From an uncultured delta proteobacterium (GTDB lineage: Bacteria > Desulfobacterota > BSN033 > UBA1163): DNA of 64,000 nt. The notes below the pieces were generated by a model, which ran no database searches, was not told where the DNA came from, and saw only the letters and a list, made by a program, of their open reading frames with translations. The DNA lies in contig CAWHBU010000003.1 of the NCBI GenBank assembly GCA_963827685.1, forward strand, positions 64,001 to 128,000, in the 5' to 3' direction. Numbering within the stretch: the first letter of the stretch is position 1; every line of letters begins with the position of its first letter. Shown piece by piece: positions 1 to 64,000 of this stretch. Both the position numbers and the translations under genes were made by a program.

Positions 1-1
1 C

Positions 2-1153
2 ATTGGCTCGGGTGAAAATGTGGTCAAGGTCGGTGGAGAAACGGTTTTGTTCCGCCACGAAAAGACCTTCGTCAACAAACCCGGTGTTGCTATTCTGATT
101 AGTGATACCATGCCAGAGGCGGAGGTCAATGCCCGCTTGAAACGATTCAAGGAATTGAAATATGAAAGGGTCGGCCTCACCTTGCGGCCGGAGTTGGTTG
201 CGATCAAGAACGAATCGGGTGATCCCGGAAAATTTGAAGCCTTGATCAAAAAGGTGAAAGGTGAAACCGATGCTGCCCTCATCCTGATAAGCGACAAGGT
301 GGATGCCTTGACCGCAGGGGTGAAGGCTTGCGCGGATCGTGTTCCATTGATCTACGCGGCAACCGATGGCAACAGCGATGCCTTAGCCAGTTTAGCCAAG
401 GAAAACAAATGTCCATTAGCAATCAAAGCCGATAATCTTGATGCATTGATTGCACTTTCAGACAAACTGACCAAAGCGGGGTTAAAAGATCTTGTGATTG
501 ATTCTGGGGCGAGGACGTTGCGCAAAGCCTTTGAGGACCAAATCTATATCCGCCGGGCGGCCCTCAACCAAAAAAACCGTTCCCTCGGATTCCCAACAAT
601 TACCTTCCCTTGTGAAATGACGAAAGATCCGCTGAAGGAGGCCTTGATTGCAGCAACTTTTATATCTAAATATGCAGGCATCATCGTCCTTTCTGATTTC
701 CAGGGTGAAAGCATCTTCCCCCTCCTCGTGGAACGGCTAAATATTTATACCGACCCCCAGCGGCCCATGATGATGCAGCAAGGAATCTACCCCATTGGCA
801 ACCCGACAGACGCTTCTCCAGTTCTCATCACGACCAACTTCTCCCTGACCTATTTTATCGTCTCCGGTGAGATCGAATCGAGTCGAGTGGCGAGCTGGCT
901 TTTGGTGATGGATACCGAAGGGCTATCGGTTCTGACCGCCTGGGCAGCAGGAAAATTTGTGGGCGATGCAATCGGTGCCTTTGTTAAGAAGAGTGGCATC
1001 ACTGATAAAGTCAAGCATCGTCGGGTGGTCATCCCCGGAGCCGTTGCAGCCGTAAGCGGCGATCTCGAAGAAGAACTGGGTAAGGGCTGGGAAGTTAAGA
1101 TCGGACCAAGAGAAGCCGCTCACATACCCGCCTTTTTGAAGATGGGAGCCTAA
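2..1153 (+). CDS. acsC: Corrinoid iron-sulfur protein large subunit (CODH/ACS gamma), 5'-truncated by the window edge
   Basis: Frame open from base 2. Motifs GGETVLFRHEKTF, NIYTDPQRP, TTNFSLTYF, SVLTAWAAGKF, GPREA are typical of AcsC/CdhE. Confidence 0.95.
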   Translation: MGSGENVVKVGGETVLFRHEKTFVNKPGVAILISDTMPEAEVNARLKRFKELKYERVGLTLRPELVAIKNESGDPGKFEALIKKVKGETDAALILISDKVDALTAGVKACADRVPLIYAATDGNSDALASLAKENKCPLAIKADNLDALIALSDKLTKAGLKDLVIDSGARTLRKAFEDQIYIRRAALNQKNRSLGFPTITFPCEMTKDPLKEALIAATFISKYAGIIVLSDFQGESIFPLLVERLNIYTDPQRPMMMQQGIYPIGNPTDASPVLITTNFSLTYFIVSGEIESSRVASWLLVMDTEGLSVLTAWAAGKFVGDAIGAFVKKSGITDKVKHRRVVIPGAVAAVSGDLEEELGKGWEVKIGPREAAHIPAFLKMGA

Positions 1154-1157
1154 TACT

Positions 1158-1262
1158 GATTGCGGAATGTAGATTGCGGAATGCGGAATAAAAGATTTGA
1201 TATCCGCACTCACGGCGATCGGGAATCCTCAATCCACAATCCGAAATCCGCAATCCGCAATT
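1158..1262. repeat. Period-7 tandem-repeat hairpin (TTGCGGA / AATCCGC arms)
   Basis: gattgcggaatgtagattgcggaatgcggaat ... aatcctcaatccacaatccgaaatccgcaatccgcaat, between acsC and acsE. Confidence 0.85.
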
Positions 1263-1280
1263 TAATATAAGGAGGATCGC

Positions 1281-2183
1281 ATGTTACGTATAGGAGAAAA
1301 TCTTAATGTGATGGTCAAGAAGATCGGAACCGCCATGAAGGATAGAGATCCTAAGCCCATTCAGGAGCTGGCCATGGCGGAGGCCAAAGCAGGCGTTGAT
1401 TTCATTGATATCAATCTCGGACCTGCCCGAAAGGGTGGAGGAGAATTGATGGAGTGGATCGTCAAGGTCGTCCAGGAAGTCGTGGATACACCTCTTTACC
1501 TTGATACCATCAATGTAGAAGCCATCGAGGCCGGGCTCAAGGTTTACAAAAACAAGAAGGGAAAGGCTGTCATCAATTCGATCATGGCCCGTCCTGAAAG
1601 CATGGATGTAAAATTTCCTGTCGCAGCAAAACATAATGCAGGAGTCGTTGCCCTTCTCTGGGGCCCCTCGGGGCTTCCCCGGGATGCAGACGAAAGAGGA
1701 GTTCTGGCAGCAGAGTTAATGCAAAAATGTTTAGAATTCGGGATCCCAGGTGAGGATGTTTGGATGGATCCCATCGTCACCCCGGTGACCAGCCCCCAGA
1801 GCCAGGTTCAGGTCCCGAGTTGCATCGAATTTATGAAAATGTTTAAGGACCTTCAGGAAGTGCTCCCCGGGATGAGATCCACCTGCGGTCTTTCCAATGT
1901 ATCCAATGGAGCCCCGGAACACCTGAGACCCATCCTCAATCAAACCTATCTGATGATGCTCGAACGATATGGGATGGCCTCGGCCATTGTCGATGCCTTC
2001 GACGAAGATCTCAAAAAATTTGCGTCCGGAGGGCGAGCGGATCTTAGAAAACTTGTCTATCGTGTCATGGATGGGGAAGAGATCGACCTCAAGAAGCTGG
2101 GTAAAGAGGAAGCCGATTATGTGAAGACCACCAGGGTCTTGATTGCCAAAGCCCTTTACTCCGATTCATGGCTGGAACTGTAA
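1281..2183 (+). CDS. acsE: Methyltetrahydrofolate:corrinoid/Fe-S protein methyltransferase
   Basis: Pterin-binding barrel motifs IGENLN, DINLGP, LDT, INS, DP, GLSNVSNG. RBS aaggagg. Follows acsC. Confidence 0.92.
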   Translation: MLRIGENLNVMVKKIGTAMKDRDPKPIQELAMAEAKAGVDFIDINLGPARKGGGELMEWIVKVVQEVVDTPLYLDTINVEAIEAGLKVYKNKKGKAVINSIMARPESMDVKFPVAAKHNAGVVALLWGPSGLPRDADERGVLAAELMQKCLEFGIPGEDVWMDPIVTPVTSPQSQVQVPSCIEFMKMFKDLQEVLPGMRSTCGLSNVSNGAPEHLRPILNQTYLMMLERYGMASAIVDAFDEDLKKFASGGRADLRKLVYRVMDGEEIDLKKLGKEEADYVKTTRVLIAKALYSDSWLEL

Positions 2184-2206
2184 TAACCAAACGTTGACAT
2201 CCGTCA

Positions 2207-2290
2207 TTTAGGAATTGAGGAATTTGGGGATGGCGGAATCGATTGCCGTCATGACTCCTTAAATTCCAGATTTCCCGAATTCAAAAATTC
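2207..2290. repeat. Period-8 degenerate repeat hairpin
   Basis: atttaggaattgaggaatttgggga ... ccttaaattccagatttcccgaattcaaaaattc. Confidence 0.7.
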
Positions 2291-2310
2291 TGTATTTTTT
2301 CAATGAGGAA

Positions 2311-3234
2311 GTGCCTATGAAATCAGGAAGCCGTCTCGAGAGGGTCCTTGAAGCCGGACATTTTGCTTTCACCGGTGAACTCGGTCCACCCCAGGGAGCC
2401 AATGTGGAGGCCATCAAGAAAAAAGCAAGTCACCTTAAGGGGATCGTCGACGCAGTCAACATCACTGATAACCAGACCGCTGTCGTGCGAATGGCAAGTT
2501 GGGCGGCTGGCTTAATTGCCATCCAGGAAGGTTTGGAACCCAACTATCAAATGGTCTGTCGTGATCGTAACCGCATCGCCATGCAGAGCGATATCCTGGG
2601 AGCCTATGCTCATGGTATCCGGAATATGCTCTGTTTGTCGGGCGACCACCAACAATTTGGGAATCACCCTTTCACCAAAGGGGTCTTCGATATCGACTCC
2701 ATTCAACTGATCAGCATGGTCAAAGGGATGCGAGACAACAAGAAATTTCTGAATGGGGATGACATCGATGAGGCCCCTCAGTTATTCATCGGCGCTGCGG
2801 CCAACCCATTTGCCGAACCTTTTGAATTCCGGGTGCATCGTTTGGCGAAAAAGATTGAGGCGGGTGCCGATTTTATCCAAACCCAATGCATCTATGACAT
2901 GAAACGGTTTCGTGAGTGGATGAAACAGGCCCATGATATGGGACTGACTGAAAAGGTCTCCATTCTTGCGGGAGTCACTCCTCTTAAATCAGGCGGTATG
3001 GCTCGATATATGGCAAAGAATGTCTCCGGCATCATCATCCCCGATGAGATCATTGACCGAATTGTAAATGCCAAAAAAGCCGCGGAAGAAGGGATTAAGA
3101 TTTGTGTTGAGCAAATTGAGGAATTGAAGGAAATCAAAGGGGTTCGTGGAGTTCATCTGATGGCCATTGAATGGGAACATAAGGTTCCCGAAATTGCTGA
3201 AAGGGCGAAATTGATCCCGAGACCCCAGGTATAA
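2311..3234 (+). CDS. metF: Methylenetetrahydrofolate reductase MetF (paralog 1)
   Basis: GELGPP, NITDNQ, CRDRNR, LSGD, GAAANP, FIQTQC, GVHLM motifs. Confidence 0.93.
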   Translation: MPMKSGSRLERVLEAGHFAFTGELGPPQGANVEAIKKKASHLKGIVDAVNITDNQTAVVRMASWAAGLIAIQEGLEPNYQMVCRDRNRIAMQSDILGAYAHGIRNMLCLSGDHQQFGNHPFTKGVFDIDSIQLISMVKGMRDNKKFLNGDDIDEAPQLFIGAAANPFAEPFEFRVHRLAKKIEAGADFIQTQCIYDMKRFREWMKQAHDMGLTEKVSILAGVTPLKSGGMARYMAKNVSGIIIPDEIIDRIVNAKKAAEEGIKICVEQIEELKEIKGVRGVHLMAIEWEHKVPEIAERAKLIPRPQV

Positions 3235-3280
3235 CCGATGACGGGGAGATGGGGTAATAGGAAGATAAAGTGAGAAGGAT

Positions 3281-3952
3281 ATGTTCATGTACGATTTTAT
3301 TGGGAGTCAGTTAGTATCCATTGCGTTGATTGTATTTGTTTTGGGGTTTATCTACCAAGGGGCCCAATTTTTCAAATTGACAAGAAAGAAAGAGTGGATT
3401 TTGCCACCCTTACCTTTGGAAACAAAACCTAAGAAGAAAACGGTGGGACAATTCATCGTTTTCTGTCTCACCTCTCTCAACGGAACCCTGTGGAAGACAG
3501 ATCCCTTCATGACGATTGTGACATCCGTTTTCCACGTCTTTCTGATCGTGGTACCTATTCTTCTACTTGGTCATAATATTCTCTTCGACCAATCCTGGGG
3601 TTTTAGCCTTTGGAGCTTGCCTGAATCGATCACCGATGTCTTAACCGTGGTCGTTTTGGTCTGTGCGGCTTTTTTCCTTGCACGGCGTTTATTCCTCTCG
3701 CGGGTCCGAGCCGTCACGACGGCCTACGACTATCTCATCCTTCTCATCGCCATAGCTCCTTTCCTGACAGGGTATTTCGCCTATCACCAGTGGTTTGATT
3801 ATGATACGGTGATGACACTCCACATTCTGACAGGAGAAGTCATGCTCATCACTATCCCATTTACGAAACTCGGGCACATGCTCTTTTTCTTCCTCTATCG
3901 TTTCCTCATCGGAAGCGAATACAGTTTCGCAAGGGGAGCCAGAGCCTGGTAA
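3281..3952 (+). CDS. NarI/HmcE/TmcC-like membrane cytochrome b subunit
   Basis: About 5 hydrophobic helices with four candidate heme-ligand His residues (VFH...LLGH; TLH...PFTKLGH), the NarI-family pattern. Confidence 0.85.
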   Translation: MFMYDFIGSQLVSIALIVFVLGFIYQGAQFFKLTRKKEWILPPLPLETKPKKKTVGQFIVFCLTSLNGTLWKTDPFMTIVTSVFHVFLIVVPILLLGHNILFDQSWGFSLWSLPESITDVLTVVVLVCAAFFLARRLFLSRVRAVTTAYDYLILLIAIAPFLTGYFAYHQWFDYDTVMTLHILTGEVMLITIPFTKLGHMLFFFLYRFLIGSEYSFARGARAW

Positions 3953-3970
3953 CGGAAAGGATCTTGCGGC

Positions 3971-4384
3971 ATGGAGAACAGTATGTCCCATCAGGAATTG
4001 AAACCAGTTGATACAAAACAGATCAAAGAAATGCTCGATCGGAAAAAGGGCAAAATGAAACGATTTTTGTCCTATTGCGCTCATTGCAGTCTTTGTGCCG
4101 AAAGCTGTTTTTTATATATGGAGCATCATAAGGATACCCAATACATGCCCTCGTATAAGGCGATCAATTCCTTGGGCAAATTATATAGAAAAAGGGGTAA
4201 GGTCGACCGGAAGCTTTTGACGGATATCAAGGGCATCGTGTGGAGAAACTGCGTGCTTTGTGGCCGCTGTTATTGTCCAATCGGTATTCATATTCCCAGT
4301 ATGATTGCTTTCGCCCGAAGCATCCTCAGGTCTCAGGATGTCTATCCTCAGCTGGATGAGGTGTCGTCGGAGAGTTGGTTGTAA
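3971..4384 (+). CDS. 2x[4Fe-4S] protein resembling the N-terminal domain of HmcF/TmcB/DsrK, with no CCG domain
   Basis: CAHCSLCAESC and CVLCGRCYCP motifs, YMPSYK segment; only 137 aa. Confidence 0.82.
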   Translation: MENSMSHQELKPVDTKQIKEMLDRKKGKMKRFLSYCAHCSLCAESCFLYMEHHKDTQYMPSYKAINSLGKLYRKRGKVDRKLLTDIKGIVWRNCVLCGRCYCPIGIHIPSMIAFARSILRSQDVYPQLDEVSSESWL

Positions 4385-4416
4385 TACGGAAAGACGGTCT
4401 CTGAAGGAGAGGGGTT

Positions 4417-4824
4417 ATGAAAGGAATCGGTTGTAGGCTCTCGATGATCACGGTTGCTGCTCTCCTGGTTTTAAGCAACTCTCCTGCCGGAGCGCAACCG
4501 GATAAGATTGTATTAGATCATTCGAACATCTCCGGAGGAAGAACAAGACCTCCGGTGACCCTTCCTCACAATCGCCATGTTGAAGCAGGATTGTCCTGCA
4601 AGGACTGCCACCACATCTATGAAAACGGGAAAAACGTTCTGGATGAGAGTAAACTCGAGGAAGGCAACAAGAACATCCGTTGTTCCGCTTGCCATGCTCC
4701 GAAGTCCCGACTCAATCTGGAACAGGCTTTTCACAACCAGTGCTTAGGTTGTCATACAAAATACCAGAAGGAAAAGAAAAAGACAGGTCCCCGGTATTGC
4801 GGGGAATGTCATATAAAAAAATGA
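4417..4824 (+). CDS. Periplasmic tetraheme cytochrome c3 (class III)
   Basis: Signal peptide ending AGA-Q, PVTLPHxxH motif, four CxxCH (CKDCH, CSACH, CLGCH, CGECH). Confidence 0.92.
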   Translation: MKGIGCRLSMITVAALLVLSNSPAGAQPDKIVLDHSNISGGRTRPPVTLPHNRHVEAGLSCKDCHHIYENGKNVLDESKLEEGNKNIRCSACHAPKSRLNLEQAFHNQCLGCHTKYQKEKKKTGPRYCGECHIKK

Positions 4825-4926
4825 TTATGCAGATTACCAAACAAGATTACACAGATTTTAAAAGAATCGGTGGAATCTCGCTTTTTGAATCGGTGTAATC
4901 AGCGTCAGCGTAGCTGGAGGAAGAAA

Positions 4927-5601
4927 ATGATTGTAGGGGAAAGAAAACCTTTTGACGAGATCAAGGAAATGATGAAGAGCTTCAAGAAGGTTCTGAATGT
5001 GGGTTGTGGAGGGTGTACGTCCATCTGCATGGCCGGCGGCCAAAGGGAAGTGGAACTCTTAAATGAAGAACTCCAAAACGCCCTGAAGCGGGATGGGGCC
5101 TCATTCCAAGCGGATGGGTTCACCATCGAGCGACAGTGCAATGCCGATTTCTATTCGGAGCTGGATGAGATTGTAAAAGGTTATGATGCCTTGTTGTCCA
5201 TGGCTTGTGGAGCCGGGGTCCAATTCCTTGCCGACCGACACCCTCAAAAACCGGTGTTTCCCGCTCTGAATACCGTTTTCGTCGGCGTGGACCGGGATAT
5301 CGGGTGGTTTGAGGAAAATTGCCGGACGTGTCGTGAGTGTGTCTTGGGAGAAACAGGAGGAATATGTCCTGTTACAAGATGTGCCAAGAGTCTCTTCAAC
5401 GGCCCCTGTGGGGGAACTTCTCGAGAAGGTAAATGTGAAGTGAGCAAAGATACTCCTTGTGCCTGGTTTGAGATTCATAAACGCCTGAAGGAGCAAAACA
5501 GACTGGAAAACATTCTGAAGCTGAAACCCGCAAGGGAATGGCGAAATCAAACTCAGGGAACCCTGGTTCAGGAAGCCTATAAGAAAAGATATGCAAAATG
5601 A
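4927..5601 (+). CDS. metV: MTHFR small Zn/Fe-S subunit MetV (paralog 1)
   Basis: GCGGC, ERQC, ACGAG, CRTCREC, GGICPVTRCAKSLFNGPCGG motifs. RBS ggagg before ATG 4927. Confidence 0.92.
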   Translation: MIVGERKPFDEIKEMMKSFKKVLNVGCGGCTSICMAGGQREVELLNEELQNALKRDGASFQADGFTIERQCNADFYSELDEIVKGYDALLSMACGAGVQFLADRHPQKPVFPALNTVFVGVDRDIGWFEENCRTCRECVLGETGGICPVTRCAKSLFNGPCGGTSREGKCEVSKDTPCAWFEIHKRLKEQNRLENILKLKPAREWRNQTQGTLVQEAYKKRYAK

Positions 5602-5674
5602 GAGAGGTTACTGAAAAGGGGAATCCTTTCCCGCTTGAAAGAGTTCCCGTGTTTCAGGAATGCGTGCAATTCTT

Positions 5675-5712
5675 CGTGGAGCTTGACAGATTTTTCCACG
5701 AGGGTTTATAAT
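5675..5712 (+). promoter_or_regulatory. Consensus sigma70 promoter with an inverted repeat bracketing the -35
   Basis: TTGACA (5683-5688), 18 nt, TATAAT (5707-5712). tcgtgga...tccacga flanks the -35. Confidence 0.65.
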
Positions 5713-5905
5713 TTTATAATTTTCGTTTTCCATGCCCTTAAAAATATCCGTTCTCTTGGGCAATCGATTCATAAAATTAGGGTATTCGCGGTAGAAACTG
5801 ATGATACTTCCTCTTAAGAGGATCCTCGGATTCTACCTTATCCGCTCTTTCGCACGGGGCATGGGTTAGAACGGGACGACCACCATGCCTCTCGAGACGA
5901 TTGGA

Positions 5906-6042
5906 TAATGAAGCTCCCCGGCCACAAGCCGGGGCTTCCCGGGGCACGTAGTGGCGAGCGGAAAGCGAACCAAGAAATATCGTTTTGATTGTGCCCCATA
6001 ACCCCGCCTACAAGGCGGGGCTTACAGGGCACTTGCCGGTCA
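5906..6042. mobile_element. Non-autonomous IS200/IS605-like palindromic element
   Basis: Two similar hairpins in direct orientation: ccccggc-cacaa-gccgggg (5916) and ccccgcc-tacaa-ggcgggg (6002). No transposase. Confidence 0.5.
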
Positions 6043-6074
6043 CCTCCCTCAAGGTGGGAGAGAGGAGAAAGCCC

Positions 6075-6947
6075 ATGACATTTAAGGAACGATTGGATTC
6101 GGGAAAATTTGCAGTCGCCGTTGAACTCCAGCCCCCTAAGGGAAACGAACTCTCTGAGCTATACGAATATACGGAACTCCTCAAGGGGCGGGTGGATGCG
6201 ATCAATGTGCCAGACCTTCAGAATGCCATCATGAGGCTTGGATCCCTTTCGGTATGCACCCTGCTGAAGGCAAAGGGAATGGAGGTGATCTACAATCTAT
6301 CCTGCAGCGACCGAAACCGATTGGCACTCCAATCCGAACTCTTGAACGCTTCGGCTTTGGGTCTGAAGAACATTTTACTCGTCCAGGGCGACCCTCCCTC
6401 CATGGGGGATCACTTCGAAGCCAAAGCGGTCTTTGATCTCGATGTCACGGGTTTGCTCGGCGCTGCCAAGCGCCTCCAAGAAGGCTACGACCTCACAGGA
6501 AATGACCTCCAAGGAAAACCACAATTTTGTGTAGGCACCCAAATCAATGCAGCCGCCAAAGGTCATGTCCTCGATCTGGAGGTCATGGACATGGAAAAGA
6601 AGATACGGACGGGGGTCGATTTCTTCTTCACCAATTCGATCTACGATGTAAGCCTTTTTGAGCCCTTCGCCAAAAAAGTGGCACACTTCAAGGTTCCCAT
6701 CATCGCAGGCATCACCCTGCTCAAATCAGTGGGGATGGCCCGCTATGTGAACAAACATGTGGAAGGAGCTTCCATTCCCGATTCAATCATCGACCAATTG
6801 ATGAAGGCTTCAGACAAACAGAAAGCAAGTATTGAGATCGCAGGGGGTCTGATCAAGGCATTGAAACCACTTTGCCAAGGAGTCCAGATCATTCCCATCG
6901 GATGGGAAAAGCAGGTTCCTGCTCTTCTGGATTATGTAGGACTGTAA
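6075..6947 (+). CDS. metF: Divergent MetF-family protein (paralog 2)
   Basis: VELQPPKG, CSDRNRLALQS, QGD, VFDLD motifs; FFTNS replaces IQTQC. RBS gaggag before ATG 6075. Confidence 0.8.
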   Translation: MTFKERLDSGKFAVAVELQPPKGNELSELYEYTELLKGRVDAINVPDLQNAIMRLGSLSVCTLLKAKGMEVIYNLSCSDRNRLALQSELLNASALGLKNILLVQGDPPSMGDHFEAKAVFDLDVTGLLGAAKRLQEGYDLTGNDLQGKPQFCVGTQINAAAKGHVLDLEVMDMEKKIRTGVDFFFTNSIYDVSLFEPFAKKVAHFKVPIIAGITLLKSVGMARYVNKHVEGASIPDSIIDQLMKASDKQKASIEIAGGLIKALKPLCQGVQIIPIGWEKQVPALLDYVGL

Positions 6948-6954
6948 GAAGCAC

Positions 6955-7030
6955 ATTGCAGAATGAAAATTGCACAATTAGCGGCGGAAAACATTTTGCA
7001 CTTTGCACTTTTCATTTTGCATTTTTCATT
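6955..7030. repeat. Period-7 repeat hairpin (TTTTGCA family)
   Basis: attgcagaatgaaaattgcacaat ... attttgcactttgcacttttcattttgcatttttcatt. Confidence 0.8.
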
Positions 7031-7086
7031 GGATCAAGGTGATGCCAGGTTTTCTTGTCAACCCTGGGGAGATATGGTACCTTGGG

Positions 7087-9420
7087 ATGGAAATGGCTGC
7101 CAAAAAACAAACTCCGACAACAAAGAGAAAGAAAACCGCTGAACCACTTATCCTTGTCAAAAAGAAGGAAGTGGGGTCAGAGATGTTTCAATCCATCGCC
7201 GAATTGGGAAATGATGGGATCTTGGTATTTGATGAACGTCATCAGATCGAATTTGCAAATCGGATGGCTTCCGAGATCACGGGGTATTCGAACAAAGAGT
7301 TACTGAAGATGTCGGTCCTTTCCCTTTTAGGCAAACCCCATCCATCCTTTATCGAAGACCTCTTCATCCATCCTGAGCGTTATGGCGAAAAAACGTGTAG
7401 CCAGATTCAGCTGCCCGCCTCTAACGGGGAGATCAAAGAGGCTGAAATTTGTATCGCCTTGGCGAAAACACCCCTTGGAGCCCGGAAGGGTTATGCCTAT
7501 CTCCGAGATATTACAGAGTCGAAAAGAATGGAACGAAGGATCCAAGAGGCCACCCAACAGTTTGAGAAGATTGCGGAGATGGGTGACGATGGGATCCTGG
7601 TCTTCGATCAGGCTTTTAAGATCATTTTTGCCAATCAGATGGCCTCCGAAATGACCGGGATTCCCAAGGAAGATTTGATCGGAAGAAATTTCTTCTCCGT
7701 CATTGGTAAAGAGGACAAACAATTTCTTGAAGGGACGGTCACCCGCGGTGTGGGAATAGGCGAGAAGCTATGCACCGAAATGAATATCCTGACCTCTCAG
7801 GGCCACGTCAAAGATGCAGAGGTTTGTATTGCTTTGGCCGAGTCGGATACGGGAGAGGTCAAGACCTATGCCTATATCCGGGACATCACAGAACGAAAAA
7901 AATTCGAAAGGGATCTCAAGGACTCCGAGGAAAAGCTCAGAAACCTCTTCGAGAGGGTGAGACACGGCCTCTTCATCAGCTCAAAGGAGGGCAAGTTTTT
8001 AGACTGTAACCAAGCCCTTCTCGACATGCTGGAATACCCTACTAAAGAGGAATTTCTCAAAATAGATATCGCCCAGGATCTCTATGTGAACCCGGATGAC
8101 CGGAAAACCTTTCAGGAGAGAATCGAAAGAGAGGGTCATATCAAAGACATGGAGGTGGAATTCAAGAGGAAGAATGGGGATAAGATCACCGTCTTGCAGA
8201 CCTCTCATCCTATTAAGAATGAGAAGGGAGAGGTCGTTGGCTACCAAGGCATTAACTTAGATATCTCCGAGAGGAAACGGATCGAGAATCAACTTCGCGA
8301 GGCCAACGAATTCTTCCTGAACCTGATCGAAAGCTCTGTGGATGGGATCATTGCGGCGGACATGAAAGGCAATATCTTCATCTTTAACAAAGGGGCGGAG
8401 GCGCTAACCGGATACAAGGCAGAGGAGGTGATTGGCAAACTCCACATCACCAAGATCTATCGAGAGGGCGTAGCGAAAGAGATCATGAAAAAACTCCGAA
8501 GTCAGGAATATGGGGGTGTCGGAAAATTTATTCCTACCCAGATGAACGCAGTCAATAAGTTTGGACAAGAAATCCCCATCCAACTCTCTGCCGCCCTCAT
8601 CTACAACGGGAGTGACCAGGAGATCGCCAGTGTGGGTATCTTTACGGATTTAAGACCTCGTCTGAACATGGAGAAGAAGCTCCAAGAGACCCACCTCCAA
8701 TTAGTCAGCTCTGAGAAGATGGCCTCTCTCGGAAAACTGGCAGCAGGAATTGCCCACGAGATCAACAATCCTTTGGGCGGAATTCTTATTTACTCCAGTC
8801 TGATGATGGAGGACCTTCCCGAGGAGGATCCGCGTCGGGGAGATTTGGTTCGAATCGTTCAGGAGGCAGGCCGGTGTAAGGAGATTGTCAAGAGCCTTCT
8901 TGAATTCGCCCGCCAGACCGAACCGAAGATGGAGCCCACCGATGTCAATCGAGCCATCAGTGACGGCCTCTTCTTCTTGGTCAATCAGGCTTTATTTCAC
9001 AATATCCATATCGTGAAGAAACTCGATTCCTTCCTCCCCTTCGTCCGGGGAAATGCCGGCCAACTGAAACAGGTTTTCATGAATATCATTGTGAATGCCG
9101 CGGAAGCGATGCACGGCAATGGGACACTGACTATTACCACCTTCCGTGCCCCGGACCGGAAGACGGTCTTTGTGGAATTTGTAGATACCGGTGAGGGCAT
9201 CCCCGCAGAGAACCTCACCCGAATCTTTGATCCCTTCTTCACCACCAAGGAGGTGGGAAAGGGAACCGGATTGGGCCTCGCCACTTCTTATGGAATTATT
9301 GAGGATCACGGAGGGAAGATCAACGTAAAGAGTAAGGTGGGAGAAGGGACAACCTTTACGATCGAACTTCCCATTCACCAAGGGACCCAGGCTATCCTGG
9401 AGGAACAGCCAATTAATTAG
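7087..9420 (+). CDS. Cytoplasmic multi-PAS (4 PAS) sensor histidine kinase, NtrB-like
   Basis: Four PAS/PAC units, H-box [12 protein letters not shown]1/F/G2 boxes ([19 protein letters not shown]). No TM helices. Start codon uncertain (7087 or 7093). Confidence 0.92.
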
Positions 9421-9432
9421 ACGAGGTAAAAA

Positions 9433-9996
9433 ATGAATCCAGTCCAACAAACAAATCAAAAGGGGAATTCATTCCTGTTGGAAGTCGCTCAGGCCAGTGG
9501 TGAAACCATACAGGCTTGCTATCAATGTCAGAAGTGTTCAGCGGGATGCCCGGTGGCTTATGCTATGGATATCCTTCCCAATCAGATGCTTCGTCATATC
9601 CAGTACGGCCATCGAGAAAAGGTTCTCACTTCAAAAACGATTTGGATCTGCGCCTCTTGCTATACCTGCAGTGTTCGGTGTCCAAACAATATCGATATCG
9701 CCAAGATCATGGATACCTTGAGGAGCCTGGCCATTCACTCTGAGATCAAACCAGGGGAAAAGGACATCCCCCTGTTTCATTCTGTTTTCTTGGACACCAT
9801 CAAATCGAAAGGCCGGATCCACGAACTCAGCCTCATTATTCAGTTTAAGTCTAAGACCAAGGATTTTTTCAAAGACGCTGGACTGGGCTTGAAGATGTAT
9901 CGCAAAGGGAAGATCAAACTCTTCCCATCCAAGTTTGGAGGGGGAAAAGAGATCAAAGAGATCTTCAACGCTTATGAGAAAGGGGAGAGAAGGTGA
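9433..9996 (+). CDS. hdrC: Heterodisulfide reductase subunit C
   Basis: CYQCQKCSAGCP and WICASCYTCSVRCP. Confidence 0.93.
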   Translation: MNPVQQTNQKGNSFLLEVAQASGETIQACYQCQKCSAGCPVAYAMDILPNQMLRHIQYGHREKVLTSKTIWICASCYTCSVRCPNNIDIAKIMDTLRSLAIHSEIKPGEKDIPLFHSVFLDTIKSKGRIHELSLIIQFKSKTKDFFKDAGLGLKMYRKGKIKLFPSKFGGGKEIKEIFNAYEKGERR

Positions 9997-10844
9997 AAGG
10001 AATTTCTTATTACCCAGGATGCTCCCTCCAGGGAACAGCCGGGGAATATGACGATTCGATTCGAGGCGTATCAAACCTACTCGACATCCAACTCCATGAA
10101 TTGGAAGACTGGACTTGCTGCGGTGCCAGTTCGGCCCACTGCACGGATGAGGAGTTGGCGATCGACCTTGCGGCCCGAAACCTAGCTATTGCAGAAAAGA
10201 ACGATCGGGAACTTCTTGTCCCATGCGTAGCGTGTTACAGTCGATTCAAATGGGCTGAGAAAGAGTTCAAGGAACATCCGGAGAAAATACATTTTTCGTA
10301 TCGAGGCAATGTTCCCATACGATATGTCTTGGACTTTTTCTGTGAGGGGCCTCTCTTAGAAGAGATCAAGAAAAAGATTACAAAACCTCTCTCCGGACTG
10401 AAGGTCGTCTGTTATTATGGATGTCTTACGGTTCGGCCTCCGAAAATGACAGGTATCAAGGAATACGAAAACCCTCAACACATGGACCATCTCATGGAAT
10501 TATTAGGCGCAGAGCCCATTCCTTGGTCCTATAAAGCAGATTGTTGTGGGGCTAGTCTCGTCATGACTCGTACAGATATCGTCAGAAGACTGAGCGGCAA
10601 ACTCCTGTCGATGGCTAAGGAGGCAGAGGCTGACTGTCTGGTCACTGGCTGTCCGATGTGTCATGCCAATCTCGACACTCGTCAGGATGAATTAGAGAAG
10701 GAAGCTGGAGAAAATTTTAATCTTCCTATCCTCTATTTTACAGAATTAATAGGATTGGCTTTGGGGCATAAAGATGCAAAGAAATGGTTGGGCCACCATA
10801 TCACAGATCCCATTAAAGTATTACACGCAAGAGGGTTAATATAA
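9993..10844 (+). CDS. hdrB: Heterodisulfide reductase subunit B
   Basis: YYPGC, WTCCGA, YYGC, CCGA, CPMCHANLD CCG motifs; GTGA overlap with hdrC. Confidence 0.94.
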   Translation: MKGISYYPGCSLQGTAGEYDDSIRGVSNLLDIQLHELEDWTCCGASSAHCTDEELAIDLAARNLAIAEKNDRELLVPCVACYSRFKWAEKEFKEHPEKIHFSYRGNVPIRYVLDFFCEGPLLEEIKKKITKPLSGLKVVCYYGCLTVRPPKMTGIKEYENPQHMDHLMELLGAEPIPWSYKADCCGASLVMTRTDIVRRLSGKLLSMAKEAEADCLVTGCPMCHANLDTRQDELEKEAGENFNLPILYFTELIGLALGHKDAKKWLGHHITDPIKVLHARGLI

Positions 10845-10884
10845 TCGATTGCTTCAGGGTTTATGGGAGCATACATATACAAGA

Positions 10885-11022
10885 AAATTCCAAATACCAA
10901 GCGCCAAATTCCAAACAAGCACCAATTTTCAAAATGCAGAAGTTCCAAACAGACTGAAAGTTTTGAATTTGGAAATTAGAATTTGGGATTTGTTTGGGAT
11001 TTGGATATTGGGATTTTGGATT
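10885..11022. repeat. Long period-7 repeat hairpin (AAATTCC / GGATTTG)
   Basis: aaattccaaataccaagcgccaaattccaaac ... gaatttggaaattagaatttgggatttgtttgggatttggatattgggattttggattt. Confidence 0.85.
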
Positions 11023-11057
11023 TAAAACGACTGAAAGAAAGGCCTGCGGAGTCAGGA

Positions 11058-14000
11058 ATGATGAAAACCCAAATGCAAGACAAGGTTGTAGATAAAATAG
11101 GCGCCGTGATGGTCGTTGGAGGGGGCATCGCGGGAATCCAATCCTCCCTTGACCTTGCCGAATCCGGTTACTATGTCTACCTTGTGGAAAGCTCGCCTGC
11201 CATCGGTGGGGTAATGGCCCAGTTGGATAAAACCTTTCCAACGAACGACTGCTCTATGTGCATCCTTTCCCCCAAATTAGTTGAGGCAGGCCGACACCTC
11301 AATATTCAGACCCTCACTTACTCCGAGGTGGTAAAGGTAGAAGGAGAGCCCGGAAACTTTGAGGTCACGGTAAGAAAGAAACCTCGTTTCATCGATCCCA
11401 CAAAATGCACGGGTTGTGGAGAATGTCCACAGGCCTGCCCTGTTCCTATCAAAAGTCAATTCGATGAAGGATTGGTAGATCGAAGAGCCATCTACAGGCC
11501 TTATGCACAAGCCTTTCCCAATATTTTTACCATTGAAAAAGGAGACCGAGCTCCTTGTGGTCTCACCTGCCCTGCCGGGATCAATGTTCAAGGTTATGTG
11601 GCTCTGACTGGAGTCGGTAAATATAAAGAAGCCCTGTCACTGATCTGGGAGAATCTCCCTCTTCCAGGGGTCTTGGGCCGGATCTGTCCTCATCCCTGTG
11701 AAAAGGAATGTAATCGCAAGGATTTGGATGAACCCATTGCGATCTGTGAATTAAAACGATTTCTTGCGGATCGGGTCGAGACAGAGATTCCCATCAAAAA
11801 GGACGAAGCTAAAGAGGAACGGATAGCCATCGTGGGCTCTGGACCAGCCGGTTTGACCGCCGCTTCATTTTTGGCCCAGAAAGGATATCCCGTTACCATT
11901 TTTGAGGCCCTGCCAGTCATGGGAGGAATGCTCTATGCAGGTATTCCTTCTTATCGTCTTCCCAGAGATATTTTAGAGGAAGAGATTAAGACGATCCAAT
12001 CCCTCGGTGTGGAGATCAAGACCAATTCCCCCATCGGCCCCAATCTCACCCTCGACAATCTTTTTAAACAAGGATACCGAGCTATCTTTCTCGCTGTGGG
12101 CGCTCACCTCGATCAAAAACTGAATATCCCCGGAGAAGAAAATCCCCATGTGATTCCTGGTGTGGTTTTTCTCCGAAAGGCTAATCTCGGTCAGAAGGTT
12201 GAAGTGGGGGAACGAGTTGCAGTGATCGGAGGCGGAAATGTGGCCATCGATGCAGCCCGCACAGCCCTGCGAATGGGTGCCAAAGAGGTAACCATCATTT
12301 ATCGTCGATCTCGGAATGAGATGCCCGCCTATGAGGACGACATTGAAGAGGCAGACGAAGAGGGAATCAAGTTCCAACTCCTCGCCGCTCCCACCGAGGT
12401 CGTCTCCAAAGATGGGAAGGTTACTTCTCTCCGATGTATCCGGATGGAATTGGGTGAACCGGATGCATCAGGAAGAAGACGTCCCATTCCGGTTCAGGGA
12501 TCAGATTTTTCTGTTGAGGTAGATACGATCATCCCTGCCATCGGCCAGACCCCTGATCTCCTCTTCATGAGGGGAATGGAAATAAAAACAACTCCTCAGG
12601 GTACGATTAAAGTGGACCCCATTACTCTTAAAACCTCTAAGGAAGGTGTCTTCGCAGGAGGAGATGCTGTTTCCGGACCTTGGATTGCGATTGAGGCAGT
12701 GGCTGCAGGGAAGGAAGCAGCCATCTCTATCGACCGATACCTCCGAGGGCAGGATCTTTTTGAAGGAAGGCCAAAACCCAAACTTGAAAAGGCTCGATTT
12801 GAAGAGATCTATGCAAACCAACCAAAAGCCCTGAGAGAACGGATGGAGAGGATTCCCTCTGAGGAAAGGCGAAAAAGCTTTTCAGAAGTAAAGAAAGGCT
12901 TCACGGAAGAACAGGCAAAGAGAGAGGCCCTTCGATGCCTCAATTGTGGACTCTGTTCCGAATGCCTCCAGTGCGTCGCACTCTGCAAGGCAGGGGCAGT
13001 CAATCACCAGATGAAAGAAGAAGTTGTGAATTTCCGGGTTGGTTCTATCATTTTGAGCCCCGGGTTTGACGAATACGACGCAAACCGACTGGTCCCTTAC
13101 GGATATGGTCGATTTCCGAATGTCATTTCCAGCATTCAATTTGAACGGATTTTGAGTGCCTCAGGTCCCTTTCAAGGAAATCTCTTGAGACCGTCAGACC
13201 AGAAATCACCCCAAAAGGTGGCCTGGATCCAATGCGCAGGCTCAAGGGATATGACCGGAAACGGCGGGAATGAATATTGCAGCTCCGTCTGCTGTATGTA
13301 TGCCATTAAAGAAGCGGTCATTGCCAAAGAGCATCATCGCGAGGTGGAACCCACCATCTTCTATATGGATATCCGCGCTCATGGGAAAGATTTCGACGCC
13401 TATTATGAAAGGGCAAAGAAAGAATATGGTGTCCGGTTCATCCGCTCAATGGTCTCCCGAGTGGCAGAAAGGCCGAAGACAAAAAATCTGATCATCAGCT
13501 ATATCGATTCTGAAGGTCGGTTCAAGGAGGAAGGGTTCGATCTCGTCGTCCTTTCTGTAGGATTGACACCCTCTGAAGGTGCAAAAGAAATTGCCCAGAA
13601 TCTTGGTCTGCAACTGGATTCCTATGGGTTCTGCAAGACCGAGGAGTTCTCTCCGCTTCAAACCAGCCGGCCAGGCATCTATGTGTGCGGGGCTTTTCAG
13701 GGCCCCAAGGATATTCCCGAGACCGTAGCCCAAGCCAGTGGGGCAGTGGCGAGCGCCTCAAGTCTTCTTGCCGATGTCCGTGGAACTCTCACAAAGAAAA
13801 AGGACTACCCTGCTGAGATAGATGTTAAAGGACAGGAGCCCCGCATTGGTGTATTTGTCTGCCATTGTGGGATCAATATTGGAGGGGTCGTCAATGTCCA
13901 GGAAGTAAAAGAATATGCAAAAGCCCTGGACGGGGTCGCTTATGTCGAAGAGAATCTTTATACATGCTCTCAGGACACCCAGGAGAAGATCAAGAAGGCG

Positions 14001-15527
14001 GTGCAGGAAAACCAATTGAACCGGGTCGTCGTCGCTTCCTGTTCGCCGAGAACCCATGAGCCCATGTTTCAGGAGACTATCCGGGAGATGGGCCTGAATA
14101 AATATCTCTTTGAGATGACCAATATCCGGGACCAATGCTCCTGGGTCCATATGCATCAGCCCAAGGAGGCCACTGAAAAAGCAAAAGAACTTCTTCGGAT
14201 GGCCGTGGCAAAATCCAAACTCTTGCAGCCTTTGAAAGAGCCTGTTGTAGAGGTCACGAAAAAGGGACTGGTCATTGGAGGCGGGCTCTCCGGGATGAGG
14301 GCAGCCTTGGAACTGGCCCGACAAGGACTAGACTGTGCTCTTGTGGAAAAAGAGTCTGAACTGGGTGGGAACCTCCGTCACATCTATCACACCATCGAGG
14401 GCAATGATCCGCAGGGACTTCTCCGAAAGACCATCAGCGAGGTCCTTGAGAACCCTCGAATCCAAGTCTTTACTCAGGCGGAGTTGAAAAGCCTCAGCGG
14501 TTATGTCGGCAATTTCAAATCCATCATATCGACCAATGGTTCTGATAAAGAATTTGAGCATGGAGTGGTCATCGTCGCCGTTGGAGCCAAGGAAAGCACT
14601 CCAACGGAATACCTCTATGGCCAGGATTCACGGGTGATCACACAAAAGGAACTGGAGGAGAAGATCGCTCATCACTTGGACGAGGTGAATCGATGTCGAC
14701 ATATCGTGATGATCCAGTGCGTGGGTTCACGAACCCCAGAGCGTCCCAACTGCAGTCGGATCTGCTGCTCCGTCGCTGTTAAAAATGCATTAAGAATTAA
14801 GGAAAAGAATCCCGATACCAAGGTCACGATTTTGTATCGGGACATTCGAACGTATGGATTGATGGAACGATACTACACTCAGGCAAGAAACCAAGGAATC
14901 GAATTCATCCAGTATGAACTCGATTCAAAACCCGATCTAAGAGCTGAAGGAGGCCTTCTCCAACTTAAAGTCAAAGATAGAATCCTTGGCGAGGAGGTCA
15001 CCCTCCAACCCGATCTCGTCGTTCTTGCGAGTGCCATCATCCCTTACGAAAACGAGGCCTTGGCAAAGATGCTCAAGGTGCCTCTGACGGCTGATGGATT
15101 TTTCCTCGAGGCTCATATGAAGCTAAGGCCAGTCGATTTTGCGACGGATGGCATCTTCTTGGCTGGATTGGCTCACTTTCCAAAAACGATCAGCGAATCC
15201 ATCTCCCAGGCCGATGCTGCGGTGGCGCGCGCCACTGCGGCGATTGCTAAAGGATATGTCAGCGTTCTCCCAACTATCTCTGAGGTGGATCAGACCCGTT
15301 GTCTGGGATGTGGCCTCTGCGAACTGCTCTGTCCCTTCAGCGCTATCCGTGTGGTCGAAACCGAGAAGGGAAGTAAAGCGGAGACGATTGCTGCCTCCTG
15401 TAAGGGATGCGGGGTTTGCAGTGCCAGCTGTCCTCAGAAGGCGGTGACTGTGCACCACTTCTCCGATGAACAGTTGACCGCCCAAATCGAGGCCCTTGTA
15501 CTCGTTAGGGAAAAAGAAGCAGCCTGA
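11058..15527 (+). CDS. hdrA: Large HdrA (HdrL type) with inserted GltD/NfnB-like NAD(P)H:flavin domain
   Basis: GGGIAG, QLDKTFPTNDC. Insert APCGLTCPAG...GRICPHPCE...GSGPAG...GGGNVAID.YRRS. Then a second HdrA half and a C-terminal 2x[4Fe-4S]. Confidence 0.92.
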   Translation: MMKTQMQDKVVDKIGAVMVVGGGIAGIQSSLDLAESGYYVYLVESSPAIGGVMAQLDKTFPTNDCSMCILSPKLVEAGRHLNIQTLTYSEVVKVEGEPGNFEVTVRKKPRFIDPTKCTGCGECPQACPVPIKSQFDEGLVDRRAIYRPYAQAFPNIFTIEKGDRAPCGLTCPAGINVQGYVALTGVGKYKEALSLIWENLPLPGVLGRICPHPCEKECNRKDLDEPIAICELKRFLADRVETEIPIKKDEAKEERIAIVGSGPAGLTAASFLAQKGYPVTIFEALPVMGGMLYAGIPSYRLPRDILEEEIKTIQSLGVEIKTNSPIGPNLTLDNLFKQGYRAIFLAVGAHLDQKLNIPGEENPHVIPGVVFLRKANLGQKVEVGERVAVIGGGNVAIDAARTALRMGAKEVTIIYRRSRNEMPAYEDDIEEADEEGIKFQLLAAPTEVVSKDGKVTSLRCIRMELGEPDASGRRRPIPVQGSDFSVEVDTIIPAIGQTPDLLFMRGMEIKTTPQGTIKVDPITLKTSKEGVFAGGDAVSGPWIAIEAVAAGKEAAISIDRYLRGQDLFEGRPKPKLEKARFEEIYANQPKALRERMERIPSEERRKSFSEVKKGFTEEQAKREALRCLNCGLCSECLQCVALCKAGAVNHQMKEEVVNFRVGSIILSPGFDEYDANRLVPYGYGRFPNVISSIQFERILSASGPFQGNLLRPSDQKSPQKVAWIQCAGSRDMTGNGGNEYCSSVCCMYAIKEAVIAKEHHREVEPTIFYMDIRAHGKDFDAYYERAKKEYGVRFIRSMVSRVAERPKTKNLIISYIDSEGRFKEEGFDLVVLSVGLTPSEGAKEIAQNLGLQLDSYGFCKTEEFSPLQTSRPGIYVCGAFQGPKDIPETVAQASGAVASASSLLADVRGTLTKKKDYPAEIDVKGQEPRIGVFVCHCGINIGGVVNVQEVKEYAKALDGVAYVEENLYTCSQDTQEKIKKAVQENQLNRVVVASCSPRTHEPMFQETIREMGLNKYLFEMTNIRDQCSWVHMHQPKEATEKAKELLRMAVAKSKLLQPLKEPVVEVTKKGLVIGGGLSGMRAALELARQGLDCALVEKESELGGNLRHIYHTIEGNDPQGLLRKTISEVLENPRIQVFTQAELKSLSGYVGNFKSIISTNGSDKEFEHGVVIVAVGAKESTPTEYLYGQDSRVITQKELEEKIAHHLDEVNRCRHIVMIQCVGSRTPERPNCSRICCSVAVKNALRIKEKNPDTKVTILYRDIRTYGLMERYYTQARNQGIEFIQYELDSKPDLRAEGGLLQLKVKDRILGEEVTLQPDLVVLASAIIPYENEALAKMLKVPLTADGFFLEAHMKLRPVDFATDGIFLAGLAHFPKTISESISQADAAVARATAAIAKGYVSVLPTISEVDQTRCLGCGLCELLCPFSAIRVVETEKGSKAETIAASCKGCGVCSASCPQKAVTVHHFSDEQLTAQIEALVLVREKEAA

Positions 15528-15529
15528 TG

Positions 15530-15598
15530 GTGAATTTTTGATTTTAGATTGCCGATTGCCAATTTAAAATCGGAAATTGGAAATCGCAAATCGAAAAT
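15530..15598. repeat. Period-7 repeat hairpin (GATT.. / AAATCG.)
   Basis: gaatttttgattttagattgccgattgccaattt aaaatcggaaattggaaatcgcaaatcgaaaat. Confidence 0.8.
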
Positions 15599-15609
15599 GG
15601 GTGAATGAG

Positions 15610-16365
15610 ATGACTTTCGAACCCAAAATCTTATCTTTTCTTTGTAACTGGTGTGCCTATGCAGGTGCGGATCTGGCAGGGATTTCCAGGTTTCAATATC
15701 CACCCAACACTCGAGTGATTCGGGTGATGTGCTCTGGAAGAGTCGACCCGATCTTCATCCCAAAGGCTTTCCTGGCCGGATATGATGGGGTGATGGTTCT
15801 TGGATGCCACCCGGGAGATTGCCATTATCTGACCGGCAATATTCAGGCTGAGCGAAAGATAAAACTTACCCGAAAACTTCTGAATATGGCTGGTATTGAA
15901 TCGGAAAGACTTCTTCTGGACTGGGTCTCTGCAGGCGAAGGGGAACGTTTTTCCCAAGTCGTTCGTCAATTTATTGAGAAGATGAATCAACTCGGCCCCT
16001 TCCCTCTCAATCAAGAAATGAGAGGAAAACTTCAGGCGGTCCACGCTTCCTTGGAGGGGGAGAAAATTCGGTGGATGGTAGGCAAAGGGCCTGAACTCAT
16101 GGAAAAGGAGAATGTTTATCACGAACATCTCCCTCAGGAGAAGCTGGATGAGATCATCGAGGGAACGATTCGGGATGAATTGATCAAAAATCGGATCCTC
16201 GCATTGATCGAGTCTAAACCGCTGCCGGCAGCAGAGATCAGCCAAACATTAAATCTGAAATTGAATGAGACTCTCACCTATCTGGTTTCATTGGTGGGAG
16301 AGGGGAAAATAGGATTCGATCCATCAGAGGAAGGAAAGATCCCAAAGTATACGCGTAATGTTTAA
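15610..16365 (+). CDS. mvhD: MvhD/FlpD [2Fe-2S] subunit (Cys form) with a ~120-aa C-terminal extension
   Basis: FLCNWCAYAGAD, RVMCSGRV, GCHPGDCHY motifs; the tail ends in an HTH-like segment. Confidence 0.9.
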   Translation: MTFEPKILSFLCNWCAYAGADLAGISRFQYPPNTRVIRVMCSGRVDPIFIPKAFLAGYDGVMVLGCHPGDCHYLTGNIQAERKIKLTRKLLNMAGIESERLLLDWVSAGEGERFSQVVRQFIEKMNQLGPFPLNQEMRGKLQAVHASLEGEKIRWMVGKGPELMEKENVYHEHLPQEKLDEIIEGTIRDELIKNRILALIESKPLPAAEISQTLNLKLNETLTYLVSLVGEGKIGFDPSEEGKIPKYTRNV

Positions 16366-16373
16366 GTGGTTTT

Positions 16374-16408
16374 GTTTTAAGTTTTAAGTTTTAAGTTTTA
16401 AGTTTTAA
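16374..16408. repeat. Perfect tandem repeat (GTTTTAA)5
   Basis: Five exact heptamer copies between mvhD and hdrA. Confidence 0.95.
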
Positions 16409-16440
16409 GTCCATCGTTCATAGTTCGGAGTTTCTAAATT

Positions 16441-19400
16441 ATGGAAGCGGCGATAAAAATAGAAGAGAACAAAAAGCAGCAGCCCATCGGGGCGGTCATG
16501 GTGGTTGGAGGCGGGATCGGTGGAATGCAAGCCTCTTTGGACCTGGCGGAGTCTGGGTTTTATGTCTACATGGTAGATAATTCCCCAACGATCGGTGGGG
16601 TGATGGCCCAACTCGACAAGACCTTTCCGACCAATGACTGTTCGATGTGTATCATGTCTCCGAAATTAGTGGAGTGCGGGCGACACTTGAATATCCGCAT
16701 CATTGCTAATGCAGAAGTAGATGGTGTGGCAGGCGAACCAGGCCGATTCACAGTGACCCTCACTCGAAAACCGAGATATATCCATTTCGACCGATGTACA
16801 GGTTGCGGCGAATGTGCCAAACACTGCCCGGTGACTGCGATCGATACTTATAATGAAAGAATGAGCAGAAGAGCGGCCATTTATATCAAATATCCTCAGG
16901 CTATCCCCAAGGTCTTTCTCATCGACAGAGAAAAGTGTATTGGGTGCGGGTTATGTGAGAGGGTATGTCTCGCCAAGGCGGTTAATTACGGGGACTCTCA
17001 GACCGAGGAGAAGATCGAGGTGGGTTCGATCATCCTGGCACCAGGCTATGAGGTTTTCGATGCGCATCTTCGACAGGAATTCGGTTATGGGGTCAATCCC
17101 AACGTCGTCTCAAGTATTGAGTTCGAAAGGCTGTTGAGTGCAACAGGACCACACCGTGGCCACCTCCTCCGACCCTCAGATGGAACTGTTCCAGAGAGGA
17201 TCGCCTTCATCCAGTGTGTTGGTTCCCGGGATTCTAATTGTGGAAACGATTACTGCTCTTCTATCTGCTGCATGTACGCAATGAAAGAAGCCATCATCGC
17301 CAAAGAGCATGTGCACTTCGTCAAGCCCACCATCTTCTATATGGATGTCAGGGCCTATGGTAAAGGATTCGATGCCTATTATGAAAGAGCGAAGTCCGAA
17401 TACGGTGTTCGGTTCATCAAGTGCATGGTCTCCAAAGTAAGGGAGCAGCTTAAGACAAAGAATCTCCTGATAACCTATTTGAACGAGGAAGGAAATTTTG
17501 TGGAGGAGGAGTTCGAACTCGTCGTCCTCTCTGTAGGAATGGTTCCTTCTAAAGGGGCCATAGAGATGGCCAAGAGGGTGGGTGTGGAACTGGATAGCTA
17601 CGGATGGTGTAAGACGAGACCTTTTGCGCCCACCTCTACCTCAAAACCAGGCATTTATGTGTGCGGAGCCTTTCAAGGACCGAAAGACATCCCCGAAACT
17701 GTTTCTCAGGCAAGCGGTGCTGTGGCCGATGCGACGGCGATGATCGCTCAATCGAGGGGAACCATCGCCGCCAAGAAAGAATATCCTATTGAATTGGATG
17801 TGGCTTCAGAGGAACCTCGCATTGGGGTCTTCGTCTGCCATTGTGGGATCAATATTGGAGGAGTGATCAATGTGCCGGGTGTAAAAGAGTACGCCCGCAC
17901 ATTGAAAAATGTCGTCTACGTTGATGAAAATCTTTATACCTGCTCCACAGACACTCAAGAGAAGATTAAGAACGCGATCAAGGAGCACCATCTGAACCGT
18001 GTGATCGTCGCCTCCTGCTCTCCGAGAACCCATGAACCGATGTTTCGAGAGACGCTTCGGGATGCAGGATTGAATAAATATCTTTTCGAGATGGCCAATA
18101 TTCGTGACCAGTGCTCCTGGGTCCACATGCGTCAGAAGGAAGCTGCCACCTACAAGGCCAAAGACCTTGTCCGGATGGCTGTGGCCAACGCCCGGCTGAT
18201 TCGTCCCCTTGGTGAACTGACTGTGTCAGTGGTCCAGAAAGGACTGGTCATCGGAGGAGGAGTGGCTGGGATGACCGCTGCCCTCAAAATCGCTGAACAG
18301 GGGTATGAGGTCTTCCTTCTCGAAAAGGAGGCTCAGCTTGGGGGAAATCTGAGAAACCTCCACTATACCCTCGAAGGTGAAGATGTCCAGGCTTTCTTGA
18401 AGGATCTGATTGCAAAGGTGACAAACCATCCTTCTGTCCATGTCATCACCAATGCACTGGTTGTCGATTTCAGCGGCTCTAAGGGGAATTTTTCCACAGG
18501 CGTGATGGTGGCACCCACTATGTACTATCGGAAGATTGAACATGGAATAACAATTATAGCCACGGGCGCCGAAGAATGGAAACCTACAGAATACCTACGC
18601 GGTCAAGATCCGCGAATTGTCACACAGCTCGAATTGGAAAATCGAATTGTAAATCAACCAGACGAAGTGGCTCGAGCCAATCAGGTAGTGATGATTCAAT
18701 GTGTGGGATCAAGAAATGAGGAGCGGCCTTACTGCAGCCGTACCTGTTGCGCCACAGCTATCAAGAATGCTCTTAAAATCAAGGCATTGAATCCCAATGC
18801 TGAGATCTCCATCCTTTATCGGGATATGCGAACTTATGGCCTCTTAGAATCATTCTATGCTAAGGCCCGCAATGAAGGGATTATGTTTGTCAAATACGAG
18901 CCCGAAGAGAAACCAGAGGTAAAAAAGGATGGACAAGATCTCTCCATCTCATTCATGGACAGAATTTTAAAGGAAAAGGTGGAGGTGAAACCTGATCTTC
19001 TGGTTTTGTCTTCGGCAACCATCCCAAGAGAGAATGAGGAATTGGCAACCATGCTGAAAGTCCCTCGAACGGCGGAAGGCTTCTTCCTTGAGGCCCATAT
19101 GAAGTTGAGGCCTGTCGATTTTGCCACGGACGGCCTCTACCTGGCAGGAGCAGGACATGGTCCAAAGCTGATCAGCGAAAGCATCTCCCAAGCGAGCGCA
19201 GCCGTGGCTCGGGCGTGCACTATTCTTTCAAAAGAAAAGATGTTGGTCGGCGGAGTGGTGGCAATAGTGGAGGGTGAGCGCTGCGCGGCTTGTTTGACCT
19301 GTGTGAGAGTCTGTCCTTATAGTGTGCCGGTGATCAATGCAAAGGGTGAGGCAGAGATTGACCTGGCAAAGTGCAAAGGATGTGGCAGTTGTGCGGCCGA

Positions 19401-19524
19401 GTGCCCGGCCAGAGCAATAGAGCTGATGCACTTCAGGGATCCTCAATTGTGGGCCAAGTGCGAAGCCCTTATCATGGACATAAGCGCAGAGCGCCTGCCT
19501 GCCGGTAGGCAGGGGGGGATTTGA
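16441..19524 (+). CDS. hdrA: HdrA-family polyferredoxin flavoprotein (tandem HdrA, 1027 aa)
   Basis: GGGIGG, QLDKTFPTNDC, IQCVGSR, YCSSICC, GVFVCHCG, EAHMKLRP, several CxxCxxCxxxC motifs. Confidence 0.93.
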   Translation: MEAAIKIEENKKQQPIGAVMVVGGGIGGMQASLDLAESGFYVYMVDNSPTIGGVMAQLDKTFPTNDCSMCIMSPKLVECGRHLNIRIIANAEVDGVAGEPGRFTVTLTRKPRYIHFDRCTGCGECAKHCPVTAIDTYNERMSRRAAIYIKYPQAIPKVFLIDREKCIGCGLCERVCLAKAVNYGDSQTEEKIEVGSIILAPGYEVFDAHLRQEFGYGVNPNVVSSIEFERLLSATGPHRGHLLRPSDGTVPERIAFIQCVGSRDSNCGNDYCSSICCMYAMKEAIIAKEHVHFVKPTIFYMDVRAYGKGFDAYYERAKSEYGVRFIKCMVSKVREQLKTKNLLITYLNEEGNFVEEEFELVVLSVGMVPSKGAIEMAKRVGVELDSYGWCKTRPFAPTSTSKPGIYVCGAFQGPKDIPETVSQASGAVADATAMIAQSRGTIAAKKEYPIELDVASEEPRIGVFVCHCGINIGGVINVPGVKEYARTLKNVVYVDENLYTCSTDTQEKIKNAIKEHHLNRVIVASCSPRTHEPMFRETLRDAGLNKYLFEMANIRDQCSWVHMRQKEAATYKAKDLVRMAVANARLIRPLGELTVSVVQKGLVIGGGVAGMTAALKIAEQGYEVFLLEKEAQLGGNLRNLHYTLEGEDVQAFLKDLIAKVTNHPSVHVITNALVVDFSGSKGNFSTGVMVAPTMYYRKIEHGITIIATGAEEWKPTEYLRGQDPRIVTQLELENRIVNQPDEVARANQVVMIQCVGSRNEERPYCSRTCCATAIKNALKIKALNPNAEISILYRDMRTYGLLESFYAKARNEGIMFVKYEPEEKPEVKKDGQDLSISFMDRILKEKVEVKPDLLVLSSATIPRENEELATMLKVPRTAEGFFLEAHMKLRPVDFATDGLYLAGAGHGPKLISESISQASAAVARACTILSKEKMLVGGVVAIVEGERCAACLTCVRVCPYSVPVINAKGEAEIDLAKCKGCGSCAAECPARAIELMHFRDPQLWAKCEALIMDISAERLPAGRQGGI

Positions 19525-19544
19525 AGGTGGTGAGCGAGGAGACA

Positions 19545-20021
19545 ATGGAGGCAGTTCAGAAAGAATCACAAATCACGAGTTACGAATCACGAGTCACGCA
19601 GTTTGAGCCTGAAATATTGGCCCTTTGTTGTGAGCATTGAGCGTATAGTGCGGCGGACCTGGCAGGTTCGATGAGGCTCAACTACCCTACGAATGTGAAG
19701 ATAGTGAAGGTTCCCTGTACGGGAAGAGTAGATATCCTTCTGATTCTTCGTGCCTTTGAATCAGGGGTGGATGGGGTTTACTTGGCAGGATGTTTGGAAG
19801 GAGAGTGCCACTTCTTGAGAGGTAATCTCAGAGCCAAGAAGCGAGTCCAGTATGTGAAGGGTTTATTGGACGAGGTGGGATTAGGTAAGGATCGTATCGA
19901 GATGTACAACATGAGTTCGGCTCAGGGTCAGCGCTTTGCCGAGATAGCCCGTGAGATGACAGAAAAGATAAGGGTCTTGGGGCCATCACCGGCCAAGAAG
20001 AACGTGAAGCGTGAATCGTGA
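19545..20021 (+). CDS. mvhD: Selenocysteine-containing MvhD/FlpD (UGA at 19638-19640)
   Basis: ATG 19545 with RBS gaggag reads ...FEPEILALCCEH-U-AYSAADLAG in frame into the ORF at 19671. UGA aligns with Cys in CNWCAY of the paralog. Confidence 0.9.
19638..19675 (+). promoter_or_regulatory. Candidate bacterial SECIS hairpin
   Basis: cggacct-ggc-aggttcg stem-loop with an apical G about 21 nt downstream of the UGA. Confidence 0.65.
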
Positions 20022-20072
20022 TTGGTGAATCGTATAAAAAACCGAGTCACGAGTCACGAATCACCAATCACG
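20002..20072. repeat. Period-7 repeat hairpin (CGTGAAT / AATCACG)
   Basis: cgtgaagcgtgaatcgtgattggtgaatcgt ... gagtcacgagtcacgaatcaccaatcacg. The same unit occurs at 19563-19598 and 21758-21840. Confidence 0.85.
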
Positions 20073-20090
20073 TATTTTGGGAGGAAATCA

Positions 20091-20759
20091 ATGATCGTAG
20101 CGAACCGTAAGTCATTGGAAGAGATTCTGAATATGCTCAAACCCTACAAGAAGGTACTTCTATTGGGTTGTAATGAGTGTGTAACAGTGTGTGCTGCCGG
20201 AGGAGAAAGGGAGGCAGGAGTCCTGGCCTCGGAACTGAAGCTCTCCCGTGCTAAGGATGGCCAGGAGATCGAGATCCGGGAGCAGACCCTGGAGCGTCAG
20301 TGTGATCATGAATATATCGATCAGGTTCGACCTTTTGTGGGGGACTATGAAGTGATCCTTTCGATGGCCTGTGGGGCAGGGATTCAGTATGTGGCAGAGA
20401 AATATCGGACAAAAATTGTTCTTCCTGCAGTCAATACCACCTTTCTTGGGGTCACCTTGGAGCAGGGGGTATGGAGTGAGCGGTGTCAGGGGTGTGGGGA
20501 GTGTATCTTGCATCTGACCGGAGGGGTTTGTCCGATTTCCCGGTGTGCGAAGAGCTTGCTCAATGGGCCTTGTGGAGGGTCTTCGAATGGGAAGTGCGAG
20601 GTGGACAAGGATCTGGATTGTGGTTGGCAGTTGATCATAGATAGACTTAAGGAACTCAATCAGTTGGATCGTTATGAGGAGATCATCCCGGTCAAGGATT
20701 GGACGACCTCTCGAGATGGGGGGCCGCGCAAAAGGGTCAGGGAAGACTTGAGGCTTTAA
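20091..20759 (+). CDS. metV: MetV (paralog 2)
   Basis: GCNEC, ERQC, ACGAG, CQGCGEC, GGVCPISRCAKSLLNGPCGG motifs; RBS ggagg. Confidence 0.93.
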   Translation: MIVANRKSLEEILNMLKPYKKVLLLGCNECVTVCAAGGEREAGVLASELKLSRAKDGQEIEIREQTLERQCDHEYIDQVRPFVGDYEVILSMACGAGIQYVAEKYRTKIVLPAVNTTFLGVTLEQGVWSERCQGCGECILHLTGGVCPISRCAKSLLNGPCGGSSNGKCEVDKDLDCGWQLIIDRLKELNQLDRYEEIIPVKDWTTSRDGGPRKRVREDLRL

Positions 20760-20763
20760 AGAA

Positions 20764-20818
20764 AGGTTAAGGCCAAGGTTGAGGTTGAGGGAATTTTCTT
20801 AACCTCAGCCTAAACCTT
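20764..20818. repeat. Period-6 repeat hairpin (AGGTTR / AACCTY)
   Basis: aggttaaggccaaggttgaggttgagg ... cttaacctcagcctaaacctt. Same family as 26553-26611. Confidence 0.8.
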
Positions 20819-20831
20819 ATGATTTTTAGGA

Positions 20832-21764
20832 GTGGAGATGAAGACCAAGTCAAACATCGAGCGGATACTGGAGAGTGGTGGCTTTGTGGTGACCTCGGAG
20901 TGTGGGCCGCCGAGGGGAGCGGATGCGGAGGTGATCAGGAAGAAGGGGAATCTGCTCAAAGGGGTGGTGGATGCGGTCAACGTCACCGACAATCAGACCT
21001 CGGTGGTGAGAATGAGCTCCTTTTCTTCATGCATCATCCTCAAAGAGATGGGGTTTGATCCTATCTTGCAGATGGTCTGTCGGGATCGGAACCGGATAGC
21101 GATTCAGAGTGACATTCTGGGGGCAGCAGCCTTGGGGATCAATAACATCCTCTGTCTATCAGGAGATCATCAGAAATTCGGGGATCATCCGAGAGCAAAG
21201 AATGTCTTTGATATCGACTCCATCCAGTTGATTAATACTGTTAAGATCCTGAGAGATGACGGGAAGTTCTTGGGGGGTGAGGAAGTCAAGGGGAAGCCCA
21301 TACTCTTCATTGGGGCGGCAGAGAATCCCTTTGCCGATCCATTTGAGATACGGGCAGCGAGGCTGGGGAAGAAAGTGAAGGCAGGTTGTGAATTCATCCA
21401 GACCCAGTGTATCTACAACATGGAGAGATTTACCAAGTGGATGGAGATGGTGAGGGACAGAGGCCTTCACGAAAGGTGTGCGATCCTGGCCGGGGTAACC
21501 CCCTTCAAGTCGGTGGGGATGGCGAAGTATATGAAGAATTCGGTGCCAGGGATGGATGTGCCGGATGGGATGATCGAGAGGATGAAAGGGGTGCCCAAGG
21601 AGAAGCAGACTGAGGAGGGGATCAAGATTTGTGTGGAGACGATTCAGAAACTGAGGGAGATACCAGGGGTGCGAGGGATTCATATTATGGCGATAGAGTG
21701 GGAGGAGAAGGTAGCAGAGATTGCTAAAGCTGCAGGCTTACTGCCCAGACCACAAATGACGTGA
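20832..21764 (+). CDS. metF: MetF (paralog 3)
   Basis: SECGPP, NVTDNQ, CRDRNR, LSGD, FIQTQC motifs. Start GTG 20832 or ATG 20838. Confidence 0.93.
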   Translation: MEMKTKSNIERILESGGFVVTSECGPPRGADAEVIRKKGNLLKGVVDAVNVTDNQTSVVRMSSFSSCIILKEMGFDPILQMVCRDRNRIAIQSDILGAAALGINNILCLSGDHQKFGDHPRAKNVFDIDSIQLINTVKILRDDGKFLGGEEVKGKPILFIGAAENPFADPFEIRAARLGKKVKAGCEFIQTQCIYNMERFTKWMEMVRDRGLHERCAILAGVTPFKSVGMAKYMKNSVPGMDVPDGMIERMKGVPKEKQTEEGIKICVETIQKLREIPGVRGIHIMAIEWEEKVAEIAKAAGLLPRPQMT

Positions 21765-21840
21765 AGGGTGAATCGTGTCGCGTGATTCCTTTATTATATA
21801 AGTAAAGGACGAATCACCAATCACCAGTCACGAATCACGA
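21758..21840. repeat. Period-7 repeat hairpin
   Basis: gacgtgaagggtgaatcgtgtcgcgtga ... gacgaatcaccaatcaccagtcacgaatcacg. Confidence 0.8.
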
Positions 21841-21860
21841 AAAAAAGGAGGGGGAGGAAG

Positions 21861-22244
21861 ATGGCAAAGAAAATTTTGATCGTTGATGATGATCCGGATT
21901 TGGTGGAAGCGGTAACCATGATCTTAGAGTCCAAGAATTACACGGTAGCGGCTGCTTATGGTGGAATTGAGGGTCTTCAGAAGGCCAAGAGCGAAAAACC
22001 GGATCTCATCGTCCTTGATGTGATGATGCCGGACAAGGATGGGTACGCCGTATGCAAGGAATTAAAAGCCGATCCCAAGCTGGGTAAGATCCCGATCCTT
22101 CTTCTGACGGCAGTGGTCTCCAAGATTTCTACGACCCGATACACGCAGCAGATGGGACTTGAAACCGAAGCGGACGATTACATTGATAAGCCCGTAGAAC
22201 CGGAAGTATTGGTGAAACGGATCGAAGCCCTGCTAGCCAAATAG
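21861..22244 (+). CDS. Single-domain response regulator (REC only)
   Basis: LIVDDD, PDLIVLDVMMP, LLT, DYIDKP. Confidence 0.93.
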   Translation: MAKKILIVDDDPDLVEAVTMILESKNYTVAAAYGGIEGLQKAKSEKPDLIVLDVMMPDKDGYAVCKELKADPKLGKIPILLLTAVVSKISTTRYTQQMGLETEADDYIDKPVEPEVLVKRIEALLAK

Positions 22245-22257
22245 CGGCGAGAGATCA

Positions 22258-22316
22258 GTAGCGTCGGCATTTATTGCCGACGGCTTTTGTTCGCCCTCAG
22301 TAAATGGGGGCGCTAC
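22258..22316. repeat. GTAG-type REP doublet
   Basis: gtagcgtcggcatttattgccgacg...gggcgctac; near-identical copy at 46865-46919. Confidence 0.75.
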
Positions 22317-22328
22317 AATGGGGTTTAA

Positions 22329-23831
22329 ATGCCAGACCAGGCAACCATCCTTGTCATTGACGATGAGCAAATCATGAGGGATGGCTGTTCACGCATCCTC
22401 TCAAAAGATGGATGGTCTGTTATCTGCGCTGAAAACGGGGGCCAGGGATTGGAGGAGATTAAGGGCCATCCGGAGAAGATGGACGTGATCCTCCTCGATC
22501 TGATGATGCCTGGCATGAGCGGAATGGAAGTGTTAGATCAGATTCGAATTTTCGATCCGAATCTTCTCGTGATCGTCATCACGGGTTATGCCACGGTGGA
22601 GTCAGCCGTGGAGGCAATGAAGAAGGGGGCCTACGATTTCATCCCCAAACCTTTCACGCCAGACCAACTCCGCATCGTCGTCAGAAGGGCGTTGGAGAGG
22701 AGAACCCTCCAGAAAGAAACGGAGTTTCTGCGACGAGAACGGGAGAAATCCCTTCGGGATATTGCCACCGAGAAGTCTAAGATCAAAACCATCATCAATT
22801 GCATGGGCGATGGTGTCTTGGTATGCGATCGGGACAGCTGCATTGTCCTCTCCAATCCAGCGGCCAGTCGGATGCTGAAGGCCCCAGAGACCTGCCTGCT
22901 TGGAAACTTTCTCAACCAGTGTAACCTCCCCCCTGAGTTGTCTAAGATCATGGAAGAAAGTCTTCAGGCAAAGGACATGAGCTATACTTCTGTTTCACAG
23001 GAATTGAGCGTCGGCGAATCTGGAGAAATCTTTCTCCGTGCCCATACGGCCCCTGTCCGAAATGATATTGGTGAGACGATGGGGTCTGTCACCGTGCTCC
23101 AGGACATCAGCCATCTCAAAGAACTCGATAAGATGAAATCAGAGTTTATCGCCATGGTCACCCACGAGCTTCGGGCCCCTATCGCTGCGGTCGAACAGCA
23201 GTTGACCGTCATCCTGAATAAAATGGCTGGTGAGTTAACGGAAAAACAGGAACAACTTCTTTCCCGTGCCAAACAGAGAACAAATGGTCTTCTCGACCTG
23301 ATCAAAGATCTCTTGGATCTTTCCAAAATCGAAGCGGGAAAGATGGTCCAATACAAAGAACCCCTTCTCCTTCAAGAAGTGATCCAAAGAGTGGTGGATT
23401 TGATGAGGGCCGAGGCTGAAAACAAAAAGATCGATCTCCAATTCTCCACCCCTCCCAAGGTTTCTTTAGTCAACGCAGATCGTAATAGTATGGAGGGAAT
23501 TTTCACCAATCTCATCTCCAATGCCATCAAATATACCCCTGAGGGAAGAAAGGTTTGGGTCAATCTCAGTGAAGAGGGTGGTTTTGTGAAGGCCACCGTC
23601 TCTGACACAGGCATTGGCATTAAAAAAGGAGATCTCCCCCGAATCTTTGATAAGTTTTACCGAGTGAAAACCACAGAGACTCGTCAGATCGTCGGGACTG
23701 GCCTCGGACTTTCTATTGTAAAGAGCATCGTGGATGCCCATCTCGGATCCATCTCCGTTGAAAGCGAGGAGGGAAATGGAACCACCTTCACCGTCCTCCT
23801 GCCCAAAGAGTCAAATCCCGCCCCTTGTTAA
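22329..23831 (+). CDS. REC-PAS-histidine kinase hybrid
   Basis: N-terminal REC (VIDDE, LLDLMMP, ITGY, KP), PAS, H-box THELRAP, NAIKYT, DTGIG, GTGLGL. Confidence 0.92.
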   Translation: MPDQATILVIDDEQIMRDGCSRILSKDGWSVICAENGGQGLEEIKGHPEKMDVILLDLMMPGMSGMEVLDQIRIFDPNLLVIVITGYATVESAVEAMKKGAYDFIPKPFTPDQLRIVVRRALERRTLQKETEFLRREREKSLRDIATEKSKIKTIINCMGDGVLVCDRDSCIVLSNPAASRMLKAPETCLLGNFLNQCNLPPELSKIMEESLQAKDMSYTSVSQELSVGESGEIFLRAHTAPVRNDIGETMGSVTVLQDISHLKELDKMKSEFIAMVTHELRAPIAAVEQQLTVILNKMAGELTEKQEQLLSRAKQRTNGLLDLIKDLLDLSKIEAGKMVQYKEPLLLQEVIQRVVDLMRAEAENKKIDLQFSTPPKVSLVNADRNSMEGIFTNLISNAIKYTPEGRKVWVNLSEEGGFVKATVSDTGIGIKKGDLPRIFDKFYRVKTTETRQIVGTGLGLSIVKSIVDAHLGSISVESEEGNGTTFTVLLPKESNPAPC

Positions 23832-23859
23832 GAAACCACTCTGGAGTCATAATCACCCC

Positions 23860-24041
23860 AGAACGTGTGAGAAATCTAGCTCTTCCGGGTTTCGTGCGGG
23901 TGGCATCTCTCTCTTGTCCCCCCTCTATTCCCCCCTTAAATTAAGGGGGGATGAAGGGGGGTTAAGGGGAGGGTAACCCACAAAAAACCCGGAATAACGA
24001 AAAATCTAAATCTTAACTCCCCCAATTTTTTCGCACCTTCT
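23860..24041. mobile_element. MITE-like shell containing a C/G-rich palindromic core
   Basis: Outer imperfect IR agaacgtgtgagaaa / tttttcgcaccttct; inner tccgggttt / aaacccgga; core ccccccttaaattaagggggg. Confidence 0.5.
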
Positions 24042-24175
24042 CAGTTATCCGTGGCGACCGACTCCCCCGTGATGCGGCGATCTCTTAGCCGGATGTAGAC
24101 GATTCGAGAAAAAAAGGTTAAAAGAACTCTTGTTTTTGGAGCCTGAATTCGTTATTTCAATCGGTAGGGGCAAAG

Positions 24176-24678
24176 ATGTGCAACGAAGAGGCAGAGCTTA
24201 AAGAAAAAACGAGAGCCATCTTGGAAGGCGTGGGAAGCAAAAGAGAGAATCTCATACCCATTCTGCAGAAAATCCAGGAAGAGCTGGGGTATCTTCCTCC
24301 CTATGCCATGATCGAGGTGGCCCGGTTTCTTAACATACCGGAGATTGATGTCTACAGCGTAGCGACCTTCTATAATCAATTTCGCCTCACCCCTCCTGGT
24401 AAACATTCTATAAGGGTTTGCATGGGAACCGCCTGTCATGTAAAGGGTGGCCACATCACTTTGGAAGCGTGGCAAAGAAGATTGAAAATAGGACCGGGCG
24501 AAACTTCCCCTGACCGCGAGTTTGACCTCGATACAGTCGCCGTGTGGGCTGCTGTGCCATGGCACCCGTGACCGTTGTGGATAAAAAAGTGGAGGCCCAC
24601 GCTAACCCCACGAGGGTAGATGGAATCCTCCTCTCCTATCATCTCCAAAAAGAGCAAGAAGAAAAGGAAAATAATTGA
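24176..24678 (+). CDS. NuoE/HoxE/HydC-like [2Fe-2S] subunit with a 1-nt frameshift near 24542
   Basis: VATFYNQF and VCMGTACHVKG motifs. Restoring one T (gcc [t]gt gtg) gives DTVACVGCCAMAP...KENN*, ending 24678 and overlapping the next start. Confidence 0.85.
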
Positions 24679-26558
24679 AATTCGAGGAAATAAGAAAGCA
24701 GGCGCAATCCCGCTGGCAGGAAATCTGGAATGACCAAATGCCGGTGATTCTGGTTGGGACGGCCACTTGCGGGAGAGCGGCTGGCGCACTCGAAGTCCTT
24801 CAGGCAATAAAAGAAACCGTGAAGAAACAGAATCTCAATTGCCTCATCTACGAAGTGGGCTGCATGGGACACTGCTATGCTGAGCCTCTGGTCATACTTC
24901 GAAAACCGGGATTTCCTTCCATCTGCTATGGCCACGTCAGTCCGGTATTAGCTGAGAACTTGGTTACCAACCTTATCTTAAATGATGACCCATCCCTTGA
25001 ATTTGTTCTCGGTGCTCTCGAAGAGAATGACCTCGTCCCCAGTTTTTCTGATTTTCCACGGTCAAAATATGAAAAGCGAATCCTCTTAAAAAATTGCGGA
25101 CATATCAACCCGGAAGAGATAGAGCACTATATTGCGAATGGGGGATATCAAAGTCTGTCAAAAGCTCTCCAGATGAAACCAGTGGAAATTGTATCGGAGG
25201 TCAAGCGGTCTAAGTTGCGCGGTCTGGGAGGTGCAGGTTTCCCGACCGGAGAGAAGTGGGATGTCTGCCGTCACTCGGAGGGGAACCCAAAGTATCTGAT
25301 CTGTAATGGCGATGAAGGCGACCCCGGGGCTTTCATGGATCGAGCGATCTTGGAAAGTGACCCTCATTCCGTAATCGAGGGAATGGTCATTGCAGGCTAT
25401 GCCATCGGGGCCCGCCACGGTTATATCTACGTTAGAGCTGAATATCCTCTGGCTGTACAAAGAGTTCAGAGTGCCTTGCTCCAGGCAGAAAAATACAAAT
25501 TTTTGGGAGAAAATATTCTTGGGAGTGACTTCAGCTTTGACATCAAACTCTTTCAAGGTTCAGGTGCTTTTGTCTGCGGTGAGGCAACGGCGCTGATTGC
25601 CTCCATAGAGGGAAAACCCGGAATGCCCCGCCATCGGCCGCCACGCGTGGCTGTCCAAGGTCTTTTCGGAAAACCAACGATCCTCAATAATGTGAAAACC
25701 CTTGCTTACGTTCCTCATATCATCAAAAATGGGGCAGATTGGTTTTTACAAACGGGCACCGAGAGAAGTAAGGGCACAGCCGTCTTCGCCCTTGCAGGGA
25801 AAGTCGTCAACACAGGTTTGGTAGAAGTTCCAATGGGCACTACACTTCGCCAGCTCATCTTCCAGGTGGGCGGCGGCATTACCAAAGGCAAACGCTTCAA
25901 GGCCGTTCAAATTGGCGGTCCATCCGGCGGATGCCTTCCTGAGTCGGCGCTCGATCTCCCCATCGATTTCGATTCATTACAGGAGAGCGGAGCGATGATG
26001 GGCTCCGGTGGAATGGTCGTTCTCGATGAGGACGACTGCATGGTTGAAGTCGCCCGCTATTTTCTCGACTTTACCCAAAAAGAATCCTGCGGAAAGTGCA
26101 CCCTCTGTCGTCTGGGAACAAAGCAGATGCTCGACATTCTCGAGGACATCACCAAAGGCCATGGGAAAATGGAAGATCTTGAGACACTCGAGGAATTGGC
26201 AGAGGACATAAAGCAAGGATCACTCTGTGGCCTGGGCAGAACCGCACCCAATCCGGTGCTCACTACCCTGCGATATTTCCGGGAGGAATATGAGGTTCAC
26301 ATTAAAGAGGGACGCTGTCCGGCATTGATGTGTCAGACCCTTATCGCATACTACATCCTCCCTGAGAAGTGTGCACGCGGGTGCGATGCCTGTGTGGGTA
26401 CCTGTACCGTTGAAGCTATCTCTACTGACAAGAAGAGGAGAATCAAGGTCATTGACCAGGAAAAATGCGTCAAGTGCAATACATGCCTTGCTGCATGTCC
26501 TCCTCAATACGATGCCGTCATCAAATTGTCGCCACCCAACCGAGTACCAAGGGGCTGA
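24675..26558 (+). CDS. NuoF/HoxF/HydB-like NAD(P)H-binding FMN/Fe-S subunit
   Basis: N-terminal thioredoxin-like Cys domain, RGLGGAGFPTG, NGDEGDPGAFMD, FVCGEATAL, GGPSGG, ESCGKCTLCR, C-terminal ferredoxin. Confidence 0.92.
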   Translation: MKFEEIRKQAQSRWQEIWNDQMPVILVGTATCGRAAGALEVLQAIKETVKKQNLNCLIYEVGCMGHCYAEPLVILRKPGFPSICYGHVSPVLAENLVTNLILNDDPSLEFVLGALEENDLVPSFSDFPRSKYEKRILLKNCGHINPEEIEHYIANGGYQSLSKALQMKPVEIVSEVKRSKLRGLGGAGFPTGEKWDVCRHSEGNPKYLICNGDEGDPGAFMDRAILESDPHSVIEGMVIAGYAIGARHGYIYVRAEYPLAVQRVQSALLQAEKYKFLGENILGSDFSFDIKLFQGSGAFVCGEATALIASIEGKPGMPRHRPPRVAVQGLFGKPTILNNVKTLAYVPHIIKNGADWFLQTGTERSKGTAVFALAGKVVNTGLVEVPMGTTLRQLIFQVGGGITKGKRFKAVQIGGPSGGCLPESALDLPIDFDSLQESGAMMGSGGMVVLDEDDCMVEVARYFLDFTQKESCGKCTLCRLGTKQMLDILEDITKGHGKMEDLETLEELAEDIKQGSLCGLGRTAPNPVLTTLRYFREEYEVHIKEGRCPALMCQTLIAYYILPEKCARGCDACVGTCTVEAISTDKKRRIKVIDQEKCVKCNTCLAACPPQYDAVIKLSPPNRVPRG

Positions 26559-26611
26559 GGTCAAGGCTAAGGTTAAGCGAAATCTCAACCTTAACCTAAA
26601 CCTTAACCTTT
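26553..26611. repeat. Period-6 repeat hairpin
   Basis: ggctgaggtcaaggctaaggttaag ... ctcaaccttaacctaaaccttaacctt. Confidence 0.8.
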
Positions 26612-26622
26612 AACGTAAAATT

Positions 26623-27279
26623 ATGAAGAATATATCCCTAACCATTGATGGCAAGAAGATAAAAGCTCATGAGGGCGACAAAATCCTCTGGGCAGCGTTG
26701 GAAAACGGCATCTATATACCCAACCTCTGTGCCATTCAAGAAAAGATGCAACCCTCTGCTTCGTGTCGTCTCTGCTTTGTAGAGGTCGAAGGTGAGAACG
26801 ATCCCGTCATCGCCTGCACCGAACCCGTAAAAGAAGGTATGGTGGTCAACACCCGGGGTAAAAATGCCTTAAGACTTGCACGTACTTCCGCCGAGCTTCT
26901 TATGGCAAGCCACCCTGTTGATTGCGGTCATTGTTTAAAAAACCGATCCTGTGAACTTCAGAAAATTGCCAAACATCTTGGCATAAAACTTAAAACAAAG
27001 CGATTCAGAAAACTCGAAAGAAACCTCCCCATCGACGAAAGCAGTCCGCTCTTTATCTATGATCCCAATAAGTGTGTGCTCTGCGGTAAATGCGTGTGGG
27101 TATGCCAGGAAAAGTTGGGAATCGGAGCCATTGGTTTTACCAGAAGGGGTTTCAAACGAATGGTCTCCACCTTCCAAGACAAACCCCTCGGCGAATCCAC
27201 CTGTGGCCAGTGCGTTGAGTGCGTTAAGGTCTGCCCCGTCGGCTCCCTGGCATTTAAAAATAGCCGACATTCCTTCTAA
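26623..27279 (+). CDS. HoxU / NuoG-N-terminal-like Fe-S subunit
   Basis: IPNLC, SCRLC, AC [2Fe-2S]; HxxxCxxCxxxxxC; CVLCGKCVWVC; CGQCVECVKVCP. No catalytic domain. Confidence 0.88.
   Translation: MKNISLTIDGKKIKAHEGDKILWAALENGIYIPNLCAIQEKMQPSASCRLCFVEVEGENDPVIACTEPVKEGMVVNTRGKNALRLARTSAELLMASHPVDCGHCLKNRSCELQKIAKHLGIKLKTKRFRKLERNLPIDESSPLFIYDPNKCVLCGKCVWVCQEKLGIGAIGFTRRGFKRMVSTFQDKPLGESTCGQCVECVKVCPVGSLAFKNSRHSF
27148..27257 (+). repeat. 110-bp direct repeat copy 1 (hoxU 3' end)
   Basis: About 91% identical to 27891-28000 by eye. Confidence 0.9.
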
Positions 27280-27297
27280 TCTATATCTCAATCCTTG

Positions 27298-27326
27298 TTG
27301 ACTTTATTTTGCTAAATTAGTAGACT
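27298..27326 (+). promoter_or_regulatory. Putative sigma70 promoter of hicBA
   Basis: TTGACT, 17 nt, TAGACT. Confidence 0.45.
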
Positions 27327-27413
27327 TCAATAATCAATAGCTTCCTTAACTTAAAAATTACCTTTAAGATCTGAGGACTTTTTAGATATAATTGTATTAG
27401 GGAGGTATTATAT

Positions 27414-27626
27414 ATGGTTACACGGACCCTTACTGCAGTTTTACACAAGGAGGATGACTTCTTTGTTGCTGAATGTCCTGAGGTAGGGACAGTCAGTCAA
27501 GGATACAGCATTGAAGAAGCCATTGCGAACCTCAAAGAGGCCACGGAGCTTTACCTGGAAGAATTCCCAATGCCTGAAGTAACCCGACCACTTGTAACCA
27601 CTTTCGAGGCGATTATCCATGCCTAA
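27414..27626 (+). CDS. hicB: HicB-family antitoxin
   Basis: VAECPEVGTVSQG.SIEEAIANLKEATELYLE; overlaps the toxin start. Confidence 0.9.
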   Translation: MVTRTLTAVLHKEDDFFVAECPEVGTVSQGYSIEEAIANLKEATELYLEEFPMPEVTRPLVTTFEAIIHA

Positions 27627-27846
27627 ACTACGAAGGGTTTCCGGGCAAGAAGCGATTCGGGCGATGGAACGATTAGGCTTTGTCCAAATACGGCAACGTG
27701 GGAGTCACGTTGTTCTCAAGAAGAAGACGTCTGAGGGTGAAATAGGTTGTGTGATTCCTCTTCATCCCGAATTAGCAATCGGGACCTTAAGGGGAATTTT
27801 ACGTCAAGCCCGTGTTACAGCTGACGATTTTATGGCTAACGTGTAA
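27619..27846 (+). CDS. hicA: HicA-family mRNA interferase toxin
   Basis: GF..RQRGSHV, IPLH.EL..GTLRGILRQA. Confidence 0.92.
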   Translation: MPKLRRVSGQEAIRAMERLGFVQIRQRGSHVVLKKKTSEGEIGCVIPLHPELAIGTLRGILRQARVTADDFMANV

Positions 27847-27890
27847 CAATATGCATAACGAAAAAATTGTTTTAAATCCCACAAAGACAA

Positions 27891-28037
27891 GGTTTTAAGC
27901 GAATGGTTTCCACCTTCCAAGACAAACCCCTTGGCGAATCAGCCTGTGGTCAGTGCGCTGAGTGCGTTAAGGTCTGCCCCGTCAGCTCCCTGGCATTTAA
28001 GGATAAAAACTTCCCTGCTCAGAAAGTATCAGAATAA
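27891..28037 (+). pseudogene. Orphan hoxU 3' fragment (direct repeat copy 2)
   Basis: Reads GFKRMVSTFQDKPLGESACGQCAECVKVCPVSSLAFKDKNFPAQKVSE*, without the 5' part. Confidence 0.85.
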
Positions 28038-28090
28038 CCCAAACCTACTTTCTTTCTACCTCCCAAAAATATACATTGACTCGAACCAGT

Positions 28091-28186
28091 TCCCCCTCTT
28101 CCTTGATGGGAGAGGGCTGGGGTGAGGGTGCATGATCACCTTTTTTATCCCCCTCCCCTTCATCCCCTCCCGCCAAGGGAGGGGAG
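28091..28186. repeat. C/G-rich REP-like hairpin pair (family also at 23917, 33031, 35965, 39035)
   Basis: ccctcttccttgatgggagaggg...ggtgagggtg and cccctcccgccaagggagggg. Confidence 0.7.
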
Positions 28187-28455
28187 TTTTTGGGTTTTGT
28201 CTTTTTCAATGTCTATTTTCGGGTGCCTAACTTTCTCTTCCCTATTCTTTGAAATCGGTGTATATTACAATTGAAAGCGATCAAACACATAAGCCTAAAG
28301 GTTAACCGAATAACTCTTTTGTAAATTATGCGCCTGCGATATAACAGACGTCACAGTATTATTATATTGCAAGAATAGATTGTTTGGGGTGTATTTTAAA
28401 CCAAAAGAGAGCTTTTAGAGATACAAAAAAGCCTATTCCTTTAGAAAACATAGCT

Positions 28456-28479
28456 GCAACATAAAAAATAATGTTAGGC
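28456..28479 (+). other. attI-like site
   Basis: GCAAC, 12-nt A-rich spacer, GTTAGGC core. Related motifs at 44536, 49482, 52550. Confidence 0.45.
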
Positions 28480-28509
28480 GCCTGGTGCAATCCAAAGTTA
28501 GGAGGCCAC

Positions 28510-28866
28510 ATGGAAAAACAAATCTCGCTTGATGGAATAAGAATGCGTGTCGTCTCGACGGCTGAAGGAGGCGAAGTCAACACTGAGACGCTATTTGAGT
28601 TTACTCAAGACGGTTCGGTTGTCTCCGCGCGCTATGCTGGTGGCAAGGTGCGACTTGGCTATCTGGTCGGCATGATGTCCTCAGAAGGGCTCCGCTTCCG
28701 GTATGCTCAGATTGACAACTCTGGCCGCCTCGACGGTGGATATTCAACTTGTGAAATTGGGCGGACGGCCGAGGGCAGGGTACAGTTGGCCGAGCATTTC
28801 AAGTGGGACTCGCGTGAAGGTTCAGGAACCAACATCTATGAGGAAATCGGTGTCAATCGCTCATGA
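28510..28866 (+). CDS. Hypothetical beta-rich protein
   Basis: RBS ggagg at 28501. GEVNTETLFEF.Q...YAGG.V..GYLVG...E.F.W looks like a conserved small beta-barrel family. Confidence 0.75.
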   Translation: MEKQISLDGIRMRVVSTAEGGEVNTETLFEFTQDGSVVSARYAGGKVRLGYLVGMMSSEGLRFRYAQIDNSGRLDGGYSTCEIGRTAEGRVQLAEHFKWDSREGSGTNIYEEIGVNRS

Positions 28867-28908
28867 GGAGGGCTTCATTGTTAGCCTCCAGTTCGAGAGG
28901 GGAATGAG

Positions 28909-29343
28909 ATGACAGAAGAGATTGTGCAAAAGTATGGGCAAAGAGTCGGATACACGGAATCAGAAGTTGCGAAGTTCCATGAGGGAGGCCACAGGATTAG
29001 GCAGGTAAAACGGCTCTCCCAAGTTGCTTCCCTGTATTCCATCGAGGCTACGGTTGTTCATGCCAAGCATTGCAATTCAAGGCATACAGTGGGGCAAAAA
29101 CTCATTCTCGATGTGGACGGTAACTTGATTTCCAAACTCTGTCCAAAAAGAATGTGCGTTTATTTGATATCGCAACTGACAATCCCTGTGGCGCTCATCA
29201 ATGAAAGGTTAAGCGAGGGTCTCGAGCCGAATGATTTTCATTTCATGCGATACGTGAGATGCCCGGATGCCGGTATTGAGTGTTATGGTTATGGAGAGGT
29301 CATGGTTCAGGTTAAGGTTATCCCACGAGTTAAACAGGAATGA
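28909..29343 (+). CDS. Hypothetical Cys-rich (metal-binding?) protein
   Basis: RBS gagggg; HCNSRH, CPKRMC, RCPD, EC motifs. Confidence 0.7.
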   Translation: MTEEIVQKYGQRVGYTESEVAKFHEGGHRIRQVKRLSQVASLYSIEATVVHAKHCNSRHTVGQKLILDVDGNLISKLCPKRMCVYLISQLTIPVALINERLSEGLEPNDFHFMRYVRCPDAGIECYGYGEVMVQVKVIPRVKQE

Positions 29344-29389
29344 ATGATTTCTGGCCCAGCGGCTACTGATGAGTTGCAACTGCGTTCTA

Positions 29390-30494
29390 TTGAGTTTCGC
29401 ATAAATAATGGAACGCTACTCTCTAGTCCATGGGAGATCAGAAGCATAGATGCATGACCGGAGGAGTTTCTGTGATTGCCTGAGTCTTCGTCTCGAGTTT
29501 CGAAGCATTTTCTTAAGATCATTTAGACTTTCCGGTACACTGTTGGACAAGGCACGGTCAGTCTGGTTCCAAACATACTCAGCCGGATTAAGCTCGGGAG
29601 CATAGGCCGGAAAGTATTCCATATGAATTCTAGGGTGCCGAAGAAGAAACTGTTTAACTTCCTTTCGCCGATGGATGGTGGCTCGATCCCACAACAGGAA
29701 CATGGGTCCCCTGATATGTTGGAGCAGTTCTTTAAGAAAAGACCGAACATCCAGACCGGTGAGGTTCCATGCCCGAAATCGGAGATAAAGGGCCAACCGC
29801 TTTCGTTTCGGGGAGACCGACAAAGCACTGATAGAGGAAATCCTATCCTGTTTGTACAGGTGGTAGAAGACAGGGGTTTTCCCTTTTGGAGCCCAGGTGC
29901 GGCGAATGTTTGGAATGAGTAAGAAGCCAGACTCATCAAGAAAGACCAGCTGGGCCCCAAGTCTTTTGGCGTTTTTTTATATGCGGCCACCGGTGAACCT
30001 TCCAATGTACGATCTCTTTGTCGTCCCTTTGTAACGCCCGACGCTCTGGTTTCTGACAACTCCATCCCATGCCCTGAAGCAACCGCCACACATGATTGGG
30101 GTGATACCGGATACGAAAGTGTTTCAGAATGGTTTGAGCGATCCGCTTCAATGTCCACAGATCGGTCCGATATCCTGCGGCCAGAGGACCCGCCAAAAGC
30201 AGTTCCGCTAACTTCTCTTTCTCGATTCGAGACAGCTTCGGAGGACGTCCTGGAATGGCCTTCGAGCGAAGGGCCTCCGATCCGCCTTCTTGGTACTGTT
30301 GAAACCATCGGAAGACTGAGCTTTTTGATGCCCCCACCGAACGCGCTATGGCCGAAAGACTGGCCTTGCCTTCTTTCAACAACGAAATGGCGCCTCGACG
30401 GCGCTTCTCCAGTTCCTCTTGGGATCCATGGGGTCTCATGCCCCATATTATAGCAGAAAAAGTTAAAACGTTCCATTATTTATGCGAAAGTCAA
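29390..30494 (-). mobile_element. IS630-family insertion sequence
   Basis: 26-bp IRs ttgagtttcgcataaataatggaacg / cgttccattatttatgcgaaagtcaa with 1 mismatch; TA on both sides. Confidence 0.93.
29416..30439 (-). CDS. IS630 transposase, two ORFs joined by a -1 frameshift at A7 (29972-29978)
   Basis: HTH ORF (GRPPKL, LWT), then shifted frame VFLDESGF...WDRATIH...PAYAPELNPAE (DDE_3). Confidence 0.9.
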
Positions 30495-30510
30495 TAATAA
30501 CAAGCAAACC

Positions 30511-30550
30511 GCGCCTAACATTGGGTTGGAGCTGACGCGCTACGCGCGCC
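30511..30550 (+). other. Truncated attC-like site (R'' half)
   Basis: gcgcctaacattgggttggagctgacgcgctacgcgcg. The first 12 nt are the exact reverse complement of 28470-28481. Confidence 0.5.
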
Positions 30551-30606
30551 GAATTCTGTGCTCACCTGTATGTTTCGGATGGAACTGCAATAGAGGAAGA
30601 CAAAAT

Positions 30607-31071
30607 ATGATAACCCTGAAAGATTCAATAGAAGTAAACGCAACACCGGAAAAAGTATTTGAGTGGCTTATTGCGCGTTTCAAAGATAAGGAATCGTACC
30701 AAGCCTGGCATCCTGACCATGTAGACATTCGCTGGATTAAGGGTGAACCTTTTCAGGAAGGCTCAACCATCTATGCCGAGGAGTATCTGCATGGGGTTCT
30801 GCATAAACTCAAGTTTCGTATTACCAAGATAGTGCCAAATAGGGTGATTGAATACAGGTATTTATTCCCGTTGTCCATAGTAGCTCCAGAGAACACATTT
30901 CTTATAGTGCCGAAGGGCAAAAACAGTTGCATGTTCACCGCCATGAGCAGTTTGAGACTACCACGTTGGCTATTTGAAAAACTCACTAAAAAACATAACA
31001 ACAAAATTGAAGCTGGGCAACAACATATCAAAGAAGAAGGGGAGAACCTTAAAAGGGCAGTGGAGAAATAG
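30607..31071 (+). CDS. SRPBCC/polyketide-cyclase-like protein
   Basis: SIEVNATPEKVFEW, YQAWHPDH, EEGENLK pattern; RBS gagga. Confidence 0.8.
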   Translation: MITLKDSIEVNATPEKVFEWLIARFKDKESYQAWHPDHVDIRWIKGEPFQEGSTIYAEEYLHGVLHKLKFRITKIVPNRVIEYRYLFPLSIVAPENTFLIVPKGKNSCMFTAMSSLRLPRWLFEKLTKKHNNKIEAGQQHIKEEGENLKRAVEK

Positions 31072-31222
31072 AAGTATTGGGGTCGAATCTTCTTTCTGAC
31101 AATGGGAGGTATGGGGTCGGGAGGTATGGGGTCAAGTCTTTGTTCTTGATAATGGACAAAGTTCCTCAAGGAAAAGAAAGTCTTTGTGTAAGGAAAGACA
31201 ATCAACCGAAAGTCAAAGATAA

Positions 31223-32845
31223 ACGGGCTGTTGCCCAAATGATGCTTGCAACGATTATACATTCGAGCTATAAGCATGGCAGCACAAATCTGGAATGGAG
31301 ATATTGCCATGATGGGTCAACAGACAGGAATTCAGCCGAAGATCTTCTATCATCATATGAACCTGGACCAAAGAGTTCCCCGGACACACCTTCTGAGAAA
31401 GATCCAGGAGCAGATTGACTTTAACTTCATCTATGCCGAAGTCAGAGATACCTATGGAGGCAATGGGAATGTGTCCATTCCCCCTCCTGTGATCCTGAAG
31501 ATGATGTTGCTATTAGTTCTTTACAATGTTCGATCGGAACGAGAGTTGATGGAGACGATACCCATGCGTTTAGACTGGCTATGGTTTTTAGGGTACGACA
31601 TAGACAGCGAGGTGCCGGATCACAGTGTATTGAGTAAAGCCAGGGCGCGGTGGGGAGTAGAGGCGTTTAGGGGATTTTTTGAGCGAATTGTGTGGCAATG
31701 TGTGGAGGCGGGGTTAGTGGACGGCAGAAAGATCTTTGTGGATTCGAGCCTGGTGGATGCGGATGCATCGAACAACTCCGTGATCGACACGCGATCGTTG
31801 AAGGTTCAACTCCAGGAGGGCTACAAGAAGCTGGAAGCACGATTAGAGGAAAAGAGCGAGAGCACGGATTCCTCCAGGAGATACGTTAAAGAGAACAGCC
31901 GATACATTTCAACGACCGATCCGGATGCATCGATAGTGAATCGTGGCAAGCCCAAACTCTCCTATCAGGTACATCGGGCCGTGGATGAGCGGAGTGAAGT
32001 GATCACGGCGATCGAGACGACAACAGGAGATGTCAATGAAGCGCATGAGATGATTCCTCTGATAGAGAGCCACCGTTTAAATACAGGGATCAATGCGGAT
32101 ACGGTGGTGGCCGACAGCAAATACGGGACGATCGAGAACTTTTTGGCCTGTCATGATAGAGGAGTAGAGGCCCACATGCCGGACTTGAGGGAAATCTCAT
32201 TGAAGCGTACAGAAAAGCAAAATATCTTTGGGGAAGAGCGGTTTGAGTATGATCGGGAGAGTGACACCTATCGTTGTCCAGCTGGGCATCGGTTGAAGCC
32301 TAGATCATTACATATGAGTCGGCAAAGTAGAGATTACGCTGCACCCAAGAAGATTTGTGCAGCATGTGACTTAAGAGAGCAGTGTACTAGAAACAGATCA
32401 GGTCGGACAATTAAGCGACATCTGAGGCAGGAAGATCTAGACAGGATGCGAGAAGCGAGTCGATCGGCCAAAGCGAAGCGGGATATCAAAGTGAGGCAGC
32501 ATTTGATGGAGCGTTCCTATGCCAGAGGGACGCGGTATGGATATGACCGGGCACGATGGAGAGGGCTTTGGCGGGTGCAGATACAGGAATACCTGATCTC
32601 TGCTGTCCAGAACATTGAGGTTTTGCTTAGGTACGGATCTTACCTAAAGAGAAGTCCATCGGTGATGATGGAGCAGATCAAAGGGGCTGTGACAAGGGAG
32701 ATAAGGTCCTTTTCAGATTTTAAGGAGCTAATGAACTCAAAAATTGGCCGAATGGTGCTATTTGGTTTTACTTACCCTCGGCTATCATTCATGGAAACTC
32801 AAACTGTCAGATATTTTTGAATTGGGCTTTTGAGCAACAGCCCGT
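31223..32845 (+). mobile_element. IS1182-family element, copy 1 (1623 bp)
   Basis: 17-bp IRs acgggctgttgcccaaa / tttgagcaacagcccgt; second copy at 53827-55449. Confidence 0.92.
31309..32820 (+). CDS. IS1182-family DDE transposase
   Basis: SERELM, PDHSVLSKAR, VDSS, STTDPDA, VADSKYG, CPAG, C..C..REQC. Confidence 0.9.
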   Translation: MMGQQTGIQPKIFYHHMNLDQRVPRTHLLRKIQEQIDFNFIYAEVRDTYGGNGNVSIPPPVILKMMLLLVLYNVRSERELMETIPMRLDWLWFLGYDIDSEVPDHSVLSKARARWGVEAFRGFFERIVWQCVEAGLVDGRKIFVDSSLVDADASNNSVIDTRSLKVQLQEGYKKLEARLEEKSESTDSSRRYVKENSRYISTTDPDASIVNRGKPKLSYQVHRAVDERSEVITAIETTTGDVNEAHEMIPLIESHRLNTGINADTVVADSKYGTIENFLACHDRGVEAHMPDLREISLKRTEKQNIFGEERFEYDRESDTYRCPAGHRLKPRSLHMSRQSRDYAAPKKICAACDLREQCTRNRSGRTIKRHLRQEDLDRMREASRSAKAKRDIKVRQHLMERSYARGTRYGYDRARWRGLWRVQIQEYLISAVQNIEVLLRYGSYLKRSPSVMMEQIKGAVTREIRSFSDFKELMNSKIGRMVLFGFTYPRLSFMETQTVRYF

Positions 32846-33356
32846 TCAGATGTCATTTTTCTTTAAAATGTGAACGCATTCCATTTTTCACGGATGGGAT
32901 GTAATAGCAACACTGGTGATCTTTTTTCTTCCAGAGGCGTAATACCAGAATATTCGGTAAGCAGTCAGTCAAATGAGTTTTACATGACGGGGTTCGTGAC
33001 TCTCGAACGATGAAAAGCTACTAACTATTATCCTCCCCCTTGACGGGGGAGGATTAAGGTGGGGGTGGACATGGCGTGTTTTTCCCTCACCCCTGCTCTC
33101 TCCCACCAGGGGAGAGGGGGATAAGGGATTTACCTCCTAGGCAATTCAAGGATATTCAGAGAAGGATTTTCAGGCTGGTTTCCATAAATCCAAGGTCTTT
33201 TCTTACAGCTTTTAATTCTTACCGATGTTTCCATCTAAAAATTGTATTTTTGATAAAAGTTTTCATTCGTATCTATTCTGTTTATGTTAAAATGAGATGG
33301 TGTAAAAAGAACGAGTTTTCCCATAAGATAAATCTCTGAAAAAGGAGGGGCATCCT

Positions 33357-33938
33357 ATGAAGAAAGAACCAATGGACATGACAAAACGAGTTTTTAAGAT
33401 TTTGGCTCTTGCTACCAGTCTGGCGCTCATCATAGGAATGATCTCTGTCACAACTTCCTCTGCCAAAACGGCCCAGGAGATTAATTCAGAGGTCAATGCG
33501 GCTCTGGAGCTATTTGTTCAACAGGTAAAAGGTGCAAAGGAGTTCCTCAATACCGCCAAGGGTGTGCTCATCATCCCCAATATTGTAAAGGTAGGGGTGG
33601 GTGTAGGAGGCGAGTATGGAGAGGGAGCCTTGAGGATTGGAGGAAAGACGGTCGATTATTATGGCATCGCAGCCGGCTCGGTTGGACTTCAGCTCGGGGC
33701 CCAGAAGAAAAACTTAATCCTCGTATTTAAGCAAGACGATGCACTTAATAATTTCCGGAAAAGTTCTGGCTGGAAGGCGGGGGTGGACGGGTCAGCTACC
33801 TTTATCGACGTCGGGACAGGAAAATCCATCGACACGGTAAACATTAAGGACCCCATTGTCGCATTCATGTTTGGTCAGAGGGGTTTGATGGCAAACGCAA
33901 CCATTGAAGGTGCGAAGTTTACCAAATTGGTAAGGTAG
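33357..33938 (+). CDS. Exported YSC84/SYLF-domain protein
   Basis: Signal peptide; AKGVLIIP, GVGGEYGEGAL, SVGLQLGAQ, GLMANAT. Confidence 0.85.
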   Translation: MKKEPMDMTKRVFKILALATSLALIIGMISVTTSSAKTAQEINSEVNAALELFVQQVKGAKEFLNTAKGVLIIPNIVKVGVGVGGEYGEGALRIGGKTVDYYGIAAGSVGLQLGAQKKNLILVFKQDDALNNFRKSSGWKAGVDGSATFIDVGTGKSIDTVNIKDPIVAFMFGQRGLMANATIEGAKFTKLVR

Positions 33939-33946
33939 GACGTTGG

Positions 33947-33977
33947 AAAAAAGCCCAGGATGGCCTGGGCTGTTTTT
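33947..33977. terminator. Likely bidirectional intrinsic terminator
   Basis: aaaaa-agcccagg-atgg-cctgggct-gttttt between convergent genes. Confidence 0.75.
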
Positions 33978-34038
33978 ATGGGGCCAAAGAGTTAATAACC
34001 TTCACGCTCTATTCTTCAAGGAGTTCTTTCAAGACATC

Positions 34039-35652
34039 TTATGGGTTCGTCTCCTCCGAGGATTTCCCTGACTCCTTGTGTGTTCGTTCGAGGAGACGTC
34101 TCTCGATCTCTTTTTTCAAGCCACGGCCCAACTGCTTACCTAAGGCTTCCTCATCAAAATTGACGCTGGGCTTCTCCGTTGTGCCTTTAATCTTGAGAGA
34201 AATAACTTTCCAACCTTGCTCATCCTCGAGGAATTTCAATGCAGCGAGTCTTCCTTTTAGGCTCCCCGTAAGGCTCGGCGAAAGCTTAAGCTCTGTCGGT
34301 ATATCCAGCCTCTTCTCAAAGTCAACCACACCCTTCGGACTGACCTTAAAAAGAGAAGAACGGATCCAGCCATCGAGAAATACCCTTCCATCCTTCACGT
34401 CAAAATTGAATAGGCCCTCGTCAAAGCCAGGGTTCTTCAGCGAGGGAATACCAGTAAGGAACGCAATCGCATCAAAAATCTGAGACTCTTTGATGGCTCC
34501 CTTGCCAAGTTTAGCCACTGCCGTCCCCCTCAACGTCTTTTGAATCTGTGATGCGTCCTCGGTGGCGCACTGAAGGTTTCCATTGAGAGACCCCTCAGCG
34601 GTGAAGGAGCCTTCTCCGGAAAATTGCAGTCCAAGGGGATCGATCCTCATCACACCCTTGGCATACTTGTAATGCATACGAAGACCTTTGACCGTGTAAT
34701 CCTGATAGGTTGCCTTATCCACCGTGATCTCCCCTGAAGCCTTAAGCTTTTGCGTCATGCCTCCTTCGGAGGACTCCGCTTTCTTCCCCTTCGGCTGAGG
34801 GCGATCTTCTTGCACTTTCTTCTCGCCGCTCAAGCCCATCAGATGCTGAAGGTCAAGCGTTTTAGCATGGAGATTGGCGACCACATCCGGCGCCGAACGA
34901 TAATCTTTGGCTGTTGCCGAAAGCTCAATGGTATCCTTTCCGATCATCGTTTGGAGATTGGCCCGGATAGTCTCCGCATCCATGTCAATCTTGCCTGAAA
35001 CCTTAACCTCAACATCCTTCAATTTGGCTTTGACCTCCTTAAAGGAGATGAGCCCAAAATCCATGCGGGGCGTGCCATCCTTTTCTAAAGCTCCCCTAAA
35101 CTCTGCATCCAAAGCAATGGAGATATCAGGTAATTCTTTCCCTTCGTCGACAAACGTCAAACTGGCGTTTCGAATATAAAACCGATCTGCGACGATGGCG
35201 ACAGGAAGCCCCTGATGTTCAGGGCCGGATGGCTTCTGGGGTTCCTTGGGTCCCTTGGAGCGATTTTCTGTGATGTCGCTGAAGTTATACCTCCCTCCCC
35301 TCTCCTTCTTGATAGAGATGGAGGGAGAGACAATTTCGATCTTACTGATGACGAGCTGCTTTTTCAGAAGGGGCAAAAGGCGGTAGGAAAGGACAAACCT
35401 CCCCACCTTCACAAAATCTCTCTGTCCGTCCTTCTCCTTGACACTCAATCCTTTTGCCACAATTCCTTTAAAGAGAGAAACATTGATCTCATCTAAGAGG
35501 ACCTTTCTCCCTGTCATGGCTTCCGCCTTTGGGAGAATGAGTGGTTTAAGCCGATCACTGGAGAGATAACTCTTAACAAAAATACTGAGTCCAATGATCA
35601 GAAGAATCAGGATTCCCGCCACGATTCCCGCTACCTTCAAAAGCTTTTTCAT
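34039..35652 (-). CDS. AsmA-family protein
   Basis: N-terminal TM, TGRKV, LLPLL..L.ISKI, YNFSD, C-terminal IKGT.EKP. Confidence 0.85.
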   Translation of the reverse strand: MKKLLKVAGIVAGILILLIIGLSIFVKSYLSSDRLKPLILPKAEAMTGRKVLLDEINVSLFKGIVAKGLSVKEKDGQRDFVKVGRFVLSYRLLPLLKKQLVISKIEIVSPSISIKKERGGRYNFSDITENRSKGPKEPQKPSGPEHQGLPVAIVADRFYIRNASLTFVDEGKELPDISIALDAEFRGALEKDGTPRMDFGLISFKEVKAKLKDVEVKVSGKIDMDAETIRANLQTMIGKDTIELSATAKDYRSAPDVVANLHAKTLDLQHLMGLSGEKKVQEDRPQPKGKKAESSEGGMTQKLKASGEITVDKATYQDYTVKGLRMHYKYAKGVMRIDPLGLQFSGEGSFTAEGSLNGNLQCATEDASQIQKTLRGTAVAKLGKGAIKESQIFDAIAFLTGIPSLKNPGFDEGLFNFDVKDGRVFLDGWIRSSLFKVSPKGVVDFEKRLDIPTELKLSPSLTGSLKGRLAALKFLEDEQGWKVISLKIKGTTEKPSVNFDEEALGKQLGRGLKKEIERRLLERTHKESGKSSEETNP

Positions 35653-35760
35653 GATCTATCCTCCCTCACTGACAGATTCTTCTGCATGCTCTTTCAATGC
35701 AGATGGAATTAACGTTTATCTAATAAAATTTATACCAAGTCCCTCAATCGTTTGCAAGCC

Positions 35761-35916
35761 ATCCCTAACTCCTACAATCCGTAATCGTCATCCTGAACCC
35801 TGGCCTGATGAAGATCAGGCTCGTTTCAGGATCTATGGTTTATCGAAAATGAGAGATGCTGAAAAAATTTCAGCATGACAGGGATATCCCTAAGGTTTTT
35901 AATTTTGGTTAGGGAT
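35761..35916. repeat. Nested palindromic element (atccctaac/gttagggat shell around a gtcatcctgaa...ttcagcatgac core)
   Basis: Core 35786-35880 contains a further hairpin gcctgat-gaag-atcaggc. Confidence 0.6.
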
Positions 35917-36123
35917 TATGGAACTCCCTGTAAGAATCTTTTTTTTCGTGACAACCACAAGATGTCCCCCTCACCCTCCCCTCTCCCCCTGGGGAAAAGG
36001 GCAAAATGTTGCGCTGCGAGAGGAAATTGTGGTATAGAGTCATTAATTTCTATTTGCTCCTTCATCCCGCCTTTGATGGACATTCCGTTTGGAGCTGATT
36101 GAGCATAATTGAGGAGGTATGGC

Positions 36124-36921
36124 ATGGCCGAACAAGATCTGCTTTATCGTCGGGAGGATGGCATGGGGATTGTCACCCTCAACCGCCCCAAAAAATTGAA
36201 CGCCATCACCCATCCTATGCATCAACGACTTCATTCGATCATTGAAGAGATTCGCAGAGATGACAGTGTCAGGGTGGGAATTTTGACAGGGAATGGGCGA
36301 GCCTTCTGTGCGGGTACGGATATAACAGGGGAGGTGCCTATTTCAGCGGAAGTCGAAATTCTCAATATGAAAGAAAGAAGCTCAACAGAATATCGGGATT
36401 CCCAGTGGTATTTTAACAGCCTCCCAAAGCCGATGATCTGTGCGATCAATGGTGTAGCCGTGGGCATCGGGGCAGAATTTTCGCTCCATTGCGATATTCG
36501 TATTGCGGCGGAAAGTGCCCGCTGGGGTCAGGTGTTCGTTCTCAGAGGCCTGGTTCCCGATACAGGGGCAGGGACTTACCTTCTTCCGCGGATTGTCGGG
36601 CTGTCCAAGGCCTGTGAACTCGTCTTTTCCGGAGAGATCATTAACGCCCAAGAAATGTTACGAATTGGCTTGGTGAGCAGTGTTGTACCGGACGATCGAC
36701 TGATGATTGCGGCTAAAGAGATGGCTAAAAAGCTGATGAGAGGAGCTCCTTTGGCGGTGCAGATGTCAAAGCAACTCATGTACCTGGGGCTGGAGCGATC
36801 CATTGAGGCTCACCAGGAAGCTGCGCGCTACTGTTTTCGATTGAGTACGCAAACAGAGGATTTTAGAGAAGGGATAAAATCATTCTTTGAAAAACGAGAG
36901 CCCCACTGGGTAGGGAAGTAA
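36124..36921 (+). CDS. Enoyl-CoA hydratase/isomerase family
   Basis: TLNRPKKLNA, AFCAGTD, KPMICAING.AVG, GLVPD; RBS gaggagg. Confidence 0.92.
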   Translation: MAEQDLLYRREDGMGIVTLNRPKKLNAITHPMHQRLHSIIEEIRRDDSVRVGILTGNGRAFCAGTDITGEVPISAEVEILNMKERSSTEYRDSQWYFNSLPKPMICAINGVAVGIGAEFSLHCDIRIAAESARWGQVFVLRGLVPDTGAGTYLLPRIVGLSKACELVFSGEIINAQEMLRIGLVSSVVPDDRLMIAAKEMAKKLMRGAPLAVQMSKQLMYLGLERSIEAHQEAARYCFRLSTQTEDFREGIKSFFEKREPHWVGK

Positions 36922-36999
36922 TCCATTAAGAATTTCTTTGGGGAACGGGGTAAGGAGTTTCTAAGCAAGATCTCCGCCTCATGGCTCAAGGGAGGGAAA

Positions 37000-37806
37000 A
37001 TGGCGTTTAAGGAGATTCTTTACAACATCGAAGGTCCGGTGGCGATCATCACGCTGAATCGGCCCGAAAGGATGAATGCCTTGACGATGGTTACCCATCA
37101 AGAGTTAGAGCAGGCCATCACCGATGCAGACCAAGATGAAAAAGTTAGGGTTGTTGTGATCACCGGCGCCGGGAAGGGATTTTGCTCCGGGGACGATGTG
37201 CAGAATATATTTTTGGACCCCGAAGATAACCTCAAGAGAGAAAAGCAAGCCCGGCTTCAAATCCTGCAAAGGAAGAGGCATTCGATGGGCGGAGCGCACC
37301 GCCTGGTGGAAATCAACAAACCTTCCATAGCAGCGGTCAACGGCGCAGCCGTTGGTTACGGGTGCGATATGAGCCTCATGTGTCATTTGCGGATCGCCTC
37401 GGAAAAGGCTCGTTTCGGGGAGGTGTTTCTCCGGGTGGGCTTGATTCCGGACGCCGCCATGATTCTTCTTCCCCGGTTGGTGGGGACCGCGAAGGCGTAT
37501 GAGATGATCCTGACAACGGATATCATCGACGCGAAAGAGGCGGAGCGAATCGGTTTGGTCAACAAAGTGGTGCCGCATGAGCAGTTAATGGACGCAACGA
37601 TGGAATTGGCCAATAAAATAGCCGCGAAACCGCCCATCTCCGTCCGGTTGGCGATCGAGGGGGTTCGAAGAGGGGTGAATTTGCCTTTGCCTGAATATAT
37701 GGAGTGGCATGCCCAGGCGTTCATGGTTTGTGCGGAAACAGAAGATCATATTGAAGGTTCCAAAGCCTTCATTGAGAAGCGGCAACCCGTATTCAAAGGA
37801 AAGTAG
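37000..37806 (+). CDS. Enoyl-CoA hydratase/isomerase family
   Basis: TLNRPERMNA, FCSGDD, KPSIAAVNGAAVG, GLIPD. Confidence 0.92.
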   Translation: MAFKEILYNIEGPVAIITLNRPERMNALTMVTHQELEQAITDADQDEKVRVVVITGAGKGFCSGDDVQNIFLDPEDNLKREKQARLQILQRKRHSMGGAHRLVEINKPSIAAVNGAAVGYGCDMSLMCHLRIASEKARFGEVFLRVGLIPDAAMILLPRLVGTAKAYEMILTTDIIDAKEAERIGLVNKVVPHEQLMDATMELANKIAAKPPISVRLAIEGVRRGVNLPLPEYMEWHAQAFMVCAETEDHIEGSKAFIEKRQPVFKGK

Positions 37807-37856
37807 AAAAGCAAAACGTTACAAAAAATCTATTAGGATCCACCGAAGGAGGGATT

Positions 37857-38909
37857 ATGATCAAAACGAGATTTACGGAGTTGTTGGGAATAAAACACCC
37901 GATCATGCTGGCAGGAATGAACTGGATTACGACCCCCAAACTGGTAGCGGCTGTCTGTAACGCAGGGGGATTAGGTATTTTCGCCACCGCTGCCTGCACT
38001 CCCGAAGAAACGCGAAAGAATATCCGGGAGATCCGAGAACTCACCGATCAACCTTTCGGAATCAACCAAATCCTGATCGGCCCTGGAGCCAAAGAAAATA
38101 TCGCGATCGCCATCGAGGAAAAAGTCCCCATCATCAATTATTCCTTGGGAAAACCCTGGTTCGTTGATCAGGTTCATGCCTACGGGGGGAAGGTTATGGG
38201 GACCATCGCGATCGCCAGGCATGCGGCTCGAGCAGCGCAGTTGGGTTGCGATATGCTTGTGGTCACCGGCCACGAAGCCGCCGCCCATGGAGACGTGGCA
38301 ACTTCGATGGTCTTGATCCCTTTAGTGGCCAGTCAGGTAAAAATTCCTCTGATTGCTGCGGGGGGCTTCTATGATGGAAGGGGGCTGGCCGCCGCATTGG
38401 TTCTGGGAGCGGATGCCATTTCTATGGGCACTCGGTTTATCGTGACCCAGGAGAGCAATGTCCACGAGAATTTCAAAAAACTGGTCATTGAAGCCACGGA
38501 GCAGGATACGTTGTACGGTGATGTCTTCGACGGATTACCGGGCAGAGCGTTAAAAAGCCCAGGAGCGGAAGCCATGATGAAGGGAGGTTTCCCGCTCTTT
38601 CAATCCGTGAGGAGTGCTTTGGAGGTCAAGCGGATTCTGAACCTTTCGCTCTCGAAATTCATCGGCCTCAGCTGGAGCATGATGAAATCCGAAGAAGGAA
38701 AGAACCTTTTGATTCAAGCTCGCTCGGCCAATGGGGCCATCCATCATCTGAAAGCGATCAATGAGGGTGATCAAAAGGAAGGGTTTTTATTTGCCGGACA
38801 GTCCGTCGGCGGCATTCAGGATATACCCACGTGCAAAGAACTCATTGAGCGGATCGTCGTGGAGGCCGAGAAGAAATTGGAGGCAGTGGGAATTAATATT
38901 CATGCCTGA
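37857..38909 (+). CDS. Nitronate monooxygenase/FabK-like flavoprotein
   Basis: LGIKHPI..GM, AVCNAGGLG, EAAAHG, AAGGFYDGRG, MGTRF, GQSVG. Confidence 0.88.
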   Translation: MIKTRFTELLGIKHPIMLAGMNWITTPKLVAAVCNAGGLGIFATAACTPEETRKNIREIRELTDQPFGINQILIGPGAKENIAIAIEEKVPIINYSLGKPWFVDQVHAYGGKVMGTIAIARHAARAAQLGCDMLVVTGHEAAAHGDVATSMVLIPLVASQVKIPLIAAGGFYDGRGLAAALVLGADAISMGTRFIVTQESNVHENFKKLVIEATEQDTLYGDVFDGLPGRALKSPGAEAMMKGGFPLFQSVRSALEVKRILNLSLSKFIGLSWSMMKSEEGKNLLIQARSANGAIHHLKAINEGDQKEGFLFAGQSVGGIQDIPTCKELIERIVVEAEKKLEAVGINIHA

Positions 38910-39289
38910 ACCTATGGTGGTTCGAGCCTACCCATGGAAGGAATTGAGCACAAGTGGGCAAGCATAAACCATTAGATACTTATCATTGAAATCTGAGAAT
39001 CTATCTCTAACATTTAAAACAATCTCCCTATGAGCCTCCCCTCCCCACGGTGGGAGGGGATGAAGGGGAGGGGGAACCAATCGATTTTGTCCACCCCCAC
39101 CCTGACCCTCCCCCATTGAAGGAGGAGGGAATATACAGGGTAAATTTCAAATATCTTTAGTTAGATTTTAATCCATGCACAAATCTGCCGGTCTGTTCAG
39201 CGAATCCTCCTGATCTCAATCCATGCGGAACCTATTTGTCCGTTTTATGCCCAACCCCTTTGGTCTTTTCTCAATGCAGAAAAATCCTT

Positions 39290-40102
39290 TCAATACTTCA
39301 TGCCTGGTAGGTTCAGGGAGGCCGTGTTCCCGCCGTCGACAGGAAGAGCCTGGCCCGTAATATAACTGGCTTCATCGCTGGCCAGGAAAAGAATCGCATA
39401 AGCTACCTCCTCCGGCAGTCCATAGCGCCGCAGCTCGCAGCGGCTACCCAGTTTATCAAACTTCCCCCTCGCCCGGGCCAGGTCAAAAACTGGCTTGGTC
39501 ATGCCTGTCTCGATCAGACCCGGACAGACGGCGTTCACCCGAACATTGCAGCCCCCGAGGTCGCAAGCGGCGGTCTGGGTGAAGTTGATTAGGGCTGCTT
39601 TACTGGCACTGTAAGCATTGCCCCCGGCCCCCGACCGGATTCCAGCCACTGAAGCCGTATTCACAATCGCCCCTGATTTGCGTTCCTGCATATGTTTGGC
39701 CACATGTTTTGTCGCGAAGACCGCGCCCAAAACATTGACCTCATAAACTTTGCGCCAGTCATCTTCAGCTTGTTCTTCCAAATTGGCGATCTGTCCCGTT
39801 ATTCCTGCATTGTTGCAAAGAATGTCGATCCGGGAGTAGGTCCGGAGAGCTAAGTCGATCAGCCCTTTGACTTCCTCTTCAATGGCCACACTCGTTTTTC
39901 TTATGATCGCCTCCCCACCCTCTTTCTCAACGAGCTTCAAAGTTTCCTTCAGTCCTTCTTCATATACATCTGCCAGGGCGAGTTTGGCTCCTTCTCTGGC
40001 AAAAAGGATTGCCGCAGCACGGCCAATACCGCTGGCAGCCCCTGTGATAATGGCGACCTTTCCATCCAAACGACCCCTTTTATCGATCTTCATGATCTTC
40101 AC
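39290..40102 (-). CDS. SDR-family oxidoreductase
   Basis: TGAASGIG, NNAG, YSASK, VDGG. Confidence 0.93.
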   Translation of the reverse strand: MKIMKIDKRGRLDGKVAIITGAASGIGRAAAILFAREGAKLALADVYEEGLKETLKLVEKEGGEAIIRKTSVAIEEEVKGLIDLALRTYSRIDILCNNAGITGQIANLEEQAEDDWRKVYEVNVLGAVFATKHVAKHMQERKSGAIVNTASVAGIRSGAGGNAYSASKAALINFTQTAACDLGGCNVRVNAVCPGLIETGMTKPVFDLARARGKFDKLGSRCELRRYGLPEEVAYAILFLASDEASYITGQALPVDGGNTASLNLPGMKY

Positions 40103-40155
40103 CCCCAGAGTGATTTTGTTTTAGCAGATATTTGGGATTTGGAATTCGTCACAGG

Positions 40156-43008
40156 CTACTCATAAATCTCCTGAAGCAGCTCCAGGATCTTCTGCTGGCT
40201 CGGACTGGTGGGATCCGTGGCCATATTCACTGCATCCCTGGAGGCATAAAATGCAATTTTCTTCAAGTCGTCTTTTGGGATGCCGTGAGCCTTTAGGCTG
40301 ATAGGAATATCAAGCTTTCTATAGAGATCAAGCAAGCTTGCCTCCAAATCATTTGAGCGGCTGAGAAGTTGCGCCATGTCCATAAACTGCTCTTTGCAAG
40401 TCTCTTTATTGGCCTTCACAAAACAGAGAAGCCCATAGATGGCTGCCCGGCCATGAGGCATATGGTAATGAGCGCCAAGAACGTGTGTGATGGCATGTCC
40501 CATGCCTAACCCCTTCAGGAAGGCGAGGCCGCCGCACATCGCCGACATGCACATATCGGTACGTGCGGCGATATCATTCCGGTCCTGATATACCCGAGGG
40601 AGACTTCGTCCGATCAACTTTATCCCGTAAACCGCATAGGACTCAAAATAAGGGTGATAGGGGGTCGCCAATGAAACGTACCCCTCAATGCAATGAGCCA
40701 GTGCATCGATTCCCGACTCGACTGTAAGGCCGGCTGGCATCGTCTTACAGTAGACGGGATCAATCACCGCCAGTTTGGGAATTAAGTGATTATTCATTAA
40801 TACAATTTTTAGGTCTCTCTCCTTATCCGTTACCACTGCGCAAGGATTCACCTCGCTTCCTGTCCCTGAAGTAGTAGGGATGCAGATGATTGGCGGGAGA
40901 ATAGGCTTAATCTTGCCACCTCCGCCCACAATACCTTCAAACTCTCTCATCTCACCGGGGTGCGATACCCTAAGCCCAACTGTTTTTGCGGTATCCATCG
41001 AACTCCCGCCCCCGAGGCCCAATATTCCATCACACCCATTATCTAAGTATATCTTCCCGGCCCGCTCGATGAGTTCAATGGAAGGATCAGGCTCCACCTC
41101 CGAAAAAATAACCGTCGATATGCCACTTGACTCCAAAATCTTACGAACTTCGTCAGCCCTTCCCAATGAGAACATAACAGGATCGGTTGTCAGCAATACC
41201 TTCTTTACTCTTAGCTGACGGATCCGCTGCCCTATATTCTCAGCAACACCCGCGCCAAACATAATATCGGGCAGCGGCGGTATGCGGACTTCCCAAGCCT
41301 TTTCCTTTTCCTGATACGAATCCAATCCCTTCCAGATGTTTCTCATCTCTGCATCATCAACATCAAAAACCTGATCCGTCGGAGTAATGGTTTCCTCTCG
41401 GATAAAGACAGCGGCTTTCGAATCCATTTTGCCGAACTCGGCCTTTTCATTGAAAGCGAGCTGGTCTCGCAGAGTCTGCTTACCAACCTCCATGATATCC
41501 TTGGGAGTCAACTGGAGCCCATATCTCGCATTCATGAGATCTGCGAAAAATTGATAAACGGATGCACGGCCGCCAGGAACAGAATTTAAACAGTAGCCAA
41601 ATGCATCGCAGGTGGCTGCCTGAATCTGAGATCTGAGCGAATTTTCAGCCTGCTTGTCTTTGTTCTTGGGAATCCGGTAAGTCAGTCCTGCCGTGTGATC
41701 CGCTCCCATGGGGCTCGTGAAATAGGTAACACCGGTTCCCTTGACCGATCTGGGATCATGGCCGGGTATGGCTTGCCCCTTATAAGCCGGTACACGACTT
41801 ACGTTCAAATACTTTGCTGTGGCCACCACACCGTTGCCCAAGGCCACGCCAAGCGGCGTTTCCTCTTCGATCTCACCCAGAAGTCGGGCAGCGGATTCCC
41901 AATCTCCAAATGACATTTTCCCAGCATCCGCAGCGACACCAAGACTGCTTCCTGTTTCTATGGCATCGACCCCAAGATCGTCACACATGAACTTGAGCCT
42001 CGCAATGGCATCATTATCGATAATGCCCAGATTGCTTCCAAGCAATGCTATCGTTTCATATTCGTAGGCAGAGCAGAGTCGTTTCCCATCTTTGTCGGGA
42101 TAGATGATGGAACACTTTACAACGCAGCCGGGCATGCAGCCGTGCATCTTGCCGCCGCGTTCAAAGAGAATCTCCTGTATTCTATTGCCGCTCACGGCGA
42201 TGAAGTTGTTAGGTGTGCCCGAACGGTAATTATTCGATACCAGGGTTCCTTGGTTAGCGGAATTGTTGATAGCAAATGGGGTGCCGAAACGGGAATACAA
42301 GCTGCAGCTAACATCATGTTTGAGGGTATGAATCCATGATTTTACGACCTTTCGAAATTCCTCCGGATGGGCCATATCAACCTGTCCAGCCTGAGAAGGA
42401 TCAATAATAATCGCCTTGAGTCCTTTCGATCCCATCACTGCACCGAGTCCACCCCTCGCGGCGTTCCGAGACGGATCGCCAAAGATATCCGTAAAGGAGA
42501 CCGACGCTCCTTTGTATTTCCGCTCCCCGGCAATTCCAGTAGATATTACAGCCACTTTTTCACCGTATTTTTTCCGCAGCTTGCCCACCAATTCATAATT
42601 CTTCATGTGGCGGTATTCATCCGCGGGAATGAATGCTGTCTTGTCTTTGGAGACAAATAGGCAGTATAATCGATGATTCCGGGGTCTGCCCTGAACAATA
42701 ATAGCGCGAATTCCAAGTCGGTCGAGGATTTGTGCGGCCGGGCCTCCCGAGTTTGCCTCTTTTATGCCCAGCGTGAGGGGGCTCTTTGCGCCAACGGATA
42801 TGCGCCCAAGTTGTGGCGCTCCAGTGCCCGCCAGAGGGCCTACGGCAACGATAAAGAGATTGTCAGGACCGAGCGGATCAGTAGTCGGAGGAACCTCTTT
42901 GTTCATGATCTTGGCAATTAAGGCACTGCCTCCAATGGTCTTCCACTCCTCCTTTATATTTTCGAATGAAATCTTTTCATTTTTCATGTCCACCCTTAGA
43001 ATCTTCAC
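40156..43008 (-). CDS. Fusion of aldehyde:ferredoxin oxidoreductase (W/Mo-pterin AOR) and iron-containing alcohol dehydrogenase
   Basis: N-terminal ~570 aa: KSPLT, ANSGG, GAVMGSKGLKA, CMPGCVVKC, EYET, DDLGVD, DPR, GADH. C-terminal ~375 aa: GGGSSMD, PTTSGTGSE, DALAH, HAITH..PHG. Confidence 0.9.
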   Translation of the reverse strand: MKILRVDMKNEKISFENIKEEWKTIGGSALIAKIMNKEVPPTTDPLGPDNLFIVAVGPLAGTGAPQLGRISVGAKSPLTLGIKEANSGGPAAQILDRLGIRAIIVQGRPRNHRLYCLFVSKDKTAFIPADEYRHMKNYELVGKLRKKYGEKVAVISTGIAGERKYKGASVSFTDIFGDPSRNAARGGLGAVMGSKGLKAIIIDPSQAGQVDMAHPEEFRKVVKSWIHTLKHDVSCSLYSRFGTPFAINNSANQGTLVSNNYRSGTPNNFIAVSGNRIQEILFERGGKMHGCMPGCVVKCSIIYPDKDGKRLCSAYEYETIALLGSNLGIIDNDAIARLKFMCDDLGVDAIETGSSLGVAADAGKMSFGDWESAARLLGEIEEETPLGVALGNGVVATAKYLNVSRVPAYKGQAIPGHDPRSVKGTGVTYFTSPMGADHTAGLTYRIPKNKDKQAENSLRSQIQAATCDAFGYCLNSVPGGRASVYQFFADLMNARYGLQLTPKDIMEVGKQTLRDQLAFNEKAEFGKMDSKAAVFIREETITPTDQVFDVDDAEMRNIWKGLDSYQEKEKAWEVRIPPLPDIMFGAGVAENIGQRIRQLRVKKVLLTTDPVMFSLGRADEVRKILESSGISTVIFSEVEPDPSIELIERAGKIYLDNGCDGILGLGGGSSMDTAKTVGLRVSHPGEMREFEGIVGGGGKIKPILPPIICIPTTSGTGSEVNPCAVVTDKERDLKIVLMNNHLIPKLAVIDPVYCKTMPAGLTVESGIDALAHCIEGYVSLATPYHPYFESYAVYGIKLIGRSLPRVYQDRNDIAARTDMCMSAMCGGLAFLKGLGMGHAITHVLGAHYHMPHGRAAIYGLLCFVKANKETCKEQFMDMAQLLSRSNDLEASLLDLYRKLDIPISLKAHGIPKDDLKKIAFYASRDAVNMATDPTSPSQQKILELLQEIYE

Positions 43009-43205
43009 ATCTATTTCTCCTCTCTGCCTAAGTCAAAACGATCTCTGTTGGATTAAGTGTAACATAGAAGAAAAGGGAACATCTACACTTTCTAAAAGAC
43101 GCTAAGATTGGCCGGTGAAGGCCCTCGTGAATCTATTACTCAATTGGCATATTGAGTATAGGTTCCGGCCTCTGATCGTTTTTCCCTTAAAAAAAAGCAG
43201 ACCAT

Positions 43206-43423
43206 AAGACCCCACGGGCAAAGCCCGTGGTACCTCCATGAAATACCCGCCTACGCCCATGGACGCTGAAACGCTTCGGTGCGCAAGTGCCAGGGCTTCG
43301 GCGGGTTATCCGCCGGTAGCGGAATCCGCCGTAGCATTAACCTAGGGGCACAGGAATGACTAAACCACGGAGTCCGCATTCATCCACGGGCAAAGCCCGT
43401 GGTCTTCTGCGTAGGCGGATAAA
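43206..43423. mobile_element. Non-autonomous IS200/IS605-like element
   Basis: Identical hairpin ccacgggcaaagcccgtgg at 43212 and 43384 in direct orientation; no ORF. Confidence 0.6.
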
Positions 43424-43494
43424 AGACCGACCCTGGGAGACCTCGACCAAGAGTGTTTTGGTGTGAAGAGGTGGAGGAAGCTATGAACCGTCAA

Positions 43495-44286
43495 TTAACG
43501 GCTGGGGCATACGAACCACGGATAGCGGGTAAATTCCTTGTATCCCATTCTTTTATAGACGGGTTCACCATATATACTCGCCTGCAAAATAACACAGCGA
43601 GCACCGAGCTCGAGGGCAGCGTTTCCAACCGCACGTGTGCAGTGCTCGGCTAAACCCATTCCGCGTGCAGCTTCAACAGTACCTACATAATAGATGCCTG
43701 CAATGCTATGACTCATGAGAGCCAAAGCAGAGGAAGCGGGTTTGTTGTCTTGGTATGCCACAACCGCATAAAGATGGAGGACGAGAAAAGCGCTCGGGTC
43801 ACTAAAGACGCTTCTACCCACATCCTCAGGCAATCCAAGTCTGGTGTAGCTGAGCGCTACCACCTCAGCAAAGTCATTAACCATGGCCTTATTTATAACA
43901 TGCCGCAAGGTCACGCCGTCCGATAAGGGTTTATCTTCAAGCATACCCTTAATGAACATACCAGGAAGGTTTGATATCTGGTAGAGATTAAGCTCTTTAC
44001 ACTTTTCGAATAGATCCTTATCAATATGTGCCCGGACAATGATGGTAAAGGACCGCTTGCGCTCTGCAAAGAATGTCTTTGCCTGAGAAATGAGCCGATC
44101 AGGGGATGATTGTAGTTGTCTGCCAACCCTTATGACGAAGTTAACTGCCGGGAATGTGTCCGCTCCACAAACAAAAAGAATATCCCCTCGCTCAGCCATA
44201 TCGATATTTGGATTCCACCTGGAAATCTCACGATGGGATTCAGCCAAGTTTAGATCACTCAAATGAAGCAGTTCATCTTGGTTCAT
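43495..44286 (-). CDS. GNAT-family acetyltransferase
   Basis: AGIYYVGTVEAARGMGLA, LQAS..GEPVYKRMGY. Confidence 0.85.
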   Translation of the reverse strand: MNQDELLHLSDLNLAESHREISRWNPNIDMAERGDILFVCGADTFPAVNFVIRVGRQLQSSPDRLISQAKTFFAERKRSFTIIVRAHIDKDLFEKCKELNLYQISNLPGMFIKGMLEDKPLSDGVTLRHVINKAMVNDFAEVVALSYTRLGLPEDVGRSVFSDPSAFLVLHLYAVVAYQDNKPASSALALMSHSIAGIYYVGTVEAARGMGLAEHCTRAVGNAALELGARCVILQASIYGEPVYKRMGYKEFTRYPWFVCPSR

Positions 44287-44713
44287 CTCGTTTCCCCTTT
44301 GTAAAATTGACCTTCGCATCTTTCAATGACAGGTGGGCAGACCGTAACTTTCTATAGATTTATGCAACTTATTACACACACAGCACGTTCTGTCAAGAAA
44401 GAGACAGTCGGAATGTTCCTTGCTCAAACGCATTTTCGAAAAATGCGAAAGAAGCTTGGCATCGCGCAAAAGGGCTAACCAATCGATTAACTTCAAATGA
44501 ATCCAGCCTTGCACATAAAGGTTTATTTCGTCTCAGCAACATAAAAATAAATGTTCGACACCTCCCCGAAGTCTCCCCCATTCATCAGACCTGGTGCATC
44601 CTGATAAAACGCTTGCTTGTAGACGGAAATTATGATACGAGAAAGCCATGCAAACCAGACGATTGGCTGAGAACTGAAAGGTGAAGAATTATCTTAGTGC
44701 TTGAGGAGGCAGC

Positions 44714-44929
44714 ATGAAGTCCACTGTTCTAAAAACATTTTTGCTCGGGACTACTTTTGGGATAGGAATAACTATTTTATCTTTGTATACTCAAAAACCA
44801 GGTCGCTTGGCTGCTTCAATAGAAGCAATAGCAGAAAGGGGGCGAGCACGAAGAGCCAAAGAAGAAGAAAGGGAACTGCGGAGAGAAAGGCTGAAAGCAT
44901 TGGGCTTTTTGGACGAGGAAATCGATTAG
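44714..44929 (+). CDS. Small hypothetical membrane-anchored protein
   Basis: RBS gaggagg, one hydrophobic helix, charged helical tail. Confidence 0.6.
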   Translation: MKSTVLKTFLLGTTFGIGITILSLYTQKPGRLAASIEAIAERGRARRAKEEERELRRERLKALGFLDEEID

Positions 44930-45044
44930 ATCTTCTAGCCCATGCAAAATGGCATTTGGGATGAAAGACGGCATGAGAGGCAAGAAGAGACACCAAAAGT
45001 TCCTTCCGATTTAAAAAAGTTGTCCTTTATACGATATCCTAATT

Positions 45045-46769
45045 TTACTTCCTTGCTTCTTTCTCTGGTGTTGGAGACGGTTCTCTGCATTCGGACCTGG
45101 TCCACTCCTCGCTGAGTCTTTGCAGGTCCTGCTGCTGCTGCTGAATCGAGAAGTCCGCATATTCAGGGTCGCTTTTCCGATAAGCCTTCTCAATGAAGGC
45201 AATGGATTCGTGGGTGGTGCGAGTCTGTGCGTGGATCATCTCACACTTCTTCAAGCCCCAACGGGCTTCGATGGAGTCCTCCGGATGCGGGGAAGGCCAG
45301 GCTTTTTTCTTCGGCGTCGGAGGTGGTTCTCTGCATTCAGACCTGGTCCACTCCTCGCTGAGCCTTGCCAGGATCTGCTGCTGGTGCCGAATCGAGAAGT
45401 CAGCATAGGCAGCGTCTCTTTTCCGATAAGCCTTCTCAATGAAAGCAATGGATTCGTGGGTGGTGCGAGTCTGTGCGTGGATCATCTCACACTTCTTCAA
45501 GCCCCAACGGGCTTCGATGGAATCCTCCGGATGCGGGGAAAACCAAAGATGGTTCTGATAGATATGATAGAGCGTGACCGAATGGTTCTCTGAGATATCG
45601 ATCGAAACGGCCTCCATCATCCCTTTCGCCATTTCTGGGTCGAGATGGTTCGATTCGATGATCTGCGAAAGATGATCCATCAGTAAGAGGATCATTCCGT
45701 CACGGCCCGTGGTACTGTGAATCTCCCACAATGCCGAGGGTTCTGGACAGCCCCCACGGCGACACCGCTGGTATCCTGCCAGAACAATGGGAACCCTCTC
45801 CCTGAGAAGGCGGGTGATCGTTCCCATCACCTTTTCCATCTTCTCCATAGGGGCATAGTTTGTTGGATCGATCCTCCTGGCCACGGCCTCGACAAAGTCG
45901 GCACCGCTCTCACAGAAGTCAGAGGAATATTGCTCTTCGGAATAAAAGGGGTGCTCTTTGACAGGGAGATATCTCCATTCGCCGTTTTCAGAAACAGGCC
46001 ATCGGAACTTCACAAGACCTGACCAGATTTTGGATTCCGGTCTCGGCGAAAAAAAATATCTCAAACTCAGTTTTTGAACCTTCACTGGAGGCGACGACTC
46101 CCAGGTCTGAAGAGGATGGGCCTGGCTTCCGTCGAGGAAGACATGGCCGATAATCCCGGCATGGGCGTTTGTCTCTAAAAATACCGTTCCGGGTGTGACC
46201 GAATCAGGAGTAATGCGGACAGGATAGGTGTCGAGAGGGAGCGTGCCTGTCCAGGTCTTCGAAAGGAGGTAGAGAAGGGCTGTACGGAAACGGTCGTCTC
46301 TGTGCCACTCCGGGTGGGTTGGAAGATGCTTCCAGTCCGTGGACCAGTGGCCGATCTGTCTGCCATCTAACATGGTAGCGGCAGCGGGAAGATGGGCGAT
46401 CCGGGCATAAATCCAGCGGATGGCATAGACGGCATCCGCACAATCTGTGGGAATCTTATAGCGAATAAAGAAATCCTCTGTAATCGTTTCATCCGCCCAT
46501 TTTTCAAACCGATGCTCTTCTTCAACCGTCCACCGGCGGTCGCCGACTTCCCAGACTTGATCAGGGGATTGAAGCTCCTCGCCCACAGGGCGGGGCTTCC
46601 CGGGCACGAAGTGGCGAGCAGGATGCGAGCAAAGGAAATTTTCATTCATATCGTGCCCCTTGATCCCGTCTACAAGACGGGGGTTCGGGGGCACGTACCG
46701 GCCATCCAGCGTCTGGCTGAAGCACGGAAAGGAAATAAAAACCATCAGAAAGAGAACAAAGAAAGGCAT
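45045..46769 (-). CDS. Exported hypothetical protein with a C-terminal 82-aa tandem duplication
   Basis: Signal-like N-terminus, DCAD and HAG motifs; SPHPEDSIEARWG...EEWTRSECREP occurs twice. Confidence 0.8.
   Translation of the reverse strand: MPFFVLFLMVFISFPCFSQTLDGRYVPPNPRLVDGIKGHDMNENFLCSHPARHFVPGKPRPVGEELQSPDQVWEVGDRRWTVEEEHRFEKWADETITEDFFIRYKIPTDCADAVYAIRWIYARIAHLPAAATMLDGRQIGHWSTDWKHLPTHPEWHRDDRFRTALLYLLSKTWTGTLPLDTYPVRITPDSVTPGTVFLETNAHAGIIGHVFLDGSQAHPLQTWESSPPVKVQKLSLRYFFSPRPESKIWSGLVKFRWPVSENGEWRYLPVKEHPFYSEEQYSSDFCESGADFVEAVARRIDPTNYAPMEKMEKVMGTITRLLRERVPIVLAGYQRCRRGGCPEPSALWEIHSTTGRDGMILLLMDHLSQIIESNHLDPEMAKGMMEAVSIDISENHSVTLYHIYQNHLWFSPHPEDSIEARWGLKKCEMIHAQTRTTHESIAFIEKAYRKRDAAYADFSIRHQQQILARLSEEWTRSECREPPPTPKKKAWPSPHPEDSIEARWGLKKCEMIHAQTRTTHESIAFIEKAYRKSDPEYADFSIQQQQQDLQRLSEEWTRSECREPSPTPEKEARK
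45079..45540. repeat. Intragenic tandem duplication, period 246 bp
   Basis: 45079-45294 is nearly identical to 45325-45540. Confidence 0.93.
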
Positions 46770-46812
46770 CGCTTCATATTAAAAAGAAGGACAGAAGATT
46801 GTGAACCCAAAG

Positions 46813-46957
46813 GTAATCCGTCAGTGACGGGTAATTATTGGTTATAAAGTTATCTTTTTTCCCCGTAGCGTCGGTATTTATTGCCGACGGACTCCGCCCT
46901 CAATCAATGAGGGCGCTACAATTATTATAAAAATCTTTCCCATCACTGACGCATTAC
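46813..46957. mobile_element. MITE-like element (19-bp TIR) with a nested GTAG REP doublet
   Basis: gtaatccgtcagtgacggg / cccatcactgacgcattac (2 mismatches) enclosing the REP at 46865-46919. Confidence 0.6.
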
Positions 46958-47033
46958 ACTCAAAGAACGGGCGGTTGGTCTTTTTGTAACTGAATCTGTC
47001 AAAGAAGCTTTCAATCTGGCTTTCCAATGAAAA

Positions 47034-47708
47034 CTATTTCAGACCCTTGAAGGCCGCCACTTCCCCTTTCAACCAGTCGATCCAACCCTTGATTCCCGCA
47101 CCGGTTTTGCAGGACACCTCCAGGATGGTGATGCGGGGATTCAGCACCAGGACCCGTTTCCGCAAGGCCGCCATGTCAAAATCACTGAGGGACAGATAAT
47201 CGATTTTATTGACTAGCAGAAGATCGCATACGGAGAACATCAGGGGGTACTTGAGGGGTTTGTCATCCCCCTCGGGAACGCTCAGGATCATCACGTTTTT
47301 GTGGGCTCCCGTGTCGAATTCGGCGGGACAGACCAGGTTCCCCACGTTTTCGATGATGACCAGATCCAGTTCGTTCACGGCCATAGCATCAATGCCCTGA
47401 GTGACCATGGTTGCGTCGAGATGGCAGAATCCTCCTGTCCTGAGCTGAATGACCGGTATGCCCTGGGCGGCGACCTTTTCCGCATCAACCGTTGACTCAA
47501 TATCCGCTTCGATAACGCCAAGCCGCACCGCACCTTCAAGGCCTTCGACCGTTTGGAGAATAAGGCTGGTCTTGCCCGAACCCGGCGAGGACATCAGATT
47601 CAAAAGCATCGTCTTTGTCTTCCGGAGGCGTTCCCGGACCTCTGCGGCCTGTTTAATGTTGTCGGAAAGGATCTCTTCCTTCACCTCTATGAGCCTGATA
47701 TCCTCCAC
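47034..47708 (-). CDS. hypB: Hydrogenase nickel incorporation GTPase HypB
   Basis: SSPGSGKT, TGGFCHLDA, ENVGNLVCPAEFD, EGDDKPLKYP, NKID. Confidence 0.96.
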   Translation of the reverse strand: MEDIRLIEVKEEILSDNIKQAAEVRERLRKTKTMLLNLMSSPGSGKTSLILQTVEGLEGAVRLGVIEADIESTVDAEKVAAQGIPVIQLRTGGFCHLDATMVTQGIDAMAVNELDLVIIENVGNLVCPAEFDTGAHKNVMILSVPEGDDKPLKYPLMFSVCDLLLVNKIDYLSLSDFDMAALRKRVLVLNPRITILEVSCKTGAGIKGWIDWLKGEVAAFKGLK

Positions 47709-48058
47709 TACTGCACCTCCATCTCCTTGATGGTGTATTCTCTTCCAGAAAGAAGCGTGCCGCCCTTCTCCCCGCAGGCAGGACAGACAAGCTCGCCCAT
47801 TCTTGCCTTCTCCGCTTCATAGGACGTGGAACAGGCATGACACTGTACCACCATGGGCGTCCTTTCAATTTTGAGCTTCGCCCCCTCCGCTACGGTGCCC
47901 TTGCTCAGGTAATCGAAATAACGCTGAATCCAATCGTCTTCGAGATCGCTGAGCTTGCCCACCTGCAGGTGAATGGTCATCACCTTCTGGACGCTGTTCA
48001 TTTCGGCGTGTTTCAGCACAATCTTCAGGATACTCTCCGTGATCGCAAGTTCATGCAT
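47708..48058 (-). CDS. hypA: Nickel metallochaperone HypA
   Basis: MHELAI start, CxxC...CPxC, SGRE. Confidence 0.95.
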   Translation of the reverse strand: MHELAITESILKIVLKHAEMNSVQKVMTIHLQVGKLSDLEDDWIQRYFDYLSKGTVAEGAKLKIERTPMVVQCHACSTSYEAEKARMGELVCPACGEKGGTLLSGREYTIKEMEVQ

Positions 48059-48333
48059 ACTGATACTTTTCCACTTCTCCGTCAAAATAATTTGGCTGTC
48101 TTTCTTACCCAGGCATTGATTAGGTTTCAAGGACTCGCCGGTAATTGGTGAGCCTGTTTCGCCGTGCTCTTTTTTGGCATCACTGCCCCTATTTGGGTCA
48201 TCCTATACCATTAAAAGAATATTTTAAAGCTTTAATATGACTTCGTGAAACCTTGCCTCTGTTTGCCCTTGACACAAAGGTCTTTTTTTTTGATACTAAC
48301 GTAAATATAGGTGGAAGGAGGAGGACACAAAAA

Positions 48334-49327
48334 ATGGCGGACATGACACTTTGTCGGCAACTGGCCGAAGCGCTTGGTGCAGGTGAGTCTCCCTTGATTA
48401 AGAAGATTTTTGAGACCCTTGTCAATGACGATGAGGCGAAGGTTTTGCTGGCGGCAGCGCCGCCGGCAACAACGGAGGAGATCAGCCAGAAAACGGGACT
48501 CCATCAGGAAACGATCAAGAGCATGATGGAATCCTTGTTCAAGAGGGGGCTTATATTCAAAACGAAAAAGGGTGAGGAAATGAAGTACTATCGCGTGAAA
48601 ACCGTTCCTCAGATGCACGATGCGACCATCCTTACCCTCGGTATATCGAGGGAGGTGCTGGATCTCTGGAAAGCCTATATGGAAAAGGAATGGCCGGAAT
48701 ATGGCCAGAAAATCATGAATTTCCTTCCCGGTTCCCTCATGCGTGTGATTCCGGTAAACGAAAGCATCGAGCCGGGATCGCGGATACTCGCCTATGAAGA
48801 TGTGATCAAGATCATCGAGAATGCCCGAACCCTGAGTGTCACGAAATGTTCGTGTCGCGTAATTGACGGCGCCTGCGGAAAACCACTGGAAGTCTGCATA
48901 CAGGTGGATCGCGCGGCCGAATACAACCTGGAGAGGGGTACGGGAAGGGCTTTGTCCAAAGGAGAGGCCATTGAAATGCTGAAAATGTGCGAGGAAAAAG
49001 GGCTCGTTCATGTCGCCGACAATCGCCAGGTGGTGGGCCATGTCATCTGTAATTGCTGCAGGGACTGCTGTATGAACTGGCCCATCATGACGGGTCCGAA
49101 AAAATGGGTCGCCCCCAGCCGCTTCGAGGCCGTAGTAGATCCCGATTTGTGTACGGCCTGTGAAACCTGTCTGGAGCGATGCTTCTTCGACGCCATTGCT
49201 GTGAATGACAATCTGGCCGTCGTGAATGCAGAAAAAATGCATGGGATGCGGCGTTTGCACGGTCTCCTGCCCCACGGAGGCGCTGCGGCTCAAAGAGGTC
49301 CGAGCTGCCGATTTCGTCCCGGCTTGA
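48334..49327 (+). CDS. 4Fe-4S binding protein (N-terminal HTH-like) with a frameshift in the A6 run at 49232-49237
   Basis: CSCR, GLVH, ICNCCRDCC, CTACETCLERC. Removing one A restores KCMGCGVCTVSCP...FVPA*. Confidence 0.85.
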
Positions 49328-49524
49328 TTCTTTTGAAATTCTCCCAGATGTGTTGTATTGAAAAGGCAGTTAGGTGTGCTTCCAACCTTTTACCAAGCGA
49401 TTCTTTATTATATTTTATGGGCGACATGCGATGTCACTCGAAGTGACCTTTGAAATGTGTCTGGAAATCTACTTTGAGACAGCAATTTAAAATAAATGTT
49501 CAGCAGAACAAAGACGATAGGTAG

Positions 49525-51489
49525 ATGGAAGTTAAAATGAAAAACACAACGAGTAAAGTGGTGGTAGTCTCTCTTGTCGTAGTGGTCGTAGCCGTCACGC
49601 TCTTTTTTCTCTACAAGAGACAAGCTGGGCGTGAGAAGGTATCGCGTTTTAGCAAATATCAGGGCTACTCAGAAGCGGTTTACGACGGCAACCAGCGCCG
49701 TTCTGAATACCTGACGCTATCCAATGGAACCCGATTGGCCTATGACCTTTTTCTCCCGACAAAGAAGGGGGTCTCGGCCGACAAACCATTGCCCGTGCTC
49801 TTCAAGTACACGCCTTATACGCGCGCCTTTACCATTTTTGACAAAGCTGGCAACAACATTATCGCTGGCCTGTTTAACCTCGGTTGGAAAGAAAAAGCCT
49901 ATCTCCAGGTCCGCTACTGGTTTGGCAAGCGGGGAAACCTCATGGACGCGGTCTTCAGAACCAAATATCTCGAAAACATGCTCAAACATGGCTACGCCGT
50001 CATCGTGGTCGAAAGGCCGGGGACTGGAGCATCCTTTGGAGTTATGAATGCGTCGTTCGAGGTGGGCGCCAAAGAGGTTAACGAAATCCTGAACTGGATT
50101 GCGGCCCAAAATTGGTGCGATGGCAACATCGGCATGTACGGCGACTCCTTTCAGGCAATGATCCAGTTTGCGGCGGTAACTACCGGCAATCCACATCTGA
50201 AAGCCATCTTTCCCACTTCAAGTGGTTTTGATCTGTTCAACTCCGTCAGCTACCCAGGCGGAGTCTTTAATAAAACCTTCGCTTCCTTTTTCTCCTGGTC
50301 CACCTCCTTTCTTGAATCAGTGTTGACGCCGGTGGATAGCGACAAGGATGGATCATTACTCGCCCAGGCCCGCAAAGAGCGCAGCGGCTCGACGCTTGCA
50401 AAGCAGTCGGAAGTTTGGTTTAGAAAATTCCCCTTCCGCGACAGTATCACTTCTGGCGGAATTAAAATCTGGGAGGGACCTGCTAATCTCTACCCTCTCC
50501 TTGACCGGATCAATCAATCGGGCATCCCGATCTACATGACGAACGGCTGGTATGACCTGTTCTCGGGCGCGAACGACATGTTCCTCTGGTATGCCAACCT
50601 TACCGTGCCAAAACGTCTGCTCGTCCGTCCCGCGGATCACAGCGAGGTGGAAAAAAAACAATTTGACCTCGACTTTGGTGCCGAAGCGCACCGCTGGTTC
50701 GACTACTGGCTGAAGGGGATCGACAATGGCATTATGAACGAACCGTCCATTTACTACTATGTTATGGGGGCGTCGAAGAAGGACGCCTGGCGGACAAGTA
50801 ATCAGTGGCCACTCGCAAACCAGAAACTGACCCGCTTCTACTTCGGCGAGGGAAAAACTGGCAGCGTCGCCTCAATCAACGACGGTTTCCTGCGCCCAGA
50901 AGCCTCAAGCCACGAGGATGCCGCCGATGCTTATACGGTGGACTATTCGACGACGAGCGGCAAGTACTCACGATGGTATGCTGTCAATTGGCCCCGTAAC
51001 TACCCCAACATGCAGACCAATGACCAAAAAGCTTTAACCTACACTACCCCGCCCCTGGAATCGGATATGGAAGTCACTGGCCATCCTATAGTGCACCTCT
51101 GGTTTGTCACCAATGCCTCAGACCTCGATTTTTTTGTCTACCTCGAAGAGGTGGATGGCAGCCGATCAACCTACCTCACCGAGGGCACCCTGCGGGCGTC
51201 GCACCGCGCTTTGAGCAAGGCCCCTTTCAACAATCTGGGACTGCCCTACCACCGCCATTACAAAAGCGACTTGGCGCCGATTGCAGCAGGCAAGCCGGTT
51301 GAGTTGGTGTTTGACCTTATGCCGACTTCGTACCTGTTCCGCGCAGGCAATCGCATCCGTATCACCGTCACCTGCGCCGATGCCGACAACTTTGAGACGC
51401 CTGCTCTCAACCCGGCGCCGAAGATCCGCCTGCTGCGGAACACCGCTCATGCCTCATTCGTCGAGTTCCCGATCATTCATGGTCGTTAG
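49525..51489 (+). CDS. CocE/NonD-family hydrolase
   Basis: YTPY, RPGTGASFG, WCDGNIGMYGDSF, GWYD, RWFDYWLKG, PepX-C-like tail; N-terminal anchor. Confidence 0.9.
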   Translation: MEVKMKNTTSKVVVVSLVVVVVAVTLFFLYKRQAGREKVSRFSKYQGYSEAVYDGNQRRSEYLTLSNGTRLAYDLFLPTKKGVSADKPLPVLFKYTPYTRAFTIFDKAGNNIIAGLFNLGWKEKAYLQVRYWFGKRGNLMDAVFRTKYLENMLKHGYAVIVVERPGTGASFGVMNASFEVGAKEVNEILNWIAAQNWCDGNIGMYGDSFQAMIQFAAVTTGNPHLKAIFPTSSGFDLFNSVSYPGGVFNKTFASFFSWSTSFLESVLTPVDSDKDGSLLAQARKERSGSTLAKQSEVWFRKFPFRDSITSGGIKIWEGPANLYPLLDRINQSGIPIYMTNGWYDLFSGANDMFLWYANLTVPKRLLVRPADHSEVEKKQFDLDFGAEAHRWFDYWLKGIDNGIMNEPSIYYYVMGASKKDAWRTSNQWPLANQKLTRFYFGEGKTGSVASINDGFLRPEASSHEDAADAYTVDYSTTSGKYSRWYAVNWPRNYPNMQTNDQKALTYTTPPLESDMEVTGHPIVHLWFVTNASDLDFFVYLEEVDGSRSTYLTEGTLRASHRALSKAPFNNLGLPYHRHYKSDLAPIAAGKPVELVFDLMPTSYLFRAGNRIRITVTCADADNFETPALNPAPKIRLLRNTAHASFVEFPIIHGR

Positions 51490-51630
51490 GTAACCCTGCA
51501 TGATGTCAATTTTACGGCAGAGGCAGGGATGCAGGGGACATAGTTAAATTCTTTGAAGAACTTACCCAAACCGGCAAATGACTTAACCATAGCTCATGTC
51601 CAATACATATCTTCTTGGGGAGGAGACAGT

Positions 51631-52407
51631 ATGAAACTCAAAGACCAAACTGCGCTCATTACCGGCTCAAGCCGGGGCATCGGCGAAGCTATCGCCCGCG
51701 CTTTTGCAGCAGAAGGCGCGCGGGTCGCTATCACGGGACGCTCGACGCATGAACTGGAAGCATTGCAAAAGGAGTTTAGCCGCTTGGGCGTGCGATGCGA
51801 GAGCATCGTCGCCGATCTCACACAGAGGGACGCCGTCGAGCGAGTGTGGACGCAAGTAACGCAAGCGTTCGGACACGTTGACATCCTGGTCAACAACGCG
51901 GGCATGGGCAGCGGTCCGAACTTCAACCCCGTCGTAGATTACGACGACGACCTTTGGCAGACGATGCTACACGTCAACCTCACTGTACCCTATCTGTTCT
52001 CGAAGAAGGCGCTACCCTCAATGATCGAGCGCAAATATGGACGCATCATTATGACCGCTTCTGTCAACAGCAAGAAGGGGTTGCTGTACGGCGTGGCGTA
52101 TGCGGCGAGCAAACATGGCCTCTTGGGGCTGATGCGGACGTTGGCGATGGAGACGGCGAAGCAGGGCATCACCGTCAACGCCATTTGCCCCGGGCCTGTA
52201 CGCACACGCATGAATAATTTGCGCGTGGAGTATGACGCGAAGCGTCTCGGCAAATCGGTGGCGGAATATGAGGCGAGCTTGACCGCGATTGGTCGCCGTC
52301 TTGATGCACACGAGATTGCGCCGCTCGTCGTGTATCTCGCCAGCCGCGAAGCTTCCGTCGTCACGGGACAGGCATTCAATATTGATGGCGGGTTATTGAT
52401 GGTATGA
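51631..52407 (+). CDS. SDR-family oxidoreductase
   Basis: TGSSRGIG, NNAG, YAASKHG, IDGG; RBS ggagg. Confidence 0.92.
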   Translation: MKLKDQTALITGSSRGIGEAIARAFAAEGARVAITGRSTHELEALQKEFSRLGVRCESIVADLTQRDAVERVWTQVTQAFGHVDILVNNAGMGSGPNFNPVVDYDDDLWQTMLHVNLTVPYLFSKKALPSMIERKYGRIIMTASVNSKKGLLYGVAYAASKHGLLGLMRTLAMETAKQGITVNAICPGPVRTRMNNLRVEYDAKRLGKSVAEYEASLTAIGRRLDAHEIAPLVVYLASREASVVTGQAFNIDGGLLMV

Positions 52408-52807
52408 CGGCATTTTGTGATATCGCACACAGCACCATTACCGAATCGGGTAAGTGCGATGGCTTCAATATGACAAAAGATAGGAGGTTACAGGAAGGGA
52501 TAAAAAGAAATTGACATCGGGCTTGTGCATAAAGGTTTATTTCAATGTAGCAATATAAAAACAATTCTCCGGTTAAACCAATGGAAGCCATCTCGGTCGA
52601 GATACTTCTTATCTCTGCTATAATTTTTATGCCAGTATCCCTTGCCCTAACCATTCTTTATGGCAAAAGGTTGAGGGAATGGGAATAGGGTCTGGTTGGA
52701 TCTTTTGCGGTCAATGTCCTCTTATATGACATACTTAAAATAGTTTTTCCTATATCATTTGCGACGCTCTATCTGATTCGACAAAGGCATATGAGAATGG
52801 ACATCCG

Positions 52808-53791
52808 ATGTTGAAACCAAGGCCAATATCCCTATCAGCGTGTTCCCTGGTTGCCCTATTCTTCTTAATCCTCTGCCGGCCGATGACTTCCATTGCAGCA
52901 GGAGGGATTAACGATCATACCGGTTCAATTGTGGTTGCTGGATTGCAACGCACATACCTCGTTCATATTCCGCCTTCCCATGATAAAATGACACCCGTAC
53001 CGCTTGTCATCGCGTTACATGGAGGCAAAGGGACGGGTGAACATATGAAGAAACATACCCTCGGCGGCTTCAATAAACTATCGGACAAAGAAGGTTTCAT
53101 TATTGTCTATCCGAATGGAATGGATAAACAATGGAATGACGGCAGGAGTAAAGAAGAAACAAAATCTCGTGCACATAAGGAAAACATAGATGATACCGGC
53201 TTCATCTCGGCCTTAATCGACACCTTTATAAAAGAATACAATGTAAACCCCAAATCTGTTTATGTGACCGGAATTTCAAACGGAGCGATCATGTCTTATC
53301 GTCTCGCTTGCGAGCTAAGCGATAAAATAGCCGCCATCGCTCCGGTGGATGGAAATCTTGCGCAGAATTTTTTACCAAAGTGTTTACCCTCAAAACCAAT
53401 TTCAGTCTTAGCCATTAATAATGTTAACGACCCTTTGATGCCCTGGAAAGGTGGAGATATTACAGGGCCCTTTGGTGTGAAAAAACTTGGCAAGGTTTTA
53501 TCGGTTGCTCAAACCATTGAATATTGGGTAAAGCACAATGGATGCACTCTCTCTCCGATCATAATAGAAGAGCCGGATAGAGATCCCAAGGACGGCACAA
53601 GGGTTCGGCGGGAAGAATACAGCGGAGGGAAAGACAATACGGAAGTGATTCTTTATGCAATCGAGGGCGGCGGACATACCTGGCCGGGCGGTTATCAATA
53701 CTTACCGGCGAGCATTATCGGCAAGACGAGTAAAGATATAGATGCCAATGAGGTTATCTGGAACTTCTTTAAAAAACACTCAAGAAACTGA
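52808..53791 (+). CDS. PHB-depolymerase/LpqC-like esterase
   Basis: PLVIALHGG, VYPNG, WNDG, DDTGF, GISNGA, GGGHTWPG; signal peptide. Confidence 0.9.
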   Translation: MLKPRPISLSACSLVALFFLILCRPMTSIAAGGINDHTGSIVVAGLQRTYLVHIPPSHDKMTPVPLVIALHGGKGTGEHMKKHTLGGFNKLSDKEGFIIVYPNGMDKQWNDGRSKEETKSRAHKENIDDTGFISALIDTFIKEYNVNPKSVYVTGISNGAIMSYRLACELSDKIAAIAPVDGNLAQNFLPKCLPSKPISVLAINNVNDPLMPWKGGDITGPFGVKKLGKVLSVAQTIEYWVKHNGCTLSPIIIEEPDRDPKDGTRVRREEYSGGKDNTEVILYAIEGGGHTWPGGYQYLPASIIGKTSKDIDANEVIWNFFKKHSRN

Positions 53792-53826
53792 TTAATCTCG
53801 CAAAAAGGAGAACTTGTTAATTTTTG

Positions 53827-55449
53827 ACGGGCTGTTGCCCAAATGATACTTGCAACGATTATACATTCGAGCTATAAGCATGGCAGCACAAATCTGGAAT
53901 GGAGATATTGCCATGATGGGACAACAGACAGGAATTCAGCCGAAGATCTTCTATCATCATATGAACCTGGAACAAAGGATTCCCCGGACACACCTTCTGA
54001 GAAGGATTCAAGAGCAGATTGACTTTAACTTCATCTATGCAGAGGTCAGAGACACCTATGGGGGCAACGGGAATGTGTCCATTCCCCCTCCTGTAATCCT
54101 GAAGATGATGTTGCTGTTAGTTCTTTACAATGTTCGATCGGAACGAGAGTTAATGGAAACGATCCCCATGCGTTTAGACTGGCTATGGTTTTTAGGGTAC
54201 GACATAGACAGTGAGGTGCCGGATCACAGTGTTTTGAGTAAAGCCAGGGCGCGGTGGGGAGTGGAAGCGTTTAGGGGGTTCTTTGAGCGAATGGTGTGGC
54301 AATGTGTGGAGGCGGGGTTAGTGGACGGCAGAAAGATCTTTGTGGATTCGAGCCTGGTGGATGCGGATGCATCGAACAACTCCGTGATCGACACGCGATC
54401 GTTGAAGGTTCAACTCCAGGAGGGCTACAAGAAGCTGGAAGCACGATTAGAGGAAAAGAGCGAGAGCACGGATTCCTCCAGGAGATACGTTAAAGAGAAC
54501 AGCCGATACATTTCAACGACCGATCCGGATGCATCGATAGTGAATCGTGGCAAGCCCAAACTCTCCTATCAGGTACATCGGGCCGTGGATGAGCGGAGTG
54601 AAGTGATCACGGCGATCGAGACGACAACAGGAGATGTCAATGAAGCGCATGAGATGATTCCTCTGATAGAGAGCCACCGTTTAAATACAGGGATCAATGC
54701 GGATACGGTGGTGGCCGACAGCAAATACGGGACGATCGAGAACTTTTTGGCCTGTCATGATAGAGGAGTAGAGGCCCACATGCCGGACTTGAGGGAAATT
54801 TCATTGAAGCGTACAGAAAAGCAGAATATCTTTGGGGAAGAGCGGTTTGAGTATGATCGGGAGAGTGACACCTATCGTTGTCCGGCTGGGCATCGGTTGA
54901 AGCCTAGATCATTACATATGAGTCGGCAAAGTAGAGATTACGCTGCACCCAAGAAGATTTGTGCAGCATGTGACTTAAGAGAGCAGTGTACTAGAAACAG
55001 ATCAGGTCGGACAATTAAGCGACATCTGAGGCAGGAAGATCTAGACAGGATGCGAGAAGCGAGTCGATCGGCCAAAGCGAAGCGGGATATCAAAGTGAGG
55101 CAGCATTTGATGGAGCGTTCCTATGCCAGAGGGACGCGGTATGGATATGACCGGGCACGATGGAGAGGGCTTTGGCGGGTGCAGATACAGGAATACCTGA
55201 TCTCTGCTGTCCAGAACATTGAGGTTTTGCTTAGGTACGGATCTTACCTAAAGAGAAGTCCATCGGTGATGATGGAGCAGATCAAAGGGGCTGTGACAAG
55301 GGAGATAAGGTCCTTTTCAGATTTTAAGGAGCTAATGAACTCAAAAATTGGCCGAATGGTGCTATTTGGTTTTACTTACCCTCGGCTATCATTCATGGAA
55401 ACTCAAACTGTCAGATATTTTTGAATTGGGCTTTTGAGCAACAGCCCGT
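53827..55449 (+). mobile_element. IS1182-family element, copy 2 (1623 bp)
   Basis: Same IRs, length and orientation as 31223-32845. Confidence 0.92.
53913..55424 (+). CDS. IS1182-family DDE transposase
   Basis: Near-identical to the transposase at 31309. Confidence 0.9.
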   Translation: MMGQQTGIQPKIFYHHMNLEQRIPRTHLLRRIQEQIDFNFIYAEVRDTYGGNGNVSIPPPVILKMMLLLVLYNVRSERELMETIPMRLDWLWFLGYDIDSEVPDHSVLSKARARWGVEAFRGFFERMVWQCVEAGLVDGRKIFVDSSLVDADASNNSVIDTRSLKVQLQEGYKKLEARLEEKSESTDSSRRYVKENSRYISTTDPDASIVNRGKPKLSYQVHRAVDERSEVITAIETTTGDVNEAHEMIPLIESHRLNTGINADTVVADSKYGTIENFLACHDRGVEAHMPDLREISLKRTEKQNIFGEERFEYDRESDTYRCPAGHRLKPRSLHMSRQSRDYAAPKKICAACDLREQCTRNRSGRTIKRHLRQEDLDRMREASRSAKAKRDIKVRQHLMERSYARGTRYGYDRARWRGLWRVQIQEYLISAVQNIEVLLRYGSYLKRSPSVMMEQIKGAVTREIRSFSDFKELMNSKIGRMVLFGFTYPRLSFMETQTVRYF

Positions 55450-55832
55450 TGAGACCTGACCTTTATGATGAACCAGGAAGTGCCCGAACACGGGGAGACA
55501 CTGAAAAAAACAGAGAAATTCATGACATTTGAAGATTTGACCCTATTGCACCACTTCCGAAGTTATGCTCTCTCTCATCGGTGATCATCAATCATTAGCC
55601 TTGAGTAATCTCCAAACTTTGTGAAAGAGGTAGCCCCCTTTTTTGACTCTTTCTTCCTGAAGTCTGCAACAGGACATCATAGCGAAACATGCTCGATTTC
55701 AATCCGTTATCATCGATGCTCTTTTCTCTTCCCCTACCGCTGGAGCAAGAAATAGTGCAAATAATGCTTGACAAAATTTTCCATGGTGGTATAGGGAATC
55801 GTATACCAAATTGAAATGAGAGGAGGACGAAC

Positions 55833-56729
55833 ATGAAACGCATTTTAATCCTAGTTCTTGCAGGTTTGTTCTTGATGAGCACGGGGGCACTGGCCGCTCC
55901 CGACAGCAAAGTGATCGGCGATGCCCGTTCGATCGATACCAAGTACGCAGGCCCCTTTAACGTGAATCTTGAGAAGTGGTTTGCGGACCATCCCGTGGAA
56001 CCCGGGAAGATGCTTAGGCTGGAAACGATATTTCAGACACCCCGGGTCACGGTAGTTTCGCTAGCGGCGTCTCAACTTATCGATCTCCATTACCATAGGT
56101 TCGCTGATGAGCTTATGGTTGTGATTAAAGGCCAGTGCGAAGAGTATGTTGACGGCAAATGGGTTTTGATGAATCCCGGTGATGTGCACTACAATCCACG
56201 GGGAGTAATCCACACTGGCCGGATTGTGGGCGACAAGCAATTCCAGGCCCTTACTATCTTCACTCCATCTCCACCTCCCAATGACCGGGTGTTCCTCAAC
56301 AGCGAAATAACCACCGCCAAGGTTGGTGCTGTTGTGGGCGACTGGTCATTGCTGGATACTCAGTATAAGAAAGGTGCCATCTTTAACCTGGATGCGTGGT
56401 ACGCCGCTCATCCAATTGAGGCTGGCAAAAACATGCGGATCGACGCGGCTATGGGAACGCTGCGCAGCCAACTAATGATCGCGCAGAGGCCCAGCCTCCC
56501 AGTTCATTATCATGGTTCGGCAGACGAAATTATTTACATCTATAAAGGTGTAGGCGAACTGTATATCAATGGAGAATGGGTAAAAGTATATCCTGGCGAG
56601 ATTCACTTCTGTTCGCGAGGATATATCCACGGCATTCATCCGGCGGGTGATGGCGAGTTCAAGATTTTTGCTGTTTTCGCTCCGCCGCAAGCGAACGGCA
56701 GCGACAGGATATTCGTAGATTTAAAGTAA
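55833..56729 (+). CDS. Exported bicupin protein
   Basis: Signal peptide; two cupin motifs (HYH...DE...G; PG..H...RG.IH). Confidence 0.85.
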   Translation: MKRILILVLAGLFLMSTGALAAPDSKVIGDARSIDTKYAGPFNVNLEKWFADHPVEPGKMLRLETIFQTPRVTVVSLAASQLIDLHYHRFADELMVVIKGQCEEYVDGKWVLMNPGDVHYNPRGVIHTGRIVGDKQFQALTIFTPSPPPNDRVFLNSEITTAKVGAVVGDWSLLDTQYKKGAIFNLDAWYAAHPIEAGKNMRIDAAMGTLRSQLMIAQRPSLPVHYHGSADEIIYIYKGVGELYINGEWVKVYPGEIHFCSRGYIHGIHPAGDGEFKIFAVFAPPQANGSDRIFVDLK

Positions 56730-56853
56730 GTAGATTTCTAATCGACCCGAAGGGCAGAGTTCCATGGGCGTGCCCTTCCTGTATGGGGTTAAGTCCTGTC
56801 GGGCTGCTTATCGATTAAATTTTAAAATCAAAAATCTCAATGATGCTGACTTC

Positions 56854-56885
56854 AGGGCGGGGGTTCTTTCCCGCCCTTTTTATTT
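56854..56885 (+). terminator. Intrinsic terminator
   Basis: agggcggg-loop-cccgccct followed by a T-rich tract. Confidence 0.75.
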
Positions 56886-57229
56886 GTTTCTCCGGCCCTT
56901 TTGATTATGTACATTTCTACCAGTAATCGTTGACTTTTGGGGTTATCTAAGAATGCGCATTTGTAGGTACTCGTTAGGCTGAGGAGTCAATTCACAATCT
57001 CTTTCAGATTAAGTTTCGTTTAGGAAAATTTGAGGAAAACGAGCAGACCTTAAACTTAAGTCTCGTCCAGGACGTTTCATAATTGTCCAGTGTTACTACC
57101 TATCTACATAATGTATTAAGAAGCCCTCCAATGGCCGATTGCAAAGGAATCTCATTCCATCCCGAAGGATTTATCTGTAATAATACATTTCCCTGGTTTT
57201 CGCTCCTTAGATTATCGGCTCTGGCCGAA

Positions 57230-58129
57230 TCAACCACCCTGCTTCTCCCCGATCCTAAAATTGGCCAGTGTCTCAAGGGCCTGTACCATTGCGGCATGAT
57301 CCAGTTCAGCGCCGCCCGAAGCTGATACTGCATTGAAAAGTTCCTGGGCTGTTGCGGTATGGGGTAGACTTACCCCAAGCTCTCTGCCTGTCTGGAGGGC
57401 AAGGCGAAGGTCCTTCTGGTGCAGTCTTATTCGAAATCCTGGCTGAAAAGTTCGCTTGATCATCCGTTCCCCATGAACGTCGAGAATACGGCTTTGCGCG
57501 AAACCACCCAATAGCGCCTCCCTCACTTTCACGACATCTGCGCCGGCTTTTGACGCTAGAAGAAGCGCCTCCCCCACAGCCTCAATGGTGAGGGCGACGA
57601 CAATTTGATTGGCTACCTTGCAAATCTGTCCATCGCCGTTACCGCCTATGTAAACGATATTCTTACCCATCTTTTCAAATAGCGGCTTGATCCGGTCGAA
57701 GACCTCTGCCTTTCCGCCTACCATGATCGACAGCGTCGCATTCTGTGCACCGATCTGACCACCGGATACTGGCGCATCGAGCATCTCTATACCTTGGTTT
57801 CTCAGTCGTTCGGCAAATCTCCGCGTTTCTATGGGAGAGATAGAACTCATATCAACAACCGTTGATCCGGACTTGATGCCTTTGGAGACCCCATCCGTAC
57901 CAAACAATACTTCTTCTACATCCGGGGTGTCGGGAAGCATCAAGAAAACAATTTCAGATCGCTCTGCCACTTCCTTCGGGTTTTTGCATGGAATGGCACC
58001 CAACGCCGCAAGCTCTGCTACGGACGCATAAGTCCTGCTATGCACATAGAGGGCATCCCCCGCTTTTGCCAAGTGACCCGCCATCGGTTTTCCCATTATT
58101 CCCAGACCGATAAATCCGATCCTTAACAT
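57230..58129 (-). CDS. glxR: 2-hydroxy-3-oxopropionate (tartronate semialdehyde) reductase, GarR/GlxR
   Basis: GFIGLGIMGKPMA, DMSSISP, LDAPVSGG, CKVANQ, GGFAQSRIL, HQKDL; adjacent to hyi. Confidence 0.88.
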   Translation of the reverse strand: MLRIGFIGLGIMGKPMAGHLAKAGDALYVHSRTYASVAELAALGAIPCKNPKEVAERSEIVFLMLPDTPDVEEVLFGTDGVSKGIKSGSTVVDMSSISPIETRRFAERLRNQGIEMLDAPVSGGQIGAQNATLSIMVGGKAEVFDRIKPLFEKMGKNIVYIGGNGDGQICKVANQIVVALTIEAVGEALLLASKAGADVVKVREALLGGFAQSRILDVHGERMIKRTFQPGFRIRLHQKDLRLALQTGRELGVSLPHTATAQELFNAVSASGGAELDHAAMVQALETLANFRIGEKQGG

Positions 58130-58145
58130 GGTCTCATCCTCCTTT

Positions 58146-58248
58146 ACCCCGTTAGAAAGCCTCTGCATTTATGCCGGGGATGGTAGAAACAGAAAGCACC
58201 AGCTCGTTATTTAGGACGGGGTCAAAGCCCCGCCCTTTCTAACGGGGT
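58146..58248. mobile_element. MITE-like element with perfect 14-bp TIRs
   Basis: accccgttagaaag ... ctttctaacggggt fills the hyi-glxR spacer. Confidence 0.65.
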
Positions 58249-59022
58249 TCACAGATACGGCTTAATCCATTCCAGCCCTTCTTCTGTCGTTTTGAGCGGT
58301 TTGTATTCACAGCCGATGAATCCGTCGTAGCCCGCCTCATGAATGAAACGAAAGAGATTTTGAAAGTTAATCTCCCCTGTCCCCGGCTCGTGCCGTCCCG
58401 GATTATCAGCTATCTGGATATGGGCTATTTTATCAATATTATTCTTCATCGTTTCGGTAAGGTTACCTTCCATGACCTGCATATGGTAGATGTCGTATTG
58501 ATAGAATAGGTTGGGGTGATCCACCTCTTTTATCAAAGACAGGGCTTGCCCTGTGGAGGAAAGATAAAAACCCGGAATATCCCTCGTGTTAATTGACTCA
58601 ACCAGAAGACGGATGTTTTCCTGAGCCAGCATTTTAGAGGCGAACCGTAGGTTATTTACCAATGTTTCTCGTATCCGGTTTTCAGGTAGGTCTGGGGTTA
58701 ATCCTACAAGGCAGTTGACCCGCGCGCACTTCAACGCCTTGGCATATTCAATGGCATGTCCCACGCCTTCCTGAAATTCCCCTATTCTGCCGGGCAGTAA
58801 AGCGATGCCCCGTTCCCCTGCTTCCCATCTGCCAGCGGGGAGGTTAAAGAGAACCTGCGTGAGGCCGTATCGGTGCAGTTTGGCAGCCAACTGGCCAGCT
58901 TCATAGGCATAGGGGAACATATATTCGATCGCGGTGAATCCGGCTCCTGCTGCCCGCTCGAAACGGTCCAGAAAATCAACTTCTGTAAAAAGCATGGTGA
59001 GGCTTGCACTGAATTTGAGCAC
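58249..59022 (-). CDS. hyi: Hydroxypyruvate isomerase
   Basis: MLFTE, FPY, LFNLPAG, YDIYHMQ, HIQIADNPGRHEPGTGEIN, GCEY; GTG start with RBS aaggag. Confidence 0.92.
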   Translation of the reverse strand: MLKFSASLTMLFTEVDFLDRFERAAGAGFTAIEYMFPYAYEAGQLAAKLHRYGLTQVLFNLPAGRWEAGERGIALLPGRIGEFQEGVGHAIEYAKALKCARVNCLVGLTPDLPENRIRETLVNNLRFASKMLAQENIRLLVESINTRDIPGFYLSSTGQALSLIKEVDHPNLFYQYDIYHMQVMEGNLTETMKNNIDKIAHIQIADNPGRHEPGTGEINFQNLFRFIHEAGYDGFIGCEYKPLKTTEEGLEWIKPYL

Positions 59023-59065
59023 CTTTTTCTCCTTTGGACCGAGTAAAAAGCCGTGGAAAAAAAGC

Positions 59066-59107
59066 TTGACACTTAGAATGATTATATCATATAAGCTAAT
59101 ATCATAT
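59066..59107. promoter_or_regulatory. Divergent promoter/operator region
   Basis: TTGACA at 59066; palindrome atgat-tat-atcat; atatcatat direct repeats at 59084 and 59099. Confidence 0.45.
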
Positions 59108-59813
59108 GAAGACAATAAGATCAAGCGATGTGGTGATTAAGTTTCTATTAGACTTAATCATGAAGGGCGAACTGAAACCCGGCGACAAATTGCCCTCTAC
59201 TGAGAATCTCGCCAAGAAGATCGGTACGAGCGTGATCTCCGCGAGAGAAGCTGTTCAGAATCTGTCGGCCGTCGGTCTCGTTGAGATCAGTCACGGCAGG
59301 GGCATCTTTATGACGGAAGGGACCCCGGTCATCGAAGAGCTACTCGAGGCGCGGAAGATCATCGAATCTCACAATGCCATGATGGCAGCAGAGAATATAG
59401 ATCCAGGCGGTCTAAAAAATATTGAGGATCTATTGGCGGAGATGGATAAAGACATAGAAAGGGGGGATATTGATTCCTTCAGCGAACTGGACTATGAGTT
59501 TCATCTCTCCATAGGGAAGGCGGCTGGCAACCGTATTTTGCTCAAGGTCCTGGAGAACATCAAAGATCTTCTTCGCTATCAGCAGTCGACAATCAACAGT
59601 CTTCCCAATATCATCCGGAGTTCATCCGTACGCCACAGAGAGATTCTCGACGCCATCAGAACGGGAGATCCGAATCTGGCAGCACAGGTTATGACCAAAC
59701 ATATCACGGAAGTGATCAAGTCTTGGAAGAAGCATGTGAATCCCATCCGGGAAAGGAAAGGGAAGTTTAGGAGCGGGATATACAAAAATCCAATACATAG
59801 GAGGTTAAGATGA
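59106..59813 (+). CDS. FadR/GntR-family transcriptional regulator
   Basis: GELKPGDKLPS..LA...S..REA..L...G; FCD domain (D.EFH, GN, H..I). Confidence 0.92.
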   Translation: MKTIRSSDVVIKFLLDLIMKGELKPGDKLPSTENLAKKIGTSVISAREAVQNLSAVGLVEISHGRGIFMTEGTPVIEELLEARKIIESHNAMMAAENIDPGGLKNIEDLLAEMDKDIERGDIDSFSELDYEFHLSIGKAAGNRILLKVLENIKDLLRYQQSTINSLPNIIRSSSVRHREILDAIRTGDPNLAAQVMTKHITEVIKSWKKHVNPIRERKGKFRSGIYKNPIHRRLR

Positions 59814-61078
59814 AAGCGAAAGGACCGGTGGTAATCTGTTTATCTTTATGGATGGTTTTTATTTTGTCAGCACCACTTTTTGCCCAACCGTCCAAGGTGA
59901 TTAAAATTGGGGCCGTCTATCCCTTGACGGGTAACATCGCCTCAACAGGGCTTGATTGCAAACGGGGAGCAGAGCTTGCCGTCGATATTATTAATGGCAA
60001 ATATGATCTTAATCTCCCCCTGGCGAAGGTCGAGGGGCTGCCGAACCTTGGAGGCGTCAAAATCGAGCTTGTTTTTGCCGACACGAAGGGAGACCCCAGA
60101 AATGGTATGTCGGAAACTGAAAGACTCATCAGTCAAGAGAAGGTCGTCGCCATTATCGGAGCCTATCAGAGCTCGGTGACCAAAACAGCAAGCCAGGCGA
60201 CAGAAAGACTTAAAGTGCCCTATGTCTGCTCCGACTCCTCTTCCCCTACGCTGACGGAGAGAGGGTTCCAATATTTCTTCAGGGTCAGCCCGCATGATGG
60301 GATTTTTGCCAGAGACCAATTCCAGTTCCTGAAAGATCTGGAGAAAAAAACAGGACAGAAGGTCAGCACGATTGCCCTTCTTTATGAGAATACCGAATTC
60401 GGATCCAATGTGGGAAAAGCGGCAGCTCAATATGCGAAGGAATTCGGTTACAAAGTTGTGGCAGATGTTTCCTACCCTGCTAATGCCACAGACGTCACCA
60501 GTGAGGTGGGAGCGTTGATAAAGGCTAAACCCGATGTTTTGATGCATGCCTCCTACATTACAGACGCCATCCTTTTTACCAAGACATTCAAAGAAATGAA
60601 TTTTTCACCCAAAGGGATCATGACCTTTGCCGGCTATATCGAGCCTGCCTATCTCCCCGCGGTGAAGTCAGATGGGAACTACATTATCATCCGGTCAACG
60701 TTCGCCCTGGATCTTGCGAAAGGCAAACCGCTCGTTGCCCAGGTGAACGAGCTCTTTAGGAAAAAGTACGGGCTTGACATGAGTGAGAATGCGGCCCGCA
60801 GTTTTGCGGCTCCCTTTGTCCTCGCGGATGCCATCAATCGGGCCAAGTCGATCAAGAGTGATGATATTGTCAAGGCTCTGCTTCAAACCAATATCCCCGG
60901 CGATCAAATGATTTATCCCTGGAAAGGGATCAAATTTGATCCGAAAACGCACCAGAACATATACGCACGCGGGACCCTCGTCCAGGTTCTGGACGAGAAA
61001 TACGTGACGGTGTGGCCCTTTGACGCCGCAGCGAAAGGGGTTGTCTGGCCATTCCCGGCTTGGAGGGGGAGAAAGTAA
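59810..61078 (+). CDS. LIV-type ABC transporter substrate-binding protein
   Basis: Signal peptide; KIGAVYPLTG, GAYQSSVT, YFFR motifs. Confidence 0.9.
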   Translation: MKAKGPVVICLSLWMVFILSAPLFAQPSKVIKIGAVYPLTGNIASTGLDCKRGAELAVDIINGKYDLNLPLAKVEGLPNLGGVKIELVFADTKGDPRNGMSETERLISQEKVVAIIGAYQSSVTKTASQATERLKVPYVCSDSSSPTLTERGFQYFFRVSPHDGIFARDQFQFLKDLEKKTGQKVSTIALLYENTEFGSNVGKAAAQYAKEFGYKVVADVSYPANATDVTSEVGALIKAKPDVLMHASYITDAILFTKTFKEMNFSPKGIMTFAGYIEPAYLPAVKSDGNYIIIRSTFALDLAKGKPLVAQVNELFRKKYGLDMSENAARSFAAPFVLADAINRAKSIKSDDIVKALLQTNIPGDQMIYPWKGIKFDPKTHQNIYARGTLVQVLDEKYVTVWPFDAAAKGVVWPFPAWRGRK

Positions 61079-61111
61079 GAAAACAAACATCCAACGACGA
61101 GGTGAAGACAG

Positions 61112-61972
61112 GTGCCTGAACAGCTCTTACAGCAGGTGATAAATGGTCTGTTGATCGGATTCATGTATGCCCTGATCGCGATAGGTCTGACGCTCATCTG
61201 GGGTGTGATGAATATTGTCAATTTTGCCCACGGCGACTTCCTGATGGTCGGTATGTTCGCCTCCTTCTGGCTTTACACCCTCTATGGCTTAGACCCCATT
61301 TTTTCCATCCCTGTCTGCACGGCCCTCCTCTTTGTGATGGGAGTGCTCATCTACCGCTTCGTTGTGAGCAAGGTGATGTCCGGACCGATACTGGCCCAGC
61401 TGGTGGTCACCTTCGGGGTCAGCATCTTCATCTCCAACCTGGCCGTCTATTTGTGGACCCCCGACTTTCGACTCATTTCAAAGCCACTCCTCAGCGGCAC
61501 CTGGGTGATCGGAGAGGTCCAGCTGAGTATTCCGAAAACCGTGGCCTCCATCGGGAGCGTCATCACCTCCCTTTTTGTTTTCCTTTTCCTGAAAAAGACG
61601 AAGACGGGTAAGGCCATTCTTGCGACCGAAATGGATCGGGAGGCGGCACTGCTGATGGGTATCAACACAGAGCGTATCAACTCCTTCTCCTTCGGGATGG
61701 GTGCTGCCCTCGTTGGAATTGCGGGGGCCTTCTTGTCGACCTACTATTACATCTATCCTCAGGTGGGCGGTGTCTTCGGCACGATCGCCTTTTGCGTTGT
61801 GGCCCTCGGTGGTTTCGGGAGCATCGAGGGGGCTTTCATCGCGGGGATCTTGGTGGGACTGGTTCAGACCCTGGGAGGTTTTTTCTTCGATCCTGCCTAC
61901 AAGTATGCCATCGTCTTTATGATCTATCTCATCACGGTCTGGATAAGGCCCCAGGGACTCTTAGGATGGTAG
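61112..61972 (+). CDS. livH: LIV-type ABC permease
   Basis: YALIAIGLTLIWGVMNIVNFAHG, LGGFGS. Confidence 0.88.
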   Translation: MPEQLLQQVINGLLIGFMYALIAIGLTLIWGVMNIVNFAHGDFLMVGMFASFWLYTLYGLDPIFSIPVCTALLFVMGVLIYRFVVSKVMSGPILAQLVVTFGVSIFISNLAVYLWTPDFRLISKPLLSGTWVIGEVQLSIPKTVASIGSVITSLFVFLFLKKTKTGKAILATEMDREAALLMGINTERINSFSFGMGAALVGIAGAFLSTYYYIYPQVGGVFGTIAFCVVALGGFGSIEGAFIAGILVGLVQTLGGFFFDPAYKYAIVFMIYLITVWIRPQGLLGW

Positions 61973-61975
61973 CCC

Positions 61976-62941
61976 ATGCGGAATATGACATTTAAACAGA
62001 TCTGCAGCGGATTGATCGCCTTGATCTTTGTGGTCATCTTTCCTCTTCTTACTACGAATACTTTTGCCCAGCATGTCATGATCCTCTTTTTCATGTTCGG
62101 AATGATGGGAGTTGCCTGGAATATCATGGGTGGCTATGCAGGGATGTTCTCCTTTGGCCAGGTGGCCTTTTTCGGCATCGGAGCTTATACCTCCTCTTTC
62201 CTGCTGATGGCCTACCAGGTCAATCCCTGGATAGGGCTGATCGTCGGCGGATTGGTAGCCGCCCTGGTGGGCGCAGCCATTGGCTATCCCTGTTCTAATT
62301 TAAGAGGCCACTACTTTGCGATCGCCAGCATTGCCTTTGGCGAGATCGTCCGAACCCATTTCAATAACTGGAAGCTGATCGGCGCGGCGGAAGGCCTGTC
62401 TCTCCCGATGTTGAATGAAGGGTTCAAGAATTTCATGTTCCATTCATCTAAGTTGCCCTATTATTACATTATGCTTGCCTTCCTGATCATCTCCCTGCTG
62501 GTCTGTTATCTTATCAGCACTTCCAAAATAGGGTATTATTTCCGAGCCATAAAAGAAAGCCACGACGTCGCCAAGGTTCTTGGGATCAACGTCGTCTGGT
62601 ACCGCCTCATCGCCATCATGATCAGTGCGTTTCTAACGGCCATGGCGGGAACCTTCTATGCTCAGTACGTTCTTTACATAGATCCGGAGAGTGTGATGTT
62701 GCTGCCCATATCGATCCAGATCGTCCTGATATCGATGCTTGGAGGAGCGGGCTCGGTGATGGGGCCTGTCGTCGGCGCGGCGATCCTGATCCCTACTTCC
62801 GAAGTCACACGAGTTTGGTTGGGTCATAAGGGGACCGGAGTCGACATGTTGATCTACGGATTCCTCATCACCCTCATCTCCGTTTATCAACCGAAAGGGG
62901 TATGGGGACTGTTTACGAATATGGGCAAGAGGGCAAAATGA
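61976..62941 (+). CDS. livM: LIV-type ABC permease
   Basis: WNIMGGYAG..SFGQ, LRGHYFAI, LGGAGS..GP. Confidence 0.88.
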   Translation: MRNMTFKQICSGLIALIFVVIFPLLTTNTFAQHVMILFFMFGMMGVAWNIMGGYAGMFSFGQVAFFGIGAYTSSFLLMAYQVNPWIGLIVGGLVAALVGAAIGYPCSNLRGHYFAIASIAFGEIVRTHFNNWKLIGAAEGLSLPMLNEGFKNFMFHSSKLPYYYIMLAFLIISLLVCYLISTSKIGYYFRAIKESHDVAKVLGINVVWYRLIAIMISAFLTAMAGTFYAQYVLYIDPESVMLLPISIQIVLISMLGGAGSVMGPVVGAAILIPTSEVTRVWLGHKGTGVDMLIYGFLITLISVYQPKGVWGLFTNMGKRAK

Positions 62942-63675
62942 AGAAGGGTTCTTGTCTGGAAGTGAAAGGGATTACGAAACATTTTGGAGGACTCTACGCA
63001 AATGACGACATCGATTTCTCTGTCGAGGAAGGAGAGATTGTAAGCATTATCGGCCCGAACGGAGCGGGAAAATCGACGCTATTTAACTGCATTACGGGTT
63101 TTTATCCACCCAACAGCGGGAAGGTATTCTTTTTCGGAGAAGAGATCACCCATCGAAGGGCGGATACCATCTGCAAAAGGGGGGTGGCAAGAACCTTTCA
63201 GGTCGTTCAGATTATCGGAGATATGACGGTTCTGGAAAATGTGACGACAGGGGCACTGCTCCGTTATACGAAAATAGGTCACGCCAGAAGAAAGGCTGAA
63301 GAAGTGTTGGCCTTTACCGGTCTGGTAGAGAAGAAAAACTTCCCTGGGATGGCGCTGACCATTGCAGATAAAAAGAGACTGGAAGTGTCGATGGCCTTGG
63401 CCACTCAGCCAAGGCTGCTCATGCTCGACGAATCGATGGCAGGGCTTACGGTTGTCGAGCTTAGAAAGATGATTGACCTGATCAAAAGTATTAGGAAAAA
63501 CGGGATGACCCTCATTGTTGTGGAGCATGTGATGGAGGCCGTCATGGAGATATCCGATCGTGTGGTCGTCTTGAATTCAGGAAAAAAGATCATGGAAGGC
63601 TCTCCGAAGGAAGTGGTTTGCCACGCAGACGTCATTCAAGCCTACCTGGGGGAGCGGTATGTTGTCAGTCAATAA
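62938..63675 (+). CDS. livG: LIV-type ABC ATPase
   Basis: GPNGAGKST, ARTFQ, MLDE, VEH, AYLG; ATGA overlap. Confidence 0.9.
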   Translation: MKKGSCLEVKGITKHFGGLYANDDIDFSVEEGEIVSIIGPNGAGKSTLFNCITGFYPPNSGKVFFFGEEITHRRADTICKRGVARTFQVVQIIGDMTVLENVTTGALLRYTKIGHARRKAEEVLAFTGLVEKKNFPGMALTIADKKRLEVSMALATQPRLLMLDESMAGLTVVELRKMIDLIKSIRKNGMTLIVVEHVMEAVMEISDRVVVLNSGKKIMEGSPKEVVCHADVIQAYLGERYVVSQ

Positions 63676-64000
63676 TATTTCTGTCGGTTATAAGGGCCTT
63701 CTAGCAATCCAGGACGTCTCCTTTCATGTGGATCAGGGGGAAGTCGTCAGCCTCATCGGTTCCAACGGCGCCGGAAAATCGACCATTCTGAAGACCATTT
63801 CAGGTCTTTTGCATCCGGAGAAAGGAGAAATCCTACTCGATCATCATCCTATCCATGAGACGCCAACCTATGACATCGTGAAGAAAAAGATTTCGATGAT
63901 TCCGGAAGGCAGGCGGCTGTTTGGCAGGCTATCCGTCTTGGACAATCTCCTCCTGGGTGCCTATGTTCTCAATTCCAAAGAGGAGATAGAGAATGCCCTC
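63659..64000 (+). CDS. livF: LIV-type ABC ATPase, 3'-truncated by the window edge
   Basis: ATG 63659 reads MLSVNNISVGY...IGSNGAGKST...PEGRRLF...NLLLGAY; open to the window end. Confidence 0.9.
   Translation, partial: MLSVNNISVGYKGLLAIQDVSFHVDQGEVVSLIGSNGAGKSTILKTISGLLHPEKGEILLDHHPIHETPTYDIVKKKISMIPEGRRLFGRLSVLDNLLLGAYVLNSKEEIENAL

Follow-up and report, generated by a model that had tools for sequence, protein, structure and literature searches.

In a DNA window of 64,000 nucleotides from an uncultured delta proteobacterium, we describe five genes in the order metF-cytochrome b-FeS protein-cytochrome c3-metV that probably encode a single membrane-bound methylene-THF reductase (MTHFR). Judging from the sequences, this putative enzyme would combine a transmembrane conduit of the Tmc/Hmc type, from which the usual disulfide-reducing CCG domain is missing, with MetVF as the cytoplasmic catalytic module. 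That MetVF is functionally and physically coupled to the membrane module is predicted with still greater confidence, and the functional linkage itself is well supported, because the synteny is conserved and the FeS gene is not truncated. The assignment as a MetVF-type MTHFR is made from the subunit genes, and the activity is a predicted one.

Gene organization

All five genes are found on the + strand at the positions first claimed: metF1, coding for the MTHFR catalytic subunit of the module (2317..3234); a gene for a TmcC/HmcE-like (NarI-fold) di-haem cytochrome b, the membrane anchor (3281..3952); a gene for a short 2x[4Fe-4S] protein, the proposed cytoplasmic adaptor (3971..4384); a gene for a TmcA-like periplasmic tetrahaem cytochrome c3 (4417..4824); and metV1, coding for the FeS subunit of a MetVF-type MTHFR (4927..5601). 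The intergenic gaps are, in order, 46, 18, 32 and 102 nt, in agreement with the first-pass annotation, in which metF and metV had been described as split by three tightly spaced co-oriented genes. The likely true starts of metF1 and metV1 are ATG 2317 and ATG 4927, with GTG 2311 and GTG 4870 as alternatives; the ATG codons are preferred because both are preceded by Shine-Dalgarno-like sequences and, for metV1, because MetV homologues start with MIV. No extra + strand ORF of 60 aa or more was found between the five genes and no promoter-like site on the + strand within 2311-5601, where a single terminator-like site was detected, which is the chance level. Contigs from RNA libraries of relatives cover parts of the module genes, with no transcript shown.

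The module is located directly 3' of acsB-acsC-acsE, and its position right behind acsC-acsE, noted earlier, was confirmed with Pfam and NCBIfam matches for both genes. AcsC, the corrinoid iron-sulfur protein large subunit (2..1153, + strand, truncated by the window start), matches Pfam CdhD with 328 bits and the NCBIfam acetyl-CoA decarbonylase/synthase gamma family with 506.6 bits. AcsE, the methyl-THF:corrinoid/FeS protein methyltransferase (1281..2183, + strand), matches Pfam Pterin_bind, and NCBIfam PRK07535 with 218 bits, below the cut-off of 259. The acsB gene lies just upstream of the window (G000:C3:62465-62929). On the other side of the module is metF2 (6075..6947, + strand; Pfam MTHFR 97.2 bits), a divergent MTHFR-like paralogue about 37% identical to MetF1; a 12-of-12 sigma-70 consensus is present 5' of it at 5683-5712, and it is uncertain whether it belongs to the unit. 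In the same window, 4 kb downstream of the module, positions 9433-21764 are taken up by a complete Moorella-type hdrCB-hdrA-mvhD-metV-metF cluster, and therefore MTHFR activity in this organism can be explained without the module.

Cytochrome b and cytochrome c3

The closest named families of the cytochrome b in NCBIfam are TmcC (NF045723; 198.9 bits, below the equivalog cut-off of 240) and HmcE (180.1 bits, also under its cut-off), not NarI, QmoC or DsrM; the Pfam NarI family (Nitrate_red_gam) is matched marginally, with 23.4 bits against a cut-off of 22.9. Four candidate haem-binding His residues had been proposed for a cytochrome of the NarI/HmcE/TmcC type, and these residues, His85, His98, His181 and His199, proved invariant in 74/74 aligned homologues. 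In an alignment with E. coli NarI they coincide with its FH, GH, LH and GH positions, which we take to be the NarI haem ligands. In a Foldseek search of the PDB with an AF2 model of the protein (pLDDT 78.1), the top eight matches were all NarI (probability 1.00, E values from 5.6e-3 to 5.3e-2, none at or below 0.001), with TM-scores of 0.44-0.48 and about 17-19% identity in the structural alignments. A natural fusion protein of 363 aa (P0121) has the cytochrome b at its N-terminus and the FeS protein at its C-terminus, an arrangement that locates the FeS protein on the cytochrome's C-terminal face.

The c3 protein carries four CxxCH motifs, at residues 61, 89, 109 and 128, behind an N-terminal signal-like segment ending AGA/QP. 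It matches Pfam Cytochrom_CIII with 53.4 bits and TmcA (NF045722) with 78.2 bits, the latter under the cut-off of 114. Four CxxCH motifs are also found in 64 of the 66 small c3 homologues within the related loci, and in variant loci a cytochrome of 16-20 haems takes the place of c3, a replacement that parallels Hmc relative to Tmc.

The short FeS protein

As had been claimed, the 137-aa protein is a 2x[4Fe-4S] protein without a CCG domain: in Pfam it matches Fer4_8 and Fer4_17 only, and no match to the CCG domain (PF02754) was found. TmcB (NF045724), which is defined by two [4Fe-4S] clusters together with CCG, is matched with 80.3 bits against a cut-off of 735, leaving the protein outside that family, and a structural model of the protein gave no neighbours at E<=0.001. 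The protein covers only positions 37-154 of the 457 of HmcF and 22-137 of the 430 of TmcB. This match, confined to the N-terminal quarter of both proteins, is what one would expect if the gene were what a recent truncation had left of a full-length TmcB or HmcF and were no longer functional, a reading that the remaining evidence makes extremely improbable. The length is 125-166 aa in 80/80 related loci, and the protein, although devoid of a catalytic domain, is highly conserved: of 681 candidates, 666 are homologues of similar length at E<=1e-3, and within the loci the identity goes as low as about 52%. All eight Cys (C36, C39, C42, C46, C94, C97, C100 and C102) are invariant, and so is the second motif, CxxCxxCxCP, whereas the nearest full-length, CCG-bearing relative has CxxCxxCxxxCP. 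In the phylum sample, short forms scored at least 184 bits and full-length forms at most 162 bits, and the short FeS proteins thus form a separate group. Nor can a CCG remnant exist downstream, because the next gene begins 32 nt past the stop codon. Truncation of TmcB/HmcF was accordingly ruled out on the constant length, the homologues and the invariant Cys, and the check for it found a protein with a motif of its own.

MetF and MetV subunits

MetF1 matches Pfam MTHFR (PF02219) with 136.7 bits (cut-off 24; E 1.3e-39), as expected of the TIM-barrel domain, and its matches to solved MTHFRs are weak but consistent (E about 1e-10). MetV1 matches the MTHFR C-terminal family (DUF5981/PF12225) with 117.7 bits (cut-off 23), and 13 Cys are invariant across 26 homologues. 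Compared with the Hdr-linked subunits, MetF1 is 61.6% identical to the MetF in the same window, and MetV1 and its counterpart in this genome share only 46% identity. In the MetV tree, all 74 module-linked sequences fell inside one clade of 77 leaves (SH-aLRT 94), outside of which were 91 other representative MetV and four MetV from Hdr contexts; in the MetF tree, a branch with SH-aLRT 99 set the 59 module-adjacent sequences apart from the rest. Neither the seven longer FeS relatives nor the 150 best MetV representatives included an FeS-MetV fusion.

Conservation and alternative readings

Synteny was surveyed in the best 80 of 206 related genome loci, which were found with the FeS protein. Among these 80, the FeS protein is adjoined by cytochrome b in 79, by MetV in 77 and by MetF in 62, and a c-type cytochrome is in the block in 77. 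The middle genes thus kept their company with metF and metV despite shuffled orders, of which there are at least five: metF-b-FeS-c3-metV, acsCE-b-FeS-metV-metF-multihaem, c3-metV-b-FeS-metF, b-FeS-c3-metV, and metF-b-FeS-metV. MetF is not adjacent in 18/80 loci, 12 of which are away from a contig edge; in three genomes tested that have the module without an adjacent metF, a MetF1-type gene (74-76% identical) is located elsewhere. The metF2 gene follows the module in 22/80 loci.

Distribution in the phylum is patchy. Of 401 genomes sampled, 29 gave a match to the module, 25 of them with acsB, and these 25 are the only ones among the 270 acsB-bearing genomes of the sample; the module was not found in the single sampled genome of the same genus, which is 100% complete. 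Cultured carriers are Desulfosarcina widdelii PP31 and Desulfocicer vacuolatum DSM 3385, and Desulforapulum autotrophicum is represented by a MAG.

The cytochrome b, FeS protein and c3 might instead make up a mini-Tmc of their own, working with a different acceptor in the cytoplasm (DsrC or a ferredoxin, for example), and stand among metF and metV by clustering of energy and C1 genes only. Their homology to TmcABC and HmcAEF and the presence of dsrAB in the genome are compatible with this. In Tmc, Hmc and Dsr, however, it is through the CCG domain that DsrC is acted on, and the FeS protein here lacks that domain; moreover, the MetV linkage persists across rearranged gene orders, the linked MetV and MetF belong to distinct subfamilies, and the only copy of the module in the genome sits inside a metF/metV pair. 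We regard an independent mini-Tmc as very unlikely.

Proposed electron path

In the coupled enzyme that we favor, electrons at the periplasmic tetrahaem c3 would enter the NarI-fold cytochrome b, cross its distal and then its proximal haem b, and reach the 137-aa protein with its two [4Fe-4S] clusters at the cytoplasmic face; from there they would move on to the Fe-S centres of MetV, and finally to the MetF flavin and the methylene-THF/methyl-THF couple. MetV may dock where the CCG domain sits in Tmc/Hmc, and the path would be reversible. In the reductive mode, H2 or formate oxidized in the periplasm would feed the c3 pool and methylene-THF would be reduced inside the cell; protons freed outside and used inside would then amount to a redox loop, with about 2 charges moved for every 2 electrons. 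In the oxidative mode, as in complete acetate oxidation or syntrophy, the membrane potential would push electrons from methyl-THF to a low-potential periplasmic cytochrome pool. Also encoded in the genome are a [NiFe] hydrogenase with a Tat signal, next to which no cytochrome b gene is located, and a second tetrahaem c3; both are possible periplasmic partners of the module.

As the main redox partner, a periplasmic cytochrome c is slightly favored, and menaquinone is considered rather less probable. If the cytochrome b did exchange electrons with the quinone pool, the module would be a methyl-THF:menaquinone oxidoreductase that supplies Qmo/Dsr in sulfate reducers, and c3 would be an accessory or another point of entry. 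The methyl-THF couple is near -200 mV and menaquinone near -74 mV, and NarI, which the cytochrome b resembles, is a quinol oxidase. In addition, assays on fractions of T. phaeum and on membranes of S. ovata have recorded methyl-THF oxidation linked to the quinone analogue AQDS, and one locus away from contig edges (L053) has no cytochrome c gene beside the module. On the other hand, in the loci surveyed the c-type cytochrome is exchanged for a multihaem one rather than lost, the nearest named families are those of Tmc and Hmc, and with NarI geometry the movement of cytoplasmic electrons to quinone would use up membrane potential in a reaction that is exergonic to begin with. We therefore consider a menaquinone-reducing enzyme unlikely and retain the cytochrome-linked reading.

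Relation to known systems

The nearest relatives of the membrane part are TmcABCD (Desulfovibrio vulgaris, type II cytochrome c3 complex) and HmcABCDEF, which share with the module a periplasmic tetrahaem c3 or, in variant loci, a 16-haem cytochrome, a NarI-fold cytochrome b, an FeS protein in the cytoplasm whose N-terminal domain is of the 2x[4Fe-4S] kind, and the same predicted topology; the best NCBIfam matches of the three middle proteins are TmcA, TmcC/HmcE and HmcF/TmcB. The analogy with Tmc rests on distant homology, since none of the three proteins reaches the cut-off of its family, and the module differs from Tmc/Hmc in its CCG-free FeS protein with a distinct second motif and in its conserved neighbors, which are MetV and MetF and not sulfite reduction genes. 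The cytochrome b shares with NarI, the gamma subunit of E. coli NarGHI and its top structural match, a predicted five-helix di-haem fold and the four aligned His positions; the partners of NarI, unlike those of the module cytochrome, are NarGH and not c3 and MetVF.

The catalytic part resembles RnfC2-MetVF of Acetobacterium woodii and HdrCBA-MvhD-MetVF of Moorella thermoacetica in its MetF (PF02219) and MetV (PF12225) and in its Wood-Ljungdahl context, and MetV is presumably the electron entry to MetF in all of them. The module differs from these in having membrane and periplasmic cytochromes, not NADH-oxidizing flavoproteins, as partners, and in its separate MetV clade. The first-pass statement that characterized MetVF enzymes pair with soluble partners agrees with passages in reviews, where a membrane-bound, cytochrome-linked MTHFR is described as sought for decades, with the enzyme always soluble and no membrane-integral partner in acetogen genomes. 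The MTHFR of Sporomusa ovata was reported as loosely membrane-linked through MvhD/HdrCBA (Kremp et al. 2022, PMC9430772), and that of Thermacetogenium phaeum was said to be without transmembrane helices, with a link proposed via MvhD/HdrCBA (Keller et al. 2019, PMC6895022). Both enzymes are proposed, like the one described here, to be tied to a membrane chain containing cytochromes or quinones, reversible, and associated with scalar proton coupling; what distinguishes the module is an integral-membrane cytochrome b of its own, whose gene stands between metF and metV. The literature searched, a scope outside of which Pereira 2011 falls, contained no published description of a metF-cytochrome b-FeS-c3-metV module. 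Separately, a figure in the Db. autotrophicum genome paper bears the unexplained label 'MetF-ABC'.

Biological implications

The methyl-THF step is the thermodynamic bottleneck of the pathway in the oxidative direction, and the module could be a site of energy coupling. We suggest tentatively, at somewhat below even confidence, that it is the sought chemiosmotic coupling site of the Wood-Ljungdahl pathway: a redox-loop MTHFR gaining about 2 charges per methylene-THF with periplasmic H2 or formate and, in reverse, using the membrane potential to overcome the barrier to methyl-THF oxidation in complete-oxidizing sulfate reducers and syntrophic acetate oxidizers of the Desulfobacterota. The conserved operon is a concrete candidate for the membrane link of MTHFR, and it is directly testable because cultured strains carry the module. 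If the proposal is true, ATP-yield calculations would change for complete-oxidizing and autotrophic sulfate reducers and for wetland or peat syntrophs, and the Tmc/Hmc family of transmembrane conduits would acquire a new output module.

Gene organization of the module

The block metF-cytochrome b-FeS-cytochrome c3-metV, proposed in the first-pass annotation for window positions 2311-5601, is present as five + strand ORFs with corresponding domain matches. The metF gene (2311/2317-3234, +; product MetF1) matches the Pfam MTHFR family with an E value of 1.3e-39 and is followed by a gene for a 223-aa cytochrome b (3281-3952, +), which scores 198.9 bits against NCBIfam TmcC and 180.1 bits against HmcE, both below the cut-off, and 23.4 bits, just over the cut-off of 22.9, for the Pfam NarI family. 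The 137-aa FeS protein (3971-4384, +) aligns to residues 37-154 of 457 in HmcF and 22-137 of 430 in TmcB, the FeS subunits of the Hmc and Tmc transmembrane cytochrome complexes; it carries Fer4_8 and Fer4_17 only, and the absence of the CCG domain is as originally described. The c3 gene (4417-4824, +) encodes a 135-aa protein with four CxxCH motifs and a signal-like N-terminus (Cytochrom_CIII, 53.4 bits; TmcA, 78.2 bits, below the cut-off), and metV (4870/4927-5601, +; product MetV1) matches Pfam DUF5981 with 117.7 bits. The ATG starts at 2317 (metF) and 4927 (metV) are preferred because of Shine-Dalgarno-like sequences and homologues, and the intergenic gaps counted from them are 46, 18, 32, and 102 nt. 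Directly 5' of the module are acsC and acsE, in the position first reported, with acsB just outside the window, upstream. In a consensus scan no + strand promoter-like site was found inside the five genes, and one terminator-like site, within metV, occurs at chance frequency; no Rfam match was found in window 1-10000 at E<=0.1.

Wetland and soil metatranscriptome contigs of 88-97%-identical relatives overlap parts of metF, cytochrome b, FeS, metV, and the downstream metF2, which is coverage and not proof of transcription; some of them span the metF-cytochrome b and cytochrome b-FeS junctions, again not proof of a single transcript. Four RNA runs contained 5-9% of the sampled words.

The metF2 gene (6075-6947, +), 473 nt past metV, is a divergent MTHFR-like gene (Pfam MTHFR, 97.2 bits; approximately 37% identical to MetF1) with a perfect sigma-70 consensus on its 5' side at 5683-5712 (TTGACA, 18 nt, TATAAT; 12/12). 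Among the 80 related loci, 22 have a gene of this type 3' of the module, and at one of them just 56 nt separate it from metV. The metV-metF2 gap contains a dispersed repeat (5909-6042; about 135 nt) with GC-rich hairpins and no Rfam match, of which blastn detected at least 30 copies with 87-92% identity across the contigs of the assembly; its ends are breakpoints of many contigs from metatranscriptomes and metagenomes.

A second MTHFR system in the same window

A gene cluster at 9433-21764 (+) consists of hdrC (9433-9996), hdrB (9993-10844), a gene for a 1514-aa HdrA/glutamate-synthase-like fusion (10983-15527) resembling what has been called 'HdrL' in Db. autotrophicum HRM2, mvhD (15577-16365), hdrA (16441-19524), a second mvhD-like gene (about 19602-20009), and the Hdr-linked metV (20022-20759) and metF (20832-21764), all on the + strand. 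Since this hdr-mvhD-metV-metF cluster is complete, the organism also has a Moorella-type soluble system. Its mvhD-metV-metF part occurs in a second copy on contig C4 (127398-129982) with 98-99% identity. Between the two MTHFR clusters is an 805-aa PAS histidine kinase gene (7003-9420, +), with several PAS-like repeats suggested by the sequence, and after the Hdr cluster follows a response-regulator/PAS/histidine-kinase hybrid (22329-23831, +); the two may be regulators of the two MTHFR systems. Further downstream, at 24675-27279 (+), a NuoF-like gene (Complex1_51K, NADH_4Fe-4S) adjoins a NuoG-N-terminal-like gene (2Fe-2S, Fer4), and the pair look like the diaphorase module of a soluble hydrogenase or formate dehydrogenase.

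Conservation of the gene set in related loci

Scanning with the FeS alignment, one genome per species, yielded 206 relatives, and the analysis was restricted to the best 80; neighboring genes were identified by tblastn as homologues of window genes, and genes less than 700 nt apart were taken as one block. Cytochrome b is in the block in 79 of the 80 loci, the miss being L038, where the locus begins at a contig edge. Module-type MetV and a c-type cytochrome are each found in 77/80 (MetV misses: L047 and L066, which end at a contig edge, and L025, which does not; cytochrome misses: L057 and L063, at a contig edge, and L053, not). MetF is in the block in 62/80 loci, and 12 of the 18 misses are away from a contig edge; in three metF-less genomes that were checked, MetF is encoded elsewhere and is 74-76% identical to that of the window. 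The membrane genes are most tightly linked to MetV, rather than to MetF. The acsC gene is inside the fetched flank in 23/80 loci.

The synteny is conserved as a gene set, with an order that varies by lineage. Besides metF-b-FeS-c3-metV, as in the window, we found acsC-acsE-b-FeS-metV-metF with a 16-20-haem cytochrome behind it, metF-b-FeS-metV, and, as the Desulforapulum type, c3-metV-b-FeS-metF. A further order, b-FeS-c3-metV, lacks metF and occurs in several Desulfobacterales, among them Desulfosarcina widdelii PP31 and Desulfocicer vacuolatum DSM 3385. The linkage kept through these rearrangements is the strongest evidence that the module genes work together. Among the small c3 homologues, 64 of 66 carry four CxxCH motifs and two carry five. 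In eight loci (L054, L056, L061, L062, L065, L070, L081, L090) a large cytochrome after metF takes the place of the small c3, with 16-20 CxxCH motifs in most and only 6 in L054; these loci carry the module in an Hmc-like form.

The short FeS protein is not a broken TmcB

The first-pass annotation had allowed for the FeS gene being a recently truncated TmcB. Among candidates of 75-240 aa, 666 of 681 are homologous to the FeS protein at E<=1e-3, the 120 listed being 133-145 aa long, and across the 80 related loci the ORF length is 125-166 aa. Of 401 genomes sampled evenly from the phylum, 29 carry the short form (open frame 131-201 aa, >=184 bits), and the next matches are frames of about 440-515 aa scoring <=162 bits. 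The constant short length in the loci, the number of homologues, and the score gap from the long forms rule out a pseudogene or broken TmcB, and the short FeS form is a separate, old subfamily.

The FeS protein has no hydrophobic N-terminus and contains eight invariant cysteines in the motifs CxxCxxCxxxC and CxxCxxCxCP; in P0122, its nearest full-length relative with CCG domains (48% identical), the second motif is CxxCxxCxxxCP. Its AF2 model (pLDDT 79.8, pTM 0.76) is all-helical; Foldseek gave 0 PDB matches at E<=0.001, with complex II SdhB chains only at a TM-score of 0.37-0.44, and the sole match of the FeS profile in a PDB sequence search was a spurious designed repeat protein. The same search with the MetV profile gave 0 matches, and a solved MetV was not found.

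Seven longer relatives of the FeS protein were detected, one of which, P0121, is a natural 363-aa protein with an N-terminal cytochrome b and a C-terminal FeS domain. This fusion supports a physical pair of cytochrome b and FeS protein, in which the latter would be on the C-terminal side of the cytochrome; by analogy with NarI, that side, and hence the FeS domain, would be cytoplasmic. No FeS-MetV fusion was found among the seven longer relatives or among the 150 best MetV representatives, which include four MetV-MetF fusions. An FeS-c3 fusion considered for locus L089 was ruled out, as the translation has a stop after about 126 aa. Complex prediction of MetV with the FeS protein, run with a 26-row alignment for each, gave ipSAE values of 0.12 and 0.09 (mark, 0.32), which speaks neither for nor against a contact between the two.

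NarI-like features of the cytochrome b

Five segments of the cytochrome b are hydrophobic, and residues 28-75 make up a loop rich in Lys and Arg. The four candidate heme histidines named earlier were located at His85, His98, His181, and His199; they are invariant in 74/74 homologues and line up with conserved histidines of E. coli NarI, which bind both haems of that protein. The eight best PDB matches to the AF2 model (pLDDT 78.1) are all NarI (prob 1.00, E 5.6e-3 to 5.3e-2, TM-score 0.44-0.48), with none at E<=0.001.

MetV and MetF subfamilies

The assembly (G000; 5.2-Mb, 14 contigs, 94.5% complete, 8% contamination), in which the window spans positions 64001-128000 of contig C3, contains a single copy of the cytochrome b, FeS, and c3 genes and several of MetV and MetF. 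Identity to the Hdr-linked counterpart is 46% for MetV1 and 61.6% for MetF1. A MetV tree (quick IQ-TREE search, LG+G4, rooted on the Hdr-linked copy) was built from 172 rows, namely 74 module-linked, 4 Hdr-context, and 94 database representatives without assigned context, restricted to 195-260 aa in length. All 74 module-linked MetV fall inside one 77-leaf clade (SH-aLRT 94). In the MetF tree, whose 88 rows come only from these loci and G000 and whose outgroup sampling is thin, a branch with SH-aLRT 99 separates the 59 module-adjacent MetF from the remaining rows. On these trees, the module-linked MetV and MetF appear to be subfamilies of their own.

Distribution

By NCBI label, 42 of the 80 records are Thermodesulfobacteriota, 15 have no label, 10 are 'Deltaproteobacteria' (mapped to Myxococcota), and 7 are 'Proteobacteria'; Nitrospirota, Acidobacteriota, Fermentibacterota, Tharpellota, Spirochaetota, and Lentisphaerota account for one each. 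The six single records come from MAG bins, in several cases on short contigs, and mis-binning may explain their labels. The module is patchy within the phylum sample (29/401 genomes), being present in 5 of 11 genomes of the window's own family and absent from the sole other sampled genome of the same genus, which is 100% complete. The acsB gene occurs in 270 of the 401 genomes, in 25/29 with the module and 245/372 without it; as the genomes are kin, these counts do not amount to a statistical test.

Proposed electron path and relation to known systems

We infer that the five proteins form one complex, in which electrons would pass from c3 through the haems b and the [4Fe-4S] clusters to MetV, the MetF flavin, and folate. 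The textbook potentials are about -200 mV for methylene-/methyl-THF, about -74 mV for menaquinone, and below -400 mV for H2 and formate. Reduction of methylene-THF by periplasmic H2 or formate is exergonic and, in this geometry, would leave protons outside and consume them inside; in the reverse direction the membrane potential would help to export electrons from methyl-THF. Menaquinol cannot drive the reduction of methylene-THF, while the oxidation of methyl-THF by menaquinone is exergonic, and the module might be read as catalyzing that oxidation. The periplasmic cytochrome route is favored over menaquinone because the cytochrome c gene is near-constant and is replaced by an Hmc-like multihaem cytochrome rather than lost. 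With the periplasmic route, the gene content of this organism would allow electrons to pass from periplasmic H2 to MetVF by way of a c3 pool and the module. It includes a [NiFe] hydrogenase with a twin-arginine motif on the small subunit and no adjoining cytochrome b gene, and a second tetrahaem c3 beside a ResB gene. The assembly also contains dsrA and dsrB on two small contigs, C11 (6971 bases) and C12 (4194 bases); the scores on the two are nearly the same, and each dsrA match contains one TAA stop; this doubling may reflect strain duplication or the assembly contamination.

The closest systems are Tmc and Hmc, with which the membrane part of the module shares its architecture; its three proteins, however, fall short of the family cut-offs, and a CCG domain is missing. 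The module would work like Tmc without belonging to that family. On the enzyme side it is an MTHFR of the MetVF type, and its physiology would be the same as that proposed for S. ovata and T. phaeum, where the link is proposed to be via MvhD/HdrCBA and no membrane-integral subunit is known (PMC9430772, PMC6895022). The HRM2 genome paper has 'MetF-ABC, methylenetetrahydrofolate reductase' in a figure legend without accompanying text; the accessory genes may already have been noticed by its authors. Full-text searches of open-licence papers and preprints found no description of this gene set. The module is a real, conserved, and apparently unpublished variant of the Tmc/Hmc-type complex wired to MetVF, and its inferred function is testable in cultured strains.

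Follow-up and report, generated by a model that had tools for sequence, protein, structure and literature searches.

The gene at 40156..43008 (minus strand) of the window, by which is meant the whole 64,000-nucleotide stretch of DNA analysed, belongs to an anaerobe of soil and sediment and joins a tungsten-type aldehyde oxidoreductase (AOR) to an iron-containing alcohol dehydrogenase (Fe-ADH), and it was confirmed to be a genuine single gene and no assembly artefact. The encoded protein is most likely a CoA-independent, bifunctional enzyme that interconverts alcohol, aldehyde and acid on a single chain, with NAD(H) and ferredoxin as redox partners and the aldehyde handed over locally; we give this reading a probability of about 0.72. 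The known two-enzyme route between alcohol, aldehyde and acid would then probably be placed on a single protein. No description of a natural AOR/Fe-ADH fusion was found in the literature, and the protein appears to have been studied by nobody. Database records of such fusions carry automatic names only, in which one of the two halves is annotated, and therefore surveys trusting these names may count only one of the two activities.

Domain architecture of the fusion gene

The gene is a single open reading frame of 950 aa with zero internal stops. It starts with a GTG codon, directly preceded by GAGAGGAG, and its coordinates include the stop codon (TAA). A 100% match, also in one open frame, is present at G000:C3:104159-107008. 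Four Pfam domains follow each other in the order AFOR_N, AFOR_C, Fe-ADH and ADH_Fe_C, all far above their gathering scores. AFOR_N, the N-terminal pterin-binding AOR domain (PF02730; aa 2-203; 42400..43005, minus strand), scored 195.5 bits (cut-off 29.8; E 1.1e-57) and could be aligned with 1aor. AFOR_C covers AOR domains 2 and 3 (PF01314; aa 221-531; 41416..42348, minus strand; 154.2 bits against 27, E 7.1e-45, profile positions 2-334 of 385), and the AOR body runs past this match to approximately aa 568. The N-terminal Rossmann-like domain of the Fe-ADH (PF00465; aa 581-751; 40756..41268, minus strand; 162.5 bits against 31.3, E 9.1e-48) holds D609 and GGGS 666-669, while the helical domain ADH_Fe_C (PF25137; aa 762-949; 40162..40725, minus strand; 130.6 bits against 27, E 7.3e-38) holds the metal ligands D768, H772, H838 and H852.

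The first-pass annotation had described a complete AOR joined in frame to a complete Fe-ADH, and had suggested a search for the architecture AFOR_N + AFOR_C + Fe-ADH; both the description and the expected domain order were borne out, with one frame, four domains and all cofactor motifs present. The junction had been put near 41285, and the domain boundary was found at 41287..41313 (minus strand; approximately aa 566-574) by alignment with stand-alone homologues. Residue 565 of the 568 residues of a stand-alone sister AOR (P0125) aligns with residue 565 of the query, so the AOR ends at about aa 568, and residue 3 of a stand-alone ADH (P0264) aligns with residue 574. The linker between the AOR and the ADH is approximately 3-5 aa, with a conservation of 0.79 compared to 0.80-0.83 for the domains. 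The peptide across the junction includes SYQEKEKAWEVR.

A candidate alcohol-aldehyde-acid route on one chain

The C-terminal iron ADH would interconvert alcohol and aldehyde with NAD(H). An acidic residue at the position equivalent to D609 is typical of NAD-preferring Fe-ADHs, and D609 suggests the same preference here. The N-terminal half, as a W- or Mo-pyranopterin AOR with a [4Fe-4S] cluster, would interconvert aldehyde and carboxylic acid with external ferredoxin. The aldehyde would be the sole thing common to both active sites, and the fusion would hold these sites close, at a fixed range and in a 1:1 ratio, so that a reactive and thermodynamically scarce aldehyde could be trapped locally. 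The steps from alcohol to aldehyde and from acid to aldehyde are both uphill; each would be pulled by the other domain, so there would be a benefit in either direction. Running oxidatively, the protein would convert alcohol to acid with a yield of one NADH and one reduced-ferredoxin pair. We infer that both domains are active and hand over aldehyde, and the same applies to the metal, the NAD preference, the direction and the substrate. In favour of the reading, all three Fe-ADH genes of the genome that holds the fusion (G000) are fused to or adjoin an AOR gene (the fusion itself, ADH-15-nt gap-AOR-SDR, and AOR-SCP2-ADH). The proposal in the first-pass annotation that the protein couples NAD(P)H and ferredoxin could be kept for the stoichiometry but not for the path of the electrons, as electron-transfer cofactors are lacking in the Fe-ADH domain and the two redox carriers would therefore be linked through the shared aldehyde only.

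The route by a separate tungsten AOR and an NAD(P)H-dependent ADH is well established (PMC10816221, PMC12096430); Thermoanaerobacter sp. X514, acetogens and P. furiosus are examples. In PMC10816221 the Thermoanaerobacter AOR was produced in a tungsten-competent anaerobic host. The fusion resembles this route in combining a W-pyranopterin acid/aldehyde step using ferredoxin with an aldehyde/alcohol step using NAD(P)H, without CoA, and differs from it in that both enzymes are on a single polypeptide, joined with hardly any linker. In the multi-subunit AorABC of Aromatoleum aromaticum (8c0z) and electron-bifurcating AOR (9mqx), aldehyde oxidation by a W-AOR subunit is also tied to pyridine nucleotides, according to PMC9295118 and the titles of the PDB entries. 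However, electrons there pass via Fe-S/FAD subunits to NAD, whereas in the fusion NAD(H) would be used by a separate ADH site, with no electron wire between the halves.

The interpretation of the protein as an AdhE analogue was partly supported: the architecture of an aldehyde enzyme fused to an Fe-ADH, lacking a CoA-acylating ALDH, agreed with it. Like the spirosome-forming AdhE, the protein contains an aldehyde-handling enzyme followed by a C-terminal Fe-ADH, and its ADH half aligns with AdhE ADH domains. The difference is that an AOR stands in place of the NAD-dependent CoA-acylating ALDH of AdhE, the free acid in place of acyl-CoA, and ferredoxin in place of one NADH. No Pfam match to an Aldedh domain was found in the fusion protein, and the AdhE model NF010378 scored 209.9/951 bits, matching positions 459-862 only.

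It is possible, if doubtful, that the fusion provides co-expression and 1:1 stoichiometry only, with the aldehyde diffusing freely or the two domains serving different substrates. In line with this, adjacent split AOR and ADH genes in the same genome work as separate proteins. On the other hand, the linker of the fusion is almost nil and is conserved like the domains, and the whole two-module chain was predicted by AF2 with a pTM of 0.85 (from a shallow 36-row alignment), where we would expect approximately 0.57 were the two halves unplaced; together, these point to a fixed domain arrangement. Expression convenience alone could also hardly explain at least four origins in both domain orders.

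The oxidoreductase with local hand-over could also work physiologically in the reductive direction, disposing of reduced ferredoxin and NADH by converting acids to alcohols, in the manner of acetogens and Thermoanaerobacter, for which the route is an electron sink. This is the lesser possibility of the two directions, although the characterised AOR-ADH route is used mostly reductively (PMC10816221; PMC12096430, section 25). Circumstantially, the host carries dsrA, which scored over its curated cut-off, and a weaker match directly downstream of it was taken as dsrB; its genome is also rich in beta-oxidation genes. This would suit an organism that oxidises fermentation products and has an electron sink of its own. 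Oxidation appears to be somewhat more likely than acid reduction in this dsrAB-bearing anaerobe.

A more speculative extension of the oxidative reading, and on the whole an unlikely one, is an obligately coupled alcohol:acid oxidoreductase, in which a rigid, linker-free join would retain the aldehyde between facing sites and NADH and reduced ferredoxin would be produced strictly 1:1. It would be a dedicated alcohol-growth module for peat and sediment anaerobes living on a low energy yield, and bacteria and Asgard archaea would have invented it convergently on at least four occasions. If this were true, the 1:1 ratio of NADH to ferredoxin would suit electron-confurcating hydrogenases, formate dehydrogenases or the sulfate-reduction machinery.

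The AOR-ADH route is under engineering for the production of alcohols from acids and syngas, and a natural, single-chain and repeatedly evolved version would be a ready-made scaffold for this chemistry. The fusion would also be a test case for CoA-free aldehyde hand-over, as a counterpart of AdhE, and would mark alcohol turnover by abundant uncultured Thermodesulfobacteriota in peat, soil and sediments. For non-activated acids, W-dependent AORs are the only known reducing enzymes according to PMC9295118.

Cofactor motifs and predicted fold

By sequence and predicted fold, the N-terminal half can be placed in the AOR/WOR family of W/Mo bis-pyranopterin aldehyde:ferredoxin oxidoreductases. Three of the four putative [4Fe-4S] ligands are in the motif C291-x3-C295-x3-C299 (42112..42138, minus strand), which is nearly invariant in 36 fusion proteins. 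The fourth, C473 (41590..41592, minus strand), is located within the pterin motif CDAFGYC, forms an invariant column in the alignment A1 and aligns with DsaGlC of 1aor. This is a candidate ligand set, because the Cx3Cx3C spacing of the fusion departs from the Cx2Cx3C of P. furiosus AOR (1aor). The active-site acid motif E316-Y317-E318 (42055..42063, minus strand) aligns with EYE of 1aor, and the pterin motifs CDDLGVD (342-348) and CDAFGYC (467-473), as well as GADH (435-438), align with their 1aor counterparts; all are at least 90% conserved. To CDDLGVD, CDAFGYC, EYE and GADH we have assigned what we take to be the roles of the pterin motifs and the second-shell Glu/His in aldehyde-oxidising AORs. 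Part of this assignment comes from section 6 of PMC12096430.

Compared with characterised AORs, the AOR part falls in a shorter clade (approximately 570 aa) that is about 27-30% identical to them and has Cx3Cx3C. It shares the fold, the pterin motifs, EYE, GxxH and the four cluster cysteines with P. furiosus AOR and with Clostridium autoethanogenum AOR (9g7j), whereas these are stand-alone proteins of approximately 605 aa and the fusion has a shortened AOR C-terminal tail, another Cys spacing and an added ADH module. In the predicted model, the AOR half matched 1aor_A with a Foldseek E of 4.6e-30 and a TMt of 0.83 over 601 columns, and 9g7j with a TMt of 0.83. Membership of the class II benzoyl-CoA reductase BamB / YdhV clade was considered and rejected, as 1aor matched at E 2e-52 over residues 3-525, compared with E 2.3e-18 over residues 23-231 only for BamB (4z3w), and the second-shell residues are retained.

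The C-terminal half can be assigned from its sequence to the group III iron-containing alcohol dehydrogenases. Neither half reaches an NCBIfam equivalog cut-off, and the best of these models is that of the regulatory ADH-like protein ErcA (270.8/550 bits). As this is the top match, it could be argued that one half is non-enzymatic, for example that the ADH-like half is a regulatory or scaffold domain, but we consider this very improbable: the NAD loop GGGS 666-669 is invariant across the 36 fusion proteins, the four metal ligands together with D672 and K675 are conserved in 90% or more of them, some without exception, and the ADH half of the predicted model matches Fe-ADH structures with a TMt of 0.89-0.92, reaching 0.92 with catalytic Fe-ADHs. 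The cofactor and catalytic motifs are kept in the 36 fusions at identities as low as 33%. The spacing of 4 and 14 in the Asp/His/His/His set is presumably that of FucO. ErcA, 4-hydroxybutyrate DH, choline DH and lactaldehyde reductase were each rejected as labels for the ADH half, being under their cut-offs, and among the substrate-specific equivalogs (ErcA, 4-hydroxybutyrate DH, GbsB, FucO, EutG and others) every score was below its cut-off.

Junction-spanning contigs, distribution and neighbouring genes

That the gene is a chimera of the assembly, or two adjacent genes merged by a frameshift error, can be dismissed. The source is a metagenome-assembled genome with 7.98% contamination, and loci L008 and L011 have frame changes elsewhere in the gene, both of which would speak for an artefact, but the same architecture is present in 120 of the 120 listed relatives (independent clusters, 83-95% identity), 15 full open frames from other species cross the junction, and so do contigs of different studies. 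The first-pass annotation had named a stop or frameshift at the junction as a sign against the fusion; this was sought in other samples and was absent, as were indels, from the contigs bridging the junction, which come from the runs X1 (41252-41712, 0 differences) and X7 (41164-41389) and from the RNA-library run X18 (40598-41384, 0 gaps). The RNA-library contigs are approximately 95% identical and thus from a relative, and carry-over of DNA in the library is possible. In X2, zero depth was seen at 41020-41211, which carries no weight as these are filtered contigs. The frame changes inside the fusion gene of L008 and L011 are perhaps sequencing errors or decay.

The fusion was found in 13 of 55 genomes of the family and in 16 of 401 sampled genomes of the phylum, the latter from 6 families. 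A homologue survey covered the best 150 of 26709 representative matches, and among these, AOR/Fe-ADH fusions have at least four independent origins, with either domain first. Fusions are in four separate clades of the AOR tree, where starred branches force 3 changes of the AOR-ADH label and the ADH-AOR order, verified by Pfam, is one clade with a support of 100. The tree of the ADH domain (21 rows), with 2 forced changes, is weakly resolved at depth; it is consistent with separate origins, without proving them. The same domain pair is on one chain in P0126 and P0130/P0160 (AOR-ADH) and in P0210, P0230 and P0235 (ADH-AOR), the last from Heimdallarchaeota MAGs. These differ from the query in their AOR-tree clades and junction sequences, and some in their domain order.

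Neighbouring genes were compared at 27 loci (L001-L025 and the window), of which 26 hold one unbroken fusion ORF; a frame change is present in L008 and L011. The only recurrent neighbour cluster was that of an SDR, at 11 loci, and in 7 of these (L001-L006 and the window) it is directly behind the fusion. In the window, the SDR gene (39290..40102, minus strand; Pfam adh_short) begins 53 nt downstream of the fusion, with which it is probably co-transcribed, in this genus only. In other families no SDR was found beside the fusion, and the neighbours there are unrelated. As neighbours are not conserved between families, they offer no pathway context favouring a particular substrate or direction.

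A longer-chain substrate had been suggested from nearby SDR, crotonase and FabK-like genes. This argument is weak, as the syntenic loci L001-L006 have neither the two crotonases nor the FabK-like gene of the window (36109-38909), and the SDR is conserved within the genus only. Beta-oxidation-type genes (ACAD, ECH, thiolase, MaoC, NMO) are near the fusion in the window, L007, L009, L014, L017, L019 and L023. G000 has 22 ECH and 33 ACAD matches, with 7.9% of the genome within 5 kb of one. An argument for a long-chain substrate from ECH/ACAD proximity was rejected, since 3-4 of approximately 14 contexts would be no more than a weak enrichment, noticed post hoc.

No convincing promoter or terminator was found upstream of the fusion; the scan gave 9 promoter-like sites where 4.4 would be expected, and the spacer has none of them on the strand of the gene. 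A permissive Rfam search of 38000-48500, including the Moco/Wco riboswitch, returned zero matches. The upstream spacer (43009..43494, no strand assigned) contains a dispersed repeat of approximately 220 nt at about 43210-43429, and the spacer of relatives is only about 100 nt long.

Domain architecture and predicted structure

The fusion gene (window 40156..43008, minus strand) is one open frame of 950 codons, with a GTG start and the ribosome-binding sequence GAGAGGAG just before it. Four domains were called by Pfam, all with scores far above the gathering scores: AFOR_N (aa 2-203), AFOR_C (aa 221-531), Fe-ADH (aa 581-751) and ADH_Fe_C (aa 762-949). The aldehyde:ferredoxin oxidoreductase (AOR) half aligned to P. 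furiosus AOR (1aor) with E 2e-52, and the alignment showed that the cofactor motifs EYE (316-318), CDDLGVD (342-348), GADH (435-438) and CDAFGYC (467-473) were kept. C291, C295 and C299 are clustered, with C473 further on; the spacing is Cx3Cx3C, whereas it is Cx2Cx3C in 1aor. The ADH half retains the GGGS loop (666-669), D672 and K675, as well as the metal ligands D768, H772, H838 and H852, and its second strand ends in D609, an acidic residue at a position that we take to mark NAD-preferring Fe-ADHs. The first-pass annotation had described a complete AOR with its Fe-S Cys motif in frame with a complete Fe-ADH with its NAD and metal motifs, joined near 41285; Pfam and the motif alignment bore this out in every particular, and the junction was correctly placed.

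By every sequence and fold feature tested, the protein is a member of both the AOR/WOR family and the group III ADHs, with an AOR half from a shorter (~570 aa), uncharacterised AOR clade. An identity with AdhE was rejected, as Pfam found no Aldedh domain and the AdhE model scored 210/951 bits.

The nearest stand-alone AOR among the matches listed, P0125 (568 aa, 53% identical), aligned to query residues 2-565, and residue 3 of the stand-alone ADH P0264 paired with query residue 574; from these alignment ends, the linker is just ~3-5 residues long. Across 31 aligned proteins at least 50% identical, conservation at positions 560-580 was 0.79, compared to 0.80-0.83 in the domains. AlphaFold2 modelled the whole chain with a mean pLDDT of 87.2 and a pTM of 0.85 from a shallow, 36-row alignment. 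As a pTM of ~0.57, the share of the larger half, would be expected if the halves were not placed relative to each other, the model proposes a fixed arrangement of the two. With Foldseek, the AOR half matched 1aor and the Clostridium autoethanogenum AOR 9g7j (TMt 0.83) and the ADH half matched Fe-ADHs (TMt 0.89-0.92); no PDB chain among the listed matches spanned both halves, the top listed TMq being 0.54.

Occurrence and probable repeated origin of the fusion

The fusion is real, conserved and has probably evolved repeatedly. The identical Pfam set was found in all 120 relatives among the matches listed (83-95% identity, 916-969 aa), which came from a search of NCBI, ENA, JGI and Logan assemblies that gave 1356 proteins at E 0.001 out of 7999 scored candidates. 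In MAGs of Thermodesulfobacteriota and Desulfomonilaceae, eleven loci also code for it, at 75-96% identity. The junction was crossed without a stop or indel by contigs from three public sequencing runs: X1, which may be the source sample (41252-41712, 0 differences), X7, from peat in a separate study (41164-41389), and X18, a wetland RNA library (40598-41384). Since the X18 contig had 40 differences and 0 gaps, it derives from a relative, and DNA carry-over in this library is possible. The single indel reported in the public-run contigs, at 41341/41344 in one contig of run X2, was a compensated pair.

Within the window's family, the full or contig-cut fusion was present in 13 of 55 species genomes: 11 of the 15 within the genus, and one in each of two other genera. 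A query of 290 aa over the junction (aa 431-720), run against an even sample of 401 genomes from the phylum, matched 16 of them, in six families; 15 of these matches covered the whole query and lay in open, stop-free frames of 838-986 aa. In two long-read MAGs (L008 8001-10848 and L011 8001-10846), the fusion gene was matched as two pieces in different frames, the breaks lying near aa 623-626 and aa 303-304; either the sequence is in error or the copies are in decay.

Both domains occurred together in 11 of the best 150 of 26709 matches in a 50%-identity representative library. These were the query, P0019 (representative of its own cluster), three fragments from the window's clade (P0122-P0124), three distant AOR-ADH proteins at 34-37% identity (P0126, P0130, P0160) and three in reversed, ADH-AOR order (P0210, P0230, P0235). 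The AOR-domain tree had 93 rows, leaving out fragments below 400 query residues (P0123 and P0124 among them) and stand-alone rows below 540 aa. In this tree three changes were required for the AOR-ADH label, with starred branches forcing each of them; the ADH-AOR proteins formed one clade (100), and the stand-alone P0125 was sister to the window's clade (100). In the 21-row ADH-domain tree, where deeper branches were poorly resolved, the window's clade (100) lay within a starred group with stand-alone ADHs, away from the other fusions. Junction sequences in the other fusion clades were also quite different from those of the window's clade. The two trees and the differing junctions suggest that the domains were fused independently at least four times, with both orders represented; a single gain followed by many losses is formally possible.

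A known two-enzyme route, probably on one chain

The best-supported reading is that the known AOR-ADH route is carried on one chain. The Fe site would interconvert alcohol and aldehyde with NAD(H), and the pterin site (W or Mo) would interconvert aldehyde and acid with ferredoxin. Oxidation of alcohol to aldehyde with NAD+ is uphill, as is acid reduction with ferredoxin, so the aldehyde would be scarce, and reactive, in either direction; a rigid, equimolar neighbour consuming it would be an advantage. The earlier proposal that the enzyme couples NAD(P)H and ferredoxin holds in so far as the shared aldehyde and the resulting 1:1 stoichiometry link the two; this link is not electronic, because the ADH half has no electron-transfer cofactor. 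Ferredoxin would be needed because the acid/aldehyde couple lies at -520 to -560 mV, according to PMC10816221.

In public records such fusions are named just 'iron-containing alcohol dehydrogenase' or 'aldehyde:ferredoxin oxidoreductase', and no description of a natural AOR/Fe-ADH fusion was found in freely accessible full-text papers. The terms 'fusion' and 'fused' are both absent from a 2025 review of obligate tungsten enzymes (PMC12096430) and a wetland alcohol-cycling MAG study (PMC6544822). The fusion is an apparently unstudied variant of a known route, and its main relevance is to tungsten-enzyme biochemistry and biocatalysis.

Genomic setting

The window's own genome (5.2 Mb) is that of an unusually AOR-rich anaerobe, with 13 AFOR_N genes and just 3 Fe-ADH genes, all three tied to an AOR gene. 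Besides the fusion, which is followed by an SDR, contig C6 carries an ADH (386 aa), a 15-nt gap, an AOR (612 aa) and an SDR overlapping by 4 nt (L026, G000:C6:177000-188000, 3222-7030). Contig C7 carries an AOR (634 aa), an SCP2 lipid-carrier-like protein (141 aa) and an ADH (388 aa) (L027, G000:C7:196500-207500, 3891-7464), and the SCP2 gene in between is a hint that this paralogous pair acts on lipophilic substrates. The SDRs of the fusion locus and the C6 operon are merely 34% identical. Two or three of the 13 AFOR_N genes are BamB-like (partial matches).

Gene order in the genus is orf274 (no family match), fusion, SDR, AsmA-like and Ysc84-like. Nearby SDR, crotonase and FabK-like genes had been read as a hint of a longer-chain substrate. 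The SDR does follow the fusion across the genus, but the two enoyl-CoA hydratase (crotonase) genes and the FabK/NMO-like gene that here separate the SDR from the AsmA-like gene (36109-38909) are missing from this place in the six syntenic loci of the genus (L001-L006), and are therefore a strain-specific insertion, not fusion partners. The fusion has unrelated neighbours in other families (PBP, radical SAM, MFS, exonuclease VII, GGDEF and others), with beta-oxidation-type genes scattered near the fusion; a ThiS/MoaD-like gene lies directly upstream in the fusion loci L020 and L021. As ECH and ACAD genes are numerous in the window's genome (22 and 33 matches, with 7.9% of the genome within 5 kb of one), the beta-oxidation association is a weak hint at most.

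The spacer upstream of the fusion (43009-43494) contains a dispersed repeat of ~220 nt (43210-43429) that holds a 20-nt palindrome twice, 172 nt apart, and has 25 matches in the genome, two at 98-99% identity. As the corresponding spacer in relatives is just ~100 nt, it looks like a MITE-like insertion directly upstream of the gene. The adjoining orf274 (43495-44319) has a C-terminal part that is GNAT-like by eye. A 574-aa ORF at 45045-46769 (minus strand), with no Pfam or NCBIfam match, contains an internal tandem duplication (45055-45540) of two 240-nt units, 91% identical. Two direct IS copies of 1628 nt (31223-32850 and 53827-55454), 98.2% identical and each coding for a 524-aa DUF772/DDE_Tnp_1_6 transposase, have ~21 kb between them, including the fusion gene.

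A dsrA match above the curated cut-off, cut by the contig start, was found on each of two short contigs (G000:C11:3-1965 and G000:C12:3-1965), with a weaker dsrA-model match, probably dsrB, directly downstream on each. The matches are near-identical between the contigs, a sign that the bin (7.98% contamination) may hold duplicated strains or contaminating DNA.
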